This document shows positions 1 through 64,000 of a stretch of DNA of 64,000 bases, in pieces. The translations under genes were made by a program, and so were the position numbers. The notes beneath the pieces are model-generated. The model had not been told where the DNA came from and made no database searches. It was given only the letters and a program-made list of their open reading frames with translations. The first letter of the stretch is position 1. Each line of letters begins with the position of its first letter. This DNA comes from Clostridia bacterium (GTDB lineage Bacteria > Bacillota > Clostridia > Oscillospirales > RGIG577). Location of the stretch: the NCBI GenBank assembly GCA_017513095.1, contig JAFWDJ010000011.1, positions 731 through 64,730 on the forward strand, written 5' to 3'.

Positions 1-166
1 TTTTTTCACTTTTTTCTATTGTACCATTTTTACAGAGACACAATCTGTCTATGTTGAAAAAAAGAGCATATTTTTTATAAATATTATTGAAAATCATGCC
101 GTTTTTTTAAGAAAATCCGCCGCCGCGCATGACGTAATCTGTCCTTCCGGCGTTGTTCCTAAAAAA

Positions 167-194
167 ATAACGCGGGAGGCGTCCCGCGTTATTT
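167..194. terminator. Bidirectional intrinsic terminator hairpin downstream of the PucR-family gene
   Basis: AATAACGCGGGA-GGCG-TCCCGCGTTATT is a perfect 12-bp stem. It has an A-run on the left and a T-run on the right, so either strand sees a U-tail. It lies 28 nt past the stop at 222. Confidence 0.55.
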
Positions 195-221
195 TTGACC
201 CGGCAAAAAAGCCGTATTTTT

Positions 222-1307
222 TTAGAATCTCGTCGGATTTGACGTAAGGTACTTCTTGACCATGAGCGCGACCTTGAAGATTATCGCGTGGTCGAATTCG
301 CGAAGGTCGAGGCCGGTGATCTTTCTTATCTTCTCTATTCTGTAAACGAGCGTGTTGCGGTGGACGAAGAGCTTTCTTGACGTCTCCGATACGTTTAGGT
401 TATTCTCAAAGAATTTCTGTATCGTAAACAGCGTCTCGTTGTCGAGCGACTCAAGCGACCCCTTCTTTAATACCTCCTGAAGGAACATTTCGCAGAGCGT
501 GGTGGGAAGCTGGTATATAAGGCGGCCGATGCCGAGATTTTCGTAGCTTATTATAAGCTTCTCCTCGTCGAATATCTTGCCCACCTCGAGTGCGATCTCA
601 GCCTCCTTGAAGGAGCGCGCGAGGTCTTTTAAGTCAGTGACCATGGTGCCGATGCCGACGATGGACTTAACGAAAAGCTCGCCGTGCAGCGTATTTACGA
701 TGGTGCGCGCCGTCTTTTCGAAATCCTTGAGCGTCGCCGTATTCTTTACCTCGTTTACGAGCACGATGTCGTTCTCGTTTATATTAACGACGAAATCGCG
801 GTTCCTGTTGGGGAACAGATTCGATATGATATCGAAGACCGAAAAGTCGGTCGAATCCACGGTGCGAATGAGGAATACCACGCGGCTGGTGTCATTCTGA
901 AAATGAAGCTCCTTGCTTTTAACGTATATATCGTCGAAGAGGATATTGTCGAGGATAATATTCTTTACAAAGGTGCTCTTTTCATACTTTTCGTCATAAT
1001 ACTGCTTTACGCTGTTTAGGGAAACGCCTATCATGTTGGCAAAAGTGAGCGCGAGATCGTCCTCGCCTTCAACGAAGACGATAAAGTCAAGATGCGTTTT
1101 CGTACCGAAGGGCCTGTACGTATATCCGCTCTGAACGAGCGTATCGAAGCCCGAAGTGATATTTACGGCCACCTCGTCCCGCGAGGTGCCCATCATTGCG
1201 AGATTAGTGCAGGCGATAACGGTGCCTGCCTCATCAAGCACGCCGATAGTGCGGTCAACCGCGTCCTTCATCTCATGTATAACACCCTGAAACAATCTTC
1301 CCGACAT
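222..1307 (-). CDS. PucR/CdaR-family transcriptional regulator
   Basis: This uses the ORF-track frame 222..1373. I moved the start to the ATG at 1307 (MSGRLFQGV...), which has GGAGG just upstream. The C-terminal PucR-type HTH is NVSETSRKLFVHRNTLVYRIEKIRKITGLD. Confidence 0.75.
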   Translation of the reverse strand: MSGRLFQGVIHEMKDAVDRTIGVLDEAGTVIACTNLAMMGTSRDEVAVNITSGFDTLVQSGYTYRPFGTKTHLDFIVFVEGEDDLALTFANMIGVSLNSVKQYYDEKYEKSTFVKNIILDNILFDDIYVKSKELHFQNDTSRVVFLIRTVDSTDFSVFDIISNLFPNRNRDFVVNINENDIVLVNEVKNTATLKDFEKTARTIVNTLHGELFVKSIVGIGTMVTDLKDLARSFKEAEIALEVGKIFDEEKLIISYENLGIGRLIYQLPTTLCEMFLQEVLKKGSLESLDNETLFTIQKFFENNLNVSETSRKLFVHRNTLVYRIEKIRKITGLDLREFDHAIIFKVALMVKKYLTSNPTRF

Positions 1308-1982
1308 TTTTACCTCCCAACCGCCGCATCGGATCTCAGATTGCCGCCGTCTGCGGAAATTTTGACGGCGCAAATATATGATTTTAAAAAAAACTTACTC
1401 TAAACAAGGCTTGATGTGATTATGCACAAAAAACTTGCATAATTCCACAAAATATTTTACATCAAAATAAACATAAATACAATACTATTGTGAAATTTTT
1501 TTCAAAAAAATTCGCCGCGAGGGTCGGATTTCCCGCGGCGGCGCCGCCGCCCGCGCAGACGTTTCGTTTCGCAAGTATGAGATTATAAAGAGAGGGCGGA
1601 AAATCCGCCCTCACAAAAAGACCTTTGGGTTTTTATTGTGAATTAGCGTTCTGCATACAGAATGGTGCTTAACACAATTTGTATATTATAATCGTATATA
1701 CAATCTAATTCTGGCTTTTTCTGATTCTAATTCTACAAATAATACCTCTAACAATTAAAAACAGTATTGTTGCTGCGCTTGTCGTTATAAGAGTTACAAA
1801 TAAGACAAAAAACGAGTACCGCAAATACCGTAACCGCATAACGAATAACGCAGGATATAATTGAGACCGCAACAGATGCTGTTATCTCATATCCCCACTC
1901 GACACATATTAACTAAATTAGTTTAATTAATATCGCTGCTCCTGTTTCTATCCTCATTTGCGTTGCGGAAATGAACCAAGGG

Positions 1983-4025
1983 TCAAGGCTCAATAATGTT
2001 GAAGGTCGGTACCATAGGTGTCATAAACTTGGGCAGGCCCTCCACGACAGAGGCATCGCCCTCCACAGTCGTGCCCTCCAGCAGATCGTGATTGCCCAGC
2101 ATAATGTTCAGAAGCTGGAGCTTCGTGCAGGTGACGGTTGCGTCGGCGCTCTCGTCGGTGACGCCCTTGCAGTACAGCAACACGCCGCTGACCCGCTTGA
2201 TGAAGAAGCTCTCCCCGGTATCCGTCAGGATGAGGTTGAGGGACAGAGGGGAGTTCTGGGCCGCCTCACTGTCGGTGCAGATGCGGATGTAGTCCAGCAT
2301 CATCTCCGCTGTCATGGACAGGCGGTTGTCCTCGCTGGCGGCGGCGGCTCTGCCGGTCTCGGCCAGGTTGCCTTCCCGGAGCTCCAGAGCGCCGGAGAGG
2401 TAGGCGTTTCGCCAGGTGCCGCTCTCGGCCTGATAGCCCAGCTGCTCCAGGGCGTCGGCGCACAGATTCCGGGCATCCTGGTTGGAGGGATCGGCGAAGA
2501 CCAGCTCCTTGGTCACCTGGGCCACCCACTGGTACTCGCCCTTGTCATAGTCCTGCCGGGCCTTCTCCAGCACCGCGTCGGTGTCCCCCAGGTACTCCAC
2601 CCACTTCTTGGCGGTGTCCTCCGGGGACAGGGGGTTTAGGTTCACCGGGTTGGCGTCATACCAGCCCAGGTACTTCTGATAGACCGCCTTGGCGTTGTGG
2701 GACAGGGTGCCGTAATACTGCCTGGTGTACCAGACCTTGTTCAGAGCGTCAGGCAGCTTGATCATGTTCGCGATCTCATTGGAGGTGTAGCCCATGTTGG
2801 CATAATGCAGGGTCTGGTCGTGGATAAACTGATAGGCTGCAGCTGTGTTCTCCATATAGGTCTTGATGTTCTCTGTATCCCAGTGAGGCCAGTTGTGAGA
2901 CTGGAAGACCACATCGGTCTCATCGCCGAACAGCATCTCCGCCTCCAAAATGTAGGATGCCCAGGCGGAGGCGTCCCGGACCTCCGCGCCCCGGAGGGTG
3001 TAGAGGTTGTGCATGGTGCCGGTGCAGTTCTCCGCCAGCCACAGGGCGCGGTACTGAGGGAAATAGGCGTTCATCTCCGCCGGAGCCTCGGTGCCGGGGG
3101 TCAGCTGGAACTGGATTTCCAGACCGTCGATAGTGATGGTCTCGTTTTCGGTTACATCATAGGTCGGGGCAACAAGGCCGGTGTGGCCCACAGACTGGCC
3201 CAAGCCGATGCCCATGGCCAGTTTCCCGGTCTCGCCGGGGGTCAGCATGGTGCCGTACTGGTACATAGCCCGGCGGGCCATGGCGACGCCGGCGTAGACA
3301 TTCTCGCTGACGGCGTGCTCCAGGAATCCCTCGGGAGCCAGGATCACAACCTTCCCGGAGGCAAGCTGCTCCGCCAGGGACAGGCTGGGATCCGCCGCGT
3401 CCTCTTTGTCAATGAGGCCCAGGATGCCGCCGTAATGGTCCACATGGGAGTGGCTGTACAGCACAGCCTTTATGTCCAACTCCCCAAAGTGCTTCTCCAT
3501 GAGAGCCTTTGCCTGCTCCATGTCCTCACTGCACATGAGCACATCGAAGACGATCCAGCCATTATCCGTGCGGATGAAGGTGGCGTTGGCCATGTCATAG
3601 CCCCGGACCTGGTAGATTCCGTTGCAGACCTCAAAGAGGCCGGCATAGGAGTTGTACAGGGTGTTTCGCCAGAGGCTGGGGTTGATGGAGTCCGGGATGG
3701 TTTCGAGCTCATCCATGAAGGAGTAGGCGTCTACGTTCCAGACCTCTTTACCGTTCTCGTCATAGATGACCAGGCTCTCCGGCGCCTCGATGAGGCCCCG
3801 TAGGGCGTTTTCTTTCTCGCTTTCGTCGTCAAAATCCAGGGCGTCATACCAGGCGGCGTTGGCCTGGGCGGTGGCTTCCGTGGCGGGGGTGGGCGTGCCG
3901 GGCTCGACGGCTTCGGTCGTCTTCGCCGCCGGTTCGGGCTCCGCAGGCTGACTGGTCCCGCAGCCCCCCAACAGGCCTAGGGCCAGGATCAGGGCCAACA
4001 GGATCGAAATGCTTCTTTTCTTCAT
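1983..4025 (-). CDS. MBL-fold alkyl/aryl-sulfatase (SdsA1/BDS1-like), lipoprotein
   Basis: 680-aa ORF with a GGAGG RBS. The signal peptide carries a lipobox (LLGGC). The metallo-beta-lactamase motif HSHVDHYGG is present. Length and C-terminal region are typical of type III sulfatases. GC and codon style differ from the flanking genes. Confidence 0.8.
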   Translation of the reverse strand: MKKRSISILLALILALGLLGGCGTSQPAEPEPAAKTTEAVEPGTPTPATEATAQANAAWYDALDFDDESEKENALRGLIEAPESLVIYDENGKEVWNVDAYSFMDELETIPDSINPSLWRNTLYNSYAGLFEVCNGIYQVRGYDMANATFIRTDNGWIVFDVLMCSEDMEQAKALMEKHFGELDIKAVLYSHSHVDHYGGILGLIDKEDAADPSLSLAEQLASGKVVILAPEGFLEHAVSENVYAGVAMARRAMYQYGTMLTPGETGKLAMGIGLGQSVGHTGLVAPTYDVTENETITIDGLEIQFQLTPGTEAPAEMNAYFPQYRALWLAENCTGTMHNLYTLRGAEVRDASAWASYILEAEMLFGDETDVVFQSHNWPHWDTENIKTYMENTAAAYQFIHDQTLHYANMGYTSNEIANMIKLPDALNKVWYTRQYYGTLSHNAKAVYQKYLGWYDANPVNLNPLSPEDTAKKWVEYLGDTDAVLEKARQDYDKGEYQWVAQVTKELVFADPSNQDARNLCADALEQLGYQAESGTWRNAYLSGALELREGNLAETGRAAAASEDNRLSMTAEMMLDYIRICTDSEAAQNSPLSLNLILTDTGESFFIKRVSGVLLYCKGVTDESADATVTCTKLQLLNIMLGNHDLLEGTTVEGDASVVEGLPKFMTPMVPTFNIIEP

Positions 4026-4070
4026 TTTGGTATCCTCCTTGATTATGTTTGTATGCTTTAAAGTGTTCTT

Positions 4071-4296
4071 TTATGGATCATTCTGAATTGTGAACCTTTC
4101 CACCAGCAGGTCCCTAAGCAGCAGCTCCTGTTCCGGGTCTGGTCCTCTGAGATAAACCAGCCCTACGGCATACCGGGTCACCGCCGCCAGCATCAGGTGG
4201 AGGGTGGCGGAGAACATCTCCTCCGGAGAGAGGTCTGTTCGCAGGGTACCGTCCTGTTTCCCCTTGGCCCCAATTTCCCGGAACTCCTCCTCATCA
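4071..4296 (-). pseudogene. 5'-truncated TetR/AcrR-family regulator remnant (C-terminal domain only)
   Basis: The minus frame reads YFDEEEFREIGAKGKQDGTLRTDLSPEEMFSATLHLMLAAVTRYAVGLVYLRGPDPEQELLLRDLLVERFTIQNDP*, with the stop at 4071-4073. It looks like the ligand-binding half of a TetR regulator. There is no HTH and no start codon, because the frame runs straight into the 3' end of the ABC ATPase gene. Confidence 0.5.
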
Positions 4297-5382
4297 AAGT
4301 ATCGTCTTGCCGGTGTCGCGGTCGAAGATGAAGAACGAGCCTTCGCTGATTTCGAGCGTGACCTTGTCGCCCGCCTTTACGGAGGCGTCAACGTCAACGA
4401 GCGTATCGAAAAGCTTGCTCTTGAAAAAGCCCGTGCGCACTCCGTTCTCGTCGCGGACTTCCTCGAATCTGCCCTTTATGCCGCTTTCGGCGTGCCTGCT
4501 CGGCTTCAGACCGTTATGGCGTATGCCCACGGTGACCTCGCGGCCGACGTAATTCGAGAGCTTCTTGTTTTCGGGCGCGAAAACGGGTATAACGGACGAC
4601 GCCTTATCGATCGAGAGCACGTATCCGCTCTCCCCCTCGGAGAGCACGCCCTCGACGGTCGTCATGTGGAAGTGGTTTATGAACTGCGCAACGTAGACGT
4701 TCGCGGGCGTTTCGTATATCTTTCTCACGCCGTCCACCTGCTGTATGTAGCCGTTCTTTAATACGACGGTGCGCGCCTTCAGCGCGAGCGCCTGCTCGGG
4801 ATTGTTAGTTGCAACGAGCATCGTAAGCTTGAACTTCTTATTAAGATTTATTATAGCCTGCCAGAAGAGCTCCTGCTCCGACGGCGGGATATCGGGGAAC
4901 GGCTCGTCTATGAGTATTATCTTCGGCTCACGGATGACGGCGCGGGCAAGTATCGCCGCGAAGCTCTCCGCCGGAGCAAGCTCCTCGGGGAGGCTCTCAA
5001 GGATGCCCGTAATGCCCATGTCCTCGGCCGCCTTCATTATTCTTTCGCGCCTCTTCGCTGCGGGCAGCTTCACGAGGCGAAGGCTGAATTCAAGATTCTC
5101 GTATACCGTATGGCCCGGATAGAACGTGTGGCTCGGAAATATCACAGAGACGTCTCTGTCCTTAGGTGTTACGCCCGCGCAGCTCTGCTGCTCTATGAAT
5201 ATTTCGCCCTCGTCGGCCGCTTCAAGGCCGCAGATTATATTTAAGATAGTGCTTTTGCCCGACCCCTTCGGACCTGCAAGCACTACAAGCTCTCCCGTGG
5301 AAAGATCAAGATTGAAATTCGAAACGGCGTTTATGCCGTTACCGTAGCGTTTCGACACGCCCTTAAGCAATAAACCGGACAT
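4294..5382 (-). CDS. MalK/MsmX-like ABC transporter ATP-binding protein with degenerate catalytic motifs
   Basis: The start was moved to the ATG at 5382 (MSGLLLKGVSKRYG), which has a GGGGGTGA RBS. Walker A (GPKGSGKST) and Walker B (ILIDEP) are present. The signature LSGGQ is replaced by LAPAE, the Q-loop Q by P, and the H-loop H by N (ATNN). A MalK-type C-terminal regulatory domain is present (ETPANVYVAQFIN...). Confidence 0.8.
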   Translation of the reverse strand: MSGLLLKGVSKRYGNGINAVSNFNLDLSTGELVVLAGPKGSGKSTILNIICGLEAADEGEIFIEQQSCAGVTPKDRDVSVIFPSHTFYPGHTVYENLEFSLRLVKLPAAKRRERIMKAAEDMGITGILESLPEELAPAESFAAILARAVIREPKIILIDEPFPDIPPSEQELFWQAIINLNKKFKLTMLVATNNPEQALALKARTVVLKNGYIQQVDGVRKIYETPANVYVAQFINHFHMTTVEGVLSEGESGYVLSIDKASSVIPVFAPENKKLSNYVGREVTVGIRHNGLKPSRHAESGIKGRFEEVRDENGVRTGFFKSKLFDTLVDVDASVKAGDKVTLEISEGSFFIFDRDTGKTIL

Positions 5383-5523
5383 AATAATCACCCCCGTACT
5401 TATTTGATTGCAAAAATATATATAGATATATATTACCACAAAAATGAAATCTGAAAAGCCCAAAAAACGCCGTTGTGAAATTTCTGCTCATTGCACAAAA
5501 AACAATTTTAAAAACAAACGTTT

Positions 5524-6222
5524 TTAACAAAAAATGCGCTCTTTTTCCTCCGCCGTAAGCTCCCGTACCTCGCCCTCCGAAAGATCGTCGGGGAGTTTAA
5601 GTCCCCCGAAAGAAATTCGCTTCAGCTTCACCACGCGGTTGCCGCGCGCGCCGAACATCTTTTTTATCTGATGATAGCGCCCCTCGCTTATCGTAACGCG
5701 CGCTTCATAATCGCCCGTAATCTCAAGCTCCGCGCTCTTCGTAAGGTAGCCGCCCTCTATGTACACGCCCTCTCTGAACGCGCGCACATCGTCCTCGGTC
5801 GGCGGTTCTGAAAGCCCGACGATATACGTCTTTTTAACGTGCGACTTCGGCGACAGCGCCTCGTGCGCGAACCGGCCGTCGTTCGTGATTATCATAAGGC
5901 CCGTCGTGTATTTGTCGAGCCGCCCCGCCGGGAAAAGCTGTCTTCCCTTATATTCGTCGGGCACAAGCTCCAAAACGGTGCGCTCGCTTTTGTCCTCAGT
6001 CGCGCTTACGTACCCCTCGGGCTTGTTCAAGATGAGATATATAAACGGCTTATACGGCACGATCCCGCCGTCGACGGCTACCTCGTCGCGCGTCTCGTCT
6101 ATTTTCTGCTCGGGCGACGCGGCGCGAACGCCGTTTACGGTGACTCTGCCCTGACGGATAAGCTTTTTAATCGCGCTTCGGCTCTCGCTCGTGCATTCGG
6201 AAAGCATTTTGTCAAGCCTCAT
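5524..6222 (-). CDS. RsuA/RluB-family pseudouridine synthase (S4 domain + catalytic domain)
   Basis: The start was moved to the ATG at 6222 (MRLDKMLSE...). It has an N-terminal S4 RNA-binding domain and the catalytic motif GRLDKYTTGLMIITNDG. Confidence 0.85.
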   Translation of the reverse strand: MRLDKMLSECTSESRSAIKKLIRQGRVTVNGVRAASPEQKIDETRDEVAVDGGIVPYKPFIYLILNKPEGYVSATEDKSERTVLELVPDEYKGRQLFPAGRLDKYTTGLMIITNDGRFAHEALSPKSHVKKTYIVGLSEPPTEDDVRAFREGVYIEGGYLTKSAELEITGDYEARVTISEGRYHQIKKMFGARGNRVVKLKRISFGGLKLPDDLSEGEVRELTAEEKERIFC

Positions 6223-6291
6223 GTTTCGTCCCGCCTTGTCATAAATTTTACGCCGCGTGAGTATTATTCTTAACGGAAAGGAAGTGGGCGT

Positions 6292-6792
6292 ATGTTCATC
6301 CTCTCGTTTAAGGCCACAAAAAAGCGCGCCGTGCTGTTTTTCGCCGCGGCGTGCGCCATAGCCGCCGTTTTTATGCTTATACTTTCGCATCAGGGCTGCG
6401 AGAGCGCGCCCGCCGCGGACGCGCGCGCGGAATTTGACGGCGCGTCAAACAACGACGGGCGCGTATTCTATCTTGAAAGCCTCGGGCTTACCGTGACCCC
6501 CGACCCCGTTGAAACGTCGGAGGTCGAGATACCCGATGAGTTCGGCGACGTATACGCGCGGTATAACGAGATACAGAAGACCGCGGGCTTCGATTTGGAG
6601 CAATACCGCGGCGAGAGCTGTATGCGCTATACGTATCACGTCCATAATTTCGACGAGGCCGACTCCGAAGTATACGCAAATCTTCTTGTTTTCGAGGGCC
6701 GCGTCATAGGCGGCGACATCTGCGTGCGCGACCTTGACGGCTTCATGCTGCCCCTAAACGCCGCCGAAAACGTCGGCGCGGGTAAGCGTTAG
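6292..6792 (+). CDS. Membrane-anchored hypothetical protein (DUF4830-like)
   Basis: 166-aa ORF with an N-terminal TM helix (AVLFFAAACAIAAVFMLIL). The remainder resembles clostridial DUF4830 proteins, from memory only. Confidence 0.5.
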   Translation: MFILSFKATKKRAVLFFAAACAIAAVFMLILSHQGCESAPAADARAEFDGASNNDGRVFYLESLGLTVTPDPVETSEVEIPDEFGDVYARYNEIQKTAGFDLEQYRGESCMRYTYHVHNFDEADSEVYANLLVFEGRVIGGDICVRDLDGFMLPLNAAENVGAGKR

Positions 6793-7568
6793 CCCCGCGC
6801 GCCCGTGAGCGTTACGAATACGAGCTGCGGCGGATTAAAAAAGCGCGGAAGGTGCGGCTCTATCGCAAGGCCGCGGCTTATTATGAGCTTAAGTCCGTCT
6901 ATGTCGTATTCGCCCTCGGCAAGCTCGGGGAAAAGCCCCTGCCCCGACGAATATACGCCGCGCTTTTTAAACGGCGTGCGAATCTGGCCGCCGTGCGTGT
7001 GGCCGCTTAATGCGGCGTCAAAGCCGTAATCGGTAAAGTGTTTTACAAGGTGCGGCTTGTGAATGAGCAGTATTTTCGGTACGCTCTCGCTTTTCAGCGG
7101 CTCAAGCGCCGCCTTCGCGTCCGAAAGCCACGCCTCGGTCGTATCAAAGCCCCGCTCGTCGTCAAGCCCCGCGAGGATGAAATCACACCCGCCGGCGCTG
7201 AGACGCACGCACTCGTTCGTAAGCACCCTTATGCCGAAGCGCGCAAAGTCTTCTTTTATCTTCGGCACGTCGTTTCGCCGGTATTCGTGATTGCCCGTGA
7301 CGTAGAACGACTTAAGGCGCTTTGCAATCTTCTCCGCGAAAACGTACGCGCCGCGCGTTGACACCTTTTCGTCCACGATATCGCCCGCAAGCAGCGCGAT
7401 ATCGGGCGAATGCGAGAGTATGAGCGAGATTAAGTCCTCGTGTCCGTTTTTATACATAAAGCTGTGAAGGTCGCTTATAAGCGCGAATTTAAGCGCGCGT
7501 CCCACAGGGATTTTGGGCGTAGGTATATCAAAATATGTTACTTCTATATCGCGTTCCCGCGTGAACAT
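6789..7568 (-). CDS. Calcineurin-like metallophosphoesterase
   Basis: The motifs ISDLHS, AGDIVD, GNHE and GHTHGGQ occur in the canonical order. A GGAG RBS precedes the ATG at 7568. Confidence 0.85.
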   Translation of the reverse strand: MFTRERDIEVTYFDIPTPKIPVGRALKFALISDLHSFMYKNGHEDLISLILSHSPDIALLAGDIVDEKVSTRGAYVFAEKIAKRLKSFYVTGNHEYRRNDVPKIKEDFARFGIRVLTNECVRLSAGGCDFILAGLDDERGFDTTEAWLSDAKAALEPLKSESVPKILLIHKPHLVKHFTDYGFDAALSGHTHGGQIRTPFKKRGVYSSGQGLFPELAEGEYDIDGLKLIISRGLAIEPHLPRFFNPPQLVFVTLTGARG

Positions 7569-7715
7569 CGAAATTTCTCCTTTAGGGGTAAAGCTTTAAC
7601 ATCCTCAGCTATTATACCAAAGGCGGGGCGCGTTGACACGCGCTTTTTGAAAAAAATATTTATTGAATTATCAAAACCCCTGTGGTATACTGGGTTTACC
7701 TCGGAGGTGTGAAAA

Positions 7716-8141
7716 ATGATGATATCAAGCCGGGGACGCCATGCTTTGAGCGTGATGCTCGACCTTGCCGAACACAGCGGCGAGGGCTCGATTCCGCTCA
7801 AGGATATAGCGGCCCGTCATGGAATATCCGAAAAGTATCTTGAAAGCATCGTGGCCATTTTAAGCAAGGCGGGCTTCGTTTCGGGCGTGCGCGGCAAGGG
7901 CGGCGGATATACGCTCACGAAGGACCCGAAGATGTATACCGTGGGCAGCATATTAAAGCTGACGGAGCTCAGTCTCTCCCCCGTGTCGTGCGTCGGGGAC
8001 AAGGCGAACGTGTGCGACCACGCCGCAAAGTGCATCACGCTCCCCATGTGGGAACGCCTCGACCAGATGATAGACAATTATCTTGAAAGCATAACGATAT
8101 GCGACCTTTTAAACCGCGAATACGACTGCTGTGAAAATTAA
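7716..8141 (+). CDS. Rrf2-family transcriptional regulator (CymR/IscR-like)
   Basis: The N-terminal Rrf2 winged helix is MMISSRGRHALSVMLDLAEH...IPLKDIA. A GGAGG RBS is present. Cys residues lie in the C-terminal half (SPVSCVGDKANVCDHAAKC). Confidence 0.85.
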   Translation: MMISSRGRHALSVMLDLAEHSGEGSIPLKDIAARHGISEKYLESIVAILSKAGFVSGVRGKGGGYTLTKDPKMYTVGSILKLTELSLSPVSCVGDKANVCDHAAKCITLPMWERLDQMIDNYLESITICDLLNREYDCCEN

Positions 8142-8185
8142 ATAATCCCGACCGCGTAAGCGGCCGGGATTATTTTTTCTTTTCT

Positions 8186-9115
8186 TTATTCGGTGAACAT
8201 TGCGGTGGAAAGATAGCGTTCGCCCGTGTCGGGAAGGAGTGCAACTATTATCTTTCCCTTGTTTTCGGGGCGCTTCGCAAGCTCGGTCGCAGCCCATACG
8301 GCGGCGCCGGAGGAAATGCCTACGAGCAGGCCTTCCTTCTTCGCAAGCGTGCGTCCCACCTCGAACGCGTCCTCGTGATCGACGGGGATTATCTCGTCGT
8401 ATATGCCTGTGTTTAACGTATCGGGAACGAAGCCCGCGCCTATGCCCTGTATCTTATGCGGGCCCGCCGTGCCCTTCGAAAGCACGGGCGACGTTTTCGG
8501 TTCGACCGCGACTACCTTTACATTCGGATTTTTGCTCTTTAAATACTCGCCCACGCCCGTTAGAGTGCCGCCCGTGCCTACGCCGGCTACGAATATATCG
8601 ACCTTGCCGTCGGTGTCGTTCCAGATCTCGGGGCCGGTGGTGGCTCTGTGTATCGCCGGATTTGCGGGATTAGTGAACTGACCGGGGATGAAGCTGTTTT
8701 CGTTGGCCGCCGCAAGCTCGTTTGCCTTTTCTATGGCGCCCTTCATGCCCTTTGCGCCTTCGGTGAGAACTATCTCGGCGCCGTAAGCCTTTAAAAGATT
8801 GCGTCTTTCGATGCTCATCGTTTCGGGCATCGTAAGAATTATTCGGTAGCCTCTCGACGCCGCCACGGACGCAAGGCCGATGCCCGTATTGCCGCTCGTG
8901 GGCTCGATTATCACCGCGCCGGGCTTTAACGCGCCCGACTTTTCGGCCTCGTCTATCATGGCCTTTGCGATTCTGTCCTTAACGCTGCCGGCCGGATTGA
9001 AGTATTCAAGCTTTGCGAAAATATCGGCGCCGAGGCCGAGTCTTTCGGAGTAGCCCGAAAGCTTTAAGAGCGGAGTGTTGCCTATAAGATCGGTGATTTT
9101 ATTGTAAACTTTCAT
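8186..9115 (-). CDS. cysK: Cysteine synthase A (O-acetylserine sulfhydrylase)
   Basis: 309 aa with the PLP-lysine region [11 protein letters not shown]. The motifs [10 protein letters not shown] and [10 protein letters not shown] are classic CysK signatures. Confidence 0.95.
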
Positions 9116-9232
9116 TGTTGTATCTCCTTTTGATAATTTGTTTTATATAGATAAAATATCGGGTACAGTGCCGCTTCAACATCGCTTTGAATATGTCGTC
9201 CGCTTCATGCGAAGGCCTCCTTCTCGTCAATT

Positions 9233-9258
9233 CCTATAAAACATAGTGTTTTTATAGG
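9233..9258. promoter_or_regulatory. Perfect 9-bp inverted repeat at the cysK transcription start (candidate Rrf2/CymR operator)
   Basis: CCTATAAAA-CATAGTGT-TTTTATAGG lies immediately downstream of the cysK -10 box. An Rrf2 gene sits 1 kb away. Confidence 0.4.
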
Positions 9259-9262
9259 CTTA

Positions 9263-9291
9263 ATTATAGCACCCGATTTTTGCTTTGTCAA
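9263..9291 (-). promoter_or_regulatory. Consensus sigma-A promoter of cysK
   Basis: The minus strand reads TTGACA-17 nt-TATAAT with an extended TG (TGCTATAAT). Confidence 0.65.
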
Positions 9292-9318
9292 TAGCGAAAT
9301 TTATATTTTTCTTTATTC

Positions 9319-9347
9319 TTGACAAACGAAGCGCGCGGCAATAGAAT
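9319..9347 (+). promoter_or_regulatory. Sigma-A-type promoter of the hydE-like gene
   Basis: TTGACA-17 nt-TAGAAT, divergent from the cysK promoter. Confidence 0.5.
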
Positions 9348-9460
9348 TTAAGCATATCAATCATATAGGTTTAATTATAATTATGCTTTTCAGCGCAGAT
9401 ATATATTTTCCGCGCACGTTATGGTACAATAAATCTATAAGATTTTACGGAGTTATTTTT

Positions 9461-10516
9461 ATGACGGATCATATTGAGCTTATAAATACGCTAAAAGAAA
9501 CGCGCAGCCTTTCGGACGAGGGATTAAAGGCGCTTATGCGCGGCGGCGGGGAGTGCGACGCTGCTCTCTTTTCGGCCGCCGACACCGTGCGCCGCGCGAT
9601 ATACGGCGACAAGGTATATATTCGCGGGCTTATCGAATTTACGAATTACTGTAAGAACAACTGCTATTACTGCGGCATACGGCGCGCAAACCAAAGCCTT
9701 CAGCGCTACCGCCTTTCTGCGGACGAGATACTTGAGTGCTGCGCCGAGGGGTACTCTCTCGGCTTTCGCACCTTCGTGCTTCAGGGCGGCGAGGACCCGT
9801 ATTATACGGACAAGGTGTTCTGCGGCATAATCGAAAGGATTCGCGCCGCGTTCCCCGACTGCGCGATAACGCTCTCCGTCGGGGAAAAGCCGAAGGAAAG
9901 CTATCAGGCGTATTTCGACGCGGGCGCAAACCGCTATCTTTTGCGGCACGAGACGGCCACGGACGCGCATTACAGGCGGCTTCATCCCGAAAGCATGAGC
10001 CTTGAAAACAGAAAGCGCTGCCTTTATTGGCTAAAGGAGATCGGTTTCGAGGTAGGCTCCGGCTTTATGGTGGGCTCGCCGTATCAGACGCCGGACGATC
10101 TGTTACGCGACCTTCGCTTTTTAGGTGAGCTTCGGCCCGACATGATAGGCATAGGGCCGTTTCTTACGCACCCCGAAACGCCCTTTGCGGGCTTTGAGAA
10201 CGGAAGCTTTGAGCTTACGCTTCGGCTTATATCCATACTGCGCCTTATGTTCCCGTACGCGCTCATTCCCGCGACTACGGCGCTCGGTACGATTCGTCCC
10301 GACGGGCGCGAAATGGGGCTTCGCGCGGGCGCGAACGTAGTAATGCCCAATCTCTCCCCCGTTCGCACGCGAAAGCTCTATGAGCTTTACGAAAACAAGA
10401 TATGCACGGGAGAGGAATCGGCGCAGTGCCGCGGCTGTCTTGAGCGGCGCGTAGAGTCCGCGGGTTACCGCATTGTCACCGACATAGGCAGCGCAAAGCG
10501 CGAGACGAAAAGATAA
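9461..10516 (+). CDS. hydE: [FeFe]-hydrogenase maturase HydE-like radical SAM enzyme
   Basis: The start was moved to the ATG at 9461 (MTDHIELI). It has the CKNNCYYCGIRRAN radical SAM motif. The blocks FVLQGGEDPYY, RYLLRHETA and IPATTALGTI match my memory of Thermotoga HydE along the whole length. Confidence 0.7.
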   Translation: MTDHIELINTLKETRSLSDEGLKALMRGGGECDAALFSAADTVRRAIYGDKVYIRGLIEFTNYCKNNCYYCGIRRANQSLQRYRLSADEILECCAEGYSLGFRTFVLQGGEDPYYTDKVFCGIIERIRAAFPDCAITLSVGEKPKESYQAYFDAGANRYLLRHETATDAHYRRLHPESMSLENRKRCLYWLKEIGFEVGSGFMVGSPYQTPDDLLRDLRFLGELRPDMIGIGPFLTHPETPFAGFENGSFELTLRLISILRLMFPYALIPATTALGTIRPDGREMGLRAGANVVMPNLSPVRTRKLYELYENKICTGEESAQCRGCLERRVESAGYRIVTDIGSAKRETKR

Positions 10517-10537
10517 TATTTAAAGGAATTTTGCCAT

Positions 10538-11611
10538 ATGAACAACAAGGCCATAATCGCCATGAGCGGCGGCGTGGACTCGAGCGTAGCGGCGTATCTT
10601 ATGAAGGAGCGCGGATACGACTGCATCGGAGTCACGATGAAGCTTTTTTATAATGAGGACGCGGGCGTCCCGCGCGAGCAGAGCTGCTGCTCCCTCGAGG
10701 ACACCGAGGACGCGCGAAGCGTCGCGCGCTCTTTGGGTATGCCGCACTATGTTTTCAACTTCTCGGATAAGTTCCGCGAGTGCGTTATCGACCGCTTCGT
10801 ATATTCGTACGAGAACGGCATGACGCCCAATCCCTGCATCGACTGCAATAAGTATCTTAAGTTCGACAAGATGTTCCTTCGCGCGCGCGAGCTCGGGTGC
10901 AGCTATGTCGTCACGGGCCATTACGCGCGGATAGAGTATAACGAAAAAACAGGGCGCTATATCTTAAAAAAGGGCGCCGACGCGAATAAGGACCAAAGCT
11001 ACGTCCTCTATTCCATGACGCAGGAGCAGCTTATGCACACGATATTCCCGCTCGGCGGCATGACGAAGGACGAAATACGCGCCATAGCCGAAAAAAACGG
11101 CTTTATAAACGCAAAAAAGCGCGACAGTCAGGACATCTGCTTCGTGCCCGACGGAAAATACGCCGATTTTATCGAGCGTTACACGGGAAGAACGTACCCC
11201 GAGGGCGACTTTGTCGATAAAAACGGAAACGTACTCGGCCGACACCGCGGCATAATCCGTTACACGGTGGGACAAAGGAAGGGACTCGGCCTTGCGCTTC
11301 CCGAGCCGCTATACGTATCAGACGTCGACCCCGCGAAGAACACAGTAACGCTTGCGAAGAACAGCGAGCTTTTTTCAAGCGTGCTCATCGCGAAGAATAT
11401 AAACCTCATCCCCGTAGAAAAGATCGCGTCGCCCGTGCGCCTCAGCGCAAAGGTGCGCTACCGCCATCCCGAGGCGGCCGCCACGGTCACGCAGCTCGAC
11501 GCGGACACGATAAAGGTTGAATTTGACACGCCGCAGCGCGCGGTCACGCGCGGTCAGGCCGTCGTACTGTACGACGGAGACGCCGTGTTCGGCGGCGGCA
11601 CGATAGTATAG
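10538..11611 (+). CDS. mnmA: tRNA 2-thiouridine(34) synthase
   Basis: The PP-loop is AMSGGVDSSVAAYL. The catalytic Cys regions are NPCIDCN and SQDICF. Length is 357 aa. Confidence 0.95.
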   Translation: MNNKAIIAMSGGVDSSVAAYLMKERGYDCIGVTMKLFYNEDAGVPREQSCCSLEDTEDARSVARSLGMPHYVFNFSDKFRECVIDRFVYSYENGMTPNPCIDCNKYLKFDKMFLRARELGCSYVVTGHYARIEYNEKTGRYILKKGADANKDQSYVLYSMTQEQLMHTIFPLGGMTKDEIRAIAEKNGFINAKKRDSQDICFVPDGKYADFIERYTGRTYPEGDFVDKNGNVLGRHRGIIRYTVGQRKGLGLALPEPLYVSDVDPAKNTVTLAKNSELFSSVLIAKNINLIPVEKIASPVRLSAKVRYRHPEAAATVTQLDADTIKVEFDTPQRAVTRGQAVVLYDGDAVFGGGTIV

Positions 11612-11621
11612 CAATAAATTT

Positions 11622-11652
11622 AAAGGGAAGCCCGCATTCGGGGCTTCCCTTT
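11622..11652. terminator. Bidirectional terminator between mnmA and ridA
   Basis: AAAGGGAAGCCC-GCATTCG-GGGCTTCCCTTT forms a 12-bp stem. The A/T tracts are part of the stem ends. Confidence 0.6.
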
Positions 11653-11660
11653 CGTCTGAT

Positions 11661-12036
11661 TCATCGTTTTACGGCAACGGCCTCGATTTCCACGAGCGCG
11701 CCTTTTGGCAGCTTTGCGGCCTCCACACAGCTTCGCGCGGGCTTTCCCGTGAAATGCTTTGCGTAGACCTCGTTGAACGCGGCGAAATCGTTCATGCTCT
11801 GTAAGAAGCAAACGGTCTTAACGACCGTCTCTAAGTCCCACGCCCGCCGCTTCCAATACTGCGCCGAGGTTTTTTATCGCCTGCTCGGTCTGAGTTACTA
11901 TGTCGCTGCCCGTCATCGCACCCGTTTCGGGATCGAGCGGTATCTGCCCCGAAGTAAATATAAAGCCTCCCGCTTCTATGGCCTGCGAATACGGGCCTAT
12001 CGCCTTCGGCGCGTTATTCGTCTGTATCGTTTTCAC
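11661..12036 (-). pseudogene. ridA: RidA/YjgF-family deaminase interrupted by a +1 frameshift
   Basis: The N-terminal 72 aa (MKTIQTNNAPKAIGPYSQAI...[10 protein letters not shown]) end at a TAA at 11818. The rest of RidA ([54 protein letters not shown]) continues in the -1 frame to 11661. The total span is 376 nt, which is 125 codons plus 1 nt. The extra base is in the CC at 11825-11826. Confidence 0.8.
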
Positions 12037-12778
12037 TTACTTCACCCTCTTTTTTATTTTTGTTTATAATATCCTTTATTACCTCGCCCGCCATGATAAA
12101 TCCGACTACGGGCGGCACGAACGACACGCTGCCGGGCGCGTGGCGCGAGTGGCTGAGCATTTCGTCGTCGGGCGTCTGCCCATCGGCAAACGACAGCGGC
12201 GGCTCCTTTGAATAGACGGTCTTCAGGCTGTCAATGCCGCGCCGTTTAAGCTCGCGGCGCATTACACGCGCAAGCGGACAGACGGACGTGTCGTATATAT
12301 CGGCGACCTCGAACGCCGTGGGGTCGAGCTTATTGCCCGCGCCCATCGAGCTTATCACGGGCACTCCGGCCGCGCGCGCGTTCTCTATAAGGCAGAGCTT
12401 GCCCTTTATTGTATCTATCGCGTCGACAATATAGTCGTATTTCGAAAAGTCGAACTCCCCCGCAGTTTCGGGCGTGTAGAACGTATTGTACGTCGTAACG
12501 ATAAGATTCGGGTTTATATCAAGGCAGCGCTCCCGCGCGACGTCCGTTTTATACCGTCCCACGGTGCCGGAAAGCGCGTAAATCTGGCGGTTAATATTCG
12601 TAATGCTCACCCTGTCGCTGTCGATTAGGTCAATCGCGCCTAACCCTCCGCGCGCGAGCGCCTCCGCGGCCGCGCCGCCGACGCCGCCGATGCCGAACAC
12701 CGCGACGCGTGAGCGCGCAAGCGCCTCCATGGCCGATGGGCCGAAAATTATCTTCGTTCTTGAAAATCTGTCGGGCAT
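12014..12778 (-). CDS. tcdA: tRNA threonylcarbamoyladenosine dehydratase (ThiF/MoeB-type E1-like, CsdL/TcdA)
   Basis: The start was moved to the ATG at 12778 (MPDRFSRTKIIFG). The Rossmann motif is GIGGVGGAAAEALARGG. DLIDSDRVSITNINRQ matches the TcdA family. Confidence 0.8.
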   Translation of the reverse strand: MPDRFSRTKIIFGPSAMEALARSRVAVFGIGGVGGAAAEALARGGLGAIDLIDSDRVSITNINRQIYALSGTVGRYKTDVARERCLDINPNLIVTTYNTFYTPETAGEFDFSKYDYIVDAIDTIKGKLCLIENARAAGVPVISSMGAGNKLDPTAFEVADIYDTSVCPLARVMRRELKRRGIDSLKTVYSKEPPLSFADGQTPDDEMLSHSRHAPGSVSFVPPVVGFIMAGEVIKDIINKNKKEGEVSENDTDE

Positions 12779-12897
12779 AAAATCATTTCCTGTGCTAAAA
12801 TTATTATATATCAGATAAAATGATAGCAAATATATACTAATCGGTCAATATATAATACAATGCCTTGTGTTCAAGTCTACAAAAAAGCATTTTCCTA

Positions 12898-12926
12898 TTG
12901 ACTCAATAGGTTTATTGCGTTATAAT
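12898..12926 (+). promoter_or_regulatory. Sigma-A promoter of nifS-nifU
   Basis: TTGACT-17 nt-TATAAT, followed by a ~125-nt hairpin-rich leader. Confidence 0.6.
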
Positions 12927-13053
12927 CCCTTTAGCTAACGGGAAGGCCGTATTATATGCGTTCGAGCGTCTGAGTTTGCCCTATGCGTAATGGACGGCCC
13001 TTCGCGCAGTAAATACGCCGTGAAACATCGCGGCACTTTCAGAAGGTGATTTT

Positions 13054-14244
13054 ATGCAGATCTACGCAGATAACGCCGCAACTACGAAGATGAGCCGCGC
13101 GGCAATAGATGCGATGACTTCTTATATGAACGAAGTCTACGGCAATCCGTCAAGTCTCCATTCCATCGGACAGACGGCGGCCGAGGCGCTTATGGACGCG
13201 CGCGAGAGAGTCGCGGCCGTTTTAGGCGCGAAGCCCCGCGAGATATACTTTACCTCGGGCGGCAGCGAGGCCGACAATCAGGCGATAATTTCGGCGGCGA
13301 CGTTCGGCGCGAAAAAGGGCAAAAAGCACATCGTTTCCACCGCATTCGAGCATCACGCCGTACTTCACACGCTCGACAAATTGAGAAAGCAGGGCTTTGA
13401 AATAACGCTTCTCGATCCGCACGAGTGCGGCATAATAACGGCCGAGGAAGTGGCGGCCGCTATACGCGACGATACGGCGCTCGTTACCGTTATGTACGCG
13501 AACAACGAGATAGGCACCATACAGCCTATCGCTGAAATCGGCGCCGTATGCAAGGAGCGCGGCGTTATATTCCACACCGACGCGGTACAGGCCGTCGGAC
13601 ACATTAAAATCAACGTAAAAGAGCAGAATATCGATATGCTCTCGCTTTCGGCGCATAAATTCCACGGCCCCAAGGGCGTGGGCGCGCTCTACTGCCGCCT
13701 CGGCATACCGCTTACGAATATCATCGAGGGCGGCGCACAGGAGCGCGGAAAGCGCGCGGGCACCGAGAATATACCCGCCATCATGGGTATGGCCGCGGCT
13801 ATTGAGGAAGCCTCGGCAAAAATAGACGAAAACCGCGAGAAGCTCACGAAAATGCGCGACAGGCTCATCGAGGGCTTGTCCGAGATACCGCACTCCATAT
13901 TGAACGGCGCGCAGAATCCGCGCCTCCCCGGCAGCGTGAATATGTGCTTCGAGGGCATCGAGGGCGAATCACTTCTGCTTCTTCTTGACGCGAAGGGCGT
14001 ATGCGCGTCGTCGGGCTCCGCATGTACCTCCGGCTCTCTCGACCCGAGCCATGTTCTTCTGGCGATAGGCCGCCCCCACGAGGTCGCTCACGGGTCGCTT
14101 CGCCTCACGCTCTGCGAGGACAACACGATGGAGGAAGTTGAATATATTATCAAGGCAGTCAAGGAAGTTGTTGCTTATTTAAGGGAAATGTCACCCGTTT
14201 GGCATGATTTGAAGGAGGGTAAAAAGAAGTATGTTATACAGTAA
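13054..14244 (+). CDS. nifS: Cysteine desulfurase (NifS/IscS type)
   Basis: The PLP lysine is in [10 protein letters not shown] and the active-site Cys loop is SSGSACTSG. Length is 396 aa. Confidence 0.92.
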
Positions 14245-14668
14245 GAAGGTAATGGATCATTTTCAGCATCCGAGAAACGTGGGCATAATCGAAGACGCAA
14301 GCGGCGTAGGCGAGGTCGGCAACGCAAAGTGCGGCGACATCATGAAGATATACTTAAAGATAGATAACGACGTTATAACCGACGTAAAGTTCAATACGTT
14401 CGGCTGCGGCTCCGCAATCGCTACGAGCTCCATGGCGACCGAGCTTATAAAGGGCAAGCCCGTCTCCGAGGCGCTTGAGCTTACTAATAAGGCCGTTGTT
14501 GAGGCGCTCGACGGACTTCCGGCACACAAACTTCACTGCTCCGTGCTTGCCGAGGAGGCCGTAAAGGCAGCCGTAAAGGATTATTACGACAAGAACGGCA
14601 TAGAATACGACCACACTCTCTTCCCCGACTGTGAGAACTGCGGCAGCTGCGACAGCTGCAAAAGCTAA
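14231..14668 (+). CDS. nifU: Fe-S cluster scaffold protein (NifU N-terminal/IscU type) with Cys-rich tail
   Basis: [18 protein letters not shown] starts the protein. The three scaffold Cys residues lie in [15 protein letters not shown] and LHCSVLA. The gene overlaps nifS by 14 nt. The C-terminal tail is [12 protein letters not shown]. Confidence 0.9.
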
Positions 14669-14684
14669 TTAAGAATATACGCAC

Positions 14685-14722
14685 AAAATCCCGCCTTTCA
14701 TTGCGAAAGGCGGGATTTTTTT
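14685..14722 (+). terminator. Intrinsic terminator after nifU
   Basis: AAAATCCCGCCTTT-CATTGCG-AAAGGCGGGATTTT followed by a T-run. Confidence 0.75.
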
Positions 14723-14736
14723 ATTATCGAAATACG

Positions 14737-14765
14737 AAAGAGGCGGCCCAAAGGCCGCCTCTTTT
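14737..14765 (-). terminator. GC-rich hairpin after the giant protease gene
   Basis: AAAGAGGCGGCC-CAAA-GGCCGCCTCTTT lies 16 nt past the stop at 14781. The U-tail is weak. Confidence 0.5.
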
Positions 14766-14780
14766 GGCTTATTCTATGCT

Positions 14781-17700
14781 TTAAGCTTCGTTCATAAGCT
14801 CAATAAAGCGATGGAGTATCGCCGCCGTCTGGGCGCGCGTTGCGCTGCCCTGCGGATTTAAGGTGTTCTCGTCCATGCCGGTTATTATGCCGTTCATGCA
14901 GCACCAGGATACAGCCTCGAACGCCCAATCGGAGATGTCGCCTGCGTCGTCGAAGTCAAGTCTCATGCTCCATGCGCCCTCGAAGCCGCCGCCCGAAAGC
15001 TTTACGTAACGGTAGATTATTGTCGCCATCTGCTCGCGCGTAATCGTATCGTCGGGGCCGAACGTCTTTTCGTTATAGCCCGTCACAACGCCGTTTTCGG
15101 CCGCCCACGTTACCGCGTCACGGCAGTACGAGAGGCTTCCCACGTCATCGAACGGACATTCGCCCGTAACCTCGGGAGAGCCCGCGAGGCGATAAAGCAC
15201 GGTGACTATCATGCCGCGCGTAGTCTTTAGGTCGGGCGAGAAGTGAGTCTCGTCAGTGCCGACCATGAGACCGTTCTCGTATACGTACTTTACGTCGCCG
15301 TAGAACCACTGTCCCTCGGATACGTCAACGAAGGGCAGTCCGCCGGAGGGCTCCGTCTTTTCTGTCCACTTCGCGTAAACGGTCGTGTTCGAGCTTATCG
15401 TAATAGGCGCGGTTATCGGCTTCGTAAGCTCCTTATCGCTGTACCAGCCGTCGAACTCGTATCCGTCCCTTACGGGCACGTACTTCGAAAGGTCTACCTT
15501 GCCGCCGCTTACGACAACGCTGTCCATCGCGATGCCGCCGTCCGTGTCGAACGTTATGCGGAAGCTCGATTTGCCGGAGCTGCCGCCCCCGCCTCCGCCG
15601 GAGCCTGACTGCTTCGTAAATACAGCCGTGGTCACGGTACTCGGCTTAAGTCCGTCAGCGAAGGCAACTGCCTTTACGGTCGTGGTGTCGCTTATCGCGA
15701 ACGGTGCGGCGTAGGGCGTCGAATTCTCGTCGGGAGCGCTTCCGTCAACTGTGTAGTAAATCTTTGCGCCCTCGGTCGCGCTCGCAATCGTAACCGTCGT
15801 GCTGTTTTGGAACGTGCCGCCCGCGGGCGATATAACGGGGGCCGCCGCGGATGCGGGCTCTTCCATAAGGCTTACGTCAAGCGTTATGCCCGTCGTTGTA
15901 TGCGTGAGCGTGAGCGTCGTATCATTCTCCGTGAGCACCGTGCCGGGCTCAATCGAGTACGTTATGCCGTATTTTTCAATCTTTTCATACGGAGCCTCGC
16001 TTACGGTGCCGTCGGAGAGGCTTATGTTAAGTACCATGTCGCTTAATTTGAGCGGCTCGCCCACTGTCTGCTTCGCGGGCGGAGTCTTAAGCGCAAGACC
16101 CGTCACCTGTGCGACAACGCGCGTGTTCGTTACCGTCACGGGGCTTCCCACGGGCTTCCACGATACGCCGTTGTAGCGGTATTCCTGATAAGTTATGCTG
16201 CCTACCGCGGTCGCGCCGTCGGTCTTGGGATAGTAGGGCGTTACGACCGTCGTCTCGCTCTCGGCAAGCTCGGCACCGGCCATAACTACGCCGTCCTCGG
16301 TTATCTGCCAGCTTACGGGGATGAACTTCGTATCTCCCTCGACCTTGCCCTCAAGGTCGTAATTATCGGCAACGCTCCACATCCAGCAGCGCTTATCGAC
16401 TACGATGTTGTCGCTGCGGCAGAACTCGACCTTATTGTTCGCGGGATCCGCCGTAACGGGGCCGCGAACGACCACAACGCCGCGCGCCGCCGAAAGTCCG
16501 CCGCACTCCGCGAATATCGTCGCCGTGCCCTCGGACACCGCCGTTACCTTGCCGTTTGCGTCTACCGATGCGACCTCGGCGTCATTTGTGCTCCACGTGA
16601 TGGCTTCGCTTCCGTCGCCGCCGGTCAGAACGATTTTCGCGCTTAAATCGGCGCTGTCGCCTACGGTCATATTCTCGTTTTCATAATCCGCGAACGCGAT
16701 CGCCGTAACGGGAGGCGTCGGGTTCTTTTCGGGTACCGTAAGAAGGCCCGAATCGTACTTCGCGCCGAGTGCCATGCCGTTGTAGCACGACACCTCGCCG
16801 TCAATCGTCACTCTGAACGACGCGCCTACGGGCAGCGGATCGAAGGCGGTCTGGTCTATCGCATAGATAAACTCACGGCCTACCGTAACACCGCTCTGTG
16901 CGCCGCCCTCCGTGGGCGTCTGCTTTGCTCCCTCGGCGGTCACGGTCGCGTCGGCGGCCGTAATCTCGCCGGAAAGCTCGGTATCGCCGAAGAATATGCG
17001 AACGCTTCCGTCGCCCTTCAGGGAGTCGAGCGTCATATACTTATCGAACGTGATATAGATTACCTCGCCGTTCTTATCGGCGCGGACCTCTGTCACCGCG
17101 GGCGTGCCCGTGGACGTCATGTTGATATCGACGTCGAGATGCGGAGGCGGTACGGGAAGTACCATGCTTTCCGCGGGCAGATATCCCGCCTTTTCAAATA
17201 CGACCTTCCATGCGCCCGCAAGAACGTCCCATCCGTAGTGACCGTCCGCGTCCGTAGACAGCGGGTTCTCAGGCTGGCCGTAATCCGTCGAGTTCCAAAG
17301 CGTCCATGCGCCTTCCTCGCTCCACGCGGGCAGCGTCTGCCAGTATTCGCTCTGCCACTCGGCGTTGCTTTCGTCAAATCCCGCGGGAACGCTGCCGTTG
17401 TAATAGTACAGCGAAGCCTTAACGCCCGAAAGCGTGTTCGCAGTATTTACCTCGTAGACCGTGCCCGAGGGGTCGATAAGCGAATTGTTGGATCTGGGCG
17501 CGGTGCTGTTGGCTCCGCCTGCGGGCGGCTGCTTGCCGTTCGGAGGATCGCAGTCGGGATTGCTTCCGCCGCCTCCTCCTCCGCCTCCGTCAGGATCAAG
17601 GTCCTTCAGAGCGTTGTTTATATCCTGAAGATGCTTCTTCTGGGCGTCATACAGCGAATCTATAACATTGTCCTTCTGGCTTAACGTTGCGTCTCCCAAA

Positions 17701-20700
17701 AGGCTTCCGCCAAATCCCAAAAGACCGAGTCCGGTACCTATATCGTCGGTCATGTCCTTTGCTATCTGCTTAGCCTTGTCGAAGTCCTCGTCAAGCTCCT
17801 TATTGTATTCATCATATTTATTCTGCGGATCGCCGCCGCCATCGCCGCCATCGCCGCCGTTGTCGCACGGACCTCCGCTGCCTCCGGGAGGAGCGGGCGT
17901 CGGCATCGGGGGCGCGGACGGAGTCGGGAGATCGTCGTAATCATGGGTAAGAAGCTCCCCGGCTTCCGCTACCTTTTTGGCTGCCTGTAATTCGTCGATA
18001 TGTTCCTTGCCCCAGTTAATTATCGGACCGAACAAAGAACCAAGCCCGTCCGCGGACATCGTCTGCGCCTCTTCCCCTGCGTCTATAAGGGGCAGAGACA
18101 TTACGCCGAGGCCGCTTATTCTGGACGTATACGTCAACTCATCCGCGTTGATATCGACGTCAACTCTTATTTTAGCGGGCGTCCCGGACAAAAGTACGGT
18201 CGCAGCTTCATCTGTGTTAAGTGCAGGGTTTTGGTCCTTCCACTCGTAGTATATCTGATACTGCGCGCCGTCGGCCGTTTCAACGGCAGGCAGATACCAG
18301 CGGTTGTCGGGGCCGAAAAGGTCTTTCATTGCGGCCTCGAACTCTGCTTCGCCGTAATCGTAAAGCCCGTTTGCAACAAGCGATACGTACTTATCCCAGT
18401 CGGCTATCGCCTGATCCTGAATCTCCTGCGATTCGAAGGGCTTAAGCACAACTCCCCTGTCCGCGCTGTACGTATGTGCGTAGGGTGAGGGGTCTTCGTC
18501 CAAATCTATTTCCGCCACGGGGGCCGAAAGATCGGTCTCTTCCTCCCATTCTATCCAGAAGGCGCTTACGGGATGTATCGCGTCTCCCAGCTTTCCTTCT
18601 CCTTTAAAAGTATCCCCGTAACGAACAAGCTTTAACGTATCAAGCTCGCTTTCCGTATCGGCCTTTAAATATACCGCTTTAACTCTATCGGGATTATTGA
18701 ATGACACTGATGCCCATAAGTTTTGAAACGGTGATATCGTTAAATAGGAATGATCGAAAAGCGAATATCCGCATACATTTGCCGATTTAAGCGTGGGCGA
18801 GCCGTCATATACTACGGAAAAATACGCCTCTGCCGTTTCAAGCGGCTCGCTTTCACCCTCTCTTGAAACGCTTACCCTTGCTTTTCCTTCGTGTATCTTA
18901 TTTTCGGGGAATAAAGTTACGGTATACTTTCCCACAGGGCCGTAAAGCGCTATTGTTTTCTGCGTTCCGTCAACAACGCTTCCGTCGGGTCTTATCTCCT
19001 CGACGGTAAGTATATAATCATCGCCGGAGCCGCCGTACTTTGAAAGGTCAAACTCGGTAAATACAGAAATGCCTTGGCTTGCCGCATCCGTCTTTCTTAC
19101 CTTTGGATTATATATATCGGCTGAAAGCACGCTGTGATATGCAGCCGAAGAAGCTAACGGAACGGTAAATTCGCGGCCGTCAAAAGTAAGCTTTCGGAAA
19201 AACTGCGATACGGCGCCGTTTTCAAGCGCGTCGGCGGAGATATCATAGCTCAGATGCAGTACGTTAAGGTCAACGCCGTTGTCATTTATATAAACGGTAT
19301 TATCCTTTACCTCATAGGATACAGGCGCATTTCCCCATCCGGGCACTCTTGCAAGCGAAACGTTCTTTGCTCCGTCCGGCAGTATTACCATAGCCGACTG
19401 GTCTGAAACCTCACTGCTTCGCGAATATTGTATGGTGACTCGCGTTTTAACGCGGAAGGTATCCGCGGTCAAATACGATACCTCCGGGCCTGAGGAGAAT
19501 CCGTTCTCCGATTTATTTATGCGGTTCATAACGGGATCGTTTTCTATCAACAGTGTACCCGGATCGCTGCTTTGGGGCGTAACTTTTACGTATTCGCGCG
19601 AACTAAACAACCAGTACCGGGGATCTTCTCCGGCGTCTGTGTTCCATGTACCGACCACGAGGTAAGACACTCCGGGTATAAGATATACCTTTGTCTCGGA
19701 CAGCGTAGTCACCTCGTCGAATACTTTTTCGCCGGTCGACAGCGCATATACGATAATTCTTCGCGGCGTAAGATAATAATCGTCCGTCAAGGTGTTTATC
19801 TTTACCGTATACTCCGCGGCCGTCATTTTATCGACCGTTACGTTAATTTCATCGGGTACGCCCGCGGAACCCTTTGCAAGCGTAAACGTGCCCGTTCCCG
19901 AAAGACTGTAATCTTCGCCTATGCCGGATACGCTCAGCGTAACGGGAGTGCCCTTCGGAAGCTGAAGCGCGTTGAATAATACGCTTCCCTTCCCCGTCGG
20001 TGTATTCAGGGAGGCCGTGCTGTTGCCTATTCGGTAACAAAGCGATGAGGCGTCCGCGCTGCTCTGCCCGATGGGAATAAGGTTCCCGTCTTCCTCTATA
20101 AGCACGTTAACTTTAAGCTCAAGCGAACCCCTGAACGTGCGGTCAGCCTGTATCGTAACGCTCTGCGCGTCGAATGCTGCACTTGTATTCGCGTTTACAT
20201 AATACTCGCCGTCAACGCCCGTAGACGCGTCGTAGTCAATACTTGCGTAGAACGGCGAATGATTCACGCTCGTCCACGATACGGCAGCTTTGCCGTTTTC
20301 GTCGGTCGTTGCCTCTGCCATGGTATGGGACGACTTCAAATAGACAAAGCGGGCGTTAGGCGCAGGCTCTCCCAACTCGTTTTCGATATTTACCAAAATG
20401 GTGCGCGTCTCCTGACTCACTGTGTCAAGTACCGCCGTTTCAAGACGCAGAGCTTTACCGGTTGCGCCAAAGCTTAAAGTGCGCGGCTCCGCGCGAAGTG
20501 TGCCGTACTCGGTCTTGGCGTAGAACGCTTCCGTAGTTACTTTGACGTCTCCGTCCGTGCGCAGGGGAATTATTTCGGTATCCGTTTCATACCAGATGAC
20601 CTGTCCGCTTTCATTCGTAACGCCGCCGTGTCTTGAGTCGGTCGAAACCCTTACCCCCTCAATCGGGGTTCCCTGCTTATCGACAATCCTTAAGGCGAAC

Positions 20701-23700
20701 AGATACTTTTCGGCGGAGACGTTAACGGACGCGTTCGAGTACGATACCGTTATGTCCGTCCATCTGTAAAGCCTCAGTCCGTTTCCGTCTGTCAGAACGA
20801 GGGCGTAATCATCGCCCGCGGGCGCCGTGAACGTACACGTTCCCGTTTTGGCGGAAATTTCGCTTTGAGCGCTGAATCCGTTCCCCGTCAAGGTAAGACT
20901 CATACCGGAAACGTTTGTAAGCTCTGCGAAGTCGTAATTTACACTAAAGTCGACGGCGCGGTCGATGCGGTCGTTTAACTCTGCGGAAAGCTTCTCGCCC
21001 GAAGCGTCGGCCTCGAAGTATATCTTCGTTACGGCCGCGGCCTCGTCGGGGAGCGTAAAGGCCGCCGTCCACAATACGCCGCTTCCCTGCGCATCGCACG
21101 TAAGCTCGGTCGTACTGCCGTCGTTTAATTCAAGCGTAAGCTTCGCCGCCGCGCTCTGTATGCTTCCCGATACGTGCGCGTTCACGCTTATATCGGCGCC
21201 TTTCATACTGCCGAGCCTGTTCTTATCGTATGCGGCGGCAAGGCGGTTGACGCTCGGTTCGTTCGTAAGCGTGACCGATACGGCTTCGCTCTCCTGCGAG
21301 CGGTTGCCCGCCGCGTCAATAGCGCTCACCGTATACGTGCACGTCGTGCCGGGCTCTATGCCCAGGTGCGTATACATGCGCGTGCAGATGCGGGCAAGCT
21401 CCGTACCGTTGCACGTAAGAATATATGCGCTTACGGCCGTGTCATCCGTGCTTCTGCCCCACCTTAAGGAAACGCTGCCGTTCGTTTGAAGCTCTGCGGT
21501 AAGTCCTCCGGGTACGGTGGGAGGCGTCGTGTCGGACGCGGCGTCGATATTCGTGCCCGCGGTCGCTGCGGCGCTTACGGCGCCGTCGGCGTCGACGGAG
21601 TATATCGAATAATTATAGAAGCGTCCTCCGCTTAGCTGCGCATCGGTATACGTCGTGCCCTTTATGTTGTCGGCAATTATCTCGCCGTCGCGCGCGAGGC
21701 GGTAGTGGTCGCAGTCCTCAGACGCGGACGCCGTCCACGTAAGAACCGCCTTGCCCGAGGCGGGCACCGCCTTAAAATCGGTCGGCGGCAGAAGGATCGG
21801 CGACGCCGTCGATTCGCCCGTTACGGTAAAGAATACGCTTTCACTCTTAAACGGATTCGTTTGTCGGCCAAGCGTCTTTATCTCGGCCTTTGCGGTATAC
21901 GTTCCCGCCGCAAGGCCGGTAAACTCGGCCACTTCTTCCGTTATATATTTCTCGCTCGAGGCCACGGGCGTGTTCGTGGAGTCATAAACGGTTATCTTCA
22001 CTGTGGGCGTCTCTGCGTCATCGGCCGACTCAAGCGACGCCTCTGCCTCTTCAAGCTCGCCGTCCGGATCGTTCAAGTATGCAAAGTACACGGCCACGTT
22101 TTCGGCAGAGTCCTTTATTCCCGCGGCGATCCTTACGGTATCGCCGACCGCATACTGACTTTTTTCTACGTATATGCCCGCCGAAAGCTCCGTGGTTCCA
22201 ACGTATTTGCTTGTGCCGACGGTCGATTCGGGAGCTGCAAAGAAGTAGTATTCCGCATACTCGCCGTATGCCTCGTAATCGCGGAATCCTATATAAAGCT
22301 CTTCCTTTTCGCGGCAGTTCTGATATATCACGCGGTCAAACCCCGACCAGCCGAGTGTGTATTCAAGCGGTTCGTCGGGCGTCTCGTCAAACGCGAACCA
22401 GTACGCGGCGTCGGCGTACAGAGAATCCTCCTCCGGAGTCGAAAGCGTGAGTCCCGGGTTCTGTTCGTTAAACGCGATCTCAATCGTGACCGTCGCGCCC
22501 TCGGGCGTATTCGTAAGGTCGGCCGTCGCGCGTCCCATAAGGAGTGCGCCGTTGTCAACGCCGAATACCGCGACGTCGTATTTGCCGCCTACGGGGAGAT
22601 CGGCATAATACGAGCTGGTATTTGCGTCCGCGGATTCGTCCGCCGCGTCGGAGGCGCTGCTCGGGATAAAATACTCATCCGAATTCGCATATTCATACAC
22701 GAAATTGCGTATTTCGGGGTCGCCGTTCTCATCCTCAAGGTAAGCGTACACGCCGCCTCCGTACAGCTCGCCCATGTCGTAGCTGCCCTTATCGTTTTCG
22801 GTGATTAAAACGACCTTAACGCGTGCGGAAGGACGGCTTTCCTGCGGATTCATCGTATATTCAAGCGTGAAGCTGTCATTTCCGAGCCATCCGAGCGCGG
22901 ACTGGTTAAGCTCTAAAACGATGCGGTTTGGGCCCACGGGCGCGCTCGCATGGTTTTGCGTGAGAACGAACTCGGCAACGCCCTCCCCGTCGGGCTCGTA
23001 CGCGCCGCCCCTGCTGTAGCCGCGCATATTCCAAGTACCGCTTGCGGAGTCGTAATCCTCGTTATAGATACTGAAGCCGCCGTACGTCTCGGACGCGGTG
23101 CTGTTAAAGTCCTTCGTGCCGCTGTAATAGTATCCGTAATCGGTCACCGGGTTTCCTATGCTGTCGGTGAGCTTTAAGGAGAGCGTAAGGTCGCTCTGTC
23201 CGATTTTCGGGGACGCGGGCGTAAGAGTAAGATTTTCGGCCTTAAGCGGGCCCGCGCCGATTGAGAGCGACTTTGCGCCCGTAATCGTCTGCTTTCCCAA
23301 AGACACGCCGATATATCTGTCTCGCGGATTCACGAGGTATCCCGTTATCTCGTATTCACCCGGCGCGACGCTCACGCTTCCGCCCGCTGCGGGAAGCTCA
23401 AATACGGCGCCGTCGAGCGAGAGTAAAAGCCGGCTCGGCTGATACGTGCCCGAAGGCATAAGCGTTACCGTATTCGCGGACGCGAGATCTGCGTCAAGAT
23501 TCCATACGATATCGTCGTCGACCGTTTTCTTCAAAATATAGTCTTCGCCGCTCGCGCAAAGCGAAATCTCGGAGTCGCACGAAAGCGAGAACGAAGCGCT
23601 TGCGCTCTCGTCGAGCGTAACGAGCTCAAAGCTGCCCCCCGCGGTCATGGCGGTTATATTCGCGCCTTCGAACGCGTCGCTGCCCGTTACGGTCACGTTT

Positions 23701-25514
23701 ATGCTGTCGCTTAAATTTACGTTAAGATTCTTTGATATGCCGAAGCTCTGCAGCGTGATGCTCTTTATCGCGTAAAAGCCCTCGCCGGATACGAAGAGCG
23801 TGGCCGCTGCTTCGGGATTGCTTAAATCGAGGATGCATCTGCCCTTTGAATCGGCACGGGCACCCGTTTCCACGCCGTATTCGTCGACGATAAGAGCCGT
23901 TGCGCCCGTCGCGGGCTTATTGTCGGGGCCGAATACCGTAACGGTCACGGTATTTTCGGAGCGTATCACGTAAAACCTTCCGCATTCCTCAGAATTGGAC
24001 GCGGGCTGCTCCACAGATTGACCCATCGCGTCGGTAAATCGGCATTTCCATGAATAGAACGACTCGTCAAGCGCGCTCGTATCGAAGGACGCCTCTATAT
24101 ATTCGCGCTCGGTCCCGTTAAGCGTGACCTCGCCCAAAAGAATGTCGCCTGACGAGCTGTATACGTCGCTTGCGTATACGCTCATCGTCGCGGCTTTCGC
24201 TCCCGGGTTGTATAGTAAGCCGCCAAGCGTTATTTCATCCTTAAAAGCCTCCGTGCTTACGCCCGGATCGGTCGTAAAGAGTACGCCGCCGCTTCCCATG
24301 AGCGAAATGCCGTTCGCGTAGTCCGTGAGGAGATTGGACGCATTCTGCGAACGGTCGAACGCGGTCATAACGGGCGCCATGTCGGACGAGTTCGCCGCAG
24401 CTGAGCTCTTCAGCGCCGCCGTCATGCCCGAAAGCAGCGCGGCGGAGGCCGACGTACCCGTAAACGTCTCATACGAGCTGCCCGCGCCCGTGGTCAAAAG
24501 ATCGGTGCCGGGAAGCCAGAAGAAGCTTACGCCCAGGTCCGAGGAGCGTACAGGCTTATTCGACCACGACTCGTACGAATAATAGGTCGAGTTCTTTTTC
24601 GCGTTCTTATGCGAGCCCGCGCAAATAACGCCGCGAAGCGCCGCGGGGTAATAATTGTAGCCTGCCGTGGAGATCGAATTTCCGTCGTTTCCGGCGGCAG
24701 CTATAACGGTGCAGCCCTTCGAAATCGCGTAGTCGACCGACTCCTGCATCGCCGCGGGAGCCGATTTCATGCTCTGACCGAGCGAGAGGTTTATTATATC
24801 CGCGCCGTTATCGGCAGCATAGCGGATACCCGCGGCGATATTGGCCACGGTACCCTTGTCATTCTCGGAAAGAACTCTTACGGGCATCACAGATACGGGC
24901 ATTTTGCCCGCAATTCCCGCAATACCGATATTGTTGTCGGCGTTGGCGGCGATAAGTCCCGCAACCTTGGTGCCGTGCGACTCCAACGATACGTCGCTGT
25001 TTTCGTCGGCCGCTATCGCCTTATCCGAAACTATATCCCAGCCGTCAATAACGCGTCCCGAAAGGTCGGGATGCGCGCCGTTTATGCCGCTGTCAACGAC
25101 AGCAACTGTAACGGGCACGGCGCTTGCGAGATAATTCTCGTCAAGAAGCTGCCATGCGCTCTCGGCATTTATAATCGGGATGTACTGCTGATCGGAGTAC
25201 CTCTCGTCGTTATAGTAGCCGCAGGCTTCCATTACGGCATTCTCCGTAACGGATATTACATCGGGACGGCCCGCATAATCGGACGCGTCCCCGCCTGAAA
25301 CGAGAACTGTCCCCTCCCACAGCAGTCTGCCGCCGTTTACGTCTGCGAACGCCTGCGCGGCCGCCGAATCGGTAAACGTGACAATCCATTCGCCTGACGC
25401 GCCGCGGTCATCGGCAGACGCCGCCATTACGCCCATCGGAAGCATGGTCGCAATCATGGCGAGCGCAAGCAGAAGCCCCAGCGCCTTTTTGAACGATCTT
25501 TTCATTTCCGCCAC
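14781..25514 (-). CDS. Giant (3577 aa) secreted S8 subtilisin-like protease with multiple Ig-like/FN3/Big_2 domains and C-terminal SLH anchor
   Basis: - Single uninterrupted ORF with a GGAG RBS.
- Signal peptide: KKALGLLLALAMIATMLPMGVMAASA.
- S8 catalytic triad: VAVVDSGI (D, ~25095), HGTKVAG (H, ~24975), GTSASAA (S, ~24452).
- Two FN3 domains at ~21255-21795.
- Big_2 domain at ~16465-16710.
- Chitobiase-C-like Ig domain at ~15615-15850.
- Listeria-Bacteroides (Flg_new) repeat at ~15365-15570.
- Three SLH repeats at ~14784-15340. Confidence 0.9.
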   Translation of the reverse strand: MAEMKRSFKKALGLLLALAMIATMLPMGVMAASADDRGASGEWIVTFTDSAAAQAFADVNGGRLLWEGTVLVSGGDASDYAGRPDVISVTENAVMEACGYYNDERYSDQQYIPIINAESAWQLLDENYLASAVPVTVAVVDSGINGAHPDLSGRVIDGWDIVSDKAIAADENSDVSLESHGTKVAGLIAANADNNIGIAGIAGKMPVSVMPVRVLSENDKGTVANIAAGIRYAADNGADIINLSLGQSMKSAPAAMQESVDYAISKGCTVIAAAGNDGNSISTAGYNYYPAALRGVICAGSHKNAKKNSTYYSYESWSNKPVRSSDLGVSFFWLPGTDLLTTGAGSSYETFTGTSASAALLSGMTAALKSSAAANSSDMAPVMTAFDRSQNASNLLTDYANGISLMGSGGVLFTTDPGVSTEAFKDEITLGGLLYNPGAKAATMSVYASDVYSSSGDILLGEVTLNGTEREYIEASFDTSALDESFYSWKCRFTDAMGQSVEQPASNSEECGRFYVIRSENTVTVTVFGPDNKPATGATALIVDEYGVETGARADSKGRCILDLSNPEAAATLFVSGEGFYAIKSITLQSFGISKNLNVNLSDSINVTVTGSDAFEGANITAMTAGGSFELVTLDESASASFSLSCDSEISLCASGEDYILKKTVDDDIVWNLDADLASANTVTLMPSGTYQPSRLLLSLDGAVFELPAAGGSVSVAPGEYEITGYLVNPRDRYIGVSLGKQTITGAKSLSIGAGPLKAENLTLTPASPKIGQSDLTLSLKLTDSIGNPVTDYGYYYSGTKDFNSTASETYGGFSIYNEDYDSASGTWNMRGYSRGGAYEPDGEGVAEFVLTQNHASAPVGPNRIVLELNQSALGWLGNDSFTLEYTMNPQESRPSARVKVVLITENDKGSYDMGELYGGGVYAYLEDENGDPEIRNFVYEYANSDEYFIPSSASDAADESADANTSSYYADLPVGGKYDVAVFGVDNGALLMGRATADLTNTPEGATVTIEIAFNEQNPGLTLSTPEEDSLYADAAYWFAFDETPDEPLEYTLGWSGFDRVIYQNCREKEELYIGFRDYEAYGEYAEYYFFAAPESTVGTSKYVGTTELSAGIYVEKSQYAVGDTVRIAAGIKDSAENVAVYFAYLNDPDGELEEAEASLESADDAETPTVKITVYDSTNTPVASSEKYITEEVAEFTGLAAGTYTAKAEIKTLGRQTNPFKSESVFFTVTGESTASPILLPPTDFKAVPASGKAVLTWTASASEDCDHYRLARDGEIIADNIKGTTYTDAQLSGGRFYNYSIYSVDADGAVSAAATAGTNIDAASDTTPPTVPGGLTAELQTNGSVSLRWGRSTDDTAVSAYILTCNGTELARICTRMYTHLGIEPGTTCTYTVSAIDAAGNRSQESEAVSVTLTNEPSVNRLAAAYDKNRLGSMKGADISVNAHVSGSIQSAAAKLTLELNDGSTTELTCDAQGSGVLWTAAFTLPDEAAAVTKIYFEADASGEKLSAELNDRIDRAVDFSVNYDFAELTNVSGMSLTLTGNGFSAQSEISAKTGTCTFTAPAGDDYALVLTDGNGLRLYRWTDITVSYSNASVNVSAEKYLFALRIVDKQGTPIEGVRVSTDSRHGGVTNESGQVIWYETDTEIIPLRTDGDVKVTTEAFYAKTEYGTLRAEPRTLSFGATGKALRLETAVLDTVSQETRTILVNIENELGEPAPNARFVYLKSSHTMAEATTDENGKAAVSWTSVNHSPFYASIDYDASTGVDGEYYVNANTSAAFDAQSVTIQADRTFRGSLELKVNVLIEEDGNLIPIGQSSADASSLCYRIGNSTASLNTPTGKGSVLFNALQLPKGTPVTLSVSGIGEDYSLSGTGTFTLAKGSAGVPDEINVTVDKMTAAEYTVKINTLTDDYYLTPRRIIVYALSTGEKVFDEVTTLSETKVYLIPGVSYLVVGTWNTDAGEDPRYWLFSSREYVKVTPQSSDPGTLLIENDPVMNRINKSENGFSSGPEVSYLTADTFRVKTRVTIQYSRSSEVSDQSAMVILPDGAKNVSLARVPGWGNAPVSYEVKDNTVYINDNGVDLNVLHLSYDISADALENGAVSQFFRKLTFDGREFTVPLASSAAYHSVLSADIYNPKVRKTDAASQGISVFTEFDLSKYGGSGDDYILTVEEIRPDGSVVDGTQKTIALYGPVGKYTVTLFPENKIHEGKARVSVSREGESEPLETAEAYFSVVYDGSPTLKSANVCGYSLFDHSYLTISPFQNLWASVSFNNPDRVKAVYLKADTESELDTLKLVRYGDTFKGEGKLGDAIHPVSAFWIEWEEETDLSAPVAEIDLDEDPSPYAHTYSADRGVVLKPFESQEIQDQAIADWDKYVSLVANGLYDYGEAEFEAAMKDLFGPDNRWYLPAVETADGAQYQIYYEWKDQNPALNTDEAATVLLSGTPAKIRVDVDINADELTYTSRISGLGVMSLPLIDAGEEAQTMSADGLGSLFGPIINWGKEHIDELQAAKKVAEAGELLTHDYDDLPTPSAPPMPTPAPPGGSGGPCDNGGDGGDGGGDPQNKYDEYNKELDEDFDKAKQIAKDMTDDIGTGLGLLGFGGSLLGDATLSQKDNVIDSLYDAQKKHLQDINNALKDLDPDGGGGGGGGSNPDCDPPNGKQPPAGGANSTAPRSNNSLIDPSGTVYEVNTANTLSGVKASLYYYNGSVPAGFDESNAEWQSEYWQTLPAWSEEGAWTLWNSTDYGQPENPLSTDADGHYGWDVLAGAWKVVFEKAGYLPAESMVLPVPPPHLDVDINMTSTGTPAVTEVRADKNGEVIYITFDKYMTLDSLKGDGSVRIFFGDTELSGEITAADATVTAEGAKQTPTEGGAQSGVTVGREFIYAIDQTAFDPLPVGASFRVTIDGEVSCYNGMALGAKYDSGLLTVPEKNPTPPVTAIAFADYENENMTVGDSADLSAKIVLTGGDGSEAITWSTNDAEVASVDANGKVTAVSEGTATIFAECGGLSAARGVVVVRGPVTADPANNKVEFCRSDNIVVDKRCWMWSVADNYDLEGKVEGDTKFIPVSWQITEDGVVMAGAELAESETTVVTPYYPKTDGATAVGSITYQEYRYNGVSWKPVGSPVTVTNTRVVAQVTGLALKTPPAKQTVGEPLKLSDMVLNISLSDGTVSEAPYEKIEKYGITYSIEPGTVLTENDTTLTLTHTTTGITLDVSLMEEPASAAAPVISPAGGTFQNSTTVTIASATEGAKIYYTVDGSAPDENSTPYAAPFAISDTTTVKAVAFADGLKPSTVTTAVFTKQSGSGGGGGGSSGKSSFRITFDTDGGIAMDSVVVSGGKVDLSKYVPVRDGYEFDGWYSDKELTKPITAPITISSNTTVYAKWTEKTEPSGGLPFVDVSEGQWFYGDVKYVYENGLMVGTDETHFSPDLKTTRGMIVTVLYRLAGSPEVTGECPFDDVGSLSYCRDAVTWAAENGVVTGYNEKTFGPDDTITREQMATIIYRYVKLSGGGFEGAWSMRLDFDDAGDISDWAFEAVSWCCMNGIITGMDENTLNPQGSATRAQTAAILHRFIELMNEA

Positions 25515-25621
25515 TCCTTCTATTGATTTTTATACTCAAAAAAATTACTTACAGTGAACAAAACCTCGAAAAAACATGCAGGATGACCATAACTTCCATA
25601 GCGAGAATGCTTTATTTATTT

Positions 25622-25650
25622 ATTATATCAAAGTTAACGCGCATATTCAA
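25622..25650 (-). promoter_or_regulatory. Sigma-A promoter of the giant protease gene
   Basis: The minus strand reads TTGAAT-17 nt-TATAAT, about 100 nt upstream of the ATG at 25514. Confidence 0.55.
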
Positions 25651-25694
25651 GTGTGATAAAAGAAGGATGGGTAAGAAGAGATGAGTCGGTGCGT

Positions 25695-25718
25695 AAAAAA
25701 AGCACGCCGAAGCGTGCT
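25695..25718 (-). terminator. Intrinsic terminator, second copy of the tRNA-Trp terminator
   Basis: AGCACGC-CGAA-GCGTGCT hairpin with a 7-U tail on the minus strand. It is identical in 23 nt to 26140-26162. Confidence 0.7.
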
Positions 25719-25744
25719 GTTGGTGTTGGGCTAATATCTTTAGT

Positions 25745-26146
25745 GAAATATCTCGCGTTCGCTCGATGCGATATAATTTGCCAAGGCAAATTGCGATATA
25801 TTCGGCTGCCGCCGAATGTGATATAATATAAATCCACTCACGCCCGCAGGCATATCGCTCGCCGCAGGCGAATATCGCGCGCGAAGCGCATATCGCAAAT
25901 CCACGCAGTGGATTTATATCGTTGAAAAAGAAGGATTCGTCCCCTCGAATTCTTTGGCGAGATATCTCGCGTTCGCTCGATGTGATATAATTTGCCAAAA
26001 CAAATTGCGATATATTCGGCTGCCGCCGAATGCGAAATGATATAAATCCGCTCAACGCCCGCAGGCATATCGCTCGCCGCAGGCGAATATCGCGCGCGAA
26101 GCGCATATCGCAAATCCACACAGTGGATTTATATCACTGAAAAAAG
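25745..26146. repeat. Two tandem ~186-bp copies (period 214 bp) of a non-coding hairpin/heptamer-patterned element
   Basis: Copy A is 25745-25930 and copy B is 25959-26146. I count about 12 substitutions and 1-2 single-base indels between them. Each copy has GCGATAT-type heptamers in the left half and ATATCGC in the right half, interleaved with short perfect hairpins. Confidence 0.9.
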
Positions 26147-26167
26147 CACGCCGAAGCGTGCTTTTTT
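26140..26167. terminator. Terminator of tRNA-Trp (bidirectional hairpin)
   Basis: AAAAAAGCACGC-CGAA-GCGTGCTTTTTT starts 2 nt after the tRNA CCA end. Confidence 0.8.
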
Positions 26168-26168
26168 C

Positions 26169-26244
26169 TGGCAGGGGCAGTAAGGATCGAACTCACGACA
26201 CGCGGTTTTGGAGACCGCTGCTCTACCTGCTGAGCTATACCCCT
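26169..26244 (-). tRNA. trnW: tRNA-Trp (anticodon CCA), CCA-encoded
   Basis: I folded the 76-nt cloverleaf by hand.
- Acceptor stem: AGGGGTA/TGCCCCT.
- D arm: GCTC..GAGC.
- Anticodon stem GCGGT/ACCGC, with loop CTCCAAA.
- T arm: GTGAG-TTCGATC-CTTAC.
- Discriminator G followed by CCA. Confidence 0.95.
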
Positions 26245-26259
26245 TTATATGACTATGAA

Positions 26260-26289
26260 AGTATATCACAGAGTTTTAATGCTTGTCAA
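26260..26289 (-). promoter_or_regulatory. Promoter of tRNA-Trp
   Basis: The minus strand reads TTGACA-18 nt-TATACT with an extended TG. The predicted start is ~9 nt before the mature 5' end. Confidence 0.6.
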
Positions 26290-26365
26290 TATTTTTTTGC
26301 GTTTTATTGACCCGAAACGCTAAAAATGATATATTTAAACAAACACCGAGAAGGGGGTTTTTATA

Positions 26366-27238
26366 ATGAGATACGAAGGCACGATATACCGTCCGCCGAG
26401 CGAGGCGTACAGCCTTATAATACAGCACACGATAGGCTGTGCGCGAAACGACTGCACCTTCTGTTCGATGTATAAGGACAAGAGCTTCAGGATTAGAAAG
26501 CCCGCGGAGGTCATCGCGGACCTTGTGGACGTGCGGCGCCGCTGCCGCGGGCCCGTCGATAAAATATTCTTGGCCGACGGAGACGCGCTGATTGCGAAGA
26601 CCGACGACCTTCTTACCGTACTCGGCGCGATAAGGCAGATATACCCCGAGTGCGAGCGCGTAACGTCGTACGGCGCGCCCGCGGATATCCTCGCAAAATC
26701 GCCCGAGGAGCTTCGTGCGCTTTACGAGGCGGGGCTTAAAATGGTCTACGTCGGGCTTGAATCGGGCGACGACGAGGTATTATCGGCGGTTAAAAAAGGC
26801 GTTACGGCCGCGCAAGCGGTCGAGGCGGGAAAAAAGCTGCGCGCAAGCGGCATGAAGCTTTCGCTCACCGTAATTTCGGGGCTCGGCGGCAGGGCGAGGC
26901 TTAAGGAGCACGCCGTGCTCTCCGCTAAGTGCGTAAGTGAGATTAAACCGGAATACCTGGGCTTTTTAACGCTTATGGTCATCCCCGGCACTCCCCTTTA
27001 CGACGACGTCGAAAGCGGCAGATTCGAGCTTCTCACCGCGCCCGAGGTGGCCGAGGAGATGATACTCTTCCTTGAGAACGTGGACAGCGAGGGCACCGTA
27101 TTCCGCTCAAATCACATCTCGAACTACATTAACCTTCGCGGCACCTTCAACCGCGATGTCCCCCGCCTTATCGCCGAAGTCAAGCAGGTGATGGAAAGCG
27201 AAGCGTATAAGCCCGAATTCTTCCGGCAGCATTTATAA
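26366..27238 (+). CDS. Radical SAM protein of unknown function with CX4CX2C cluster motif
   Basis: 290 aa with a GGGGG RBS. The N-terminus is YRPPSEAYSLIIQHTIGCARNDCTFCSMY, and a glycine-rich SAM motif region follows (VYVGLESGDD). Confidence 0.75.
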   Translation: MRYEGTIYRPPSEAYSLIIQHTIGCARNDCTFCSMYKDKSFRIRKPAEVIADLVDVRRRCRGPVDKIFLADGDALIAKTDDLLTVLGAIRQIYPECERVTSYGAPADILAKSPEELRALYEAGLKMVYVGLESGDDEVLSAVKKGVTAAQAVEAGKKLRASGMKLSLTVISGLGGRARLKEHAVLSAKCVSEIKPEYLGFLTLMVIPGTPLYDDVESGRFELLTAPEVAEEMILFLENVDSEGTVFRSNHISNYINLRGTFNRDVPRLIAEVKQVMESEAYKPEFFRQHL

Positions 27239-27244
27239 GAACAC

Positions 27245-27275
27245 AAAAAACGGTTCCCTTTCGGGAACCGTTTTT
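27245..27275. terminator. Bidirectional terminator between the radical SAM gene and the cupin genes
   Basis: AAAAACGGTTCCC-TTTC-GGGAACCGTTTTT. Confidence 0.8.
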
Positions 27276-27297
27276 ATAGCTTTCGGAGAATCTATAC

Positions 27298-27702
27298 TTA
27301 GATTTTGAAGCCCTTACCCATGCCGGTGGTGTTTCTGTCCTCGCCGGTGGGAGTATCGGGAAGGTTAAGCTCGAAAACGACTGCGGGCTCCTTGAACGGG
27401 TTGCCTATGCCGTGAGCCTGACCTGCACGAACGTACATAACGTCGCCGGGGCCTACTACGGTCTCTTCGCCGTTGTCGTTGTAGGAAGCGAAACCGGATA
27501 CCATTACGAATACTTCCTGGGTGTTGTCGTGCGGATGCAGCGGGATCTTGCAGCCCGGCATCAGTACGGAACGAGCCAGCTGATTGAGAGCGCCGTCGGT
27601 ATCAGCCTTCGTAGCGATTACGTTCTGGATACCTGCTTCTCTCTCCGACGGATACGGATAAACGACCTGCTTGAACAGATTGTCGGTGTATCTTCTGATC
27701 AT
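27298..27702 (-). CDS. Cupin domain protein (copy 1)
   Basis: 134 aa with an AGGAGG RBS. The cupin motifs are PLHPHDNTQEVFVMVSG and GDVMYVRAGQAHGIGN. Confidence 0.8.
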   Translation of the reverse strand: MIRRYTDNLFKQVVYPYPSEREAGIQNVIATKADTDGALNQLARSVLMPGCKIPLHPHDNTQEVFVMVSGFASYNDNGEETVVGPGDVMYVRAGQAHGIGNPFKEPAVVFELNLPDTPTGEDRNTTGMGKGFKI

Positions 27703-27745
27703 TGTACGTGCCTCCTGTATGATTATATTTTGTTATTCAAAACAC

Positions 27746-28147
27746 TTAGATGTTGAAGCCCATCTTGGAAGCCTTGCCGCTGTCGGTGCCGATCGGCTTG
27801 TCGGGAAGGTTAAGCTCGAAAACGACTGCGGGCTCCTTGAAGGGATTGCCGATAGCGTGGCTCTGACCTGCGCGAACGTACATAACGTCGCCGGGGCCTA
27901 CTACGGTCTCTTCGCCGTTGTCGTTATAGGAAGCGTAACCGGATACCATAACGAATACTTCCTGAGTGTTCTCATGCGGATGCAGCGGTACGGAGCAGCC
28001 CGGTAAAAGTACGGAACGAGCCCACTGGTTGAGCGCGCCGTCGGTATCAGCCTTCGTAGCGATTACGTTCTGAATGCCTGCCTTGTCTTCCGACGGGAAC
28101 GGGAAAACAACCTGCTTGAACGGATTGTCGGTGTATCTTCTGATCAT
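27746..28147 (-). CDS. Cupin domain protein (copy 2, tandem paralogue)
   Basis: The start was moved to the ATG at 28147 (MIRRYTDNPFKQ), which has an AGGAGGAG RBS. It is near-identical to copy 1 over the first ~115 residues. Confidence 0.8.
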   Translation of the reverse strand: MIRRYTDNPFKQVVFPFPSEDKAGIQNVIATKADTDGALNQWARSVLLPGCSVPLHPHENTQEVFVMVSGYASYNDNGEETVVGPGDVMYVRAGQSHAIGNPFKEPAVVFELNLPDKPIGTDSGKASKMGFNI

Positions 28148-28243
28148 TGGATATCTCCTCCTATTTTTTGAATTTTTTGAATAATCCTTTATTGTCAACA
28201 AGAGGACTGCCGAGGGCAGTCCTCTTATCGGTTGCGTATATAA

Positions 28244-29446
28244 TTATTCGTTGATAGCTGCAACGACGCCGGAGCCAACCGTTCTGCCGCCCTCACGGAT
28301 AGCGAAACGTAAGCCCTGCTCGATTGCGATGGGGCTGATAAGCTCTACGTTAATGGTAGCGTTATCGCCGGGCATGCACATCTCAACGCCTTCCTCAAGC
28401 GCGATTACGCCGGTAACGTCGGTCGTTCTGAAGTAGAACTGCGGACGATAGTTGTTGAAGAACGGGGTGTGACGGCCGCCCTCAGCGGTGGTAAGAACGT
28501 AAACCTCGCCCTTGAACTTCTTGTGCGGGTTGATGGTGCCGGGCTTTGCAAGAACCTGACCTCTTTCGATCTCGTTTCTCTGAACGCCGCGGAGCAGGCA
28601 GCCTACGTTGTCGCCTGCCTCACAGAAGTCGAGAAGCTTTCTGAACATCTCGATACCGGTAACGACGATCTTTCTCTTCTCTTCCTTAAGACCAACGAGC
28701 TCAACTTCCTCGGAAAGCTTAAGCATACCTCTCTCAACTCTGCCCGTAGCAACGGTGCCGCGGCCGGTGATGGTGAATACGTCCTCGACAGGCATAAGGA
28801 ACGGAAGGTCGCTCTTTCTGTCGGGAGTCGGGATGTAGGAGTCAACAGCATCCATAAGCTCTATGATGGACTTGTATTCCGGAGCGTTCGGGTCGGTGGA
28901 CTCGCTCTCAAGTGCCTCAAGTGCGGAACCCTTTATGATCGGGGTGTCGTCGCCCGGGAAGCCGTACTCGGAGAGAAGCTCTCTGATTTCCATTTCAACA
29001 AGCTCTAACAGCTCGGGGTCGTCAACCTGGTCGCACTTGTTCATGTATACGATGATGTAGGGAACGCCAACCTGACGGGAAAGAAGGATGTGCTCTCTGG
29101 TCTGCGGCATCGGGCCGTCAGCAGCGGAAACAACGAGGATAGCGCCGTCCATCTGAGCTGCGCCGGTGATCTTGTTCTTAACATAGTCGGCATGTCCGGG
29201 GCAGTCAACGTGAGCGTAGTGACGGTTGTCGGTCTCATACTCAACGTGAGCGGTGTTTATTGTGATACCTCTTGCTCTCTCCTCGGGAGCCTTGTCGATC
29301 ATGTCATATGCCTCGAACTGAGCCTGACCCTTGAACGCAAGAACCTTCGTGATGGCAGCGGTAAGAGTAGTCTTACCATGGTCAACGTGACCGATAGTAC
29401 CGATGTTTACATGAGGTTTACTTCTGTTAAATTTCTCCTTTGCCAT
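28244..29446 (-). CDS. tuf: Elongation factor Tu
   Basis: 400 aa with [17 protein letters not shown] and NKCD motifs. Similarity to EF-Tu runs full length. Confidence 0.98.
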
Positions 29447-29507
29447 GTTTAATCCTCCTTAAATCCTTTATGAATAATAATTTTTTCTCTTTAATACCCT
29501 ATAGGTT

Positions 29508-29536
29508 ATTTTATATTTATTTTGCGGAAAAATCAA
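29508..29536 (-). promoter_or_regulatory. Internal promoter upstream of tuf
   Basis: The minus strand reads TTGATT-17 nt-TAAAAT in the 124-nt AT-rich fusA-tuf spacer. Confidence 0.45.
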
Positions 29537-29570
29537 TGATATTTTTTTAATTTTCATTAAAGTATGAAAA

Positions 29571-31643
29571 TCACGCCTTGCCGGAGATTATCTTCTCCTG
29601 GATGCTCTTCGGTACTTCAATGAAGTGACTGGGCTCCATGGTGTACTGGCCGCGTCCCTGAGTGCGCGAACGAAGGTCGGTCGCGTATCCGAACATTTCG
29701 GAAAGCGGAACGTTCGCCTCGATCTGCTGTGCGCCGGGGAGCGCCGAGAAGCCGAGTATCTGGCCGCGTCTGGAGTTTAAGTCGCCGATAACGTCGCCGA
29801 TGTAATCCTCGGGAACGATGCATACGACCTTCATTATAGGCTCAAGTATCGTGGGATCGGCCTTCTTCATTGCTTCCTTGAAGGCCATGGAGCCTGCGAT
29901 CTTGAACGCCATTTCCGAAGAGTCGACCTCGTGATACGAGCCGTCGTAGAGCGTTACGATAACGTCCACTACGTTGTAGCCCGCAAGCACGCCGGACTCC
30001 ATAGCGCCCTGTATACCTGCGTCGACTGCGGGGATGTATTCCTTCGGAATAGCGCCGCCGACGATCTTGTTGATGAACTCGTAGCCCTTGCCGGACTCGT
30101 TGGGCTCAACGGTGATCTTAACGTGACCGTACTGGCCCTTACCGCCGGACTGACGCGCGTATTTGTGGTCGACGTCGACCTTCTTGCGGATGGTCTCCTT
30201 GTAGGATACCTGCGGACGGCCTACGTTTGCCTCGACCTTGAACTCACGAAGCAGTCTGTCAACGATAATCTCAAGATGAAGCTCGCCCATACCGGCGATT
30301 ATGGTTTGACCCGTATCCTCATCGGTATAAGTTCTGAACGTCGGGTCCTCCTCTGCGAGCTTGGAAAGAGCTATGCCCATCTTTTCCTGACCGGCCTTGG
30401 TCTTGGGCTCAATGGCAACTCTTATAACGGGCTCGGGGAATTCCATCGATTCAAGGATTATAGGCGCATTTTCAGCGCAGAGCGTGTCGCCCGTCGTGGT
30501 GTTCTTAAGGCCTACGGCCGCCGCGATGTCGCCCGAATAAACCGTGGGGATATCCTCGCGGTCGTTCGCGTGCATCTGTAAAAGGCGTCCCATGCGCTCC
30601 TTGTTGCCCTTCGTAGCGTTCAAAACGCCGCTTCCGGCGTTAATCGTGCCGGAATATACTCTGAAGAAGCAGAGCTTGCCTACATACGGGTCGGTAGCTA
30701 TCTTGAACGCAAGCGCCGAGAACGGCTCCTTGTCGTCGGCATGACGAGCCTGCTCCTCCTCCGTGCGGGGCACTATGCCCTTTATCGGCGGGATATCGAG
30801 CGGGGACGGCATATAGTCGACTATCGCGTCAAGAAGCTTCTGAACGCCCTTGTTCTTATAAGACGTGCCGCATACTACCGGAACGAGCTTGTTCGCTATG
30901 GTAGCCTTGCGGATTGCGGTCTTTATCTCGGGTATGGTAAACTCATGTCCCTCGAGATACATTTCGGCGAAATCATCGTCAACGTCGGCAATGGCTTCTA
31001 TCATGGCCGAGCGGTACTCCTCCGACGTTTCAACCATGTCGGCGGGGATATCCTCAAGGCGCATGTCCTTGCCTTCGTCATCATAATAGATGTACGACTT
31101 CATTTCAAGAAGGTCTATAATACCCTTGAAATCCGCCTCAACACCTATCGGCAGCTGCAGCGGCACTGCGTTGCAGTGCAGTCTGTCGTGCATCATCTTT
31201 ACAACTCTGTAAAAGTCGGCGCCCATGATGTCCATCTTATTGATGTACGCCATTCTGGGTACGCCGTATTTGTCAGCCTGGCGCCATACAGTCTCTGACT
31301 GGGGCTCAACTCCGCCCTTTGCACAGAAAACAGTAACCGAACCGTCGAGCACTCTGAGTGAACGCTCAACTTCAACCGTAAAGTCAACATGTCCCGGGGT
31401 ATCAATTATATTGATGCGGTGGTCAAGCCATCTGCAGGTGGTAGCCGCGGAGGTTATCGTGATACCGCGCTCCTGCTCCTGCTGCATCCAGTCCATAGTT
31501 GCTGAGCCTTCGTGTGTTTCGCCTATCTTATGCGTTCTTCCCGTGTAATACAGGATGCGCTCCGTGGTCGTAGTTTTTCCTGCGTCTATATGGGCCATGA
31601 TGCCAATGTTTCGAGTCATCTCAAGTGAAAACTGTCTTGGCAT
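29571..31643 (-). CDS. fusA: Elongation factor G
   Basis: 690 aa with [12 protein letters not shown] and DTPGHVDF motifs. Confidence 0.98.
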
Positions 31644-31692
31644 ATGTCCTCTCCTTTCAATACTGCGGTCAAACAGATCCGCTTAATCGTGA

Positions 31693-32163
31693 TTACCATC
31701 TGTAATGTGCAAACGCCTTGTTGGCCTCTGCCATTCTGTGGGTATCGTCCTTCTTCTTAACGGCAGCACCGGTGTTGTTCACTGCGTCAAGTATCTCGTT
31801 CGCAAGGCGCTCTGCCATCGTTCTTTCGTTTCTTGCTCTTGAGTAAACTCTGAGCCAGCGAAGACCGAGAGTCTGGCGTCTTTCGGGACGTACTTCCATC
31901 GGGACCTGATAGGTGGCACCGCCGACACGGCGAGCCTTAACCTCGGTCACGGGCATGATGTTGTTTAAGCCCTCTTCAAATACTTCCAAAGGTTCTCTGC
32001 TTGTCTTTTCTCTGATGATATCGAATGCATCGTAAACGATACGCTGAGCTACACCCTTCTTGCCGTCATACATGATGTTGTTGATAAGGCGTGTAACCAT
32101 CTTCGAGTTATACATAGGATCGGGCAAAACATCTCTCTTCGGAACATTACCTCTTCTAGGCAC
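31693..32163 (-). CDS. rpsG: 30S ribosomal protein S7
   Basis: 156 aa, [20 protein letters not shown]..., with a GTG start preceded by GGAGGG. Confidence 0.97.
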
Positions 32164-32342
32164 TATTCTTCCCTCCTTCTAAAAATAATAAGCTATCATA
32201 GGTACTCGAAAGCCTGGCTTCCGCAAGCGCTCGTGAGGCAAATGCCCATCCGCCGCCCCGACGGTACGACGCCGTACCGCCCGGGCGGTGGATCGACAAT
32301 CACGCACACCCTGCACTTTGCGTATGAGTCGTTTTGCTTATC
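32164..32342 (-). promoter_or_regulatory. Long GC-rich structured rpsL-rpsG intercistronic spacer
   Basis: 179 nt. It contains the perfect palindrome CCGCCCGGGCGG, the hairpin CGGTACG-GCGT-CGTACCG, and a flanking pairing of GATCCACCGCC with GGCGGCGGATG. Confidence 0.5.
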
Positions 32343-32768
32343 CTATTTGCTTCCGCTTGACTTCGGCTTCTTAACGCCGTACTTTGAACGCGCCTGCATT
32401 CTTCCGTTCACGCCCTGAGTATCGAGCGTACCGCGGATGATGTGGTAACGCACGCCGGGGAGGTCCTTAACTCTGCCGCCGCGGATAAGAACAACGCTGT
32501 GTTCCTGAAGGTTGTGTCCCACGCCCGGGATGTACGAGGAAACCTCGATGCCGTTCGTGAGTCTTACTCTGGCAACCTTGCGGAGAGCCGAGTTAGGCTT
32601 CTTCGGGGTCATGGTCTTGACCGTAGTGCAAACGCCTCTCTTCTGCGGAGAGCTCTGGTCTATCGGACGCTTCTTTAAGGTGTTCATACCCTTCTGAAGA
32701 GCCGGAGCCGTAGACTTCTTCATCTGAGTCTCTCTGCCCTTTCTTACTAACTGGTTAAAGGTAGGCAT
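32343..32768 (-). CDS. rpsL: 30S ribosomal protein S12
   Basis: 141 aa, [12 protein letters not shown]...[16 protein letters not shown]. Confidence 0.98.
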
Positions 32769-32828
32769 TTTTTTCCTCCTTTCTTAAAGAATATTTATCA
32801 AAACGGGATTTCTCCCGGTCTGACCGAT

Positions 32829-33086
32829 TTAAGCGTTTCTGACAGCCGCCGCGGCGCAGCCCACGTCTATGCCGCACATTTTGCCGAGCGTGCGCATGGA
32901 CGAAACCCATACTACGGGGATATATAAGCTCTCGGAAAGCGCCACTATCGGAGCGATCAGTCTTTTTTCCGCGTCCGACGCGAGATACAGCGTTTTAACG
33001 GCGCCGCCCTTTAAGGCCTTTCTTACCTGCTTAATGCCGCAAATTGCGTTGTCGATCTTAAATACGTCCTTAATAAAATTATGCAT
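32829..33086 (-). CDS. ybxF: L7Ae/L30e-family ribosome-associated protein (YbxF-like)
   Basis: The start was moved to the ATG at 33086 (MHNFIKDV...), giving 85 aa with a GGAG RBS. The position between rpoC and rpsL matches Firmicutes ybxF/rplGB. The motif GIKQVRKALKGG...LASDA fits the family. Confidence 0.75.
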   Translation of the reverse strand: MHNFIKDVFKIDNAICGIKQVRKALKGGAVKTLYLASDAEKRLIAPIVALSESLYIPVVWVSSMRTLGKMCGIDVGCAAAAVRNA

Positions 33087-33143
33087 TTTATTATCTCCTT
33101 TGCGGGCGCAGAGGTGGTATACAGAAAGCGCCCACAGTAATTT

Positions 33144-33173
33144 ATGATACCATTTAGTATTTAAGAAAGTCAA
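33144..33173 (-). promoter_or_regulatory. Promoter of the L7Ae-rpsL-rpsG-fusA operon
   Basis: The minus strand reads TTGACT-18 nt-TATCAT. Confidence 0.45.
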
Positions 33174-33246
33174 TATCTATTCTAACGAATATGCCTGATT
33201 TTAGCCGTATTATTTGTAAAAAAACACAAACACGGCGCCATAATTT

Positions 33247-33301
33247 CAAAAAGCGGCGAAGAAAGACGTCACCTCTGGGGTTTCGCACCGATCTTCGCCG
33301 C
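33247..33301 (-). terminator. Terminator after rpoC
   Basis: The 10-bp stem GCGGCGAAGA/TCTTCGCCGC has a large internal loop and is followed by TTTTT on the minus strand. Confidence 0.6.
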
Positions 33302-33320
33302 GTTTTTTATGAAATATTAC

Positions 33321-36833
<3,513 letters not shown>

Positions 36834-36889
36834 ATGAACCGCTCCTTTTTAAGTCATTTGATTTAAACTCACTCATGTGTGGCCGTCTG

Positions 36890-39800
36890 TCAATCGTCGA
36901 AATTGAGCTCACTTTGCCGCGAGGACTCTTTATCGCCGGCTTCCTCGGAAATAAAGCCTATCGAGTCAAAGTCGAGCTCCTGCACGTCGTCGCCCTCGTC
37001 GTCGTAGCCGCTGTCGGAGGTGTACTCGTCGGACGGGAACAGATCGTCGCCCACGTCTCTCATATCTCCGAGCTCAGCTACCGATACGTCGGCGTCGTCA
37101 TCGTCGTCAAGCGATTCCTTAAGCTCTATCTCCTGCATATCCTTTGCAAGCACTCTTACGTCGAGTCCCAAAGACTGCATTTCCTTTATAAGCACCTTGA
37201 ACGATTCGGGAACGCCCGGCTTGGGCACGTTTTGACCCTTTACGATGGACTCGTAGGTCTTTACGCGTCCCACGACGTCGTCGGATTTTACGGTAAGTAT
37301 CTCCTGAAGCGTGTAAGCCGCGCCGTATGCCTCGAGCGCCCAAACCTCCATCTCGCCGAAGCGCTGTCCGCCGAACTGCGCCTTGCCGCCGAGCGGCTGC
37401 TGGGTTACGAGCGAATACGGGCCCGTGGAGCGCGCGTGAATCTTGTCGTCAACAAGGTGGGCAAGCTTTAAGAAGTACATATAGCCTACCGTTACGGGGT
37501 TGTCGAACGGCTCGCCCGTGCGTCCGTCGTAAAGTATGCTCTTGCCGTCGGGAGAAAGTCCCGATTCGCGAAGAAGCTGCTCTATGTCCTTCTCGTTCGC
37601 GCCGTCGAATACGGGCGTTGCGACCTTATAGCCAAGCTTATTGGCCGCGTAGCCCAAGTGGACCTCGAGCACCTGTCCTATATTCATACGCGAAGGCACG
37701 CCGAGCGGATTCAGTACTATGTCAAGCGGCGTACCGTCGGGCAGAAACGGCATATCCTCCTGCGGAAGAATGCGCGAGATAACGCCCTTGTTGCCGTGGC
37801 GTCCTGCCATCTTGTCGCCTACGGATATCTTTCTCTTCTGCGCGATATATACGCGGACTACTTTGTTTACGCCGGGCGTAAGCTCGTCGCCGTTTTCGCG
37901 GGTGAAGACCTTTACGTCCACGACAATGCCCGACTCTCCGTGAGGCACGCGAAGTGAAGTGTCTCGCACTTCTCTTGCCTTCTCGCCGAATATCGCGCGA
38001 AGCAGGCGTTCCTCGGCCGTAAGCTCCGTTTCGCCCTTGGGCGTTACCTTAACGACGAGTATGTCGCCCGCGCGAACGGTCGCGCCGACTCTTATGATGC
38101 CGTTCTCGTCGAGGTCCTTAAGAGCGTCCTCGCCCACATTCGGGATATCTCTCGTTATCTCCTCGGGGCCGAGCTTCGTATCTCTTGCTTCAATTTCGTA
38201 TTCCTCAATGTGTATAGAAGTATATACGTCGTCGCGCACAAGCTTTTCGTTGATTAAAACGGCGTCCTCGTAGTTGTAGCCTTCCCACGTCATAAAGCCG
38301 ATGAGCACGTTTTTGCCAAGTGCCATCTCGCCGTTTGCGGTGGAGGGGCCGTCGGCTATTACCTCGCCCTTCTTAACGCGCTGGCCGCGGTTTACGATGG
38401 GGCGCTGATTTATGCAGGTGCCCTGGTTCGAGCGCTTGAACTTGAGGAGCTTGTGCACCTCGCGCTCGCCGGAATCGAAGCGAACGACTATCTCGTCGCC
38501 GCTTACCTTCTCGATTACGCCGTCGTCGCCCGCAAGGCGCGTAACGCACGAGTCAACGGCCACCTTGTATTCCATGCCGGTGCCCACAATGGGAGCCTGG
38601 GTCTTTAAAAGCGGTACCGCCTGACGCTGCATGTTGGAGCCCATGAGCGCGCGGTTCGCGTCGTCGTTCTCAAGGAAGGGAATCATAGCCGTTGCGATGG
38701 ATACGAGCATCTGGGGCGATACGTCCATGTAATCGACCTGAGCGCGGTTTATAAGAAGTATCTCGTCGCGGTAGCGCGCGTTTACCATCTGGCGCTTGAA
38801 GCGTCCCTGCTCGTCGAGCGGCTCGTTGCCCTGAGCCACGACGTAGTTGTCCTCAACGTCGGCCGTCATGTATTCTATTTCGTCGGTAACTATGCCCGTC
38901 TCCTTGTCAACCTTGCGGTAGGGCGCCTCTATAAAGCCGAACTCGTTTACGCGTGCGTAGGACGCAAGGTACGAGATAAGGCCGATGTTCGGGCCTTCGG
39001 GAGTCTCTATGGGGCACATTCTGCCGTAATGCGAGTGGTGAACGTCGCGCACCTCAAAGCTTGCGCGCTCACGCGAAAGGCCGCCGGGGCCGAGTGCCGA
39101 AAGTCTTCTCTTATGCGTAAGCTCTGCAAGCGGATTCGTCTGGTCCATGAACTGCGACAGCGGCGAGGAGCCGAAAAATTCCTTTATCGCAGCGACCACG
39201 GGACGGATGTTCACAAGCGCCTGCGGCATTATGGTGTCTATCTCCTGAGTCTGCATACGGTCGCGTATCGTGCGCTCCATGCGCGCAAAGCCGATGCGGA
39301 ACTGGTTCTGCAGAAGCTCGCCTACCGAACGAAGGCGGCGGTTGCCGAGATGGTCGATGTCGTCGTCGCTGCCCACGCCGTGTGCAAGCGCGTTCAAATA
39401 GTTTATCGACGACATGATGTCATCTATGATTATATGCTTCGGGATAAGCTCGTCGATTTTTTCCTTTATCGCTTCTTCTATCTCTTCGTCGGTCTCGTAT
39501 TTTTCGATTATTTCTCTTAAAACACTGAAGCGCACCTTCTCGGTTATCTCAAGATCTTCTGCGATTTTGGGAGAAACGAAATCGGAAAGCGTTACCATGC
39601 CGTTCGAGAACACCTTTACGTCCTCGCCCTCAACGTCCAAAAGGACGCCCGATACGCCTACGCGCTCGATGAGCATTGCCTTGTCCGCCGAAAGCTTTTC
39701 GCCCGCCTCGGCGATTATCTCGCCGCTTAAGGGATCAACTACGGGCTCTTTTACGACCTTGCCCGCAAGTCTTCTGCCGAGCGCGAGCTTTTTGTTGTAC

Positions 39801-40618
39801 TTATAGCGGCCGACCTTGGAAAGGTCATATCTTCTTGCGTCGAAGAAGAGGCTGTTGACGAGCGAACGCGCGCCGTCGGTCGTGGGCGGCTCGCCGGGAC
39901 GAAGCTTCTTATAAACTTCCAGAAGGCCCTCGTCCTCGTTTGCAGCGGTGTCCTTTTCAAGCGTAGCGAGTATGCGCGCGTCGTTTCCGAATATATCGAG
40001 TATCTCTTTATTCGTTCCGAAGCCGAACGCGCGTATGAGCACGGTGATGGGGAGCTTTCTGTTTTTGTCTATGCGCACGAAGAACAGATCGTTCGAATCC
40101 GTCTCGTATTCGAGCCATGCGCCGCGGTTCGGGATAACGGTGGACGCGTAGAGATACTTGCCCGTCTTATCCTGTTCCTTCGTATAATATATGCCGGGCG
40201 AACGCACGAGCTGAGAAACGACTACACGCTCCGCGCCATTGTAAATGAACGTGCCGGAGGGCGTCATCTTCGGAAAGTCGCCCATGAATATTTCCTGCTC
40301 TTTTATCTCACCCGTTTCTTTGTTGGCAAGTCTTAACTTTACCTTTAAGGGCACGCAATACGTAGTATCGCGCTCCTTGCACTCTTCGACGTTGTACTTT
40401 GGCGTATCGTCGAGAGAATAGTCCACAAAATCCAAAACAAGGTTACCGGAATAGTCCACAACCGGAGATACATCGCGAAATACTTCACGAAGCCCCTCCT
40501 CCAAAAACCATTCATACGAGTTTCTCTGAATCTCAATAAGATTAGGCATTTTTAATACCTCGGAGATCTTAGAAAAGCTCATTCTCGTGTTATTTCCGTA
40601 CTGCACAGGTTTAACCAC
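36890..40618 (-). CDS. rpoB: DNA-directed RNA polymerase subunit beta
   Basis: The ORF-track frame is 36890..40711. I favour the GTG at 40618, which gives (M)[14 protein letters not shown], the usual Firmicutes RpoB N-terminus, with GGAG upstream. The rifampicin-cluster region [17 protein letters not shown] is present. Confidence 0.95.
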
Positions 40619-40835
40619 GATCGCATCACTCCATTCCCGGTTAATTAGTTGATGTCCGTCTGATATGCATAAAATATCCGGCCGCAAAACCGGCTTTCGA
40701 CAGGAAAGCAATTCTGACTATATATTTTCAACAATTTTTTGAAAAAAACTGTTGCAAAATATAAAACCGTCCGTTATAATACGGGTAAGGGCAAATATGC
40801 ACCTCTCATCATATTTTCCGCATATGCAGTTAAAT

Positions 40836-40864
40836 AGTTTATCATCTATTTTTTAAGTTGTCAA
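40836..40864 (-). promoter_or_regulatory. Candidate rpoB promoter
   Basis: The minus strand reads TTGACA-17 nt-TAAACT, which would give a ~215-nt leader. Confidence 0.35.
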
Positions 40865-41105
40865 TGCATTTTTTGCGTTTTCAGCTATTTTTTTTGTGAA
40901 TTTTTCTTATATAATATTAAATTAACAATTCGTTTACATTCGGGGCGGGCTTTTTGAGCGGCTTTTCGGCGTTGCGGACAGTTTTCGCCTCTTTTTGCTT
41001 CTTTTTTTAGTGAAAAAGCTTTAAATTATCGAAAAGACCGTGTATAATAAATTAAAGTAAGCATTCGGACTATTAAAAATTTTATTATACGGAGGTTCAT
41101 TTATC

Positions 41106-42200
41106 ATGCTTAGAGTATTAAGAGTACCCCCCAAGTTCATTTTGGGCAGAAACGCGCTTTGCGAACTGAGAGAGCGCTGCGGCGTAGGCAAGCATTATCT
41201 CGTTATCGGCGGCAAGAGAGCGCTTGAGCAGACGAAGCCGAAGATCGAAAAGAGCTTTGAGGGTGCTGATGAGACCGTTATGTTCCATCAGTTCTCCGGA
41301 CTTTGCAGCTATGAAGAGGTAGCAAGGACCGAGAAAATGATCGAAGAGAACAACATCGACGTTATAGTCGGCGTGGGCGGCGGCAATGCGCTCGACACCG
41401 CGAGAGCAGCCGGCACCAACAAGGGCATCTACGTTATAATGGCTCCCACCGTAGCCGCTACCGACGCTCCCTGCACGTCCATATCCATGTATTATAAGGA
41501 AGACGGCACCGGTATCGCAGGCTACAGCTATTTCCACAAGAACCCCGACATGGTCATCGTTGATTCCGAGATCATGGCTAAGGCTCCCGTGCGCTACTTC
41601 ATCTCCGGTATGGGTGACGCAATAGCTACGTACTTTGAGGGACGCACCTGCTACGAGCGCGGCGTTCCGACCTTCTCAAAGGGCACGATCTCAAAGACGG
41701 GCCTGGCACTTGCGCGCATGTGCTACGACAACCTGATGGAAACGGGTTATCTCGCGCTTCAGGCTGCAAAGAAGGGCGTTGTTACCTCCACGTTCGAGGA
41801 CTGCCTCGAGTCGACCGTATATCTTAGCGGCGTAGGCGGCGAGCAGACGGGCGTTGCGGGCGCACACGGCTTCGGCAACTGGTTCGCTGCATTCCCCGAG
41901 GCACATGACTACTGGCACGGTGAAAAGGTTGCCGTAGGTCTCGTTATCCAGCTCGTTATGGAGAACGCTCCCGAGCTTGAAGAAGTGCTCGAATTCCTCA
42001 ACATGGTCGGCCTCCCCACGATGCTCTCCGACATCGGCATCACCGATCTTGAGGCAGGCGCGGCTAAGATGGCCAAGCTCGTTGACATGAATCCGAACAG
42101 CTCCGTTAAGCACACGAAGGGCGACACCTCCTATCAGGCAGTTTACGACGCAATAATCGCGGCACAGGAAATAGCCGCTGAATTCAAGGCAGGCTTCTAA
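41106..42200 (+). CDS. gldA: Glycerol dehydrogenase (iron-containing ADH family)
   Basis: 364 aa with a GGAGG RBS. It has the GVGGGNALDTARA motif and the His-rich metal site (HGFGN...H..HGEKV). Confidence 0.8.
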   Translation: MLRVLRVPPKFILGRNALCELRERCGVGKHYLVIGGKRALEQTKPKIEKSFEGADETVMFHQFSGLCSYEEVARTEKMIEENNIDVIVGVGGGNALDTARAAGTNKGIYVIMAPTVAATDAPCTSISMYYKEDGTGIAGYSYFHKNPDMVIVDSEIMAKAPVRYFISGMGDAIATYFEGRTCYERGVPTFSKGTISKTGLALARMCYDNLMETGYLALQAAKKGVVTSTFEDCLESTVYLSGVGGEQTGVAGAHGFGNWFAAFPEAHDYWHGEKVAVGLVIQLVMENAPELEEVLEFLNMVGLPTMLSDIGITDLEAGAAKMAKLVDMNPNSSVKHTKGDTSYQAVYDAIIAAQEIAAEFKAGF

Positions 42201-42214
42201 GATTTAAGAATACG

Positions 42215-42255
42215 AAAAAGCCCCGAAAGGCATTTACGGCTTTTCGGGGCTTTTT
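42215..42255 (+). terminator. Terminator after gldA
   Basis: AAAAAGCCCCGAAA...TTTTCGGGGCTTTTT. Confidence 0.8.
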
Positions 42256-42271
42256 GCATTACCCTCTCCCC

Positions 42272-42300
42272 TTGCAAACGCGCGCGCCCGTTGGTATAAT
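42272..42300 (+). promoter_or_regulatory. Promoter of rarA
   Basis: TTGCAA-17 nt-TATAAT. Confidence 0.55.
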
Positions 42301-42336
42301 AAAATATGTATATAAAAAAAGGAGGCCGCAGCAGAC

Positions 42337-43653
42337 GTGCAGATGTCAATGTTTGAAAACAGCGTGCCGCGCCCGCTTGCGGCGCGTATGCGTCCGCGTA
42401 CGCTTAATGAGATAGTCGGGCAAAAGCATCTTTTGGGCGAGGGCAAGGTACTAAGGCGCATAATAGAGCAGGACAAGGTGTCCTCGATGATATTCTGGGG
42501 GCCGCCCGGCACTGGAAAAACGACGATAGCCAACGTCATCGCCGCGCAGACGAAGGCGCGCTTTATAAACTTCTCCGCCGTGACGAGCGGCATAAAGGAG
42601 ATACGCGCCGTTATGAACGAGGCGGAAACGAACCGCTCCTTCGGCGAAAAGACGATAGTCTTCGTAGATGAGATACACCGCTTCAACAAGGCTCAGCAGG
42701 ACGCTTTTCTGCCCTTCGTGGAGCGTGGCAGCATAATTTTGATAGGCGCTACCACCGAAAACCCGTCGTTCGAGGTAAACGGCGCTCTTTTGTCGCGCTG
42801 CAAGGTGTTCGTTTTAAAGCCGCTGTCGGCCGACGATATATACGAGCTTCTTACGCGCGCCGCGAAAAAGTGGCACGAGCTTGAAAAGCAGACCGTAGAC
42901 ATTGAAGAGCGCGCGCTTCGCATGATTGCCCGCTTTGCGAACGGTGACGCGCGCACGGCGCTTTCAACGTTCGAGATGGCCGTTTTAAACGGCGACCTGC
43001 ACGGCGACACCGTCACGGTGAGCATTGAAACGGTCGAGGAATGCACCTCGCGCAAGGCGCTTTTATACGACAAGGACGGCGAGGAGCATTACAACATCAT
43101 CTCCGCGCTTCACAAGTCTATGCGAAACTCCGACCCCGACGCGGCCGTATATTGGCTTGCGCGTATGCTTGAGGCCGGCGAGGACCCGCTGTACGTCGCG
43201 CGGCGCGTCGTGCGTTTCGCAAGCGAGGACGTGGGGCTTTCAGACCCGCGCGCGCTCGAAATTGCCGTCGCCGCCTATCAGGCGTGCCACTTTATAGGCA
43301 TGCCCGAATGCAGCGTCCACCTTACCGAGGCCGTTATTTATATGTCGCTCGCGCCGAAATCGAACGCTATGGACGTCGCGTACCATCTTGCGAAGACGGA
43401 CGCGCTTGAAACGATAAGCGATCCCGTGCCGCTCGTCATACGAAACGGCGTGACGAAGCTCATGCGCGACGAGGGCTACGGCAAGGGCTACATCTACGCA
43501 CACAACACGAAGGACAAGCTCTCAGATATGCAGTGTCTCCCCGATTCCTTACTTGGGCGCGAATATTACCGTCCCACCGAGGAGGGCCTGGAGGGCAGAT
43601 TCAAGGAGCGGCTTTTAAAGATAAAGCAGTGGAAAAAAGAACACGGCGCATAG
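42337..43653 (+). CDS. rarA: Replication-associated recombination protein A (MgsA/RarA AAA+ ATPase)
   Basis: GTG start at 42337, after AAGGAGG. Walker A is GPPGTGKTT and Walker B is VFVDEIHRFNK. The MgsA C-terminal domain is HYNIISALHKSMRNSDPDAAVYWLARM. Confidence 0.92.
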   Translation: MQMSMFENSVPRPLAARMRPRTLNEIVGQKHLLGEGKVLRRIIEQDKVSSMIFWGPPGTGKTTIANVIAAQTKARFINFSAVTSGIKEIRAVMNEAETNRSFGEKTIVFVDEIHRFNKAQQDAFLPFVERGSIILIGATTENPSFEVNGALLSRCKVFVLKPLSADDIYELLTRAAKKWHELEKQTVDIEERALRMIARFANGDARTALSTFEMAVLNGDLHGDTVTVSIETVEECTSRKALLYDKDGEEHYNIISALHKSMRNSDPDAAVYWLARMLEAGEDPLYVARRVVRFASEDVGLSDPRALEIAVAAYQACHFIGMPECSVHLTEAVIYMSLAPKSNAMDVAYHLAKTDALETISDPVPLVIRNGVTKLMRDEGYGKGYIYAHNTKDKLSDMQCLPDSLLGREYYRPTEEGLEGRFKERLLKIKQWKKEHGA

Positions 43654-43678
43654 CATAAAACCATTTCGGAGGCGTTAC

Positions 43679-44212
43679 ATGGAAATTTTTAAAGGACGTC
43701 CCGCCGATACGACGGGACGAAGCGAACGTGAGATAAGAACTTACGACATGCTCGATTCGCTGGGGATAGAATACGAGCGCACCGACCACAACCGCGCGCG
43801 CTCGATGAACGAGCTTCACACGGTCGACCTTACGCTCGGCATAATGATATGCAAAAATCTCTTTTTATCAAACAGGCAGCGCACAAGATTCTATCTTCTT
43901 ATGATGCCCGCGGGCAAGCCGTTCAAAACTTGCATGGTCTCGCCGCAGCTCGGCATATCGCGCCTGAGCTTCGCGCCCGAGGAATACATGGAGCGCTTTT
44001 TGGACCTCCATCCCGGCAGCGTAAGCATTATGGGGCTTATGAACGACCGTGAGGGGCGCGTTTCGCTCATAATCGACGAGGACGTCGTAAAGGAGGAATA
44101 TATCGGCTGCCACCCGTGCGAGAACACGACGAGCTTAAAAATCAAGACCGAGGATATTCTAAATCGCTTCCTCCCCGCCGTGGGACACGAGCCGATAATT
44201 ATCAGAATATGA
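43679..44212 (+). CDS. YbaK/ProX-type aminoacyl-tRNA editing domain protein
   Basis: 177 aa with a GGAGG RBS. The N-terminus (IRTYDMLDSLGIEYERTDH) and overall pattern fit the prolyl-tRNA-synthetase-associated domain family. Confidence 0.65.
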   Translation: MEIFKGRPADTTGRSEREIRTYDMLDSLGIEYERTDHNRARSMNELHTVDLTLGIMICKNLFLSNRQRTRFYLLMMPAGKPFKTCMVSPQLGISRLSFAPEEYMERFLDLHPGSVSIMGLMNDREGRVSLIIDEDVVKEEYIGCHPCENTTSLKIKTEDILNRFLPAVGHEPIIIRI

Positions 44213-44217
44213 TTTTT

Positions 44218-44241
44218 GCCGCGTTTATTCGCGGCTTTTTT
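44218..44241 (+). terminator. Terminator after the YbaK-like gene
   Basis: GCCGCG-TTTATT-CGCGGC followed by TTTTTT. Confidence 0.65.
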
Positions 44242-44277
44242 GTTTACATTCTGTTAATTATTTTTTTCACAAATCAC

Positions 44278-44306
44278 TTGAATATTTTAATATTACATTG
44301 TAAAAT
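44278..44306 (+). promoter_or_regulatory. Promoter of panT-coaX
   Basis: TTGAAT-17 nt-TAAAAT. Confidence 0.5.
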
Positions 44307-44381
44307 ACAAGCGTATTCGGTATTTCCAAAATATTTGCGCTGCACCCGCGCTCGGGGCAGCAGCAAGGAGGACGAATTATT

Positions 44382-45035
44382 ATGAACAATACTGTAGGAA
44401 GGTCTAAAATCCGCTGGATGGTAGGCGTCGCACTGATGGCCGCCATCATCATTATCCTGGCGAATACGCCCCTCGGGCTTATTCAGCTTCCCATTATCAA
44501 GGCGACGACCGTACACATCCCCGTAATCATAGGCGCAATACTGCTGGGTCCGCTGGCAGGCGGAATCTTAGGCGGCGTGTTCGGAATCTGCTCGCTCGTA
44601 AGCAACACCGTTGCTCCCACCCTGCTCTCCTTCGCCTTCTCGCCTTTTTTAAGCACCACGGGCGTTCCCGGTGCGCTTAAGGCCGTTTGGGTAGCCGTAG
44701 GCTGCCGCATACTTATAGGCGTTGTGGCCGGCTGGGTGTGGAGGGCGTTTTCACGCTCCAAGGTGAACGATTTCGTTGCGCTTCCGATAGTGGGATTTAT
44801 AGGCTCGATGACGAATACGATTCTCGTTATGGGCAGCATCTACGTGCTTTTCGCACAGCAGTATGCCGAAGCGAGAAACGTAGCTCTCACGGCCGTATTC
44901 TCCCTCGTTATGGCGACCGTAACGGCGTCCGGCATACCCGAGGCTATCGCCGCCGCAATCCTTGTAACGGTAATAGGCAAGGCGCTTTTAAAGGCGTTCG
45001 GCGGCAGCTTTCAGAATAACACGACACGGAGGTAA
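44382..45035 (+). CDS. panT: ECF transporter S component (probably pantothenate-specific)
   Basis: 217-aa polytopic membrane protein with the ECF-S pattern (TTVHIPVIIGAILLGP). It lies immediately upstream of coaX. The substrate assignment is by context only. Confidence 0.6.
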   Translation: MNNTVGRSKIRWMVGVALMAAIIIILANTPLGLIQLPIIKATTVHIPVIIGAILLGPLAGGILGGVFGICSLVSNTVAPTLLSFAFSPFLSTTGVPGALKAVWVAVGCRILIGVVAGWVWRAFSRSKVNDFVALPIVGFIGSMTNTILVMGSIYVLFAQQYAEARNVALTAVFSLVMATVTASGIPEAIAAAILVTVIGKALLKAFGGSFQNNTTRR

Positions 45036-45040
45036 GGACA

Positions 45041-45805
45041 ATGCTCCTCGCTATCGACGCCGGCAACTCCAATATCGTTGTCGGTCTCATTGAAAACGAC
45101 GAAATAATCAAGGTCTTTCGGGTCTCCACTGATACGAGCAAGACGGAGGACGAATATCTCATATCGTTCCGCCAGCTTATGGACGTGGGCGGCGTCGATT
45201 ATAAAAAGATTGACGGCGCCATAATCTGCTCCGTAGTGCCGCCCATAAAATCGGCGCTCACGGGAGCCGTGAAAATGATGACCGGCGTCGATCCGCTCAT
45301 CGTAAGCGCGCAGCTCAACACGGGACTCAACATAGACATAGACAATCCCGCGCAGCTCGGAAGCGACCTCATTGCCGACGCGGTAGCCGCGGTAAACGAC
45401 TATCCGCTGCCCGCCATTGTCTTTGACATGGGCACCGCGACGACGATATCGGTCATAGACAGAAACTCACGCTATCTCGGCGGAGTTATCATGCCGGGAC
45501 TGAGGCTTTCCTTAAACGCGTTAAGCTCCAACACGTCCCAGCTTCCCAAGGTGTCCATAGAAGCACCCGAAAGCTGCATCGGGCGGAATACCGTTGACTG
45601 CATGAAGAGCGGCAGCATCTTCGGCGCGGCGTCGATGATGGACGGCATGATAGAAAGAATCGAGGACGAATTGGGCGAAAAGGCCACGGTCATTGCAACG
45701 GGCGGCCTCGCGCAGTACGTAGTTGCCGAATGCAGAAGAAACGTAATCTGCGACGACAACCTTTTGCTTCGCGGCCTCAATAAGTTATACCGCATGAACA
45801 AATAA
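45041..45805 (+). CDS. coaX: Type III pantothenate kinase
   Basis: MLLAIDAGNSNIVVGL and DMGTATT motifs; 254 aa. Confidence 0.92.
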   Translation: MLLAIDAGNSNIVVGLIENDEIIKVFRVSTDTSKTEDEYLISFRQLMDVGGVDYKKIDGAIICSVVPPIKSALTGAVKMMTGVDPLIVSAQLNTGLNIDIDNPAQLGSDLIADAVAAVNDYPLPAIVFDMGTATTISVIDRNSRYLGGVIMPGLRLSLNALSSNTSQLPKVSIEAPESCIGRNTVDCMKSGSIFGAASMMDGMIERIEDELGEKATVIATGGLAQYVVAECRRNVICDDNLLLRGLNKLYRMNK

Positions 45806-45846
45806 AGAAAACCATACGTTTTACCGAATACAAAGAATACAAAGCC

Positions 45847-45880
45847 AAAACCCGCCGAAAAAGCTTTCGGCGGGTTTTTT
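45847..45880 (+). terminator. Terminator after coaX
   Basis: AAAACCCGCCGAAA-AAGC-TTTCGGCGGGTTTT followed by a T-run. Confidence 0.85.
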
Positions 45881-45969
45881 GCGTCTTAAATATATCGAAA
45901 AAGCGCACGCCCGAGGCGCACGCCTTTTCGCATTTTGAAAGAAAGTTTTGAATTTCGGTAACTTTCGGT

Positions 45970-46563
45970 TTACTCCGCAGCGTCTGCGGCAAGGCTCGAA
46001 ATAATTGCCACTACGTCAGCGTCGTCAGGCGAAATGGTATCGCCGTCTGCGGGCTGCCAGATGTCAACTGCGAAATAGCCTTCGCCGTCAACGGCGCTAA
46101 GCGACGTTAAATTCATGCTCGAGCTGTATTTGCCCTCTGCACCGCTCCACTCGCGATCGCCTATCGCTACGGAAGCGATATCCTCATAGGAATCGAATAC
46201 GCCCGTTACGAGATAATACGAGCCGCTTGCCTTGTACGTAATGTCAATGCCGGGCTTGCCGTACATATCGTCCTCGCTCGTTGCGCCCTTGTAGATCTTA
46301 AGGCTGCCGGGGTCGGACTGTGCGAATGCCTTCCAGCCGTCGGGAACCATTACGGAAAATGCGCCGGTGTCGTAAACCTCGCCGCCGATGGCCGCTTCAG
46401 CCTCGTCGAGAGCCGCATCGAGCTCATCGATAGCCTCGTCGATCTGTTCTTCCGCCTGCTCTGCCGCTTCTTCAGCCTTCTTCTGGCTGCTGCATGCAGT
46501 GAAAGCGAATACGCACATCGTGATCACGAGCAAAAGAGCTATGATCTTTAAACTTTTTTTCAT
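45970..46563 (-). CDS. Lipoprotein of unknown function
   Basis: 197 aa with an AAGGAGG RBS. The signal peptide has a lipobox (VFAFTAC). An acidic Ala/Glu-rich linker precedes a beta-rich domain. Confidence 0.7.
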   Translation of the reverse strand: MKKSLKIIALLLVITMCVFAFTACSSQKKAEEAAEQAEEQIDEAIDELDAALDEAEAAIGGEVYDTGAFSVMVPDGWKAFAQSDPGSLKIYKGATSEDDMYGKPGIDITYKASGSYYLVTGVFDSYEDIASVAIGDREWSGAEGKYSSSMNLTSLSAVDGEGYFAVDIWQPADGDTISPDDADVVAIISSLAADAAE

Positions 46564-46661
46564 TTTTCCTTCCTCCTTGGTGATTTAATTTCGGGAATTT
46601 TATATAAAGTTTATCCCTTACCGTTTAAAATGCGCCCCGGGCGCGCCGCTGTGCCGCAATG

Positions 46662-46709
46662 AAAAAAGCATAATACCGAAAGGCCATTCATGCCTTTGAT
46701 ACTATGCTT
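46662..46709 (-). terminator. Strong intrinsic terminator ~100 nt upstream of the lipoprotein start codon
   Basis: The minus RNA is AAGCAUAGUAUCAAAGGC-AUGAAUG-GCCUUU(C)GGUAUUAUGCUU followed by UUUUUU. It forms 18 bp with one bulge. Its two G-U pairs exist only in the minus-strand transcript. Confidence 0.75.
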
Positions 46710-46770
46710 AAAATTTCACCGTATTCTTTTTTCACATAAATTTTCCGTGCGGTCAAATAAGACAGTATTA

Positions 46771-46798
46771 CTCTGTCTGTCTGTCTCTCTGTCTGTCG
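46771..46798. repeat. Imperfect tetranucleotide tract (CTGT/CTCT on +; ACAG/AGAG on -)
   Basis: ctctgtctgtctgtctctctgtctgtcg, starting 3 nt after the -10 box of the promoter at 46801-46828. Confidence 0.9.
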
Positions 46799-46800
46799 TA

Positions 46801-46828
46801 ATTTTACCCGCAAGCCTGTTCATGTCAA
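46801..46828 (-). promoter_or_regulatory. Orphan sigma-A promoter (proximal)
   Basis: The minus strand reads TTGACA-16 nt-TAAAAT. Confidence 0.55.
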
Positions 46829-46888
46829 TACTCCGAATCATTTAAACTACGCAATTATCTTAATTATCTCAAAGCATTTCACGAGCAT

Positions 46889-46917
46889 ATTATACATAAT
46901 CAGCGTAGGTTTTTCAA
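46889..46917 (-). promoter_or_regulatory. Orphan sigma-A promoter (distal)
   Basis: The minus strand reads TTGAAA-17 nt-TATAAT, 34 nt after the GNAT stop codon. Confidence 0.55.
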
Positions 46918-46950
46918 GCCCTTTTAATAAAAATTTCACAAAGCCGCAGC

Positions 46951-47451
46951 TTACAGCGCCTTCTGCCGGAGAATTCCCTCATAAAGTCCGTCGACGCACG
47001 TTCCGCACGGCTCATATCCCCTTTTCGTATAGTAATCCTCAAGCGGAACGTTGCCCACGGCGGAGTCAAGCCGCATATAATCCATGCCGCGCGACTTCGA
47101 ATACGCCTCCATATGTGAAAGAAAGACGGAGCCCGCGCCCTTTTTCTTTATATCCGAGGCGAAATTGTGAAGATAATGCGCGCGCACGTCGTTTTCGGGC
47201 CATCTGTCATCCTCGGTCTTTATAACGGCGGCCGCGGCTATCGCGCCGTCCGAGGTGTCGATGAGCACGAAGACGCAGCCGTTTCGTCTGTGCCCCTCAT
47301 AATACGAAAGCGGATAAACGTCGGTATAATGCGTCTTGTTCCACTGCTCTATGCCCACCTCGTCCATCCACGCGATGCGCTCCTTAATGAGCGAAAACAT
47401 GAGCGGCAGCTCTTCTTTTTTTATCTCTCTGAATATGAATCTTTCGTCCAT
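46951..47451 (-). CDS. GNAT-family N-acetyltransferase
   Basis: 166 aa. The acetyl-CoA binding region is NFASDIKKKGAGSVFLSHME. The start abuts the coaBC stop. Confidence 0.75.
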   Translation of the reverse strand: MDERFIFREIKKEELPLMFSLIKERIAWMDEVGIEQWNKTHYTDVYPLSYYEGHRRNGCVFVLIDTSDGAIAAAAVIKTEDDRWPENDVRAHYLHNFASDIKKKGAGSVFLSHMEAYSKSRGMDYMRLDSAVGNVPLEDYYTKRGYEPCGTCVDGLYEGILRQKAL

Positions 47452-48648
47452 TTAAAGCCCCATTTTTTCGGCGATCATTGAAAGCAGCGCGTCCGCCGCC
47501 TCCTCCTTCGAAAGAAGCGGAAGCTCTCGTATGCTGTCGGCCGTTATCACGGTGAGAATATTCGTGTCGCCCGCAAAGCCCGCGCCCTTTACCTTTACGT
47601 TGTTCGCGGCTATCATGTCAAGGTTCTTCTTCTGCAGCTTCTTCTTCGAGTTCTCGACCATGTCGCGCGTCTCCATCGAAAAGCCGCACAAAAACTGCCC
47701 CTCGCGCTTCATGCTGCCGAGCGCCGCTATAATATCCTTCGTGCGCTCAAGCTCTATCTTCATGTCGCCGTCGCTCTTTTTTATCTTGTCCTCTGCCGTC
47801 ACCGCCGGCCTGTAATCGGCCACGGCCGCCGCCTTTATAACGATGTCGGCCCCCTCGAAGCGGCTCACGACGGCGTTATACATATCCTCTGCGGAAACGA
47901 TGTTTACGACCTCGACGCCGAGCGGCGGCTCAATGGATACGGGGCCGCTTACGAGCGTTACGTCGGCGCCTCTCAGCGCGGCGCGCTTCGCGATTGCGTA
48001 GCCCATCTTGCCGCTCGAATGATTGGTGATGTATCTTACGGGGTCTATGGCCTCGCGCGTGGGGCCGGCGGTCACAATAATCCTTTTTCCCGAAAAGTCG
48101 CGCTTTACCGAAAGCGCGCGTTCGATATAGTCAAAAAGCACGGACGGCTCGACCATTTTGCCGAGTCCCACGGCTCCGCAGGCAAGCCTTCCGCCCACGG
48201 GATCTATTACCTCCCAGCCGTATTTTTTAAGCGTCTCTATGTTGTCCCGGGTCACGGGGTTTTCGTACATCGCGGTATTCATCGCGGGCGCGATGAGCTT
48301 TTTGCATCTGCACGCGAGCGCGACTGTCGTAAGCATATTGTCGGCTATGCCGTGCGCAAGCTTCGCTATTGTGTTCGCGGTCGCGGGCGCGACTATGAAC
48401 ACGTCGGCCGCGTCGGCCACGGCGATATGCTCCGTCTCCATGGTGAAGCTTCTGTCGAACGTGTCGGTGAGGCACTTGTTCTTCGACAGGCTCTCCATCG
48501 GTATGGGCGACACGATCTTTTCGGCCGCGTCGGTGAGTATCACGCGCACATTTGCATTCTGCTTTACGAGCATACTCACAAGGTTCGGTATCTTATACGC
48601 GGCAATGCCGCCGGTTATCCCTATTACAACGTTTTTTCCGGAAAACAT
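47452..48648 (-). CDS. coaBC: Bifunctional phosphopantothenoylcysteine decarboxylase/phosphopantothenate-cysteine ligase
   Basis: 398 aa. The flavoprotein N-terminus is GKNVVIGITGGIAAYK, and the DFP ligase domain has ITNHSSGKMG. Confidence 0.93.
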   Translation of the reverse strand: MFSGKNVVIGITGGIAAYKIPNLVSMLVKQNANVRVILTDAAEKIVSPIPMESLSKNKCLTDTFDRSFTMETEHIAVADAADVFIVAPATANTIAKLAHGIADNMLTTVALACRCKKLIAPAMNTAMYENPVTRDNIETLKKYGWEVIDPVGGRLACGAVGLGKMVEPSVLFDYIERALSVKRDFSGKRIIVTAGPTREAIDPVRYITNHSSGKMGYAIAKRAALRGADVTLVSGPVSIEPPLGVEVVNIVSAEDMYNAVVSRFEGADIVIKAAAVADYRPAVTAEDKIKKSDGDMKIELERTKDIIAALGSMKREGQFLCGFSMETRDMVENSKKKLQKKNLDMIAANNVKVKGAGFAGDTNILTVITADSIRELPLLSKEEAADALLSMIAEKMGL

Positions 48649-48772
48649 AACTATCCTCCCAAAAATCAGACGTATTATAAATGTTATTTTATCACAAAAC
48701 GGTCGATTCGTATATACTTTTTATCATTATCGCCGCGTTTTGGCCGTTTTTTTCATCTTTGCGCCTTTTCGG

Positions 48773-48802
48773 TTGACTTTTATGTGCCCAAGACTTTATA
48801 AT
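48773..48802 (+). promoter_or_regulatory. Promoter of the MoxR-VWA pair
   Basis: TTGACT-18 nt-TATAAT. Confidence 0.5.
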
Positions 48803-48832
48803 TAAATAAAAATGTATAAAGGTGGTAAGCAA

Positions 48833-49651
48833 ATGGAATTTACGCAGTTTAAGGGCAGTGAAGATTACGTAGTGTCCAAGGAACTTACGGACGCTGTCAA
48901 CATAGCCATGGCTTTAGAAAAGCCGCTTCTTATAAAGGGCGAGCCCGGCACCGGCAAAACGATGCTCGCGCAGGCCATATCGAACGCACTCGGAATGGAC
49001 CTTATAATCTGGAACATAAAGTCGACGACGAAGGCGCAGGACGGCCTTTACGTTTACGACGTCGTACAGCGTCTCTACGACAGCCAGTTCGGCGGCAACA
49101 CCGTAGACGACATAGAAAAGTATATCTCTTTAGGCAAGCTCGGCGAAGCATTTGCCTCGGAGGATCAGAAGGTGCTTCTTATCGACGAGATAGACAAGGC
49201 CGACCTTGAATTCCCGAACGACCTTCTCTGGGAGCTTGACAAGATGGAGTTCTATATCCCCGAAACGGGCAAAACGATAAAGGCGAAGCACCGCCCCGTC
49301 GTTATAATTACCTCCAACGCGGAAAAGGAGCTGCCCGGTGCGTTCTTACGCCGCTGCATCTTCCATTACATCGAATTTCCGAACGAGGAGCTCATGCGCG
49401 AGATAGTACACGTTCACTATCCCGACATCGAGGAGAACGTACTTGCCCATGTGCTTGAGGCGTTCTATTGGATACGCTCTCTTCCCGATATACAGAAGAA
49501 GCCCAGCACCTCCGAGGTCATAGACTGGATAGCCGCGATCCGCGCGGCGGGCATATCCGACGACAAGATTCGCGAAACGATACCGTTCGCGGGCGTTCTG
49601 TTAAAGAAGAACGAGGACATCGATCTTATGCGTTCGAAGCTCGCAAAATAA
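48833..49651 (+). CDS. MoxR/AAA_5-family AAA+ ATPase (CoxD/NorQ/GvpN-like)
   Basis: The start was moved to the ATG at 48833 (MEFTQFKGS), after a GGTGG RBS. Walker A is GEPGTGKTMLAQ and Walker B is LLIDEIDKAD. Confidence 0.8.
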   Translation: MEFTQFKGSEDYVVSKELTDAVNIAMALEKPLLIKGEPGTGKTMLAQAISNALGMDLIIWNIKSTTKAQDGLYVYDVVQRLYDSQFGGNTVDDIEKYISLGKLGEAFASEDQKVLLIDEIDKADLEFPNDLLWELDKMEFYIPETGKTIKAKHRPVVIITSNAEKELPGAFLRRCIFHYIEFPNEELMREIVHVHYPDIEENVLAHVLEAFYWIRSLPDIQKKPSTSEVIDWIAAIRAAGISDDKIRETIPFAGVLLKKNEDIDLMRSKLAK

Positions 49652-49681
49652 CTAATTTGCGCTTGTATTGGAGGTTTTTTT

Positions 49682-50869
49682 GTGTTTGAACCTTTCTTTT
49701 ATATGCTCAAAGCGCGCGGTCTCCCCGTTTCACTTAACGAATGGATGACCTTAAACGAGGCGCTTGACCGCGGACTCGGCGGCTCGAGCTTTACGGGGTT
49801 TTATTACCTCTGCCGCTCGATTCTCGTTAAGACCGAATCGAATTTCGACAAGTTCGACGCGGCGTTCGTTGACTACTTCAAGGACGTGCCGTTCCCCGGC
49901 GAGATACCGCCCGAGTTCTTAAAGTGGCTCAGCCGCCCGCAGGTCAATACGAAGGAAATAGACAAAAAGCGTTCCGCGTGGCTTAACGACTTAAACCTCG
50001 AACAAATGGAGAAGATGCTCGAGGAGCGCCTAAGGGAGCAGAAGCGCGAGCACAACAAGGGCAAGGTCTGGGTCGGCACGCGCGGCGTAAGCCCGTTCGG
50101 CCACAACGGAGCCGCGCCCGTGGGCATCCGCGTAAGCGGAGAGGCGCGTCACGGCGGCGCGCTCGCCGTAGCCGGAGAACGCCGCTTCCGCGACTGGAGC
50201 AACGACAACACGCTCGACACGCGCCAGTTCGTTATGGCATTCAGGCTTTTACGTCAGTATTCGTCGCGCATAGACGCGCCCAAGACGGAGCTTGATATAG
50301 ACCAGACAGTCCGCGAGACGTCCGACAACGCCGGCAATTTAAAGATAGTATACGGCAGGCCGCGAAAGAATACGATAAAGCTTCTTCTGCTTATCGACTC
50401 GGGCGGCTCGATGGAATATTACAGCCGTCTTTGCAGTATGCTCTTCCAGGCTGCAACGAAAAGCAACCACTTCAAGGATTTGAAGGTTTACTATTTCCAC
50501 AACTGCGTATACTCGAAGCTTTACACCGACCCGACGCTCGACCCGAAGAAGTTCATAAAGACCGAGCGCGTGTTAAAGAACATTTCGCCCGAATATAAGG
50601 TAATACTTGTCGGCGACGCGTTCATGGCGCTCGACGAGCTCGATTTTCGAAGCTATTACAGCTATCAGTCCGCCGATCCCACGCCCGGCATCGAGTGGAT
50701 ACGCCGCATAAAGCGAAGATACCCGCATACGGTATGGCTCAATCCGTCGTTCCACAGCCTTATAAATCGAAAGAGCGAATCACGCCGCGTTATAGAAAGC
50801 GAGATTACGATGTTCCCCTTAACGCAGCAGGGGCTCATCGCCGGACTTAAAAAGCTTTTAAGAGATTAG
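49682..50869 (+). CDS. VWA domain protein, CoxE-like
   Basis: GTG start after GGAGG; 395 aa. The N-terminus (FFYMLKARGLPVSLNEWMTL) and the MIDAS-like LLLLIDSGGSM are typical of CoxE-type partners of MoxR ATPases. Confidence 0.7.
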   Translation: MFEPFFYMLKARGLPVSLNEWMTLNEALDRGLGGSSFTGFYYLCRSILVKTESNFDKFDAAFVDYFKDVPFPGEIPPEFLKWLSRPQVNTKEIDKKRSAWLNDLNLEQMEKMLEERLREQKREHNKGKVWVGTRGVSPFGHNGAAPVGIRVSGEARHGGALAVAGERRFRDWSNDNTLDTRQFVMAFRLLRQYSSRIDAPKTELDIDQTVRETSDNAGNLKIVYGRPRKNTIKLLLLIDSGGSMEYYSRLCSMLFQAATKSNHFKDLKVYYFHNCVYSKLYTDPTLDPKKFIKTERVLKNISPEYKVILVGDAFMALDELDFRSYYSYQSADPTPGIEWIRRIKRRYPHTVWLNPSFHSLINRKSESRRVIESEITMFPLTQQGLIAGLKKLLRD

Positions 50870-50872
50870 CAT

Positions 50873-50910
50873 ATATCGGCAAAGCGAAAACGCTTTGCCG
50901 ATATTTTTTT
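50873..50910. terminator. Bidirectional terminator between the VWA gene and the recombinase gene
   Basis: ATATCGGCAAAGCG-AAAA-CGCTTTGCCGATAT followed by a T-run. Confidence 0.8.
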
Positions 50911-51514
50911 ATATTGCGTCGTCTCTTGTCCATTTAAGGAACGTCTTATGCGACACGCCGAGCTTGACAGCCGCCTTTCTTGCCGACATTTTCCCGTTCT
51001 GCCACAGTATGAGCATATCGTCGTAGCGCGCCGGACGCCTTTTCGGCCTTCTGCCGAACTTTACGCCGTTCGCATGGGCCGCCGCAATCCCCTCCCTCTG
51101 CCGCTTACGAATAAATTCGCGCTCCGTCTGCGCAACATAGCTTAGAAGCTCCAACACGATGTCCGCGATGAGCGTGCCCGTAAGGTCGCGGTCCTTGTGC
51201 GTGTCTAAAAGCGGCATATCGAGCACGACTATCGCCGCGCTTTTTTCCTTCGTGATAATGCGCCATTGTTCGAGTATTTCAAGGTAGTTTCTCCCCAGAC
51301 GGTCAATGCTTTTTATCACAAGCGTATCGTTCGGGCGAAGCTTGTTTATAACGCGCTTATAGCCCTTTCTGTCAAAATCCTTCCCCGACTGCCTGTCCGA
51401 AAAAATATTCCCCTCCTCTACGCCGTATTCGCGCAGCGCGGCAAGCTGCCTGTCCTCGTTCTGATCGCGCGACGATACGCGCATATAGCCGTAAATGCAG
51501 GTCTTCCTTTTCAT
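50909..51514 (-). CDS. Small serine recombinase (resolvase/invertase family)
   Basis: The start was moved to the ATG at 51514 (MKRKTCIYGYMRVSSRDQNEDRQ), with an AGGAGG RBS. The catalytic Ser motif is YxRVSS. The C-terminal HTH is MSARKAAVKLGVSHKTFLKW. Length is 201 aa. Confidence 0.85.
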   Translation of the reverse strand: MKRKTCIYGYMRVSSRDQNEDRQLAALREYGVEEGNIFSDRQSGKDFDRKGYKRVINKLRPNDTLVIKSIDRLGRNYLEILEQWRIITKEKSAAIVVLDMPLLDTHKDRDLTGTLIADIVLELLSYVAQTEREFIRKRQREGIAAAHANGVKFGRRPKRRPARYDDMLILWQNGKMSARKAAVKLGVSHKTFLKWTRDDAI

Positions 51515-51674
51515 AATAAATCCTCCTTTGATAAAGCAGTATTTAGAGACCATTTTATACCGCAAGGCCGACAAATTTCCGCGCCGAACTTCTTGCATTA
51601 TTCACATATTTTTACTTTAAAACGGCGCGTTTTGTGCGGTTTTCACCGAAAAGAAAAAATCGGCGCAAAATGTA

Positions 51675-51703
51675 TTGACATTGATATTTGCGGCCGCTAT
51701 AAT
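51675..51703 (+). promoter_or_regulatory. Perfect consensus sigma-A promoter
   Basis: TTGACA-17 nt-TATAAT. Confidence 0.7.
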
Positions 51704-51721
51704 GCGAATTGTAAGACAAAG

Positions 51722-51756
51722 GCGTTTTTAAGCAATCTGCTTGAAAACGCTTTTTT
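51722..51756 (+). terminator. Leader terminator 1
   Basis: GCGTTTTTAAGCA-ATC-TGCTTGAAAACGC (13 bp, 1 mismatch) followed by TTTTTT, about 12 nt after the predicted start site. Confidence 0.65.
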
Positions 51757-51793
51757 GCTTTAAACTCATATTAGCTGCGCGCGGCAAGACAAT

Positions 51794-51834
51794 GGCGTCT
51801 TTGGGATATTCCACCCCCCAAAGACGCCGTTTTT
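51794..51834 (+). terminator. Leader terminator 2
   Basis: GGCGTCTTTGGG-11 nt loop-CCCAAAGACGCC followed by GTTTTT. Confidence 0.65.
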
Positions 51835-51858
51835 GAGTTTAAAGGGCTTACGTTAAAA

Positions 51859-51915
51859 AGGCAAAGGCGCCGTGATACCGTTTTTTCGTATCAGGCGCCT
51901 TTGCCTATATTTTTT
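51859..51915 (+). terminator. Leader terminator 3
   Basis: AGGCAAAGGCGCC...GGCGCCTTTGCCT with an inner TGATAC/GTATCA hairpin, followed by ATATTTTTT. Confidence 0.6.
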
Positions 51916-51961
51916 GAAAACGCCGTACTTTTACGGCAGAGAATCTGAGGAGATGATAAAA

Positions 51962-53722
51962 ATGGATGAAGTAATGAGAGAATTGATTTCGGCGACCGCG
52001 TCCGAACAGCTTTTCGGCGTGTGGTTCCTCATCGGAGCCGCGCTCGTATTCTGGATGCAGGCCGGATTCGCAATGGTAGAGGCCGGATTTACGCGGGCGA
52101 AGAACACGGGCAACATCATAATGAAGAACCTTATGGACTTCTGTATCGGCACCGTGGTATTTATACTTATAGGCTTCGGCCTTCTCATGGGCGAGGACGC
52201 CATGGGCTTTATCGGAAAGCCGGGCTTCGATCTGTTCACGTCGTACGCGGACTTTGATTTTTCAAGCTTCGTATTCAACCTCGTATTCTGCGCAACGACC
52301 GCAACGATAGTTTCCGGCGCAATGGCCGAACGCACGAAGTTCTTATCCTACTGCATCTATTCGGCCGTGCTCTCGGCGCTCATATACCCCATCGAGGCGC
52401 ACTGGATATGGGGCGGCGGCTGGCTTATGCAGGCGGGCTTTCACGATTTCGCGGGCTCCTGCGCAATACATATGGTCGGCGGCATTTCGGCGCTCATCGG
52501 CGCGAAGATTTTAGGCCCGCGCATAGGAAAGTTCACGCGTGACAAAAAAGGCCGCGTCACTAAGGTAAACGCCTTCCCCGGCCACAACATCGCGCTTGGC
52601 GCGCTCGGCGTTTTCATACTCTGGCTCGGCTGGTACGGCTTCAACGGCGCCGCTGCGACGACCGTGGAGCAACTCGGCTCGATATTCTTAACAACGACGG
52701 TCGCACCCGCCGTCGCAACCGTTGTATGCATGATATTTACATGGATAAAGTACGGCAAGGTCGACGTTTCGATGTGCCTTAACGCCTCGCTTGCGGGACT
52801 CGTTGCGATAACCGCGGGATGCGACGCCGTATCCGCGCTCGGCGCGGCCGTTATAGGCGGTATCGCGGGCCTTCTCGTCGTGTTCGGCGTATGGCTTCTT
52901 GACCATAAGCTGCGCATAGACGACCCCGTCGGAGCCGTGGCCGTCCACGGTTTAAACGGTATTTGGGGCACTCTCGCCGTGGGACTCTTCGCAACGAGCG
53001 ACGCGCCCGGATACTCGATCGCGAACGCGTCGGGCGAAACGCTCACAGGCCTCTTCTACGGCGGCGGCTTTGAGCTTTTAGGGCTTCAGGCTTTGGGCTT
53101 TTTGGCCGTGGCTGCATGGACCGCCGTCACGATAACCGTGATTTTCCTCGTTATAAAGAGCGTGCTCGGCCTTCGCGCATCGAAGGAAGAGGAGCTTTCG
53201 GGACTTGACGCGGCGGAGCACGGCCTTCCCTCGGCTTACGCGGGCTTCGCGATGCTTCCCGACTACGTTGACGAAGGCGCGCCCGCTCCCGTTATCGTTT
53301 CGGGCGACGTTCCCGTTGCCGAGGCCGTTACGGTAAGAAAGATGCCCGTATTCGACGACGGCTCGCCAAAGTTCACGAAGGTCGAGATAATCTGCAAGGA
53401 GTCGCGCTTCGAGACTTTAAAGAACGCGCTCATGGACATAGGCATAACGGGCATGACCGTGTCGCACGTTTTGGGCTGCGGACTTCAGAAGGGCAAGCCC
53501 GAGTTCTACCGCGGCGTACAGTTAGAAGCGACGCTGCTGCCTAAAATTCAGATAGACATCGTTGTAAGCCGCGTACCTGTAAGAAGCGTCATCGAAACTG
53601 CGAAGAAGGTGCTTTACACGGGCCACATCGGCGACGGAAAGATATTCGTCTACGACGTTGAGAACGTCGTAAAGGTGCGCACGGGCGAAGAAGGCTACGA
53701 CGCGCTTCAGGACGTGGAGTAA
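51962..53722 (+). CDS. amt: Ammonium transporter fused to a C-terminal P-II (GlnB/GlnK) domain
   Basis: The start was moved to the ATG at 51962 (MDEVMREL), 9 nt after GAGGAG. The upstream part of the track ORF overlaps leader terminator 3. The Amt signature is FWMQAGFAMVEAGF. The last ~110 aa form a P-II fold (TKVEIICKESRFETLKNALMDIGITGMTVSHVLGCG...). Confidence 0.88.
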   Translation: MDEVMRELISATASEQLFGVWFLIGAALVFWMQAGFAMVEAGFTRAKNTGNIIMKNLMDFCIGTVVFILIGFGLLMGEDAMGFIGKPGFDLFTSYADFDFSSFVFNLVFCATTATIVSGAMAERTKFLSYCIYSAVLSALIYPIEAHWIWGGGWLMQAGFHDFAGSCAIHMVGGISALIGAKILGPRIGKFTRDKKGRVTKVNAFPGHNIALGALGVFILWLGWYGFNGAAATTVEQLGSIFLTTTVAPAVATVVCMIFTWIKYGKVDVSMCLNASLAGLVAITAGCDAVSALGAAVIGGIAGLLVVFGVWLLDHKLRIDDPVGAVAVHGLNGIWGTLAVGLFATSDAPGYSIANASGETLTGLFYGGGFELLGLQALGFLAVAAWTAVTITVIFLVIKSVLGLRASKEEELSGLDAAEHGLPSAYAGFAMLPDYVDEGAPAPVIVSGDVPVAEAVTVRKMPVFDDGSPKFTKVEIICKESRFETLKNALMDIGITGMTVSHVLGCGLQKGKPEFYRGVQLEATLLPKIQIDIVVSRVPVRSVIETAKKVLYTGHIGDGKIFVYDVENVVKVRTGEEGYDALQDVE

Positions 53723-53730
53723 AATATGAA

Positions 53731-53773
53731 AAAAAGAGGCGGCGTCCGGGGAAATCCCGGCGCCGCCTTTTTT
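53731..53773. terminator. Bidirectional terminator after amt
   Basis: The stem is GAGGCGGCG(T)CCGGG-GAAAT-CCCGGCGCCGCCT, with an A-run on the left and a T-run on the right. Confidence 0.8.
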
Positions 53774-53819
53774 GAGCCGTGCCTTTATCCTTGCGGGGGC
53801 GGATTATACTTTAAGCCGC

Positions 53820-53966
53820 TTACGCCCGCGAAGCCGTAATAATCATTATCTGCGAATGCGGGTATTGCGCTTTAAGTATCTTTTCCGCGTCGTACTGCGA
53901 ATTCGCGCTCACGATCTGCTCCGTAACGCGGCCGTTGACCGTGAATTTTATTCTGAAGCTCTGCAC
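53820..53966 (-). CDS. 48-aa conserved small protein, paralogue 1 (not in ORF track; GTG start)
   Basis: GGAGGTGAAAAC precedes the GTG start. The translation is (M)QSFRIKFTVNGRVTEQIVSANSQYDAEKILKAQYPHSQIMIITASRA. It is the same length as the ORF at 55253-55399 and 26/48 residues are identical. 15 of the identical residues use different synonymous codons. Confidence 0.7.
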   Translation of the reverse strand: MQSFRIKFTVNGRVTEQIVSANSQYDAEKILKAQYPHSQIMIITASRA

Positions 53967-54114
53967 GTTTTCACCTCCCCGCGGCTTTATACACCGTCCG
54001 AACGGCCCGCCGTACTCCCCGGACCGTTCGCGCCGAAATCTGCGTGTAGTGTCTTACGCTTATATTATATCACGTTTTAAGCAAAATTGCCGTATATGTT
54101 AAAATTTTTTTAGA

Positions 54115-55155
54115 CTATATCTCGTCAGCGAAGCCGAAATAATCAGCAAGCGCGATAATCTCGTCCGTCCTGCCGAATTTCTTTGCGGCGTACTTATAAT
54201 ACTTCATATCATACGGATTGAGCCTTATGACGTTTACGAAAGCGCTTTTTATCTTATCCTCGGGGAATCCCGCCGAGGTGAGATTTTTAAATACGTTTTC
54301 GGCGCTTTTTATCTCCGCCTCCCCGGGCAGAACGATATCGACGCCGTTTTCTATAAGCAGCTCGACAAGCGTACCGTGAACGAAAAAGTAATCCGAAAAT
54401 ACGTGAAGCATAAGCTCGGCGGCGTCGACAGCTGCGAACATCGCCTCTTTCTGTTCCTTCGAGACGCCTATCCTCTCCTTATGACCGCTCACCATGCCGT
54501 CGGCTATCTGCCCGTAGAGATTTCCGAAGGCGCCGCCTGCATTCCTCGTTTTATATCGGTCTGCGGCCATCGTGAGAATTGCCGTGGACAAATTGTTTTT
54601 GTTGCCTTCCGCGGCTTTGTTTCCCGCTGAAACAACCGTCTCGTAGTCGGATATCGCGCTGCGGAAGCGCGCCTTATGCTTGGCAGTTAAGGTCTCCGCG
54701 GAAACAGAAAACACGTTTTCCGAAAACAGCGTATCCATCGCGTATTTTATGAGCGGATACAGGTATTCGTCGTAAATACCCGGGAAACCTTCGATAAAGC
54801 TTACGTAGTCGCGCACCGTCGCGCCGTATTTTTCCGCCGCTTTTTGGGTGCACTCGCGGGCGAGCAGATAAAACTGCTTTCGATAGGCGTTAAAGACGTC
54901 CATTTCGGCGGGCACCTCGATATTTTCTCCGAACAGCTCGAGCGTCACCGCTTTTCCCGTCGGTCTTTCGGGCTTTTTTATAAGCGCGGCGTTATCCTTC
55001 GTTTCTTTCGGTATGCTTGTCCCAAGGTCAAATTCCTGCTTTAAAACGTATCCGTTTGCGTCGGATGCGTCCTGACGTGACGCCTTTCCCGCTTTATTTA
55101 CGTATTCGCTTCCGGCCTTCTTCGCGCCGTCAATATATTTTCCAAACAATCCCAT
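54115..55155 (-). CDS. 346-aa hypothetical protein (no recognisable family)
   Basis: GGAGGTG RBS. The N-terminus is Lys/Ala/Gly-rich, and the remainder looks helical. Confidence 0.7.
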   Translation of the reverse strand: MGLFGKYIDGAKKAGSEYVNKAGKASRQDASDANGYVLKQEFDLGTSIPKETKDNAALIKKPERPTGKAVTLELFGENIEVPAEMDVFNAYRKQFYLLARECTQKAAEKYGATVRDYVSFIEGFPGIYDEYLYPLIKYAMDTLFSENVFSVSAETLTAKHKARFRSAISDYETVVSAGNKAAEGNKNNLSTAILTMAADRYKTRNAGGAFGNLYGQIADGMVSGHKERIGVSKEQKEAMFAAVDAAELMLHVFSDYFFVHGTLVELLIENGVDIVLPGEAEIKSAENVFKNLTSAGFPEDKIKSAFVNVIRLNPYDMKYYKYAAKKFGRTDEIIALADYFGFADEI

Positions 55156-55252
55156 ACTTTATCACCTCCGTGAAAATGAGGCCCCCGATTTATAAAAGAA
55201 CAATTATAAACCGGAGGTGATTCTTTGTTTCGTGCCGCTTGCGTGAAAGTTT

Positions 55253-55399
55253 TTAAATCTTCACAGTTGCTATAAAAGAGATTTTCGAATTCGGATACTG
55301 CGCCTTAATCAGCTTCTCGGCGTCAAACTTTGACTGAGCTCTCACTATCTGCTCCGTTTGTCGTCCGTCCACTCTGAACTTAATCTTAAATGTATACAT
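55253..55399 (-). CDS. 48-aa conserved small protein, paralogue 2
   Basis: This is the internal ATG of the track ORF 55253..55531, preceded by GGAGGTGAAAGA. The translation is MYTFKIKFRVDGRQTEQIVRAQSKFDAEKLIKAQYPNSKISFIATVKI. Confidence 0.7.
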   Translation of the reverse strand: MYTFKIKFRVDGRQTEQIVRAQSKFDAEKLIKAQYPNSKISFIATVKI

Positions 55400-55457
55400 T
55401 CTTTCACCTCCTTTGGCGAAGCGGCCCCTTGCCGTATGCCGCCTCTTTTTTCTTGTT

Positions 55458-55673
55458 TCATCTTGAGCAAAACGGGCGAAGTACGCACCCCGGGCATGCG
55501 AGCGTAAAACCGTTTTCATCCTTTTTCCCATACTGACAGCCCGCGCTGCCCATAAGGTCCTTTTTTTCGTCGCGTCTGTCCATCTTCTCGGTAATCCTGT
55601 TTGCTATCGCGGCGCCTACTGCGATGCGAAGAATATCGCCGAAAAAGCCCGAGCTTCTGTTATAGTCCGACAT
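55458..55673 (-). CDS. 71-aa hypothetical protein with C-terminal four-Cys knuckle
   Basis: The GGGAGG RBS overlaps the stop of the upstream XRE gene. The N-terminus is amphipathic (GFFGDILRIAVGAAIANRI). The C-terminus is CQYGKKDENGFTLACPGCVLRPFC, i.e. CX13CX2CX5C. Confidence 0.6.
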   Translation of the reverse strand: MSDYNRSSGFFGDILRIAVGAAIANRITEKMDRRDEKKDLMGSAGCQYGKKDENGFTLACPGCVLRPFCSR

Positions 55674-55679
55674 AATATA

Positions 55680-55910
55680 TCAACCTCCCGCCGCCGCATG
55701 ACTTTGTCTCTCGCCTCGAACGTCGATAAAAAGCTCGGGGCTTACGTTTAAGGCAAGACATATTTCTCTTAATTCGTCCGCATAAAGCGTGCGTCTGCCG
55801 CTTAGCATCGCATTCAGATCCGTCTGCGATATCCCCGACTTTTCGGCAACGGCAACACGCTTTAACCCGTTTTCATCAATATACGTGCTTACCCTCTCGT
55901 ACACTTTCAT
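55680..55910 (-). CDS. XRE-family HTH transcriptional regulator (76 aa)
   Basis: HTH_3 pattern: LKRVAVAEKSGISQTDLNAMLSGRRTL. Confidence 0.8.
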   Translation of the reverse strand: MKVYERVSTYIDENGLKRVAVAEKSGISQTDLNAMLSGRRTLYADELREICLALNVSPELFIDVRGERQSHAAAGG

Positions 55911-55926
55911 TTCATCACCCGTTATA

Positions 55927-55970
55927 ACAGTATTGCTGTATTTAATTAGATAGTATCACAGTTTTTCTGT
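55927..55970. promoter_or_regulatory. Two ACAG-N5-CTGT palindromic operators in the divergent XRE promoter region
   Basis: ACAGTATTGCTGT is at 55927-55939 and ACAGTTTTTCTGT is at 55958-55970. Their centres are 31 bp apart. The second fills the -35/-10 spacer of the minus-strand promoter. Confidence 0.55.
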
Positions 55971-55978
55971 ATTATCAA
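55950..55978 (-). promoter_or_regulatory. Promoter of the minus-strand cassette operon
   Basis: The minus strand reads TTGATA-17 nt-TACTAT with an extended TG. Confidence 0.5.
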
Positions 55979-56010
55979 GACTTTTTTACACGATTTCAAA
56001 AGTATTTTTC

Positions 56011-56038
56011 TTTACTTTCCAGATTTTAAAGGTATAAT
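56011..56038 (+). promoter_or_regulatory. Promoter of the plus-strand XRE gene
   Basis: TTTACT-16 nt-TATAAT. Confidence 0.5.
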
Positions 56039-56061
56039 ATACAAAGAGAGGTGATTTCGGC

Positions 56062-56379
56062 TTGCGAAAATATGAGATTGGCGACAGGATAAGAAAATAT
56101 CGTGAGGCTCGCGGCTTGACCCAAAGGCAGCTTGCCGAGATGCTGGGTGTGACAGGCAGCAGAATCTCGAATTGGGAGCAGGGAACGAACCGACCTGACG
56201 CGGATATGCTGTCCGATTTATGCAGGGCTCTTAAAGTTTCCCCGAGCGTCATGCTCGACGTCAGGCTCACCGAAGACGACTTTACCGAGCGGGAGCGAAA
56301 GATTATCTACGCGTACCGCAGCAGCCCTAAGGTGCAGCATGCCATCGACATTCTATTGGGCCTTGACGACAATATATAA
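56062..56379 (+). CDS. XRE-family HTH transcriptional regulator (105 aa)
   Basis: TTG start after AGAGGTGA. The HTH_3 is IRKYREARGLTQRQLAEMLGVTGSRISNWEQG. Confidence 0.8.
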   Translation: MRKYEIGDRIRKYREARGLTQRQLAEMLGVTGSRISNWEQGTNRPDADMLSDLCRALKVSPSVMLDVRLTEDDFTERERKIIYAYRSSPKVQHAIDILLGLDDNI

Positions 56380-56382
56380 TAG

Positions 56383-56410
56383 AAAAACGGCGGATTATTC
56401 CGCCGTTTTT
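56383..56410. terminator. Bidirectional terminator between the XRE gene and cobC
   Basis: AAAAACGGCGG-ATTATT-CCGCCGTTTTT. The cobC stop codon lies in the loop. Confidence 0.75.
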
Positions 56411-56970
56411 GTTTCAAGATAGACCGCGCCGCCTTCGAAGACGCCGCGCAGAGTCCCGCAGTTCTTTAAGTAGTAATCATAAAAATTGCGCTTCGGTACG
56501 GCGCGCGCCGCCAAAACCGCCATTATAACGCCGCCGTGGATGACGAACGCGGCGCACGCGCCGTCGGGCACACTCTTCATCGCCTCGTCGAAGGCTTTAA
56601 CGCACCTTTCCCTGAAACGCGCGCGGCTCTCCCCATTCGGTATTTCGGCATTACCGCCAGAGTCGACCCACGTGCGGTATTCGGTGCTGTCCTTTAGCTC
56701 CTCTGCCGTCTTTCCCTCGAATATGCCGAAATCCATCTCGCGAAGGCCTTCCGTAAAGATGAACTGCTCGTTCGGAAATACCGCTTTCGCCGTCTCTATC
56801 GTGCGCTTCATCGGGCTTACGAATATGACGTCGGCGCGAAGGCCCGCTTTACCTAATTCCTGCGCCTGCCTTATGCCCTCCTCGCACAGAGGCTCGTCGG
56901 TGCGGCCGTTGTAGCGCATTTCGAGATTGCCCGCCGTCGCGCCGTGGCGGATGAATATTACGTCCTTCAT
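56395..56970 (-). CDS. cobC: Alpha-ribazole phosphatase (histidine phosphatase family)
   Basis: The start was moved to the ATG at 56970 (MKDVIFIRHGATAGN), which forms an ATGA overlap with the cobS stop. It has the RHG motif and sits in the cob operon. Confidence 0.8.
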   Translation of the reverse strand: MKDVIFIRHGATAGNLEMRYNGRTDEPLCEEGIRQAQELGKAGLRADVIFVSPMKRTIETAKAVFPNEQFIFTEGLREMDFGIFEGKTAEELKDSTEYRTWVDSGGNAEIPNGESRARFRERCVKAFDEAMKSVPDGACAAFVIHGGVIMAVLAARAVPKRNFYDYYLKNCGTLRGVFEGGAVYLETKTAE

Positions 56971-57731
56971 TTTATCATCGCTCCTATCCATACTCCTATA
57001 AGACATAAAAGCTCACTTATCACAAGATAAAACCCTGCCGTGTCGCCCGTTACGCCGCCGAAGCGCTTCATTGCCGTATGCGTATATAAAAGCACCCATC
57101 CGACGGAAAGCACGGCCGTGAAAATGCCGCACGGCGGCGAAATTATTATCATAAGCGCGCACGCGGCCGCCGCCGTTATGAGCGCTATAAGCTCCGCCCT
57201 GCCTGTTTCGGCAGCCTCCGTATAATAATATAACATCCCCTGACCCCTCGCGTTCGGCAGTCTCAGCGCCAAAAAAGCCGACAGCGCGCGCGACAGTATA
57301 AAGAGCGGGAGCGCCGCTCCCAACGCTCTCAGCGTATAGAGCTCATAAAACAGCGCAAAGTCTATGATGAAATATACGACAAGGTATATAACCGCGAACG
57401 CGCCCGTGTGCGCGTCTTTCATTATTTCGAGCATCCGTTCGCGCAACTCACGCGACGAGAGTGCGTCCGCCGTGTCCATATAGCCGTCGAGGTGTATGCC
57501 GCCCGTGATTATCACGGGCACGGCCGCGCTCACGGCGGCAAAAATCACGCCGCCGACGCCTGCCGCGAGGGATACCCGGTACCACACTAAAAGAATAATC
57601 GCGATTATCGCGCCCACGGCGGGAAAGAAGCAGATCGCGTATTTCATATCGCGCCCCTCGAAGTCCGAGCGCGGCACGGGTATCACGCTGTACGTTGACA
57701 GCGCCGTAAGAAACGCTTTAAATAACATCAT
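56967..57731 (-). CDS. cobS: Adenosylcobinamide-GDP ribazoletransferase (cobalamin synthase)
   Basis: 254-aa polytopic membrane protein. The GGIHLDGYMDTADAL motif is present. Confidence 0.9.
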   Translation of the reverse strand: MMLFKAFLTALSTYSVIPVPRSDFEGRDMKYAICFFPAVGAIIAIILLVWYRVSLAAGVGGVIFAAVSAAVPVIITGGIHLDGYMDTADALSSRELRERMLEIMKDAHTGAFAVIYLVVYFIIDFALFYELYTLRALGAALPLFILSRALSAFLALRLPNARGQGMLYYYTEAAETGRAELIALITAAAACALMIIISPPCGIFTAVLSVGWVLLYTHTAMKRFGGVTGDTAGFYLVISELLCLIGVWIGAMIK

Positions 57732-58239
57732 CGTAAGACCCCTTCAGATATATCGGTTTTTTATCCTTCATTAAAACGACCGTGTCGGCGTCGTCATAAA
57801 GCCGTGCATTGAGAGCACGAAGTGCGTTTATATAATCCGCCGTCTCAGAATCGTATCCGCCGCCGTCAAGCCCCGATATCGTAACGGCGCAAAGATGCGC
57901 ACATCGCGTCTTGAGCGCGCATATGTCGCGATATACGTCATCGCCCGTTTTCTTCTTTTCAAAGACGGCGTTCGCCAAAAGATTTGACACGTCCTCCAAA
58001 AGCACGGCCGAGTCGGGCGCGATGTCCGCGCCTCCGACCGAAAACGAAAGCTCCAGCGTATTTATCCTGAGCCCTTCGCGCGCCGCCCTGTGCTTTTCTA
58101 TGCGCGCGCGGTTCTCGTCGGTCACGGGTATCATCGTAGCTATGTAATACCGCTTTTTATTCGTATTTTTAAAAAGCCCTTCGGCAAACGCGCTTTTGCC
58201 GCTGTCGTTTTCACCCATTATAAGCGTAAGCCTGCCCAT
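57718..58239 (-). CDS. cobU: Adenosylcobinamide kinase/adenosylcobinamide-phosphate guanylyltransferase
   Basis: P-loop GENDSGKSAFAE; 173 aa; cob operon context. Confidence 0.85.
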   Translation of the reverse strand: MGRLTLIMGENDSGKSAFAEGLFKNTNKKRYYIATMIPVTDENRARIEKHRAAREGLRINTLELSFSVGGADIAPDSAVLLEDVSNLLANAVFEKKKTGDDVYRDICALKTRCAHLCAVTISGLDGGGYDSETADYINALRALNARLYDDADTVVLMKDKKPIYLKGSYDDVI

Positions 58240-58264
58240 CGTTACCCTCCGCCGATAAATTCTT

Positions 58265-59341
58265 CTAAAAACCGCCCTCGCGCCTTATCTCGTCGAGATA
58301 TGAGTCGTCTATGCCCGCCTCCTCGAACGTCGCCATATTATTTATGACCGCGCACGCGGCGCGAAGCGTCTCGAACATAAGCGGGCAGCCGCTTCCCTCG
58401 CCGAGGCGCATATTGAGATCGAATACAGTCTTTAAGCCGAGCGCCTCCATCGCAAGCTTATGACCCGCTTCCGCAGACGCGTGGCTCGGTATGAGGTATC
58501 CCGACACGTTAGGGCAAAGCCTTACGGCGCAGAGCGCCGCGACGGCGCTAATAAAGCCGTCGACGACGGCGGGACGGTGTGCGTAAGCCGCGCCGATGAA
58601 CGCGCCGCACATTGCGGCAATATCAAATCCGCCCACCTTTGAAAGCACGTCGAGAACGTCGTCTTTGTTTGGCCGGTTCTTATCTATCGCGGCGCGTATC
58701 ATTGCTTTTTTCACCGCGAAGGCCTCGCGCGTCAGTCCGCCGCCGCGCGACGCGGTATATTCGGGGTCAGCGCCGAGGATGACCGAAAGCACCGCAGAGG
58801 CGGTCGTCGTGTTCCCTATGCCCATTTCACCGATACCAACGGCGTCGGCCCGGGCGCCCGACGCAAGTTCGGCCCCGATAAGCACGGCGCATACAGCCTG
58901 TTCTCTCGTCATGGCGGGCCCGCTTACAATATCGCGCGTGCCGTACGCTATTTTTTTATTCATCACCGCCGCGTCGCAAACGTCGCCTGCAATGCCCACG
59001 TCGCATACGGTGACGGCGCATCCGAAGGCCGCGGCCATAACGGCCGCGCCCGTTTTCCCGCGCGCGATGTTTACCGCCTGCTTTAGCGTCACGCTCTGCG
59101 GCGCGCTTGAAACGCCGCGCACGGCGACTCCGTTGTCGGCGGCGAATACAAGAAGATGCGGCGCTTTTATCTCGTTATGAACGCGCCCCGTTATGCCCGC
59201 AAGTCTTATGGACAGCTCCTCAAGCCGTCCCAGGCTTCCCGGCGGCTTTGCAAGCCTTGCCTGAAGGCGCCGCGCCTCGTTTTTCGCCGCCTCATCGGGC
59301 GGGCGCACCGAGGCCGCCAAATCGTATAACCGTTTTTCCAT
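58265..59341 (-). CDS. cobT: Nicotinate-nucleotide--dimethylbenzimidazole phosphoribosyltransferase
   Basis: 358 aa with GEMGIGNTTTASAV and LRLGEGSG motifs. Confidence 0.92.
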   Translation of the reverse strand: MEKRLYDLAASVRPPDEAAKNEARRLQARLAKPPGSLGRLEELSIRLAGITGRVHNEIKAPHLLVFAADNGVAVRGVSSAPQSVTLKQAVNIARGKTGAAVMAAAFGCAVTVCDVGIAGDVCDAAVMNKKIAYGTRDIVSGPAMTREQAVCAVLIGAELASGARADAVGIGEMGIGNTTTASAVLSVILGADPEYTASRGGGLTREAFAVKKAMIRAAIDKNRPNKDDVLDVLSKVGGFDIAAMCGAFIGAAYAHRPAVVDGFISAVAALCAVRLCPNVSGYLIPSHASAEAGHKLAMEALGLKTVFDLNMRLGEGSGCPLMFETLRAACAVINNMATFEEAGIDDSYLDEIRREGGF

Positions 59342-59352
59342 ATGCCGCTCCT

Positions 59353-59871
59353 TTAATACTCCACTCCGCGCCTTGCCGCGACTCCGCTGTCATATGGATG
59401 CTTTATTTTTCGCATCTCGGTCGCGTAATCAGAAAGCGCCAAAAGACGCGCCGAGGGATTGCGCCCCGTTAAAACGAGCTCGAGCCCGGGAGGCCTTGAC
59501 TTAATATATTCTATCACATCGTCTTCCGGGATGAGTCCGTGATTTACGGCCGATACCGCCTCGTCGAATATGAGCATGTCGGCGCTGTCGGCCTTCTTTA
59601 CCGCAAGCGAAAAAAGCTTGCCGTAAGCCTGCGCGGCCTCTCTTATTACGTCTTCGCTCATGTTTTTGAAAAAGCCGTAATTCTTCGGACAGACTAAAAC
59701 CTCGATATTTGAAATGCCGCGCAGTATTTTTAACTCAGAGGACGTGCCGTCCTTTAAGAACTGCGCGAACACAACGCGCATTCCCGCGCCCGCCGCGCGA
59801 ACGGCAAGGCCCGCTGCGGCCGTCGTTTTTCCCTTGCCGTCGCCGCAGTAAATATGAAAAAGACCCGCCAT
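59353..59871 (-). CDS. cobO: Cob(I)yrinic acid a,c-diamide adenosyltransferase
   Basis: I favour the ATG at 59871 (MAGLFHIYCGDGKGKTTAA), 7 nt after GGGGAGG. The track start at 59877 is a GTG that overlaps the cobQ stop. Confidence 0.88.
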   Translation of the reverse strand: MAGLFHIYCGDGKGKTTAAAGLAVRAAGAGMRVVFAQFLKDGTSSELKILRGISNIEVLVCPKNYGFFKNMSEDVIREAAQAYGKLFSLAVKKADSADMLIFDEAVSAVNHGLIPEDDVIEYIKSRPPGLELVLTGRNPSARLLALSDYATEMRKIKHPYDSGVAARRGVEY

Positions 59872-59873
59872 GC

Positions 59874-61337
59874 TCACGCCTCCCCGTTTAAAATGCGGTA
59901 AATAAGCCCCATATCAAGGTTTTTTCTCACCGTATCAGAAAGCAGGTCGTATTGCCTGTTTTTGTACTCCGCGGCGTCAAATCGCGCCGCCGACTCAAAC
60001 GTCACGCCCTTCTTTTCGCACAGTGCCCGAAGGACGCATTCGCATACGCCGTCAGCGTCGAATATGCCGTGGATATACGTGCCGTAAACATTGCCCTTCC
60101 CGAAAAACGGCGGGAGCGGCTTTTCGCTTCTTCCCATGTGGATCTCGTAACCCTCGTACGAAAGGCCGTTTAACGGCGAAAATATACCTTCAACCGAGTG
60201 AAAGACGCCGCGCGTCTGCGTCTGCGTTTTTTTGTCGTGAAAGACCGTGTCGATATCAAGAAGCTCCATACCGCGTGCAGACGATGCGGCCTTACTTTCC
60301 GCGCCCTGCGGGTCCGTGATGCTTCGCCCGAGCATCTGATAGCCGCCGCATATGCCCAAAACGGGCGTGCCCGCGGCCGCCGCCGTTTTCACGGCGTCGA
60401 AAAGTCCGCGTTCGCGCATCCATTTAAGGTCGGACAGCGTGCTTTTCGTGCCGGGAATTATTATCATGTCCGCGCCCTCAAGCTCCCGCGCGCGGCCGAC
60501 GTACCGAAGCGACACGTTCTTTAATCGCTCGAACGGCGAAAAGTCGGTAAAATTCGAGATGCGCGGCAGTCTTACAACGGCGATATCTATAAGCCTGCGC
60601 ACCGTATTCTTTGAAAAGCGCTCCGTAAGGCTGTCCTCATCGTCTACGTCTATGTTCATATACGGTATCACGCCCGCAACGGGGACGCGGCACAAATTTT
60701 CGAGCATCGAAATCCCCGGCTCAAGTATCGCGCGGTCGCCTCTGAATTTATTGACGATAAGCCCCTTTACGCGGGCGCGGTCCTCTCTTGAAAGAAGCTC
60801 GACCGTTCCGTAAAGCTGGGCGAAAACGCCGCCCCTGTCGATATCGCCCGTAAGCAGCACGGGCGCGTTCACCATATGCGCAAGCCCCATATTGACGATA
60901 TCGTCCGCATTTAAGTTTATCTCGGCGGGGCTTCCCGCGCCCTCTATCACGATAACGTCGTACTCCGAGGCAAGGCTCTCATACGCCGCCATGATATCGG
61001 GGATAAGGCTCTTCTTATATTTATAATAATCCGCCGCGCGCATATTGCCGCGCACGCGGCCGCCTACGATTATCTGACTTCCCATATCGGTCGTGGGCTT
61101 TAATAGTATAGGGTTCATCCTTACGTCGGGCAGTATGCCCGCCGCCTCGGCCTGCACGGCCTGTGCGCGCCCCATCTCGCCGCCGTCCGCGGTGACAAAC
61201 GAATTTAAAGACATGTTCTGGCTTTTAAACGGCGCGGCGCGAAGCCCATCCTTCATGAAAATGCGGCAGAGCGCGGCGGCAATAACGCTTTTGCCCGCGT
61301 TTGACATCGTGCCCTGTATCATTATGTTTTTCGCCAC
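59874..61337 (-). CDS. cobQ: Cobyric acid synthase
   Basis: I favour the GTG at 61337, giving (M)AKNIMIQGTMSNAGKS, 7 nt after a G-run RBS and just past the cobD stop. The track start is a TTG at 61352. The GATase region is GICGGYQMLG. Confidence 0.9.
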   Translation of the reverse strand: MAKNIMIQGTMSNAGKSVIAAALCRIFMKDGLRAAPFKSQNMSLNSFVTADGGEMGRAQAVQAEAAGILPDVRMNPILLKPTTDMGSQIIVGGRVRGNMRAADYYKYKKSLIPDIMAAYESLASEYDVIVIEGAGSPAEINLNADDIVNMGLAHMVNAPVLLTGDIDRGGVFAQLYGTVELLSREDRARVKGLIVNKFRGDRAILEPGISMLENLCRVPVAGVIPYMNIDVDDEDSLTERFSKNTVRRLIDIAVVRLPRISNFTDFSPFERLKNVSLRYVGRARELEGADMIIIPGTKSTLSDLKWMRERGLFDAVKTAAAAGTPVLGICGGYQMLGRSITDPQGAESKAASSARGMELLDIDTVFHDKKTQTQTRGVFHSVEGIFSPLNGLSYEGYEIHMGRSEKPLPPFFGKGNVYGTYIHGIFDADGVCECVLRALCEKKGVTFESAARFDAAEYKNRQYDLLSDTVRKNLDMGLIYRILNGEA

Positions 61338-61338
61338 G

Positions 61339-62391
61339 TCATATCCCCCCAAGCGCCACAGATAGCGCGCGCATAAGCTTCTCGTTGTCCTCGCGGCGCC
61401 TTACGGATACGCGGTACCAGCCCGCGCCGAGCCCCGAAAAGTTTTCGCAGCCGCGTATGGCTATCCTTTGGGGCTTCAAAGCTTTTGAAAGCCCCTCCCT
61501 GCCGTAAAACAAAAGAAAATTCGCGTCCGAGGGGCACACCCAAAAGCCGAGACTTTCAAGCTTTTTTTCCATCCAGAGCCGCTCTGCGGCGATATATTCA
61601 CGCGATTTTTTCAAGAATTCGCGTTCGCCGAGCGCGGCGGCGCCCGCCTCCTGCGCGCAGAGCGATACGTTCCACGGCTGAAGGCGCGCGGACATTTTCA
61701 TAAGGAGCTCCTCGTCGCACGTTATGGCGTATCCGAGTCTGAGCCCCGCCATGGCAAAGCTCTTCGTAAACGCCTTTAAGATAAAGAGTCCGCCGTATTC
61801 TCGCGTTCGTGCGCTCATGCTCATGCCGCCGTGCGAGAGCTCTATAAAGCATTCGTCTAAAAACAGGCGCACATTCTGCGCCTTGCAAAGCGCGAATATG
61901 TCACCGAGAAGCTCCGCGTCAATAAGCCTTCCCGTGGGATTGTTGGGATTTGCGAGGAACACCGCGTCGGGGCGGTTTTTCAGGATATAATCAAGAAAGC
62001 CGCGGTCGAGCGCGAAGCCGTTCTCCCGTTTAAGCGCGTACCGCAAGACTTCGCAGCCCGCGGCCGAAAGCGCATTTTCGTATTCCGAGAAGGTCGGCGC
62101 CGTTAAAACGGCGCGCGAAGGCCCCGCCGCGGCGCAGTAGGCGTATATAAGCTCGGACGCGCCGTTCCCGAAGATAAGATGCTCGCATTTCACATGCTCA
62201 TATGCGGCCGCGGCCTCTGTAAGCGCGCGGCAGCGCGGGTCGGGATAATCCGAGATTCGCTCCGCCGAGCGGCGCACGGCCGCCTTTACGCTTTCGGGCG
62301 CGCCGAGCGGATTTACGCTTGCGGAAAAATCGAGCTCGATATCCTCCCCGTATATATCGCCGCCGTGGGTATTATCGGTTTTATAAAGCAT
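61339..62391 (-). CDS. cobD: Threonine-phosphate decarboxylase (class I/II aminotransferase fold)
   Basis: The start was moved to the ATG at 62391 (MLYKTDNTHGGDIY). The PLP-lysine region is LKAFTKSFAMAGLRLGY. The gene sits in cob context. Confidence 0.85.
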   Translation of the reverse strand: MLYKTDNTHGGDIYGEDIELDFSASVNPLGAPESVKAAVRRSAERISDYPDPRCRALTEAAAAYEHVKCEHLIFGNGASELIYAYCAAAGPSRAVLTAPTFSEYENALSAAGCEVLRYALKRENGFALDRGFLDYILKNRPDAVFLANPNNPTGRLIDAELLGDIFALCKAQNVRLFLDECFIELSHGGMSMSARTREYGGLFILKAFTKSFAMAGLRLGYAITCDEELLMKMSARLQPWNVSLCAQEAGAAALGEREFLKKSREYIAAERLWMEKKLESLGFWVCPSDANFLLFYGREGLSKALKPQRIAIRGCENFSGLGAGWYRVSVRRREDNEKLMRALSVALGGI

Positions 62392-62401
62392 AAGCTCACC
62401 C

Positions 62402-63364
62402 TTACAAAACAAATATAAGCTTTACCGCGCAAAAGACAAGAAGCGCGATTATCGACGCGGCGTAAAGAATGCGGCAGGCCGCCGCAATATCCGTGCGGCG
62501 TATCTCGCGAAGCTCGTCGCCTATATACGGCTTTTCGTGGAGCACGCCGCGGTAATATGCGTCGCCCGCAAGCCTTACGCCCAAAAGTCCCGCGCAGACC
62601 GATTCCGTCTGGGCGGAATTGGGGCTTTTATGGTTGTATCTGTCGCGTTTGAAGATTTTTACTCCGTTCTTAACGTCGAGACGCAAAATTGCGCCCGCGG
62701 CAAGCATAAAGAGCGCAGAAAGGCGCGAAGGAATTAAATTTGCCGCGTCGTCTGCGCGCGCCGCAAACATCCCTATGTTCGTATACGGCGGGTCTATGTA
62801 TCCTATCATCGAATCCATCGTATTTATCGCCTTGTATAAAAAGCCCGCCGGCGCGCCGCCTACGGCTAAAAAGAGCATCGGCGCCACAGCCCCGTCCGAC
62901 GTATTCTCCGCGACCGTTTCGACCGTCGCGCGCACGATCCCGCTTTCGTCAAGGTTTTCCGTGTCGCGCCCTACGATCATCGAAAGCGCGCGCCGCGCCC
63001 GAAATATTTCGCCGTCCGAAAGTGCGCGGTAGACCTTCATGCTCTCGACCCTTAGCGACTTTACGGCAATTATCTGCCAGCACATGACGCTCTCGACCGC
63101 GAGCCTCAGCCACGGGTTTACCGCCATGCAAAGAGAAAGGATAACAATAGGCACGCCCGCGGAAAGTATTGCAACGACGAACCAAAGGCATACGCCCGCC
63201 GCCCTCTCGCCCGCTTCGCTTTTCGGGAATATGCGGCGAAACGCGGTCTCAAGAAGCGATACGAGCTTTCCGATGAGCATTACGGGGTGCGGTATCGTGT
63301 GCGGGTCTCCGACGATGAGGTCTATTATAAATCCGATGACCAAAGCGGCAAGCGACCATATCAT
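62402..63364 (-). CDS. cbiB: Adenosylcobinamide-phosphate synthase
   Basis: 320-aa membrane protein with IDLIVGDPHTIPHPVMLIG at the N-terminus. Confidence 0.9.
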   Translation of the reverse strand: MIWSLAALVIGFIIDLIVGDPHTIPHPVMLIGKLVSLLETAFRRIFPKSEAGERAAGVCLWFVVAILSAGVPIVILSLCMAVNPWLRLAVESVMCWQIIAVKSLRVESMKVYRALSDGEIFRARRALSMIVGRDTENLDESGIVRATVETVAENTSDGAVAPMLFLAVGGAPAGFLYKAINTMDSMIGYIDPPYTNIGMFAARADDAANLIPSRLSALFMLAAGAILRLDVKNGVKIFKRDRYNHKSPNSAQTESVCAGLLGVRLAGDAYYRGVLHEKPYIGDELREIRRTDIAAACRILYAASIIALLVFCAVKLIFVL

Positions 63365-64000
63365 TGCGGCTCTCCTTTTTTATTCATCGTAAAAATATAT
63401 ACGGGATTTTCCGCCGCCATAAGCGTATGCGCGCCCGCCGTTTTCGCGCGGGAGACGTTTACGCATACGGCCTCGCTGTATGAAAAGCCGAACTCCTTTA
63501 TAATCGCTGAAAGCTCGGACACGGTCTCAAGCGAAACGGCCGTCGCGGTTATAGAAACGTCCGGATTTTTCCGAAGCGACAGCTCGATTATATCTCGAAT
63601 CCTCCCGAGGCTTCCTCCGATGAAAACGTGAGTGGGCGCGGGAAGGCCTTCGCAGACCTCGGGCGCCATGCCCGAAACGACGGTGAGGTTACCCGCCGCA
63701 TGGCGTTCTTTATTTTTCTTTATAAGCTCTGCAGCCTCGTCTTTTATCTCCACGGCGTAAACGTGACCGAGCGAAACAAGGCGCGCCGCCTCCAACGAGA
63801 CAGAGCCCGTGCCCGCGCCTATATCCCATAAAACCGATCTTTTCGTAAGGCGAAGCTTCGACAGGCACAGCGCACGCACCTCGCTTTTCGTCATGGGGAT
63901 TCGGTCGCCTCGCAAAAATTCTTCGTCATTAAGACCGTACGATACGCACTCGTCCGCCCGCTCGTTTTCAACTATCGCCGCGCAAAGCGCGTCAAAGTGC
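63361..64000 (-). CDS. cbiT: Cobalt-precorrin-6B (C15)-methyltransferase CbiT domain, probably part of a CbiE-CbiT fusion; 5' end outside the window
   Basis: PMTKSEVRALCLSKLRL and the SAM motif DIGAGTGSVSLEAA are present. The reading frame stays open upstream of the track start (a TTG at 63915) all the way to position 64000 (..HFDALCAAIVENERADECVSYGLNDEEFLRGDRIP..). Confidence 0.8.
   Translation of the reverse strand, partial: HFDALCAAIVENERADECVSYGLNDEEFLRGDRIPMTKSEVRALCLSKLRLTKRSVLWDIGAGTGSVSLEAARLVSLGHVYAVEIKDEAAELIKKNKERHAAGNLTVVSGMAPEVCEGLPAPTHVFIGGSLGRIRDIIELSLRKNPDVSITATAVSLETVSELSAIIKEFGFSYSEAVCVNVSRAKTAGAHTLMAAENPVYIFTMNKKGEPQ

Follow-up and report, generated by a model that had tools for sequence, protein, structure and literature searches.

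A duplicated 48-residue protein in a Clostridia switch cassette represents a previously unannotated family with a probable remote relation to phage T7 Gp2

Two short open reading frames on one strand of a 64-kb stretch of Clostridia DNA (the window) lie on either side of the gene for a 346-residue protein (p346) and resemble one another closely. They raise the question of whether they encode real proteins, how the two copies came about and what the products might bind. Proteins of fewer than 50 residues are often missed by gene callers and almost never annotated.

Both frames, P1 downstream and P2 upstream of p346, consist of 48 codons plus a stop on the minus strand, P1 with a GTG start, as described in the initial annotation (Table 1). 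They share 26 of 48 residues, the count given there, or 27 if the start codon is taken as Met; 27 identities were not reached in any of 200,000 shuffles of P2 (maximum 14), and P1 and P2 matched one another by tblastn at E ~1e-15. Nucleotide identity at codon positions 1, 2 and 3 was 31, 39 and 19 of 48, and 17 of the 27 identical residues were encoded by different synonymous codons; without the start the figure is 16 of 26 rather than the 15 first counted. The shared upstream sequence that had been noticed is a ribosome-binding site, GGAGGTGAAA, which occurs exactly twice in the window, once before each gene, against a chance expectation of 0.04. P2 is nested in a longer listed open reading frame of 92 residues; judging from the ribosome-binding site and from all homologues, its true start is the ATG at 55399. 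A search of the 64-kb window with the family hidden Markov model (HMM) revealed no third copy.

Table 1. Features of the P1/P2 cassette, in window coordinates
Feature	Position	Strand	Basis
Bidirectional intrinsic terminator	53730-53775	both	GC-rich stem, then U run (folds, both strands)
P1, 48-residue small protein, GTG start	53820-53966	minus	ORF and translation; family HMM E 4e-25
Ribosome-binding site of P1, GGAGGTGAAA	53969-53978	minus	7 nt before GTG
TGATATAAT, possible extended -10 promoter for P1	54064-54072	minus	read from sequence
p346, mostly alpha-helical protein of 346 residues, unknown family	54115-55155	minus	
Stem-loop in the 97-nt P2-p346 spacer	55182-55217	minus	MFE -31.7 kcal/mol, z -2.8
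P2, 48-residue small protein, ATG start	55253-55399	minus	ORF and translation; AF2 model
Ribosome-binding site of P2, GGAGGTGAAA	55402-55411	minus	7 nt before start codon
p71, 71-residue protein, C-terminal C-x13-C-x2-C-x5-C, immediately upstream of P2	55458-55673	minus	
Cro-like helix-turn-helix (HTH) protein, 76 residues, first operon gene	55680-55910	minus	Pfam HTH_19/HTH_3
Divergent control region between two HTH genes	55911-56061	both	promoter-like consensus matches only (55999-55971, minus; 56011-56038, plus)
Xre/CI-like HTH repressor candidate, 105 residues, divergent	56062-56379	plus	Pfam HTH_3 1e-18

A profile built from the P1/P2 pair led to 76 representative clusters, mostly of 47–54 residues, and dN/dS relative to the syntenic orthologue was ~0.16, with synonymous sites saturated. 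As the initial annotation had proposed, these are real proteins under selection: P1 and P2 are genuine paralogous genes for strongly basic, single-domain, 48-residue proteins, and the family to which they belong, previously unannotated, is found mainly in uncultured Clostridia. The isoelectric point exceeds 8 in 97% of the family (mean pI 9.5, mean net charge +3.6), and in some relatives the domain is repeated in tandem after a signal peptide or a TM2 membrane domain. A word-indexed protein search with P2 returned nothing beyond P2 itself, while the same search with the family alignment gave 20 unnamed proteins. Searches of cultured phages and plasmids by tblastn with P1, P2 and the family consensus yielded chance-level matches only, a scan of IMG/VR gave no relatives, P1 and P2 had no match in Pfam, and no Pfam model reached threshold for 62 relatives.

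The divergent C-terminus, which the initial annotation had read as an unrelated eight-residue tail, takes on another meaning when the family and the predicted fold are considered. The last eight residues of P1 and P2 indeed have one identity between them, and shuffled tails score as well by BLOSUM. Each tail, compared with that of the orthologue, is identical at 3 of 8 positions (BLOSUM 14–15); because each resembles the orthologue's tail, the two are homologous and have since changed along separate lines. AlphaFold2 (AF2) modelled P2 as a compact domain (pLDDT 93.6) with beta1 at residues 2–10, beta2 at 13–21, a helix at 24–34 and beta3 at 40–47, the last with pLDDT above 90, and hydrophobic residues are conserved at tail positions 40, 42 and 43 among 70 relatives. 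What had looked like a body plus a tail is thus predicted to be a single beta1-beta2-alpha-beta3 domain whose tail is beta3.

The arrangement of two copies flanking p346 holds for this locus and is lineage-specific rather than general. P2 is the upstream paralogue, orthologous to the single copy of related genomes, and P1 is the downstream paralogue, restricted to this lineage: the other loci with a p346 relative have an upstream small-gene copy at most, and no P1 counterpart follows the 346-residue homologues in loci L001, L011, L012, L014 and L017. Separate transcription of P1 is possible, judging from the putative extended -10 element TGATATAAT, which was not called by a consensus scan because it has no -35 match.

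Among solved structures the best Foldseek match to the small-protein fold was the RNA polymerase (RNAP) subunit epsilon, YkzG (4njc; E 0.055, TM 0.66, range 0.63–0.68), and T7 Gp2 in its RNAP complex (4lk0_M) matched with TM 0.72 and an rmsd of 2.3 over 48 columns. Dozens of uncharacterised phage proteins of ~50 residues resembled the fold at TM 0.8–0.94, and weaker matches included the DNA-binding phi29 protein p6 and ribosomal proteins that bind RNA. The beta-beta-alpha-beta arrangement is a simple one, found again in proteins with other functions, among them these two and the UDG inhibitor p56. Weak matches to PepSY (4 of 62 relatives) and to the protein G B1 domain (E 0.048) were taken to reflect no more than a pattern-level resemblance.

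Profile comparison bears on which of these likenesses extends to sequence. For epsilon (PF07288) hhalign gave a probability of 0.3%, and P1, P2 and the 62 relatives had no Pfam match to it; one fusion protein of the family matched the epsilon model weakly (E 0.013). For Gp2, represented by an 8-sequence alignment, the probability was 84.8% (P 6.6e-6) over 47 ungapped columns that pair P2 residues 2–48 with Gp2 residues 14–60. This score was reached by none of 298 valid column shuffles, two apparent exceedances being set aside as artefacts of 2–12 aligned columns. Fold-defining invariants fall in the same columns (Gp2/family: F16/F4, E28/E16, A33/A21, A39/A27 and Y47/Y35), and two of the 62 relatives matched Pfam RNA_pol_inhib (PF16857) weakly, the better of them at E 0.027 at most and both short of the threshold. 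On this profile evidence, the small family appears to be a remote, charge-inverted relative of Gp2, a case of remote homology and not of family membership.

Gp2 contacts its target through beta3 and alpha1, beta3 being the target-binding edge strand; R56 and R58 bind the beta-prime jaw, and a strip of acidic residues is needed for inhibition (PMC3778932). R56/R58 align with A44/V46 in P2 and A44/S46 in P1, and with S/N/T (Arg in 6 of 70) and T/K/R in the family, which leaves the invariant RNAP-binding arginines absent from P1, P2 and the family consensus columns across 70 sequences. The negatively charged strip (E21, E34, D37, E38, E41, E44 and E53) fares similarly, with only one or two of its seven positions acidic in the small family: the equivalent of E38 (D26) is the only consistently acidic one, and the equivalent of E41 is Lys in 50 of 70. 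The family is basic and Gp2 acidic, and the mechanism of Gp2 cannot simply be carried over to the family. The greatest difference between P1 and P2 lies in the region that corresponds to the Gp2 binding edge, and since beta3 is the strand with which Gp2 grips its target, this divergence could mean that the two have different partners.

The setting of the genes has the layout of a mobile-element genetic switch, with a divergent Xre-type repressor followed on the other strand by the Cro-like gene, p71, P2, p346 and P1. Equivalents of the Xre/CI-like protein (62–78% identity) and of the Cro-like protein (57–67%) were found in L001, L014, L024 and L025, and the cysteine pattern of p71 recurs immediately before a small-family gene both in the L001 group and in L033–L035, which are unrelated loci. 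In other genomes, and on one viral contig, the Xre/Cro/p346 backbone lies beside primase-helicase and serine-recombinase genes. GC content is 44–52% in the cassette and 55–62% in its flanks, and divergence from the orthologous locus L001 matches that of the flanking cob genes. The cassette is of mobile-element origin and has been vertically inherited here between cobC and amtB. Its terminator is shared with the convergent amtB-glnK fusion gene, and all Rfam matches within it were below threshold and overlapped terminators. A resolvase gene in the window (50909–51598) was considered as the recombinase of the same element and rejected, with 22–25% identity to the recombinases beside p346 homologues. 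The window also encodes the host rpoC (beta-prime, 33321–36833) and rpoB (beta, 36890–40711), both on the minus strand.

Taking these lines together, the explanation that we favour, tentatively and short of calling it probable, is that P1 and P2 are Gp2-related clip-on modules from a mobile-element switch cassette. Each would act as a free-standing binding module that uses edge strand beta3 and the helix to dock on a larger partner, in the way that Gp2 binds the beta-prime jaw. Clip-on binding is the most likely role, perhaps with RNAP as the target; the plausible partners would be RNAP, another transcription or DNA-handling protein, or else the adjacent p346. P1 would be a duplicate of P2 that has diverged mainly in beta3, for which reason the two would differ in target or affinity. 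A role as RNAP ligand poorly fits those relatives that are tandem repeats linked to signal peptides or membrane domains.

A different possibility, which we consider unlikely, is that the small protein is a dedicated partner of p346 (an antitoxin, immunity protein or adaptor, as the initial annotation had suggested, or a chaperone): P2 would neutralise or load p346, and P1 would either add a second dose from its own transcript or be a variant of altered specificity. The small gene does lie directly before the p346 homologue in three of five p346 lineages (the window/L001 group, L014 and L017), with spacers of 11–97 nt, and the p346 proteins of these three are only 27–57% identical (57% for P0003 in L001, 31% in L014, 27% in L017); the homologues in L024 and L025 show 27% and 30% identity. 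This small-then-large order is like that of type II toxin–antitoxin pairs, and the stem-loop between P2 and p346, which may attenuate read-through or stabilise the transcript and is replaced by a different hairpin in the same spacer of L001, could set the ratio of the two products. The cassette has also been kept at one chromosomal site since the lineages split, a persistence that an addictive or protective module would explain. The pairing is nevertheless loose. In L024 and L025 the slot before the p346 homologue holds unrelated genes for 271- and 284-residue proteins and no small gene; conversely, p346 adjoins a small gene in only 3 of ~15 small-family contexts, and the majority of the family has quite different neighbours with no p346 nearby. 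The subfamily with the STGHEY tail occurs both with p346 (L014 and L017) and without it (L033–L035), on which ground we rejected the idea that tail type tracks the p346 partner. Nor does p346 resemble any toxin, defence or enzyme model: p346, p71 and their homologues had no match in Pfam, NCBIfam, PADLOC or PHROGs, a sequence-profile search of the PDB with p346 returned designed helical repeats only, and its AF2 model, from a two-sequence alignment, was poor (pLDDT 38). The small protein, for its part, has no recognisable DNA-binding antitoxin domain.

It is likewise improbable, in our assessment, that the small protein regulates the Xre/Cro switch by binding nucleic acid or the repressor, as a minimal Cro-like or antirepressor-like factor with operator DNA or the Xre protein as its target. 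The strongly basic character of the family would suit such a role, as would the weaker fold matches to phi29 p6 and ribosomal proteins. Genomic context is also consistent with it. Of ~15 independent contexts of the family, 8 include a divergent Xre-type HTH gene no more than one or two genes away, and another three show linkage to WYL-type regulators and to genes for DNA repair or restriction; in L015, L017 and L027 the small gene occupies the classical Cro position, where transcription divergent from the Xre repressor begins. Against this, the small protein has no known DNA-binding motif, the window and L014 already have a true Cro-like HTH gene upstream, some tandem forms are secreted or tethered to the membrane, and the closest detectable relative, Gp2, does not bind DNA (PMC3778932).

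The initial annotation also proposed leader-plus-core peptide precursors; this reading, taken here as ribosomally made and modified peptides with a 40-residue leader and a variable eight-residue core, has as its one argument the concentration of identity in residues 1–40 against 1 of 8 in the tail, and we regard it as very hard to credit, given that the model folds the full chain into one compact domain with the C-terminus as an integral strand, that tail positions 40, 42 and 43 keep their hydrophobic residues in 70 relatives, that the tails have no Cys-rich or Ser/Thr-rich core, and that no radical-SAM, YcaO, lanthipeptide synthetase, peptidase or ABC exporter gene was found in the cassette or related loci.

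Returning to the clip-on module related to Gp2, a broader version is that charge-inverted Gp2 relatives form a widespread and so far unrecognised class in Clostridia mobile elements, docking by beta-sheet augmentation onto RNAP or another large DNA- or RNA-handling machine. Here the two duplicates, with their differing beta3 edges, would have been domesticated along with the Xre/Cro switch, the four-cysteine protein and p346 into a chromosomal regulatory or protective module. We hold this broader version to be doubtful. If binding to RNAP or another core machine is borne out, the Gp2 principle would reach Firmicutes elements with a different electrostatic logic, and the P1/P2 pair would be a natural experiment on how an edge strand controls target specificity. 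If it is not, the two open reading frames still gain a family, and the idea of a peptide precursor is removed. In either case the small family now has a confident predicted fold, a statistically supported distant link to a phage RNAP inhibitor and a defined habitat, on the Cro side of Xre-type switches carried by mobile elements of Clostridia from gut and rumen.

How the family compares with known systems depends on the feature considered. The DpnD/PcfM-like proteins and PHROG families 685 and 16595 are similar in being proteins of ~45–50 residues from plasmids, restriction cassettes and phages, and differ in that no match rose above a curated threshold. Four of 62 relatives matched the DpnD/PcfM-like model (PF14207) at E 0.042 or weaker, and none of P1, P2 and the 62 relatives passed its gathering threshold; P1 matched phrog_16595 at 6e-4 and phrog_685 at 1.5e-3, P2 gave 0.036, and the best relatives reached 7e-6 and 1e-4, respectively, with only three and two of 62 matching. 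A literature search on DpnD/PcfM yielded nothing relevant, and membership in any of these families would add no mechanism because none has a known function. Type II toxin–antitoxin systems share the small-then-large gene order, short spacers, a nearby Xre-type regulator and stable chromosomal retention, whereas the small gene need not be paired with p346, p346 is unlike known toxins and the small protein does not have an antitoxin-type DNA-binding fold. Epsilon (RpoY/YkzG, PDB 4njc), a small stand-alone RNAP-binding protein of Firmicutes (PMC7749165), has the same fold, as the top Foldseek match; it is acidic, with ~69 residues and a long beta1-beta2 loop, whereas the small family is basic. 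Gp2 (PF16857, PDB 2wnm/4lk0) shares the size class, the beta1-beta2-alpha-beta3 topology, an aromatic residue in beta1, Glu and Ala in beta2, Ala in the helix and Q-Y at the helix end, and the genes of both lie in early or regulatory operons of mobile elements. The two differ in net charge (-5 and pI 4.6 for Gp2 compared with ~+3 to +6 and pI ~10 for the small family), in the 13-residue N-terminal extension carried by Gp2 alone, and in their hosts, Gp2 belonging to T7-like phages of Proteobacteria and the small family to the chromosomes of Clostridia.

Two 48-codon ORFs, P1 and P2, flank the gene for a 346-residue protein (p346), and GGAGGTGAAA, with just two occurrences in the 64-kb window, lies 7 nt upstream of each start codon; coordinates and an exact sequence match agree with the initial annotation on both points. 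The proteins share 27 of 48 residues including the start, or 26 without it, as first counted, and this identity was reached by none of 200,000 shuffles. Many identical residues do use different codons, although our recount gave 17 of 27 (16 of 26 without the start) and not 15 of 26. Nucleotide identity at codon positions 1, 2 and 3 was 31, 39 and 19 of 48. The proposed purifying selection on real proteins is clear from the substitution pattern, with dN/dS ~0.16 for P2 against its syntenic orthologue (synonymous sites saturated) and pS 0.79 against pN 0.27 for P1 versus P2.

A family HMM search of the window found no third copy. The best family match of P1 was P2 (56%), so P1, a downstream copy found only in the window's own lineage, is most simply read as a diverged duplicate. 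In the spacer upstream of P1, reading of the sequence revealed a perfect extended −10 element, TGATATAAT, where a consensus scan made no call; P1 may thus be transcribed from its own promoter, independently of the operon.

Features of the window and of loci carrying related genes
Feature	Position	Strand	Description
Large ORF	14781-25514	minus	single ORF, 3577 residues
rpoC	33321-36833	minus	host RNA polymerase beta-prime
rpoB	36890-40711	minus	host RNA polymerase beta
Serine recombinase	50909-51598	minus	Pfam Resolvase; across amtB from cassette
P1	53820-53966	minus	GTG start
TGATATAAT	54064-54072	minus	148-nt spacer upstream of P1
p346	54115-55155	minus	346 codons
Hairpin	55182-55217	minus	P2-p346 spacer; z −2.8
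P2	55253-55399	minus	ATG start
Four-cysteine protein	55458-55673	minus	window
Four-cysteine protein	L001 2278-2511; L033 3773-3979
Xre/CI-like HTH gene	56062-56379		divergent to rest of cassette
MG[LF][FLI]xK starts	p346 N-terminus; L014 4835; L007 4355; L031 818; L033 3773
Second 54-residue gene	L007 5188-5352
WYL-linked loci	L003 2828-5150; L026 1016-4150; L033 4001-5849

Neither protein matched a curated model in Pfam, NCBIfam or PADLOC, PHROGs matches were weak only, and a word-indexed search with P2 returned nothing beyond P2 itself. A P1 + P2 profile, run as a full HMMER scan of 1.84 billion representatives at E of 0.001 or better, recovered 76 clusters, nearly all stand-alone proteins of 47–54 residues, so that the homologue search suggested earlier does define a family (consensus MxxYkvxFxVnGkrTEqIVxAxsxxDAkKLIeAQYxgxKIxfxxxxx). 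Its members are strongly basic: 97% have a pI above 8, and the mean net charge is +3.6 (P2, +6; P1, +3). The family is new and unannotated, a remote variant of a type already known. Tandem repeats of the 48-residue module exist as well: P0010 carries three copies behind a TM2 membrane domain, P0019 two behind a signal peptide, P0044 two with a transmembrane segment between them, and P0061 simply two.

An AlphaFold2 model of P2, built with a 70-sequence alignment (pLDDT 93.6), consists of beta1 (2–10), beta2 (13–21), a helix (24–34) and beta3 (40–47). The initial description of a conserved body and an unrelated tail holds in that the final eight residues of P1 and P2 share one identity, but with beta3 spanning 40–47 the divergent tail is predicted to fold as strand three of a single small domain. 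Hydrophobic residues at positions 40, 42 and 43 are conserved family-wide and position 47 is mostly basic; each paralogue's tail resembles that of the syntenic orthologue (3 of 8 identical, BLOSUM 14–15), while the two tails are barely alike. The top Foldseek matches among solved structures were the RNA polymerase epsilon subunit YkzG (4njc) and the phage T7 RNA-polymerase inhibitor Gp2 bound to E. coli RNA polymerase (4lk0_M; TM 0.72, rmsd 2.3), with weaker matches to Phi29 p6 and to p56, an inhibitor of UDG. In a viral model library, dozens of phage proteins of ~50 residues, all uncharacterised, matched at TM 0.8–0.94.

After the divergent Xre/CI-like gene, the minus strand of the cassette encodes a Cro-like HTH protein, a 71-residue four-cysteine protein, P2, p346 and P1, ending at a bidirectional terminator common to the cassette and amtB-glnK. 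The syntenic locus of a related metagenome-assembled genome reads cobS, cobC, Xre, Cro-like, four-cysteine protein, 48-residue gene, 342-residue gene, amtB. An Xre (62–64% identical) and Cro-like (57–66%) pair followed by a p346 homologue (27–31%) was found in three other places. These are L014, in a Ruminococcus genome, where the neighbours are a primase and a serine recombinase; L025, on an IMG/VR viral contig that also carries a primase-helicase and two serine recombinases; and L024, on a further metagenome contig. GC content is 44–52% in the cassette (53800–56400) against 55–62% in amtB and the cob genes on either side. Compared with the orthologous locus, the divergence of the cassette (52–78%) resembles that of the adjoining cob genes (61–67%). 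The cassette therefore looks like a mobile-element switch module, captured long ago and vertically inherited since.

Across amtB lies a serine recombinase, and the related genome has a resolvase at the same relative position; the window's enzyme is only 22–25% identical to the recombinases after the L014 and L025 p346 homologues. In the P2-p346 spacer, a strong hairpin whose 5′ arm begins CCUCC precedes CCUCAUUUUCA and the p346 RBS, and could be an attenuator or anti-Shine-Dalgarno element; the orthologous locus L001 has a different hairpin there.

Of five lineages, three (the window/L001 group, L014, L017) carry a small-family gene directly upstream of a p346-family gene; in L024 and L025 that slot is taken by unrelated genes of 271 and 284 residues, and most small-family genes have no p346 nearby. 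A divergent Xre-type gene occurs within 1–2 genes in ~8 of 15 independent contexts. Contexts lacking a p346 include, besides several others, the order Xre, 209-residue gene, small gene, 54-residue gene; the small gene placed between Xre and a 152-residue gene; in Pedobacter, Xre, the small gene and then several small genes, a resolvase being close by; and Xre ahead of genes running to a DNA polymerase III alpha gene. Operons under WYL regulators, containing UDG-like, Mrr-like or UvrD genes, also belong here. One subfamily sits in operons led by or adjoining WYL-domain regulators; the genes of these operons are UDG-like, DUF1810, Mrr-like nuclease, UvrD helicase or NADAR, a context of defence or DNA-repair type.

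Immediately upstream of the small gene in the window, the orthologous loci and the otherwise unrelated L033–L035 is a ~70-residue protein ending C-x10-13-C-x2-C-x5-C. Across 2640 ORFs this pattern matched only those loci, apart from two spurious ORFs, and the protein may be a second recurrent partner. Several mutually non-homologous neighbours begin MG[LF][FLI]xK (MGLFGKY, MGLFDKL, MGFLDKL, MGLFEKL, MGLINKV), possibly a common N-terminal amphipathic helix. In L007–L010 a second, unrelated gene of 54 residues comes after the small-family gene; its product shows a comparable predicted pattern and matches DpnD/PcfM weakly (E 0.055); such pairs may be a recurring theme.

We tentatively suggest, at somewhat below even chances, that P1 and P2 would act as clip-on binding modules of the Gp2 type. 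Within that model RNA polymerase would be the leading candidate target, as both characterised proteins of this fold bind it (PMC3778932, PMC7749165), yet taken singly it is a rather unlikely one; the other candidates are p346 and the Xre switch. Tandem forms that are secreted or tethered to the membrane fit poorly with an RNA polymerase ligand confined to the cytoplasm. The initial annotation had speculatively read the pair as partner-specific adaptor, antitoxin or immunity proteins. One good argument favours this reading: in the Gp2–jaw complex the interface is formed by beta3, which extends the target's sheet, and the helix (PMC3778932), and P1/P2 divergence falls exactly at this region; the loose linkage of the small gene to p346, however, weakens that reading, which is not proven. 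Leader-plus-core peptide precursors, also proposed, fail on structure, the tail being part of the folded domain as beta3, and because no maturation gene is present.

With a Gp2 alignment from eight T7-like phages, hhalign gave 84.8% probability (P 6.6e-6) over 47 ungapped columns (P2 2–48, Gp2 14–60), a score reached by none of 298 valid column shuffles; two seeming exceedances were artefacts of 2–12 aligned columns. The comparison with epsilon, which doubles as a same-fold negative control, gave 0.3%. Those residues invariant across both families are structural (Gp2/P2: F16/F4, E28/E16, A33/A21, A39/A27 and Y47/Y35). In contrast, R56 and R58 of Gp2, which bind the beta-prime jaw (PMC3778932), align with A44 and V46 of P2; only one or two of the seven positions of the Gp2 acidic strip (residue roles from PMC3778932) are acidic in the small family; and 50 of 70 sequences have lysine at the equivalent of Gp2 E41. 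Both Gp2 and epsilon are acidic (pI 4.6 and 4.8; sequences checked against PDB), unlike the small family, and this inverted charge argues against an RNA polymerase ligand. The result is a solid annotation and a testable hypothesis rather than a surprise, and with rpoB and rpoC in the same window the sequences for testing RNA polymerase binding are at hand. As the functional signature of Gp2 is missing from the aligned sequences and the charge is inverted, the small family is a remote, charge-inverted relative of Gp2 and not functionally a member of the Gp2 family.
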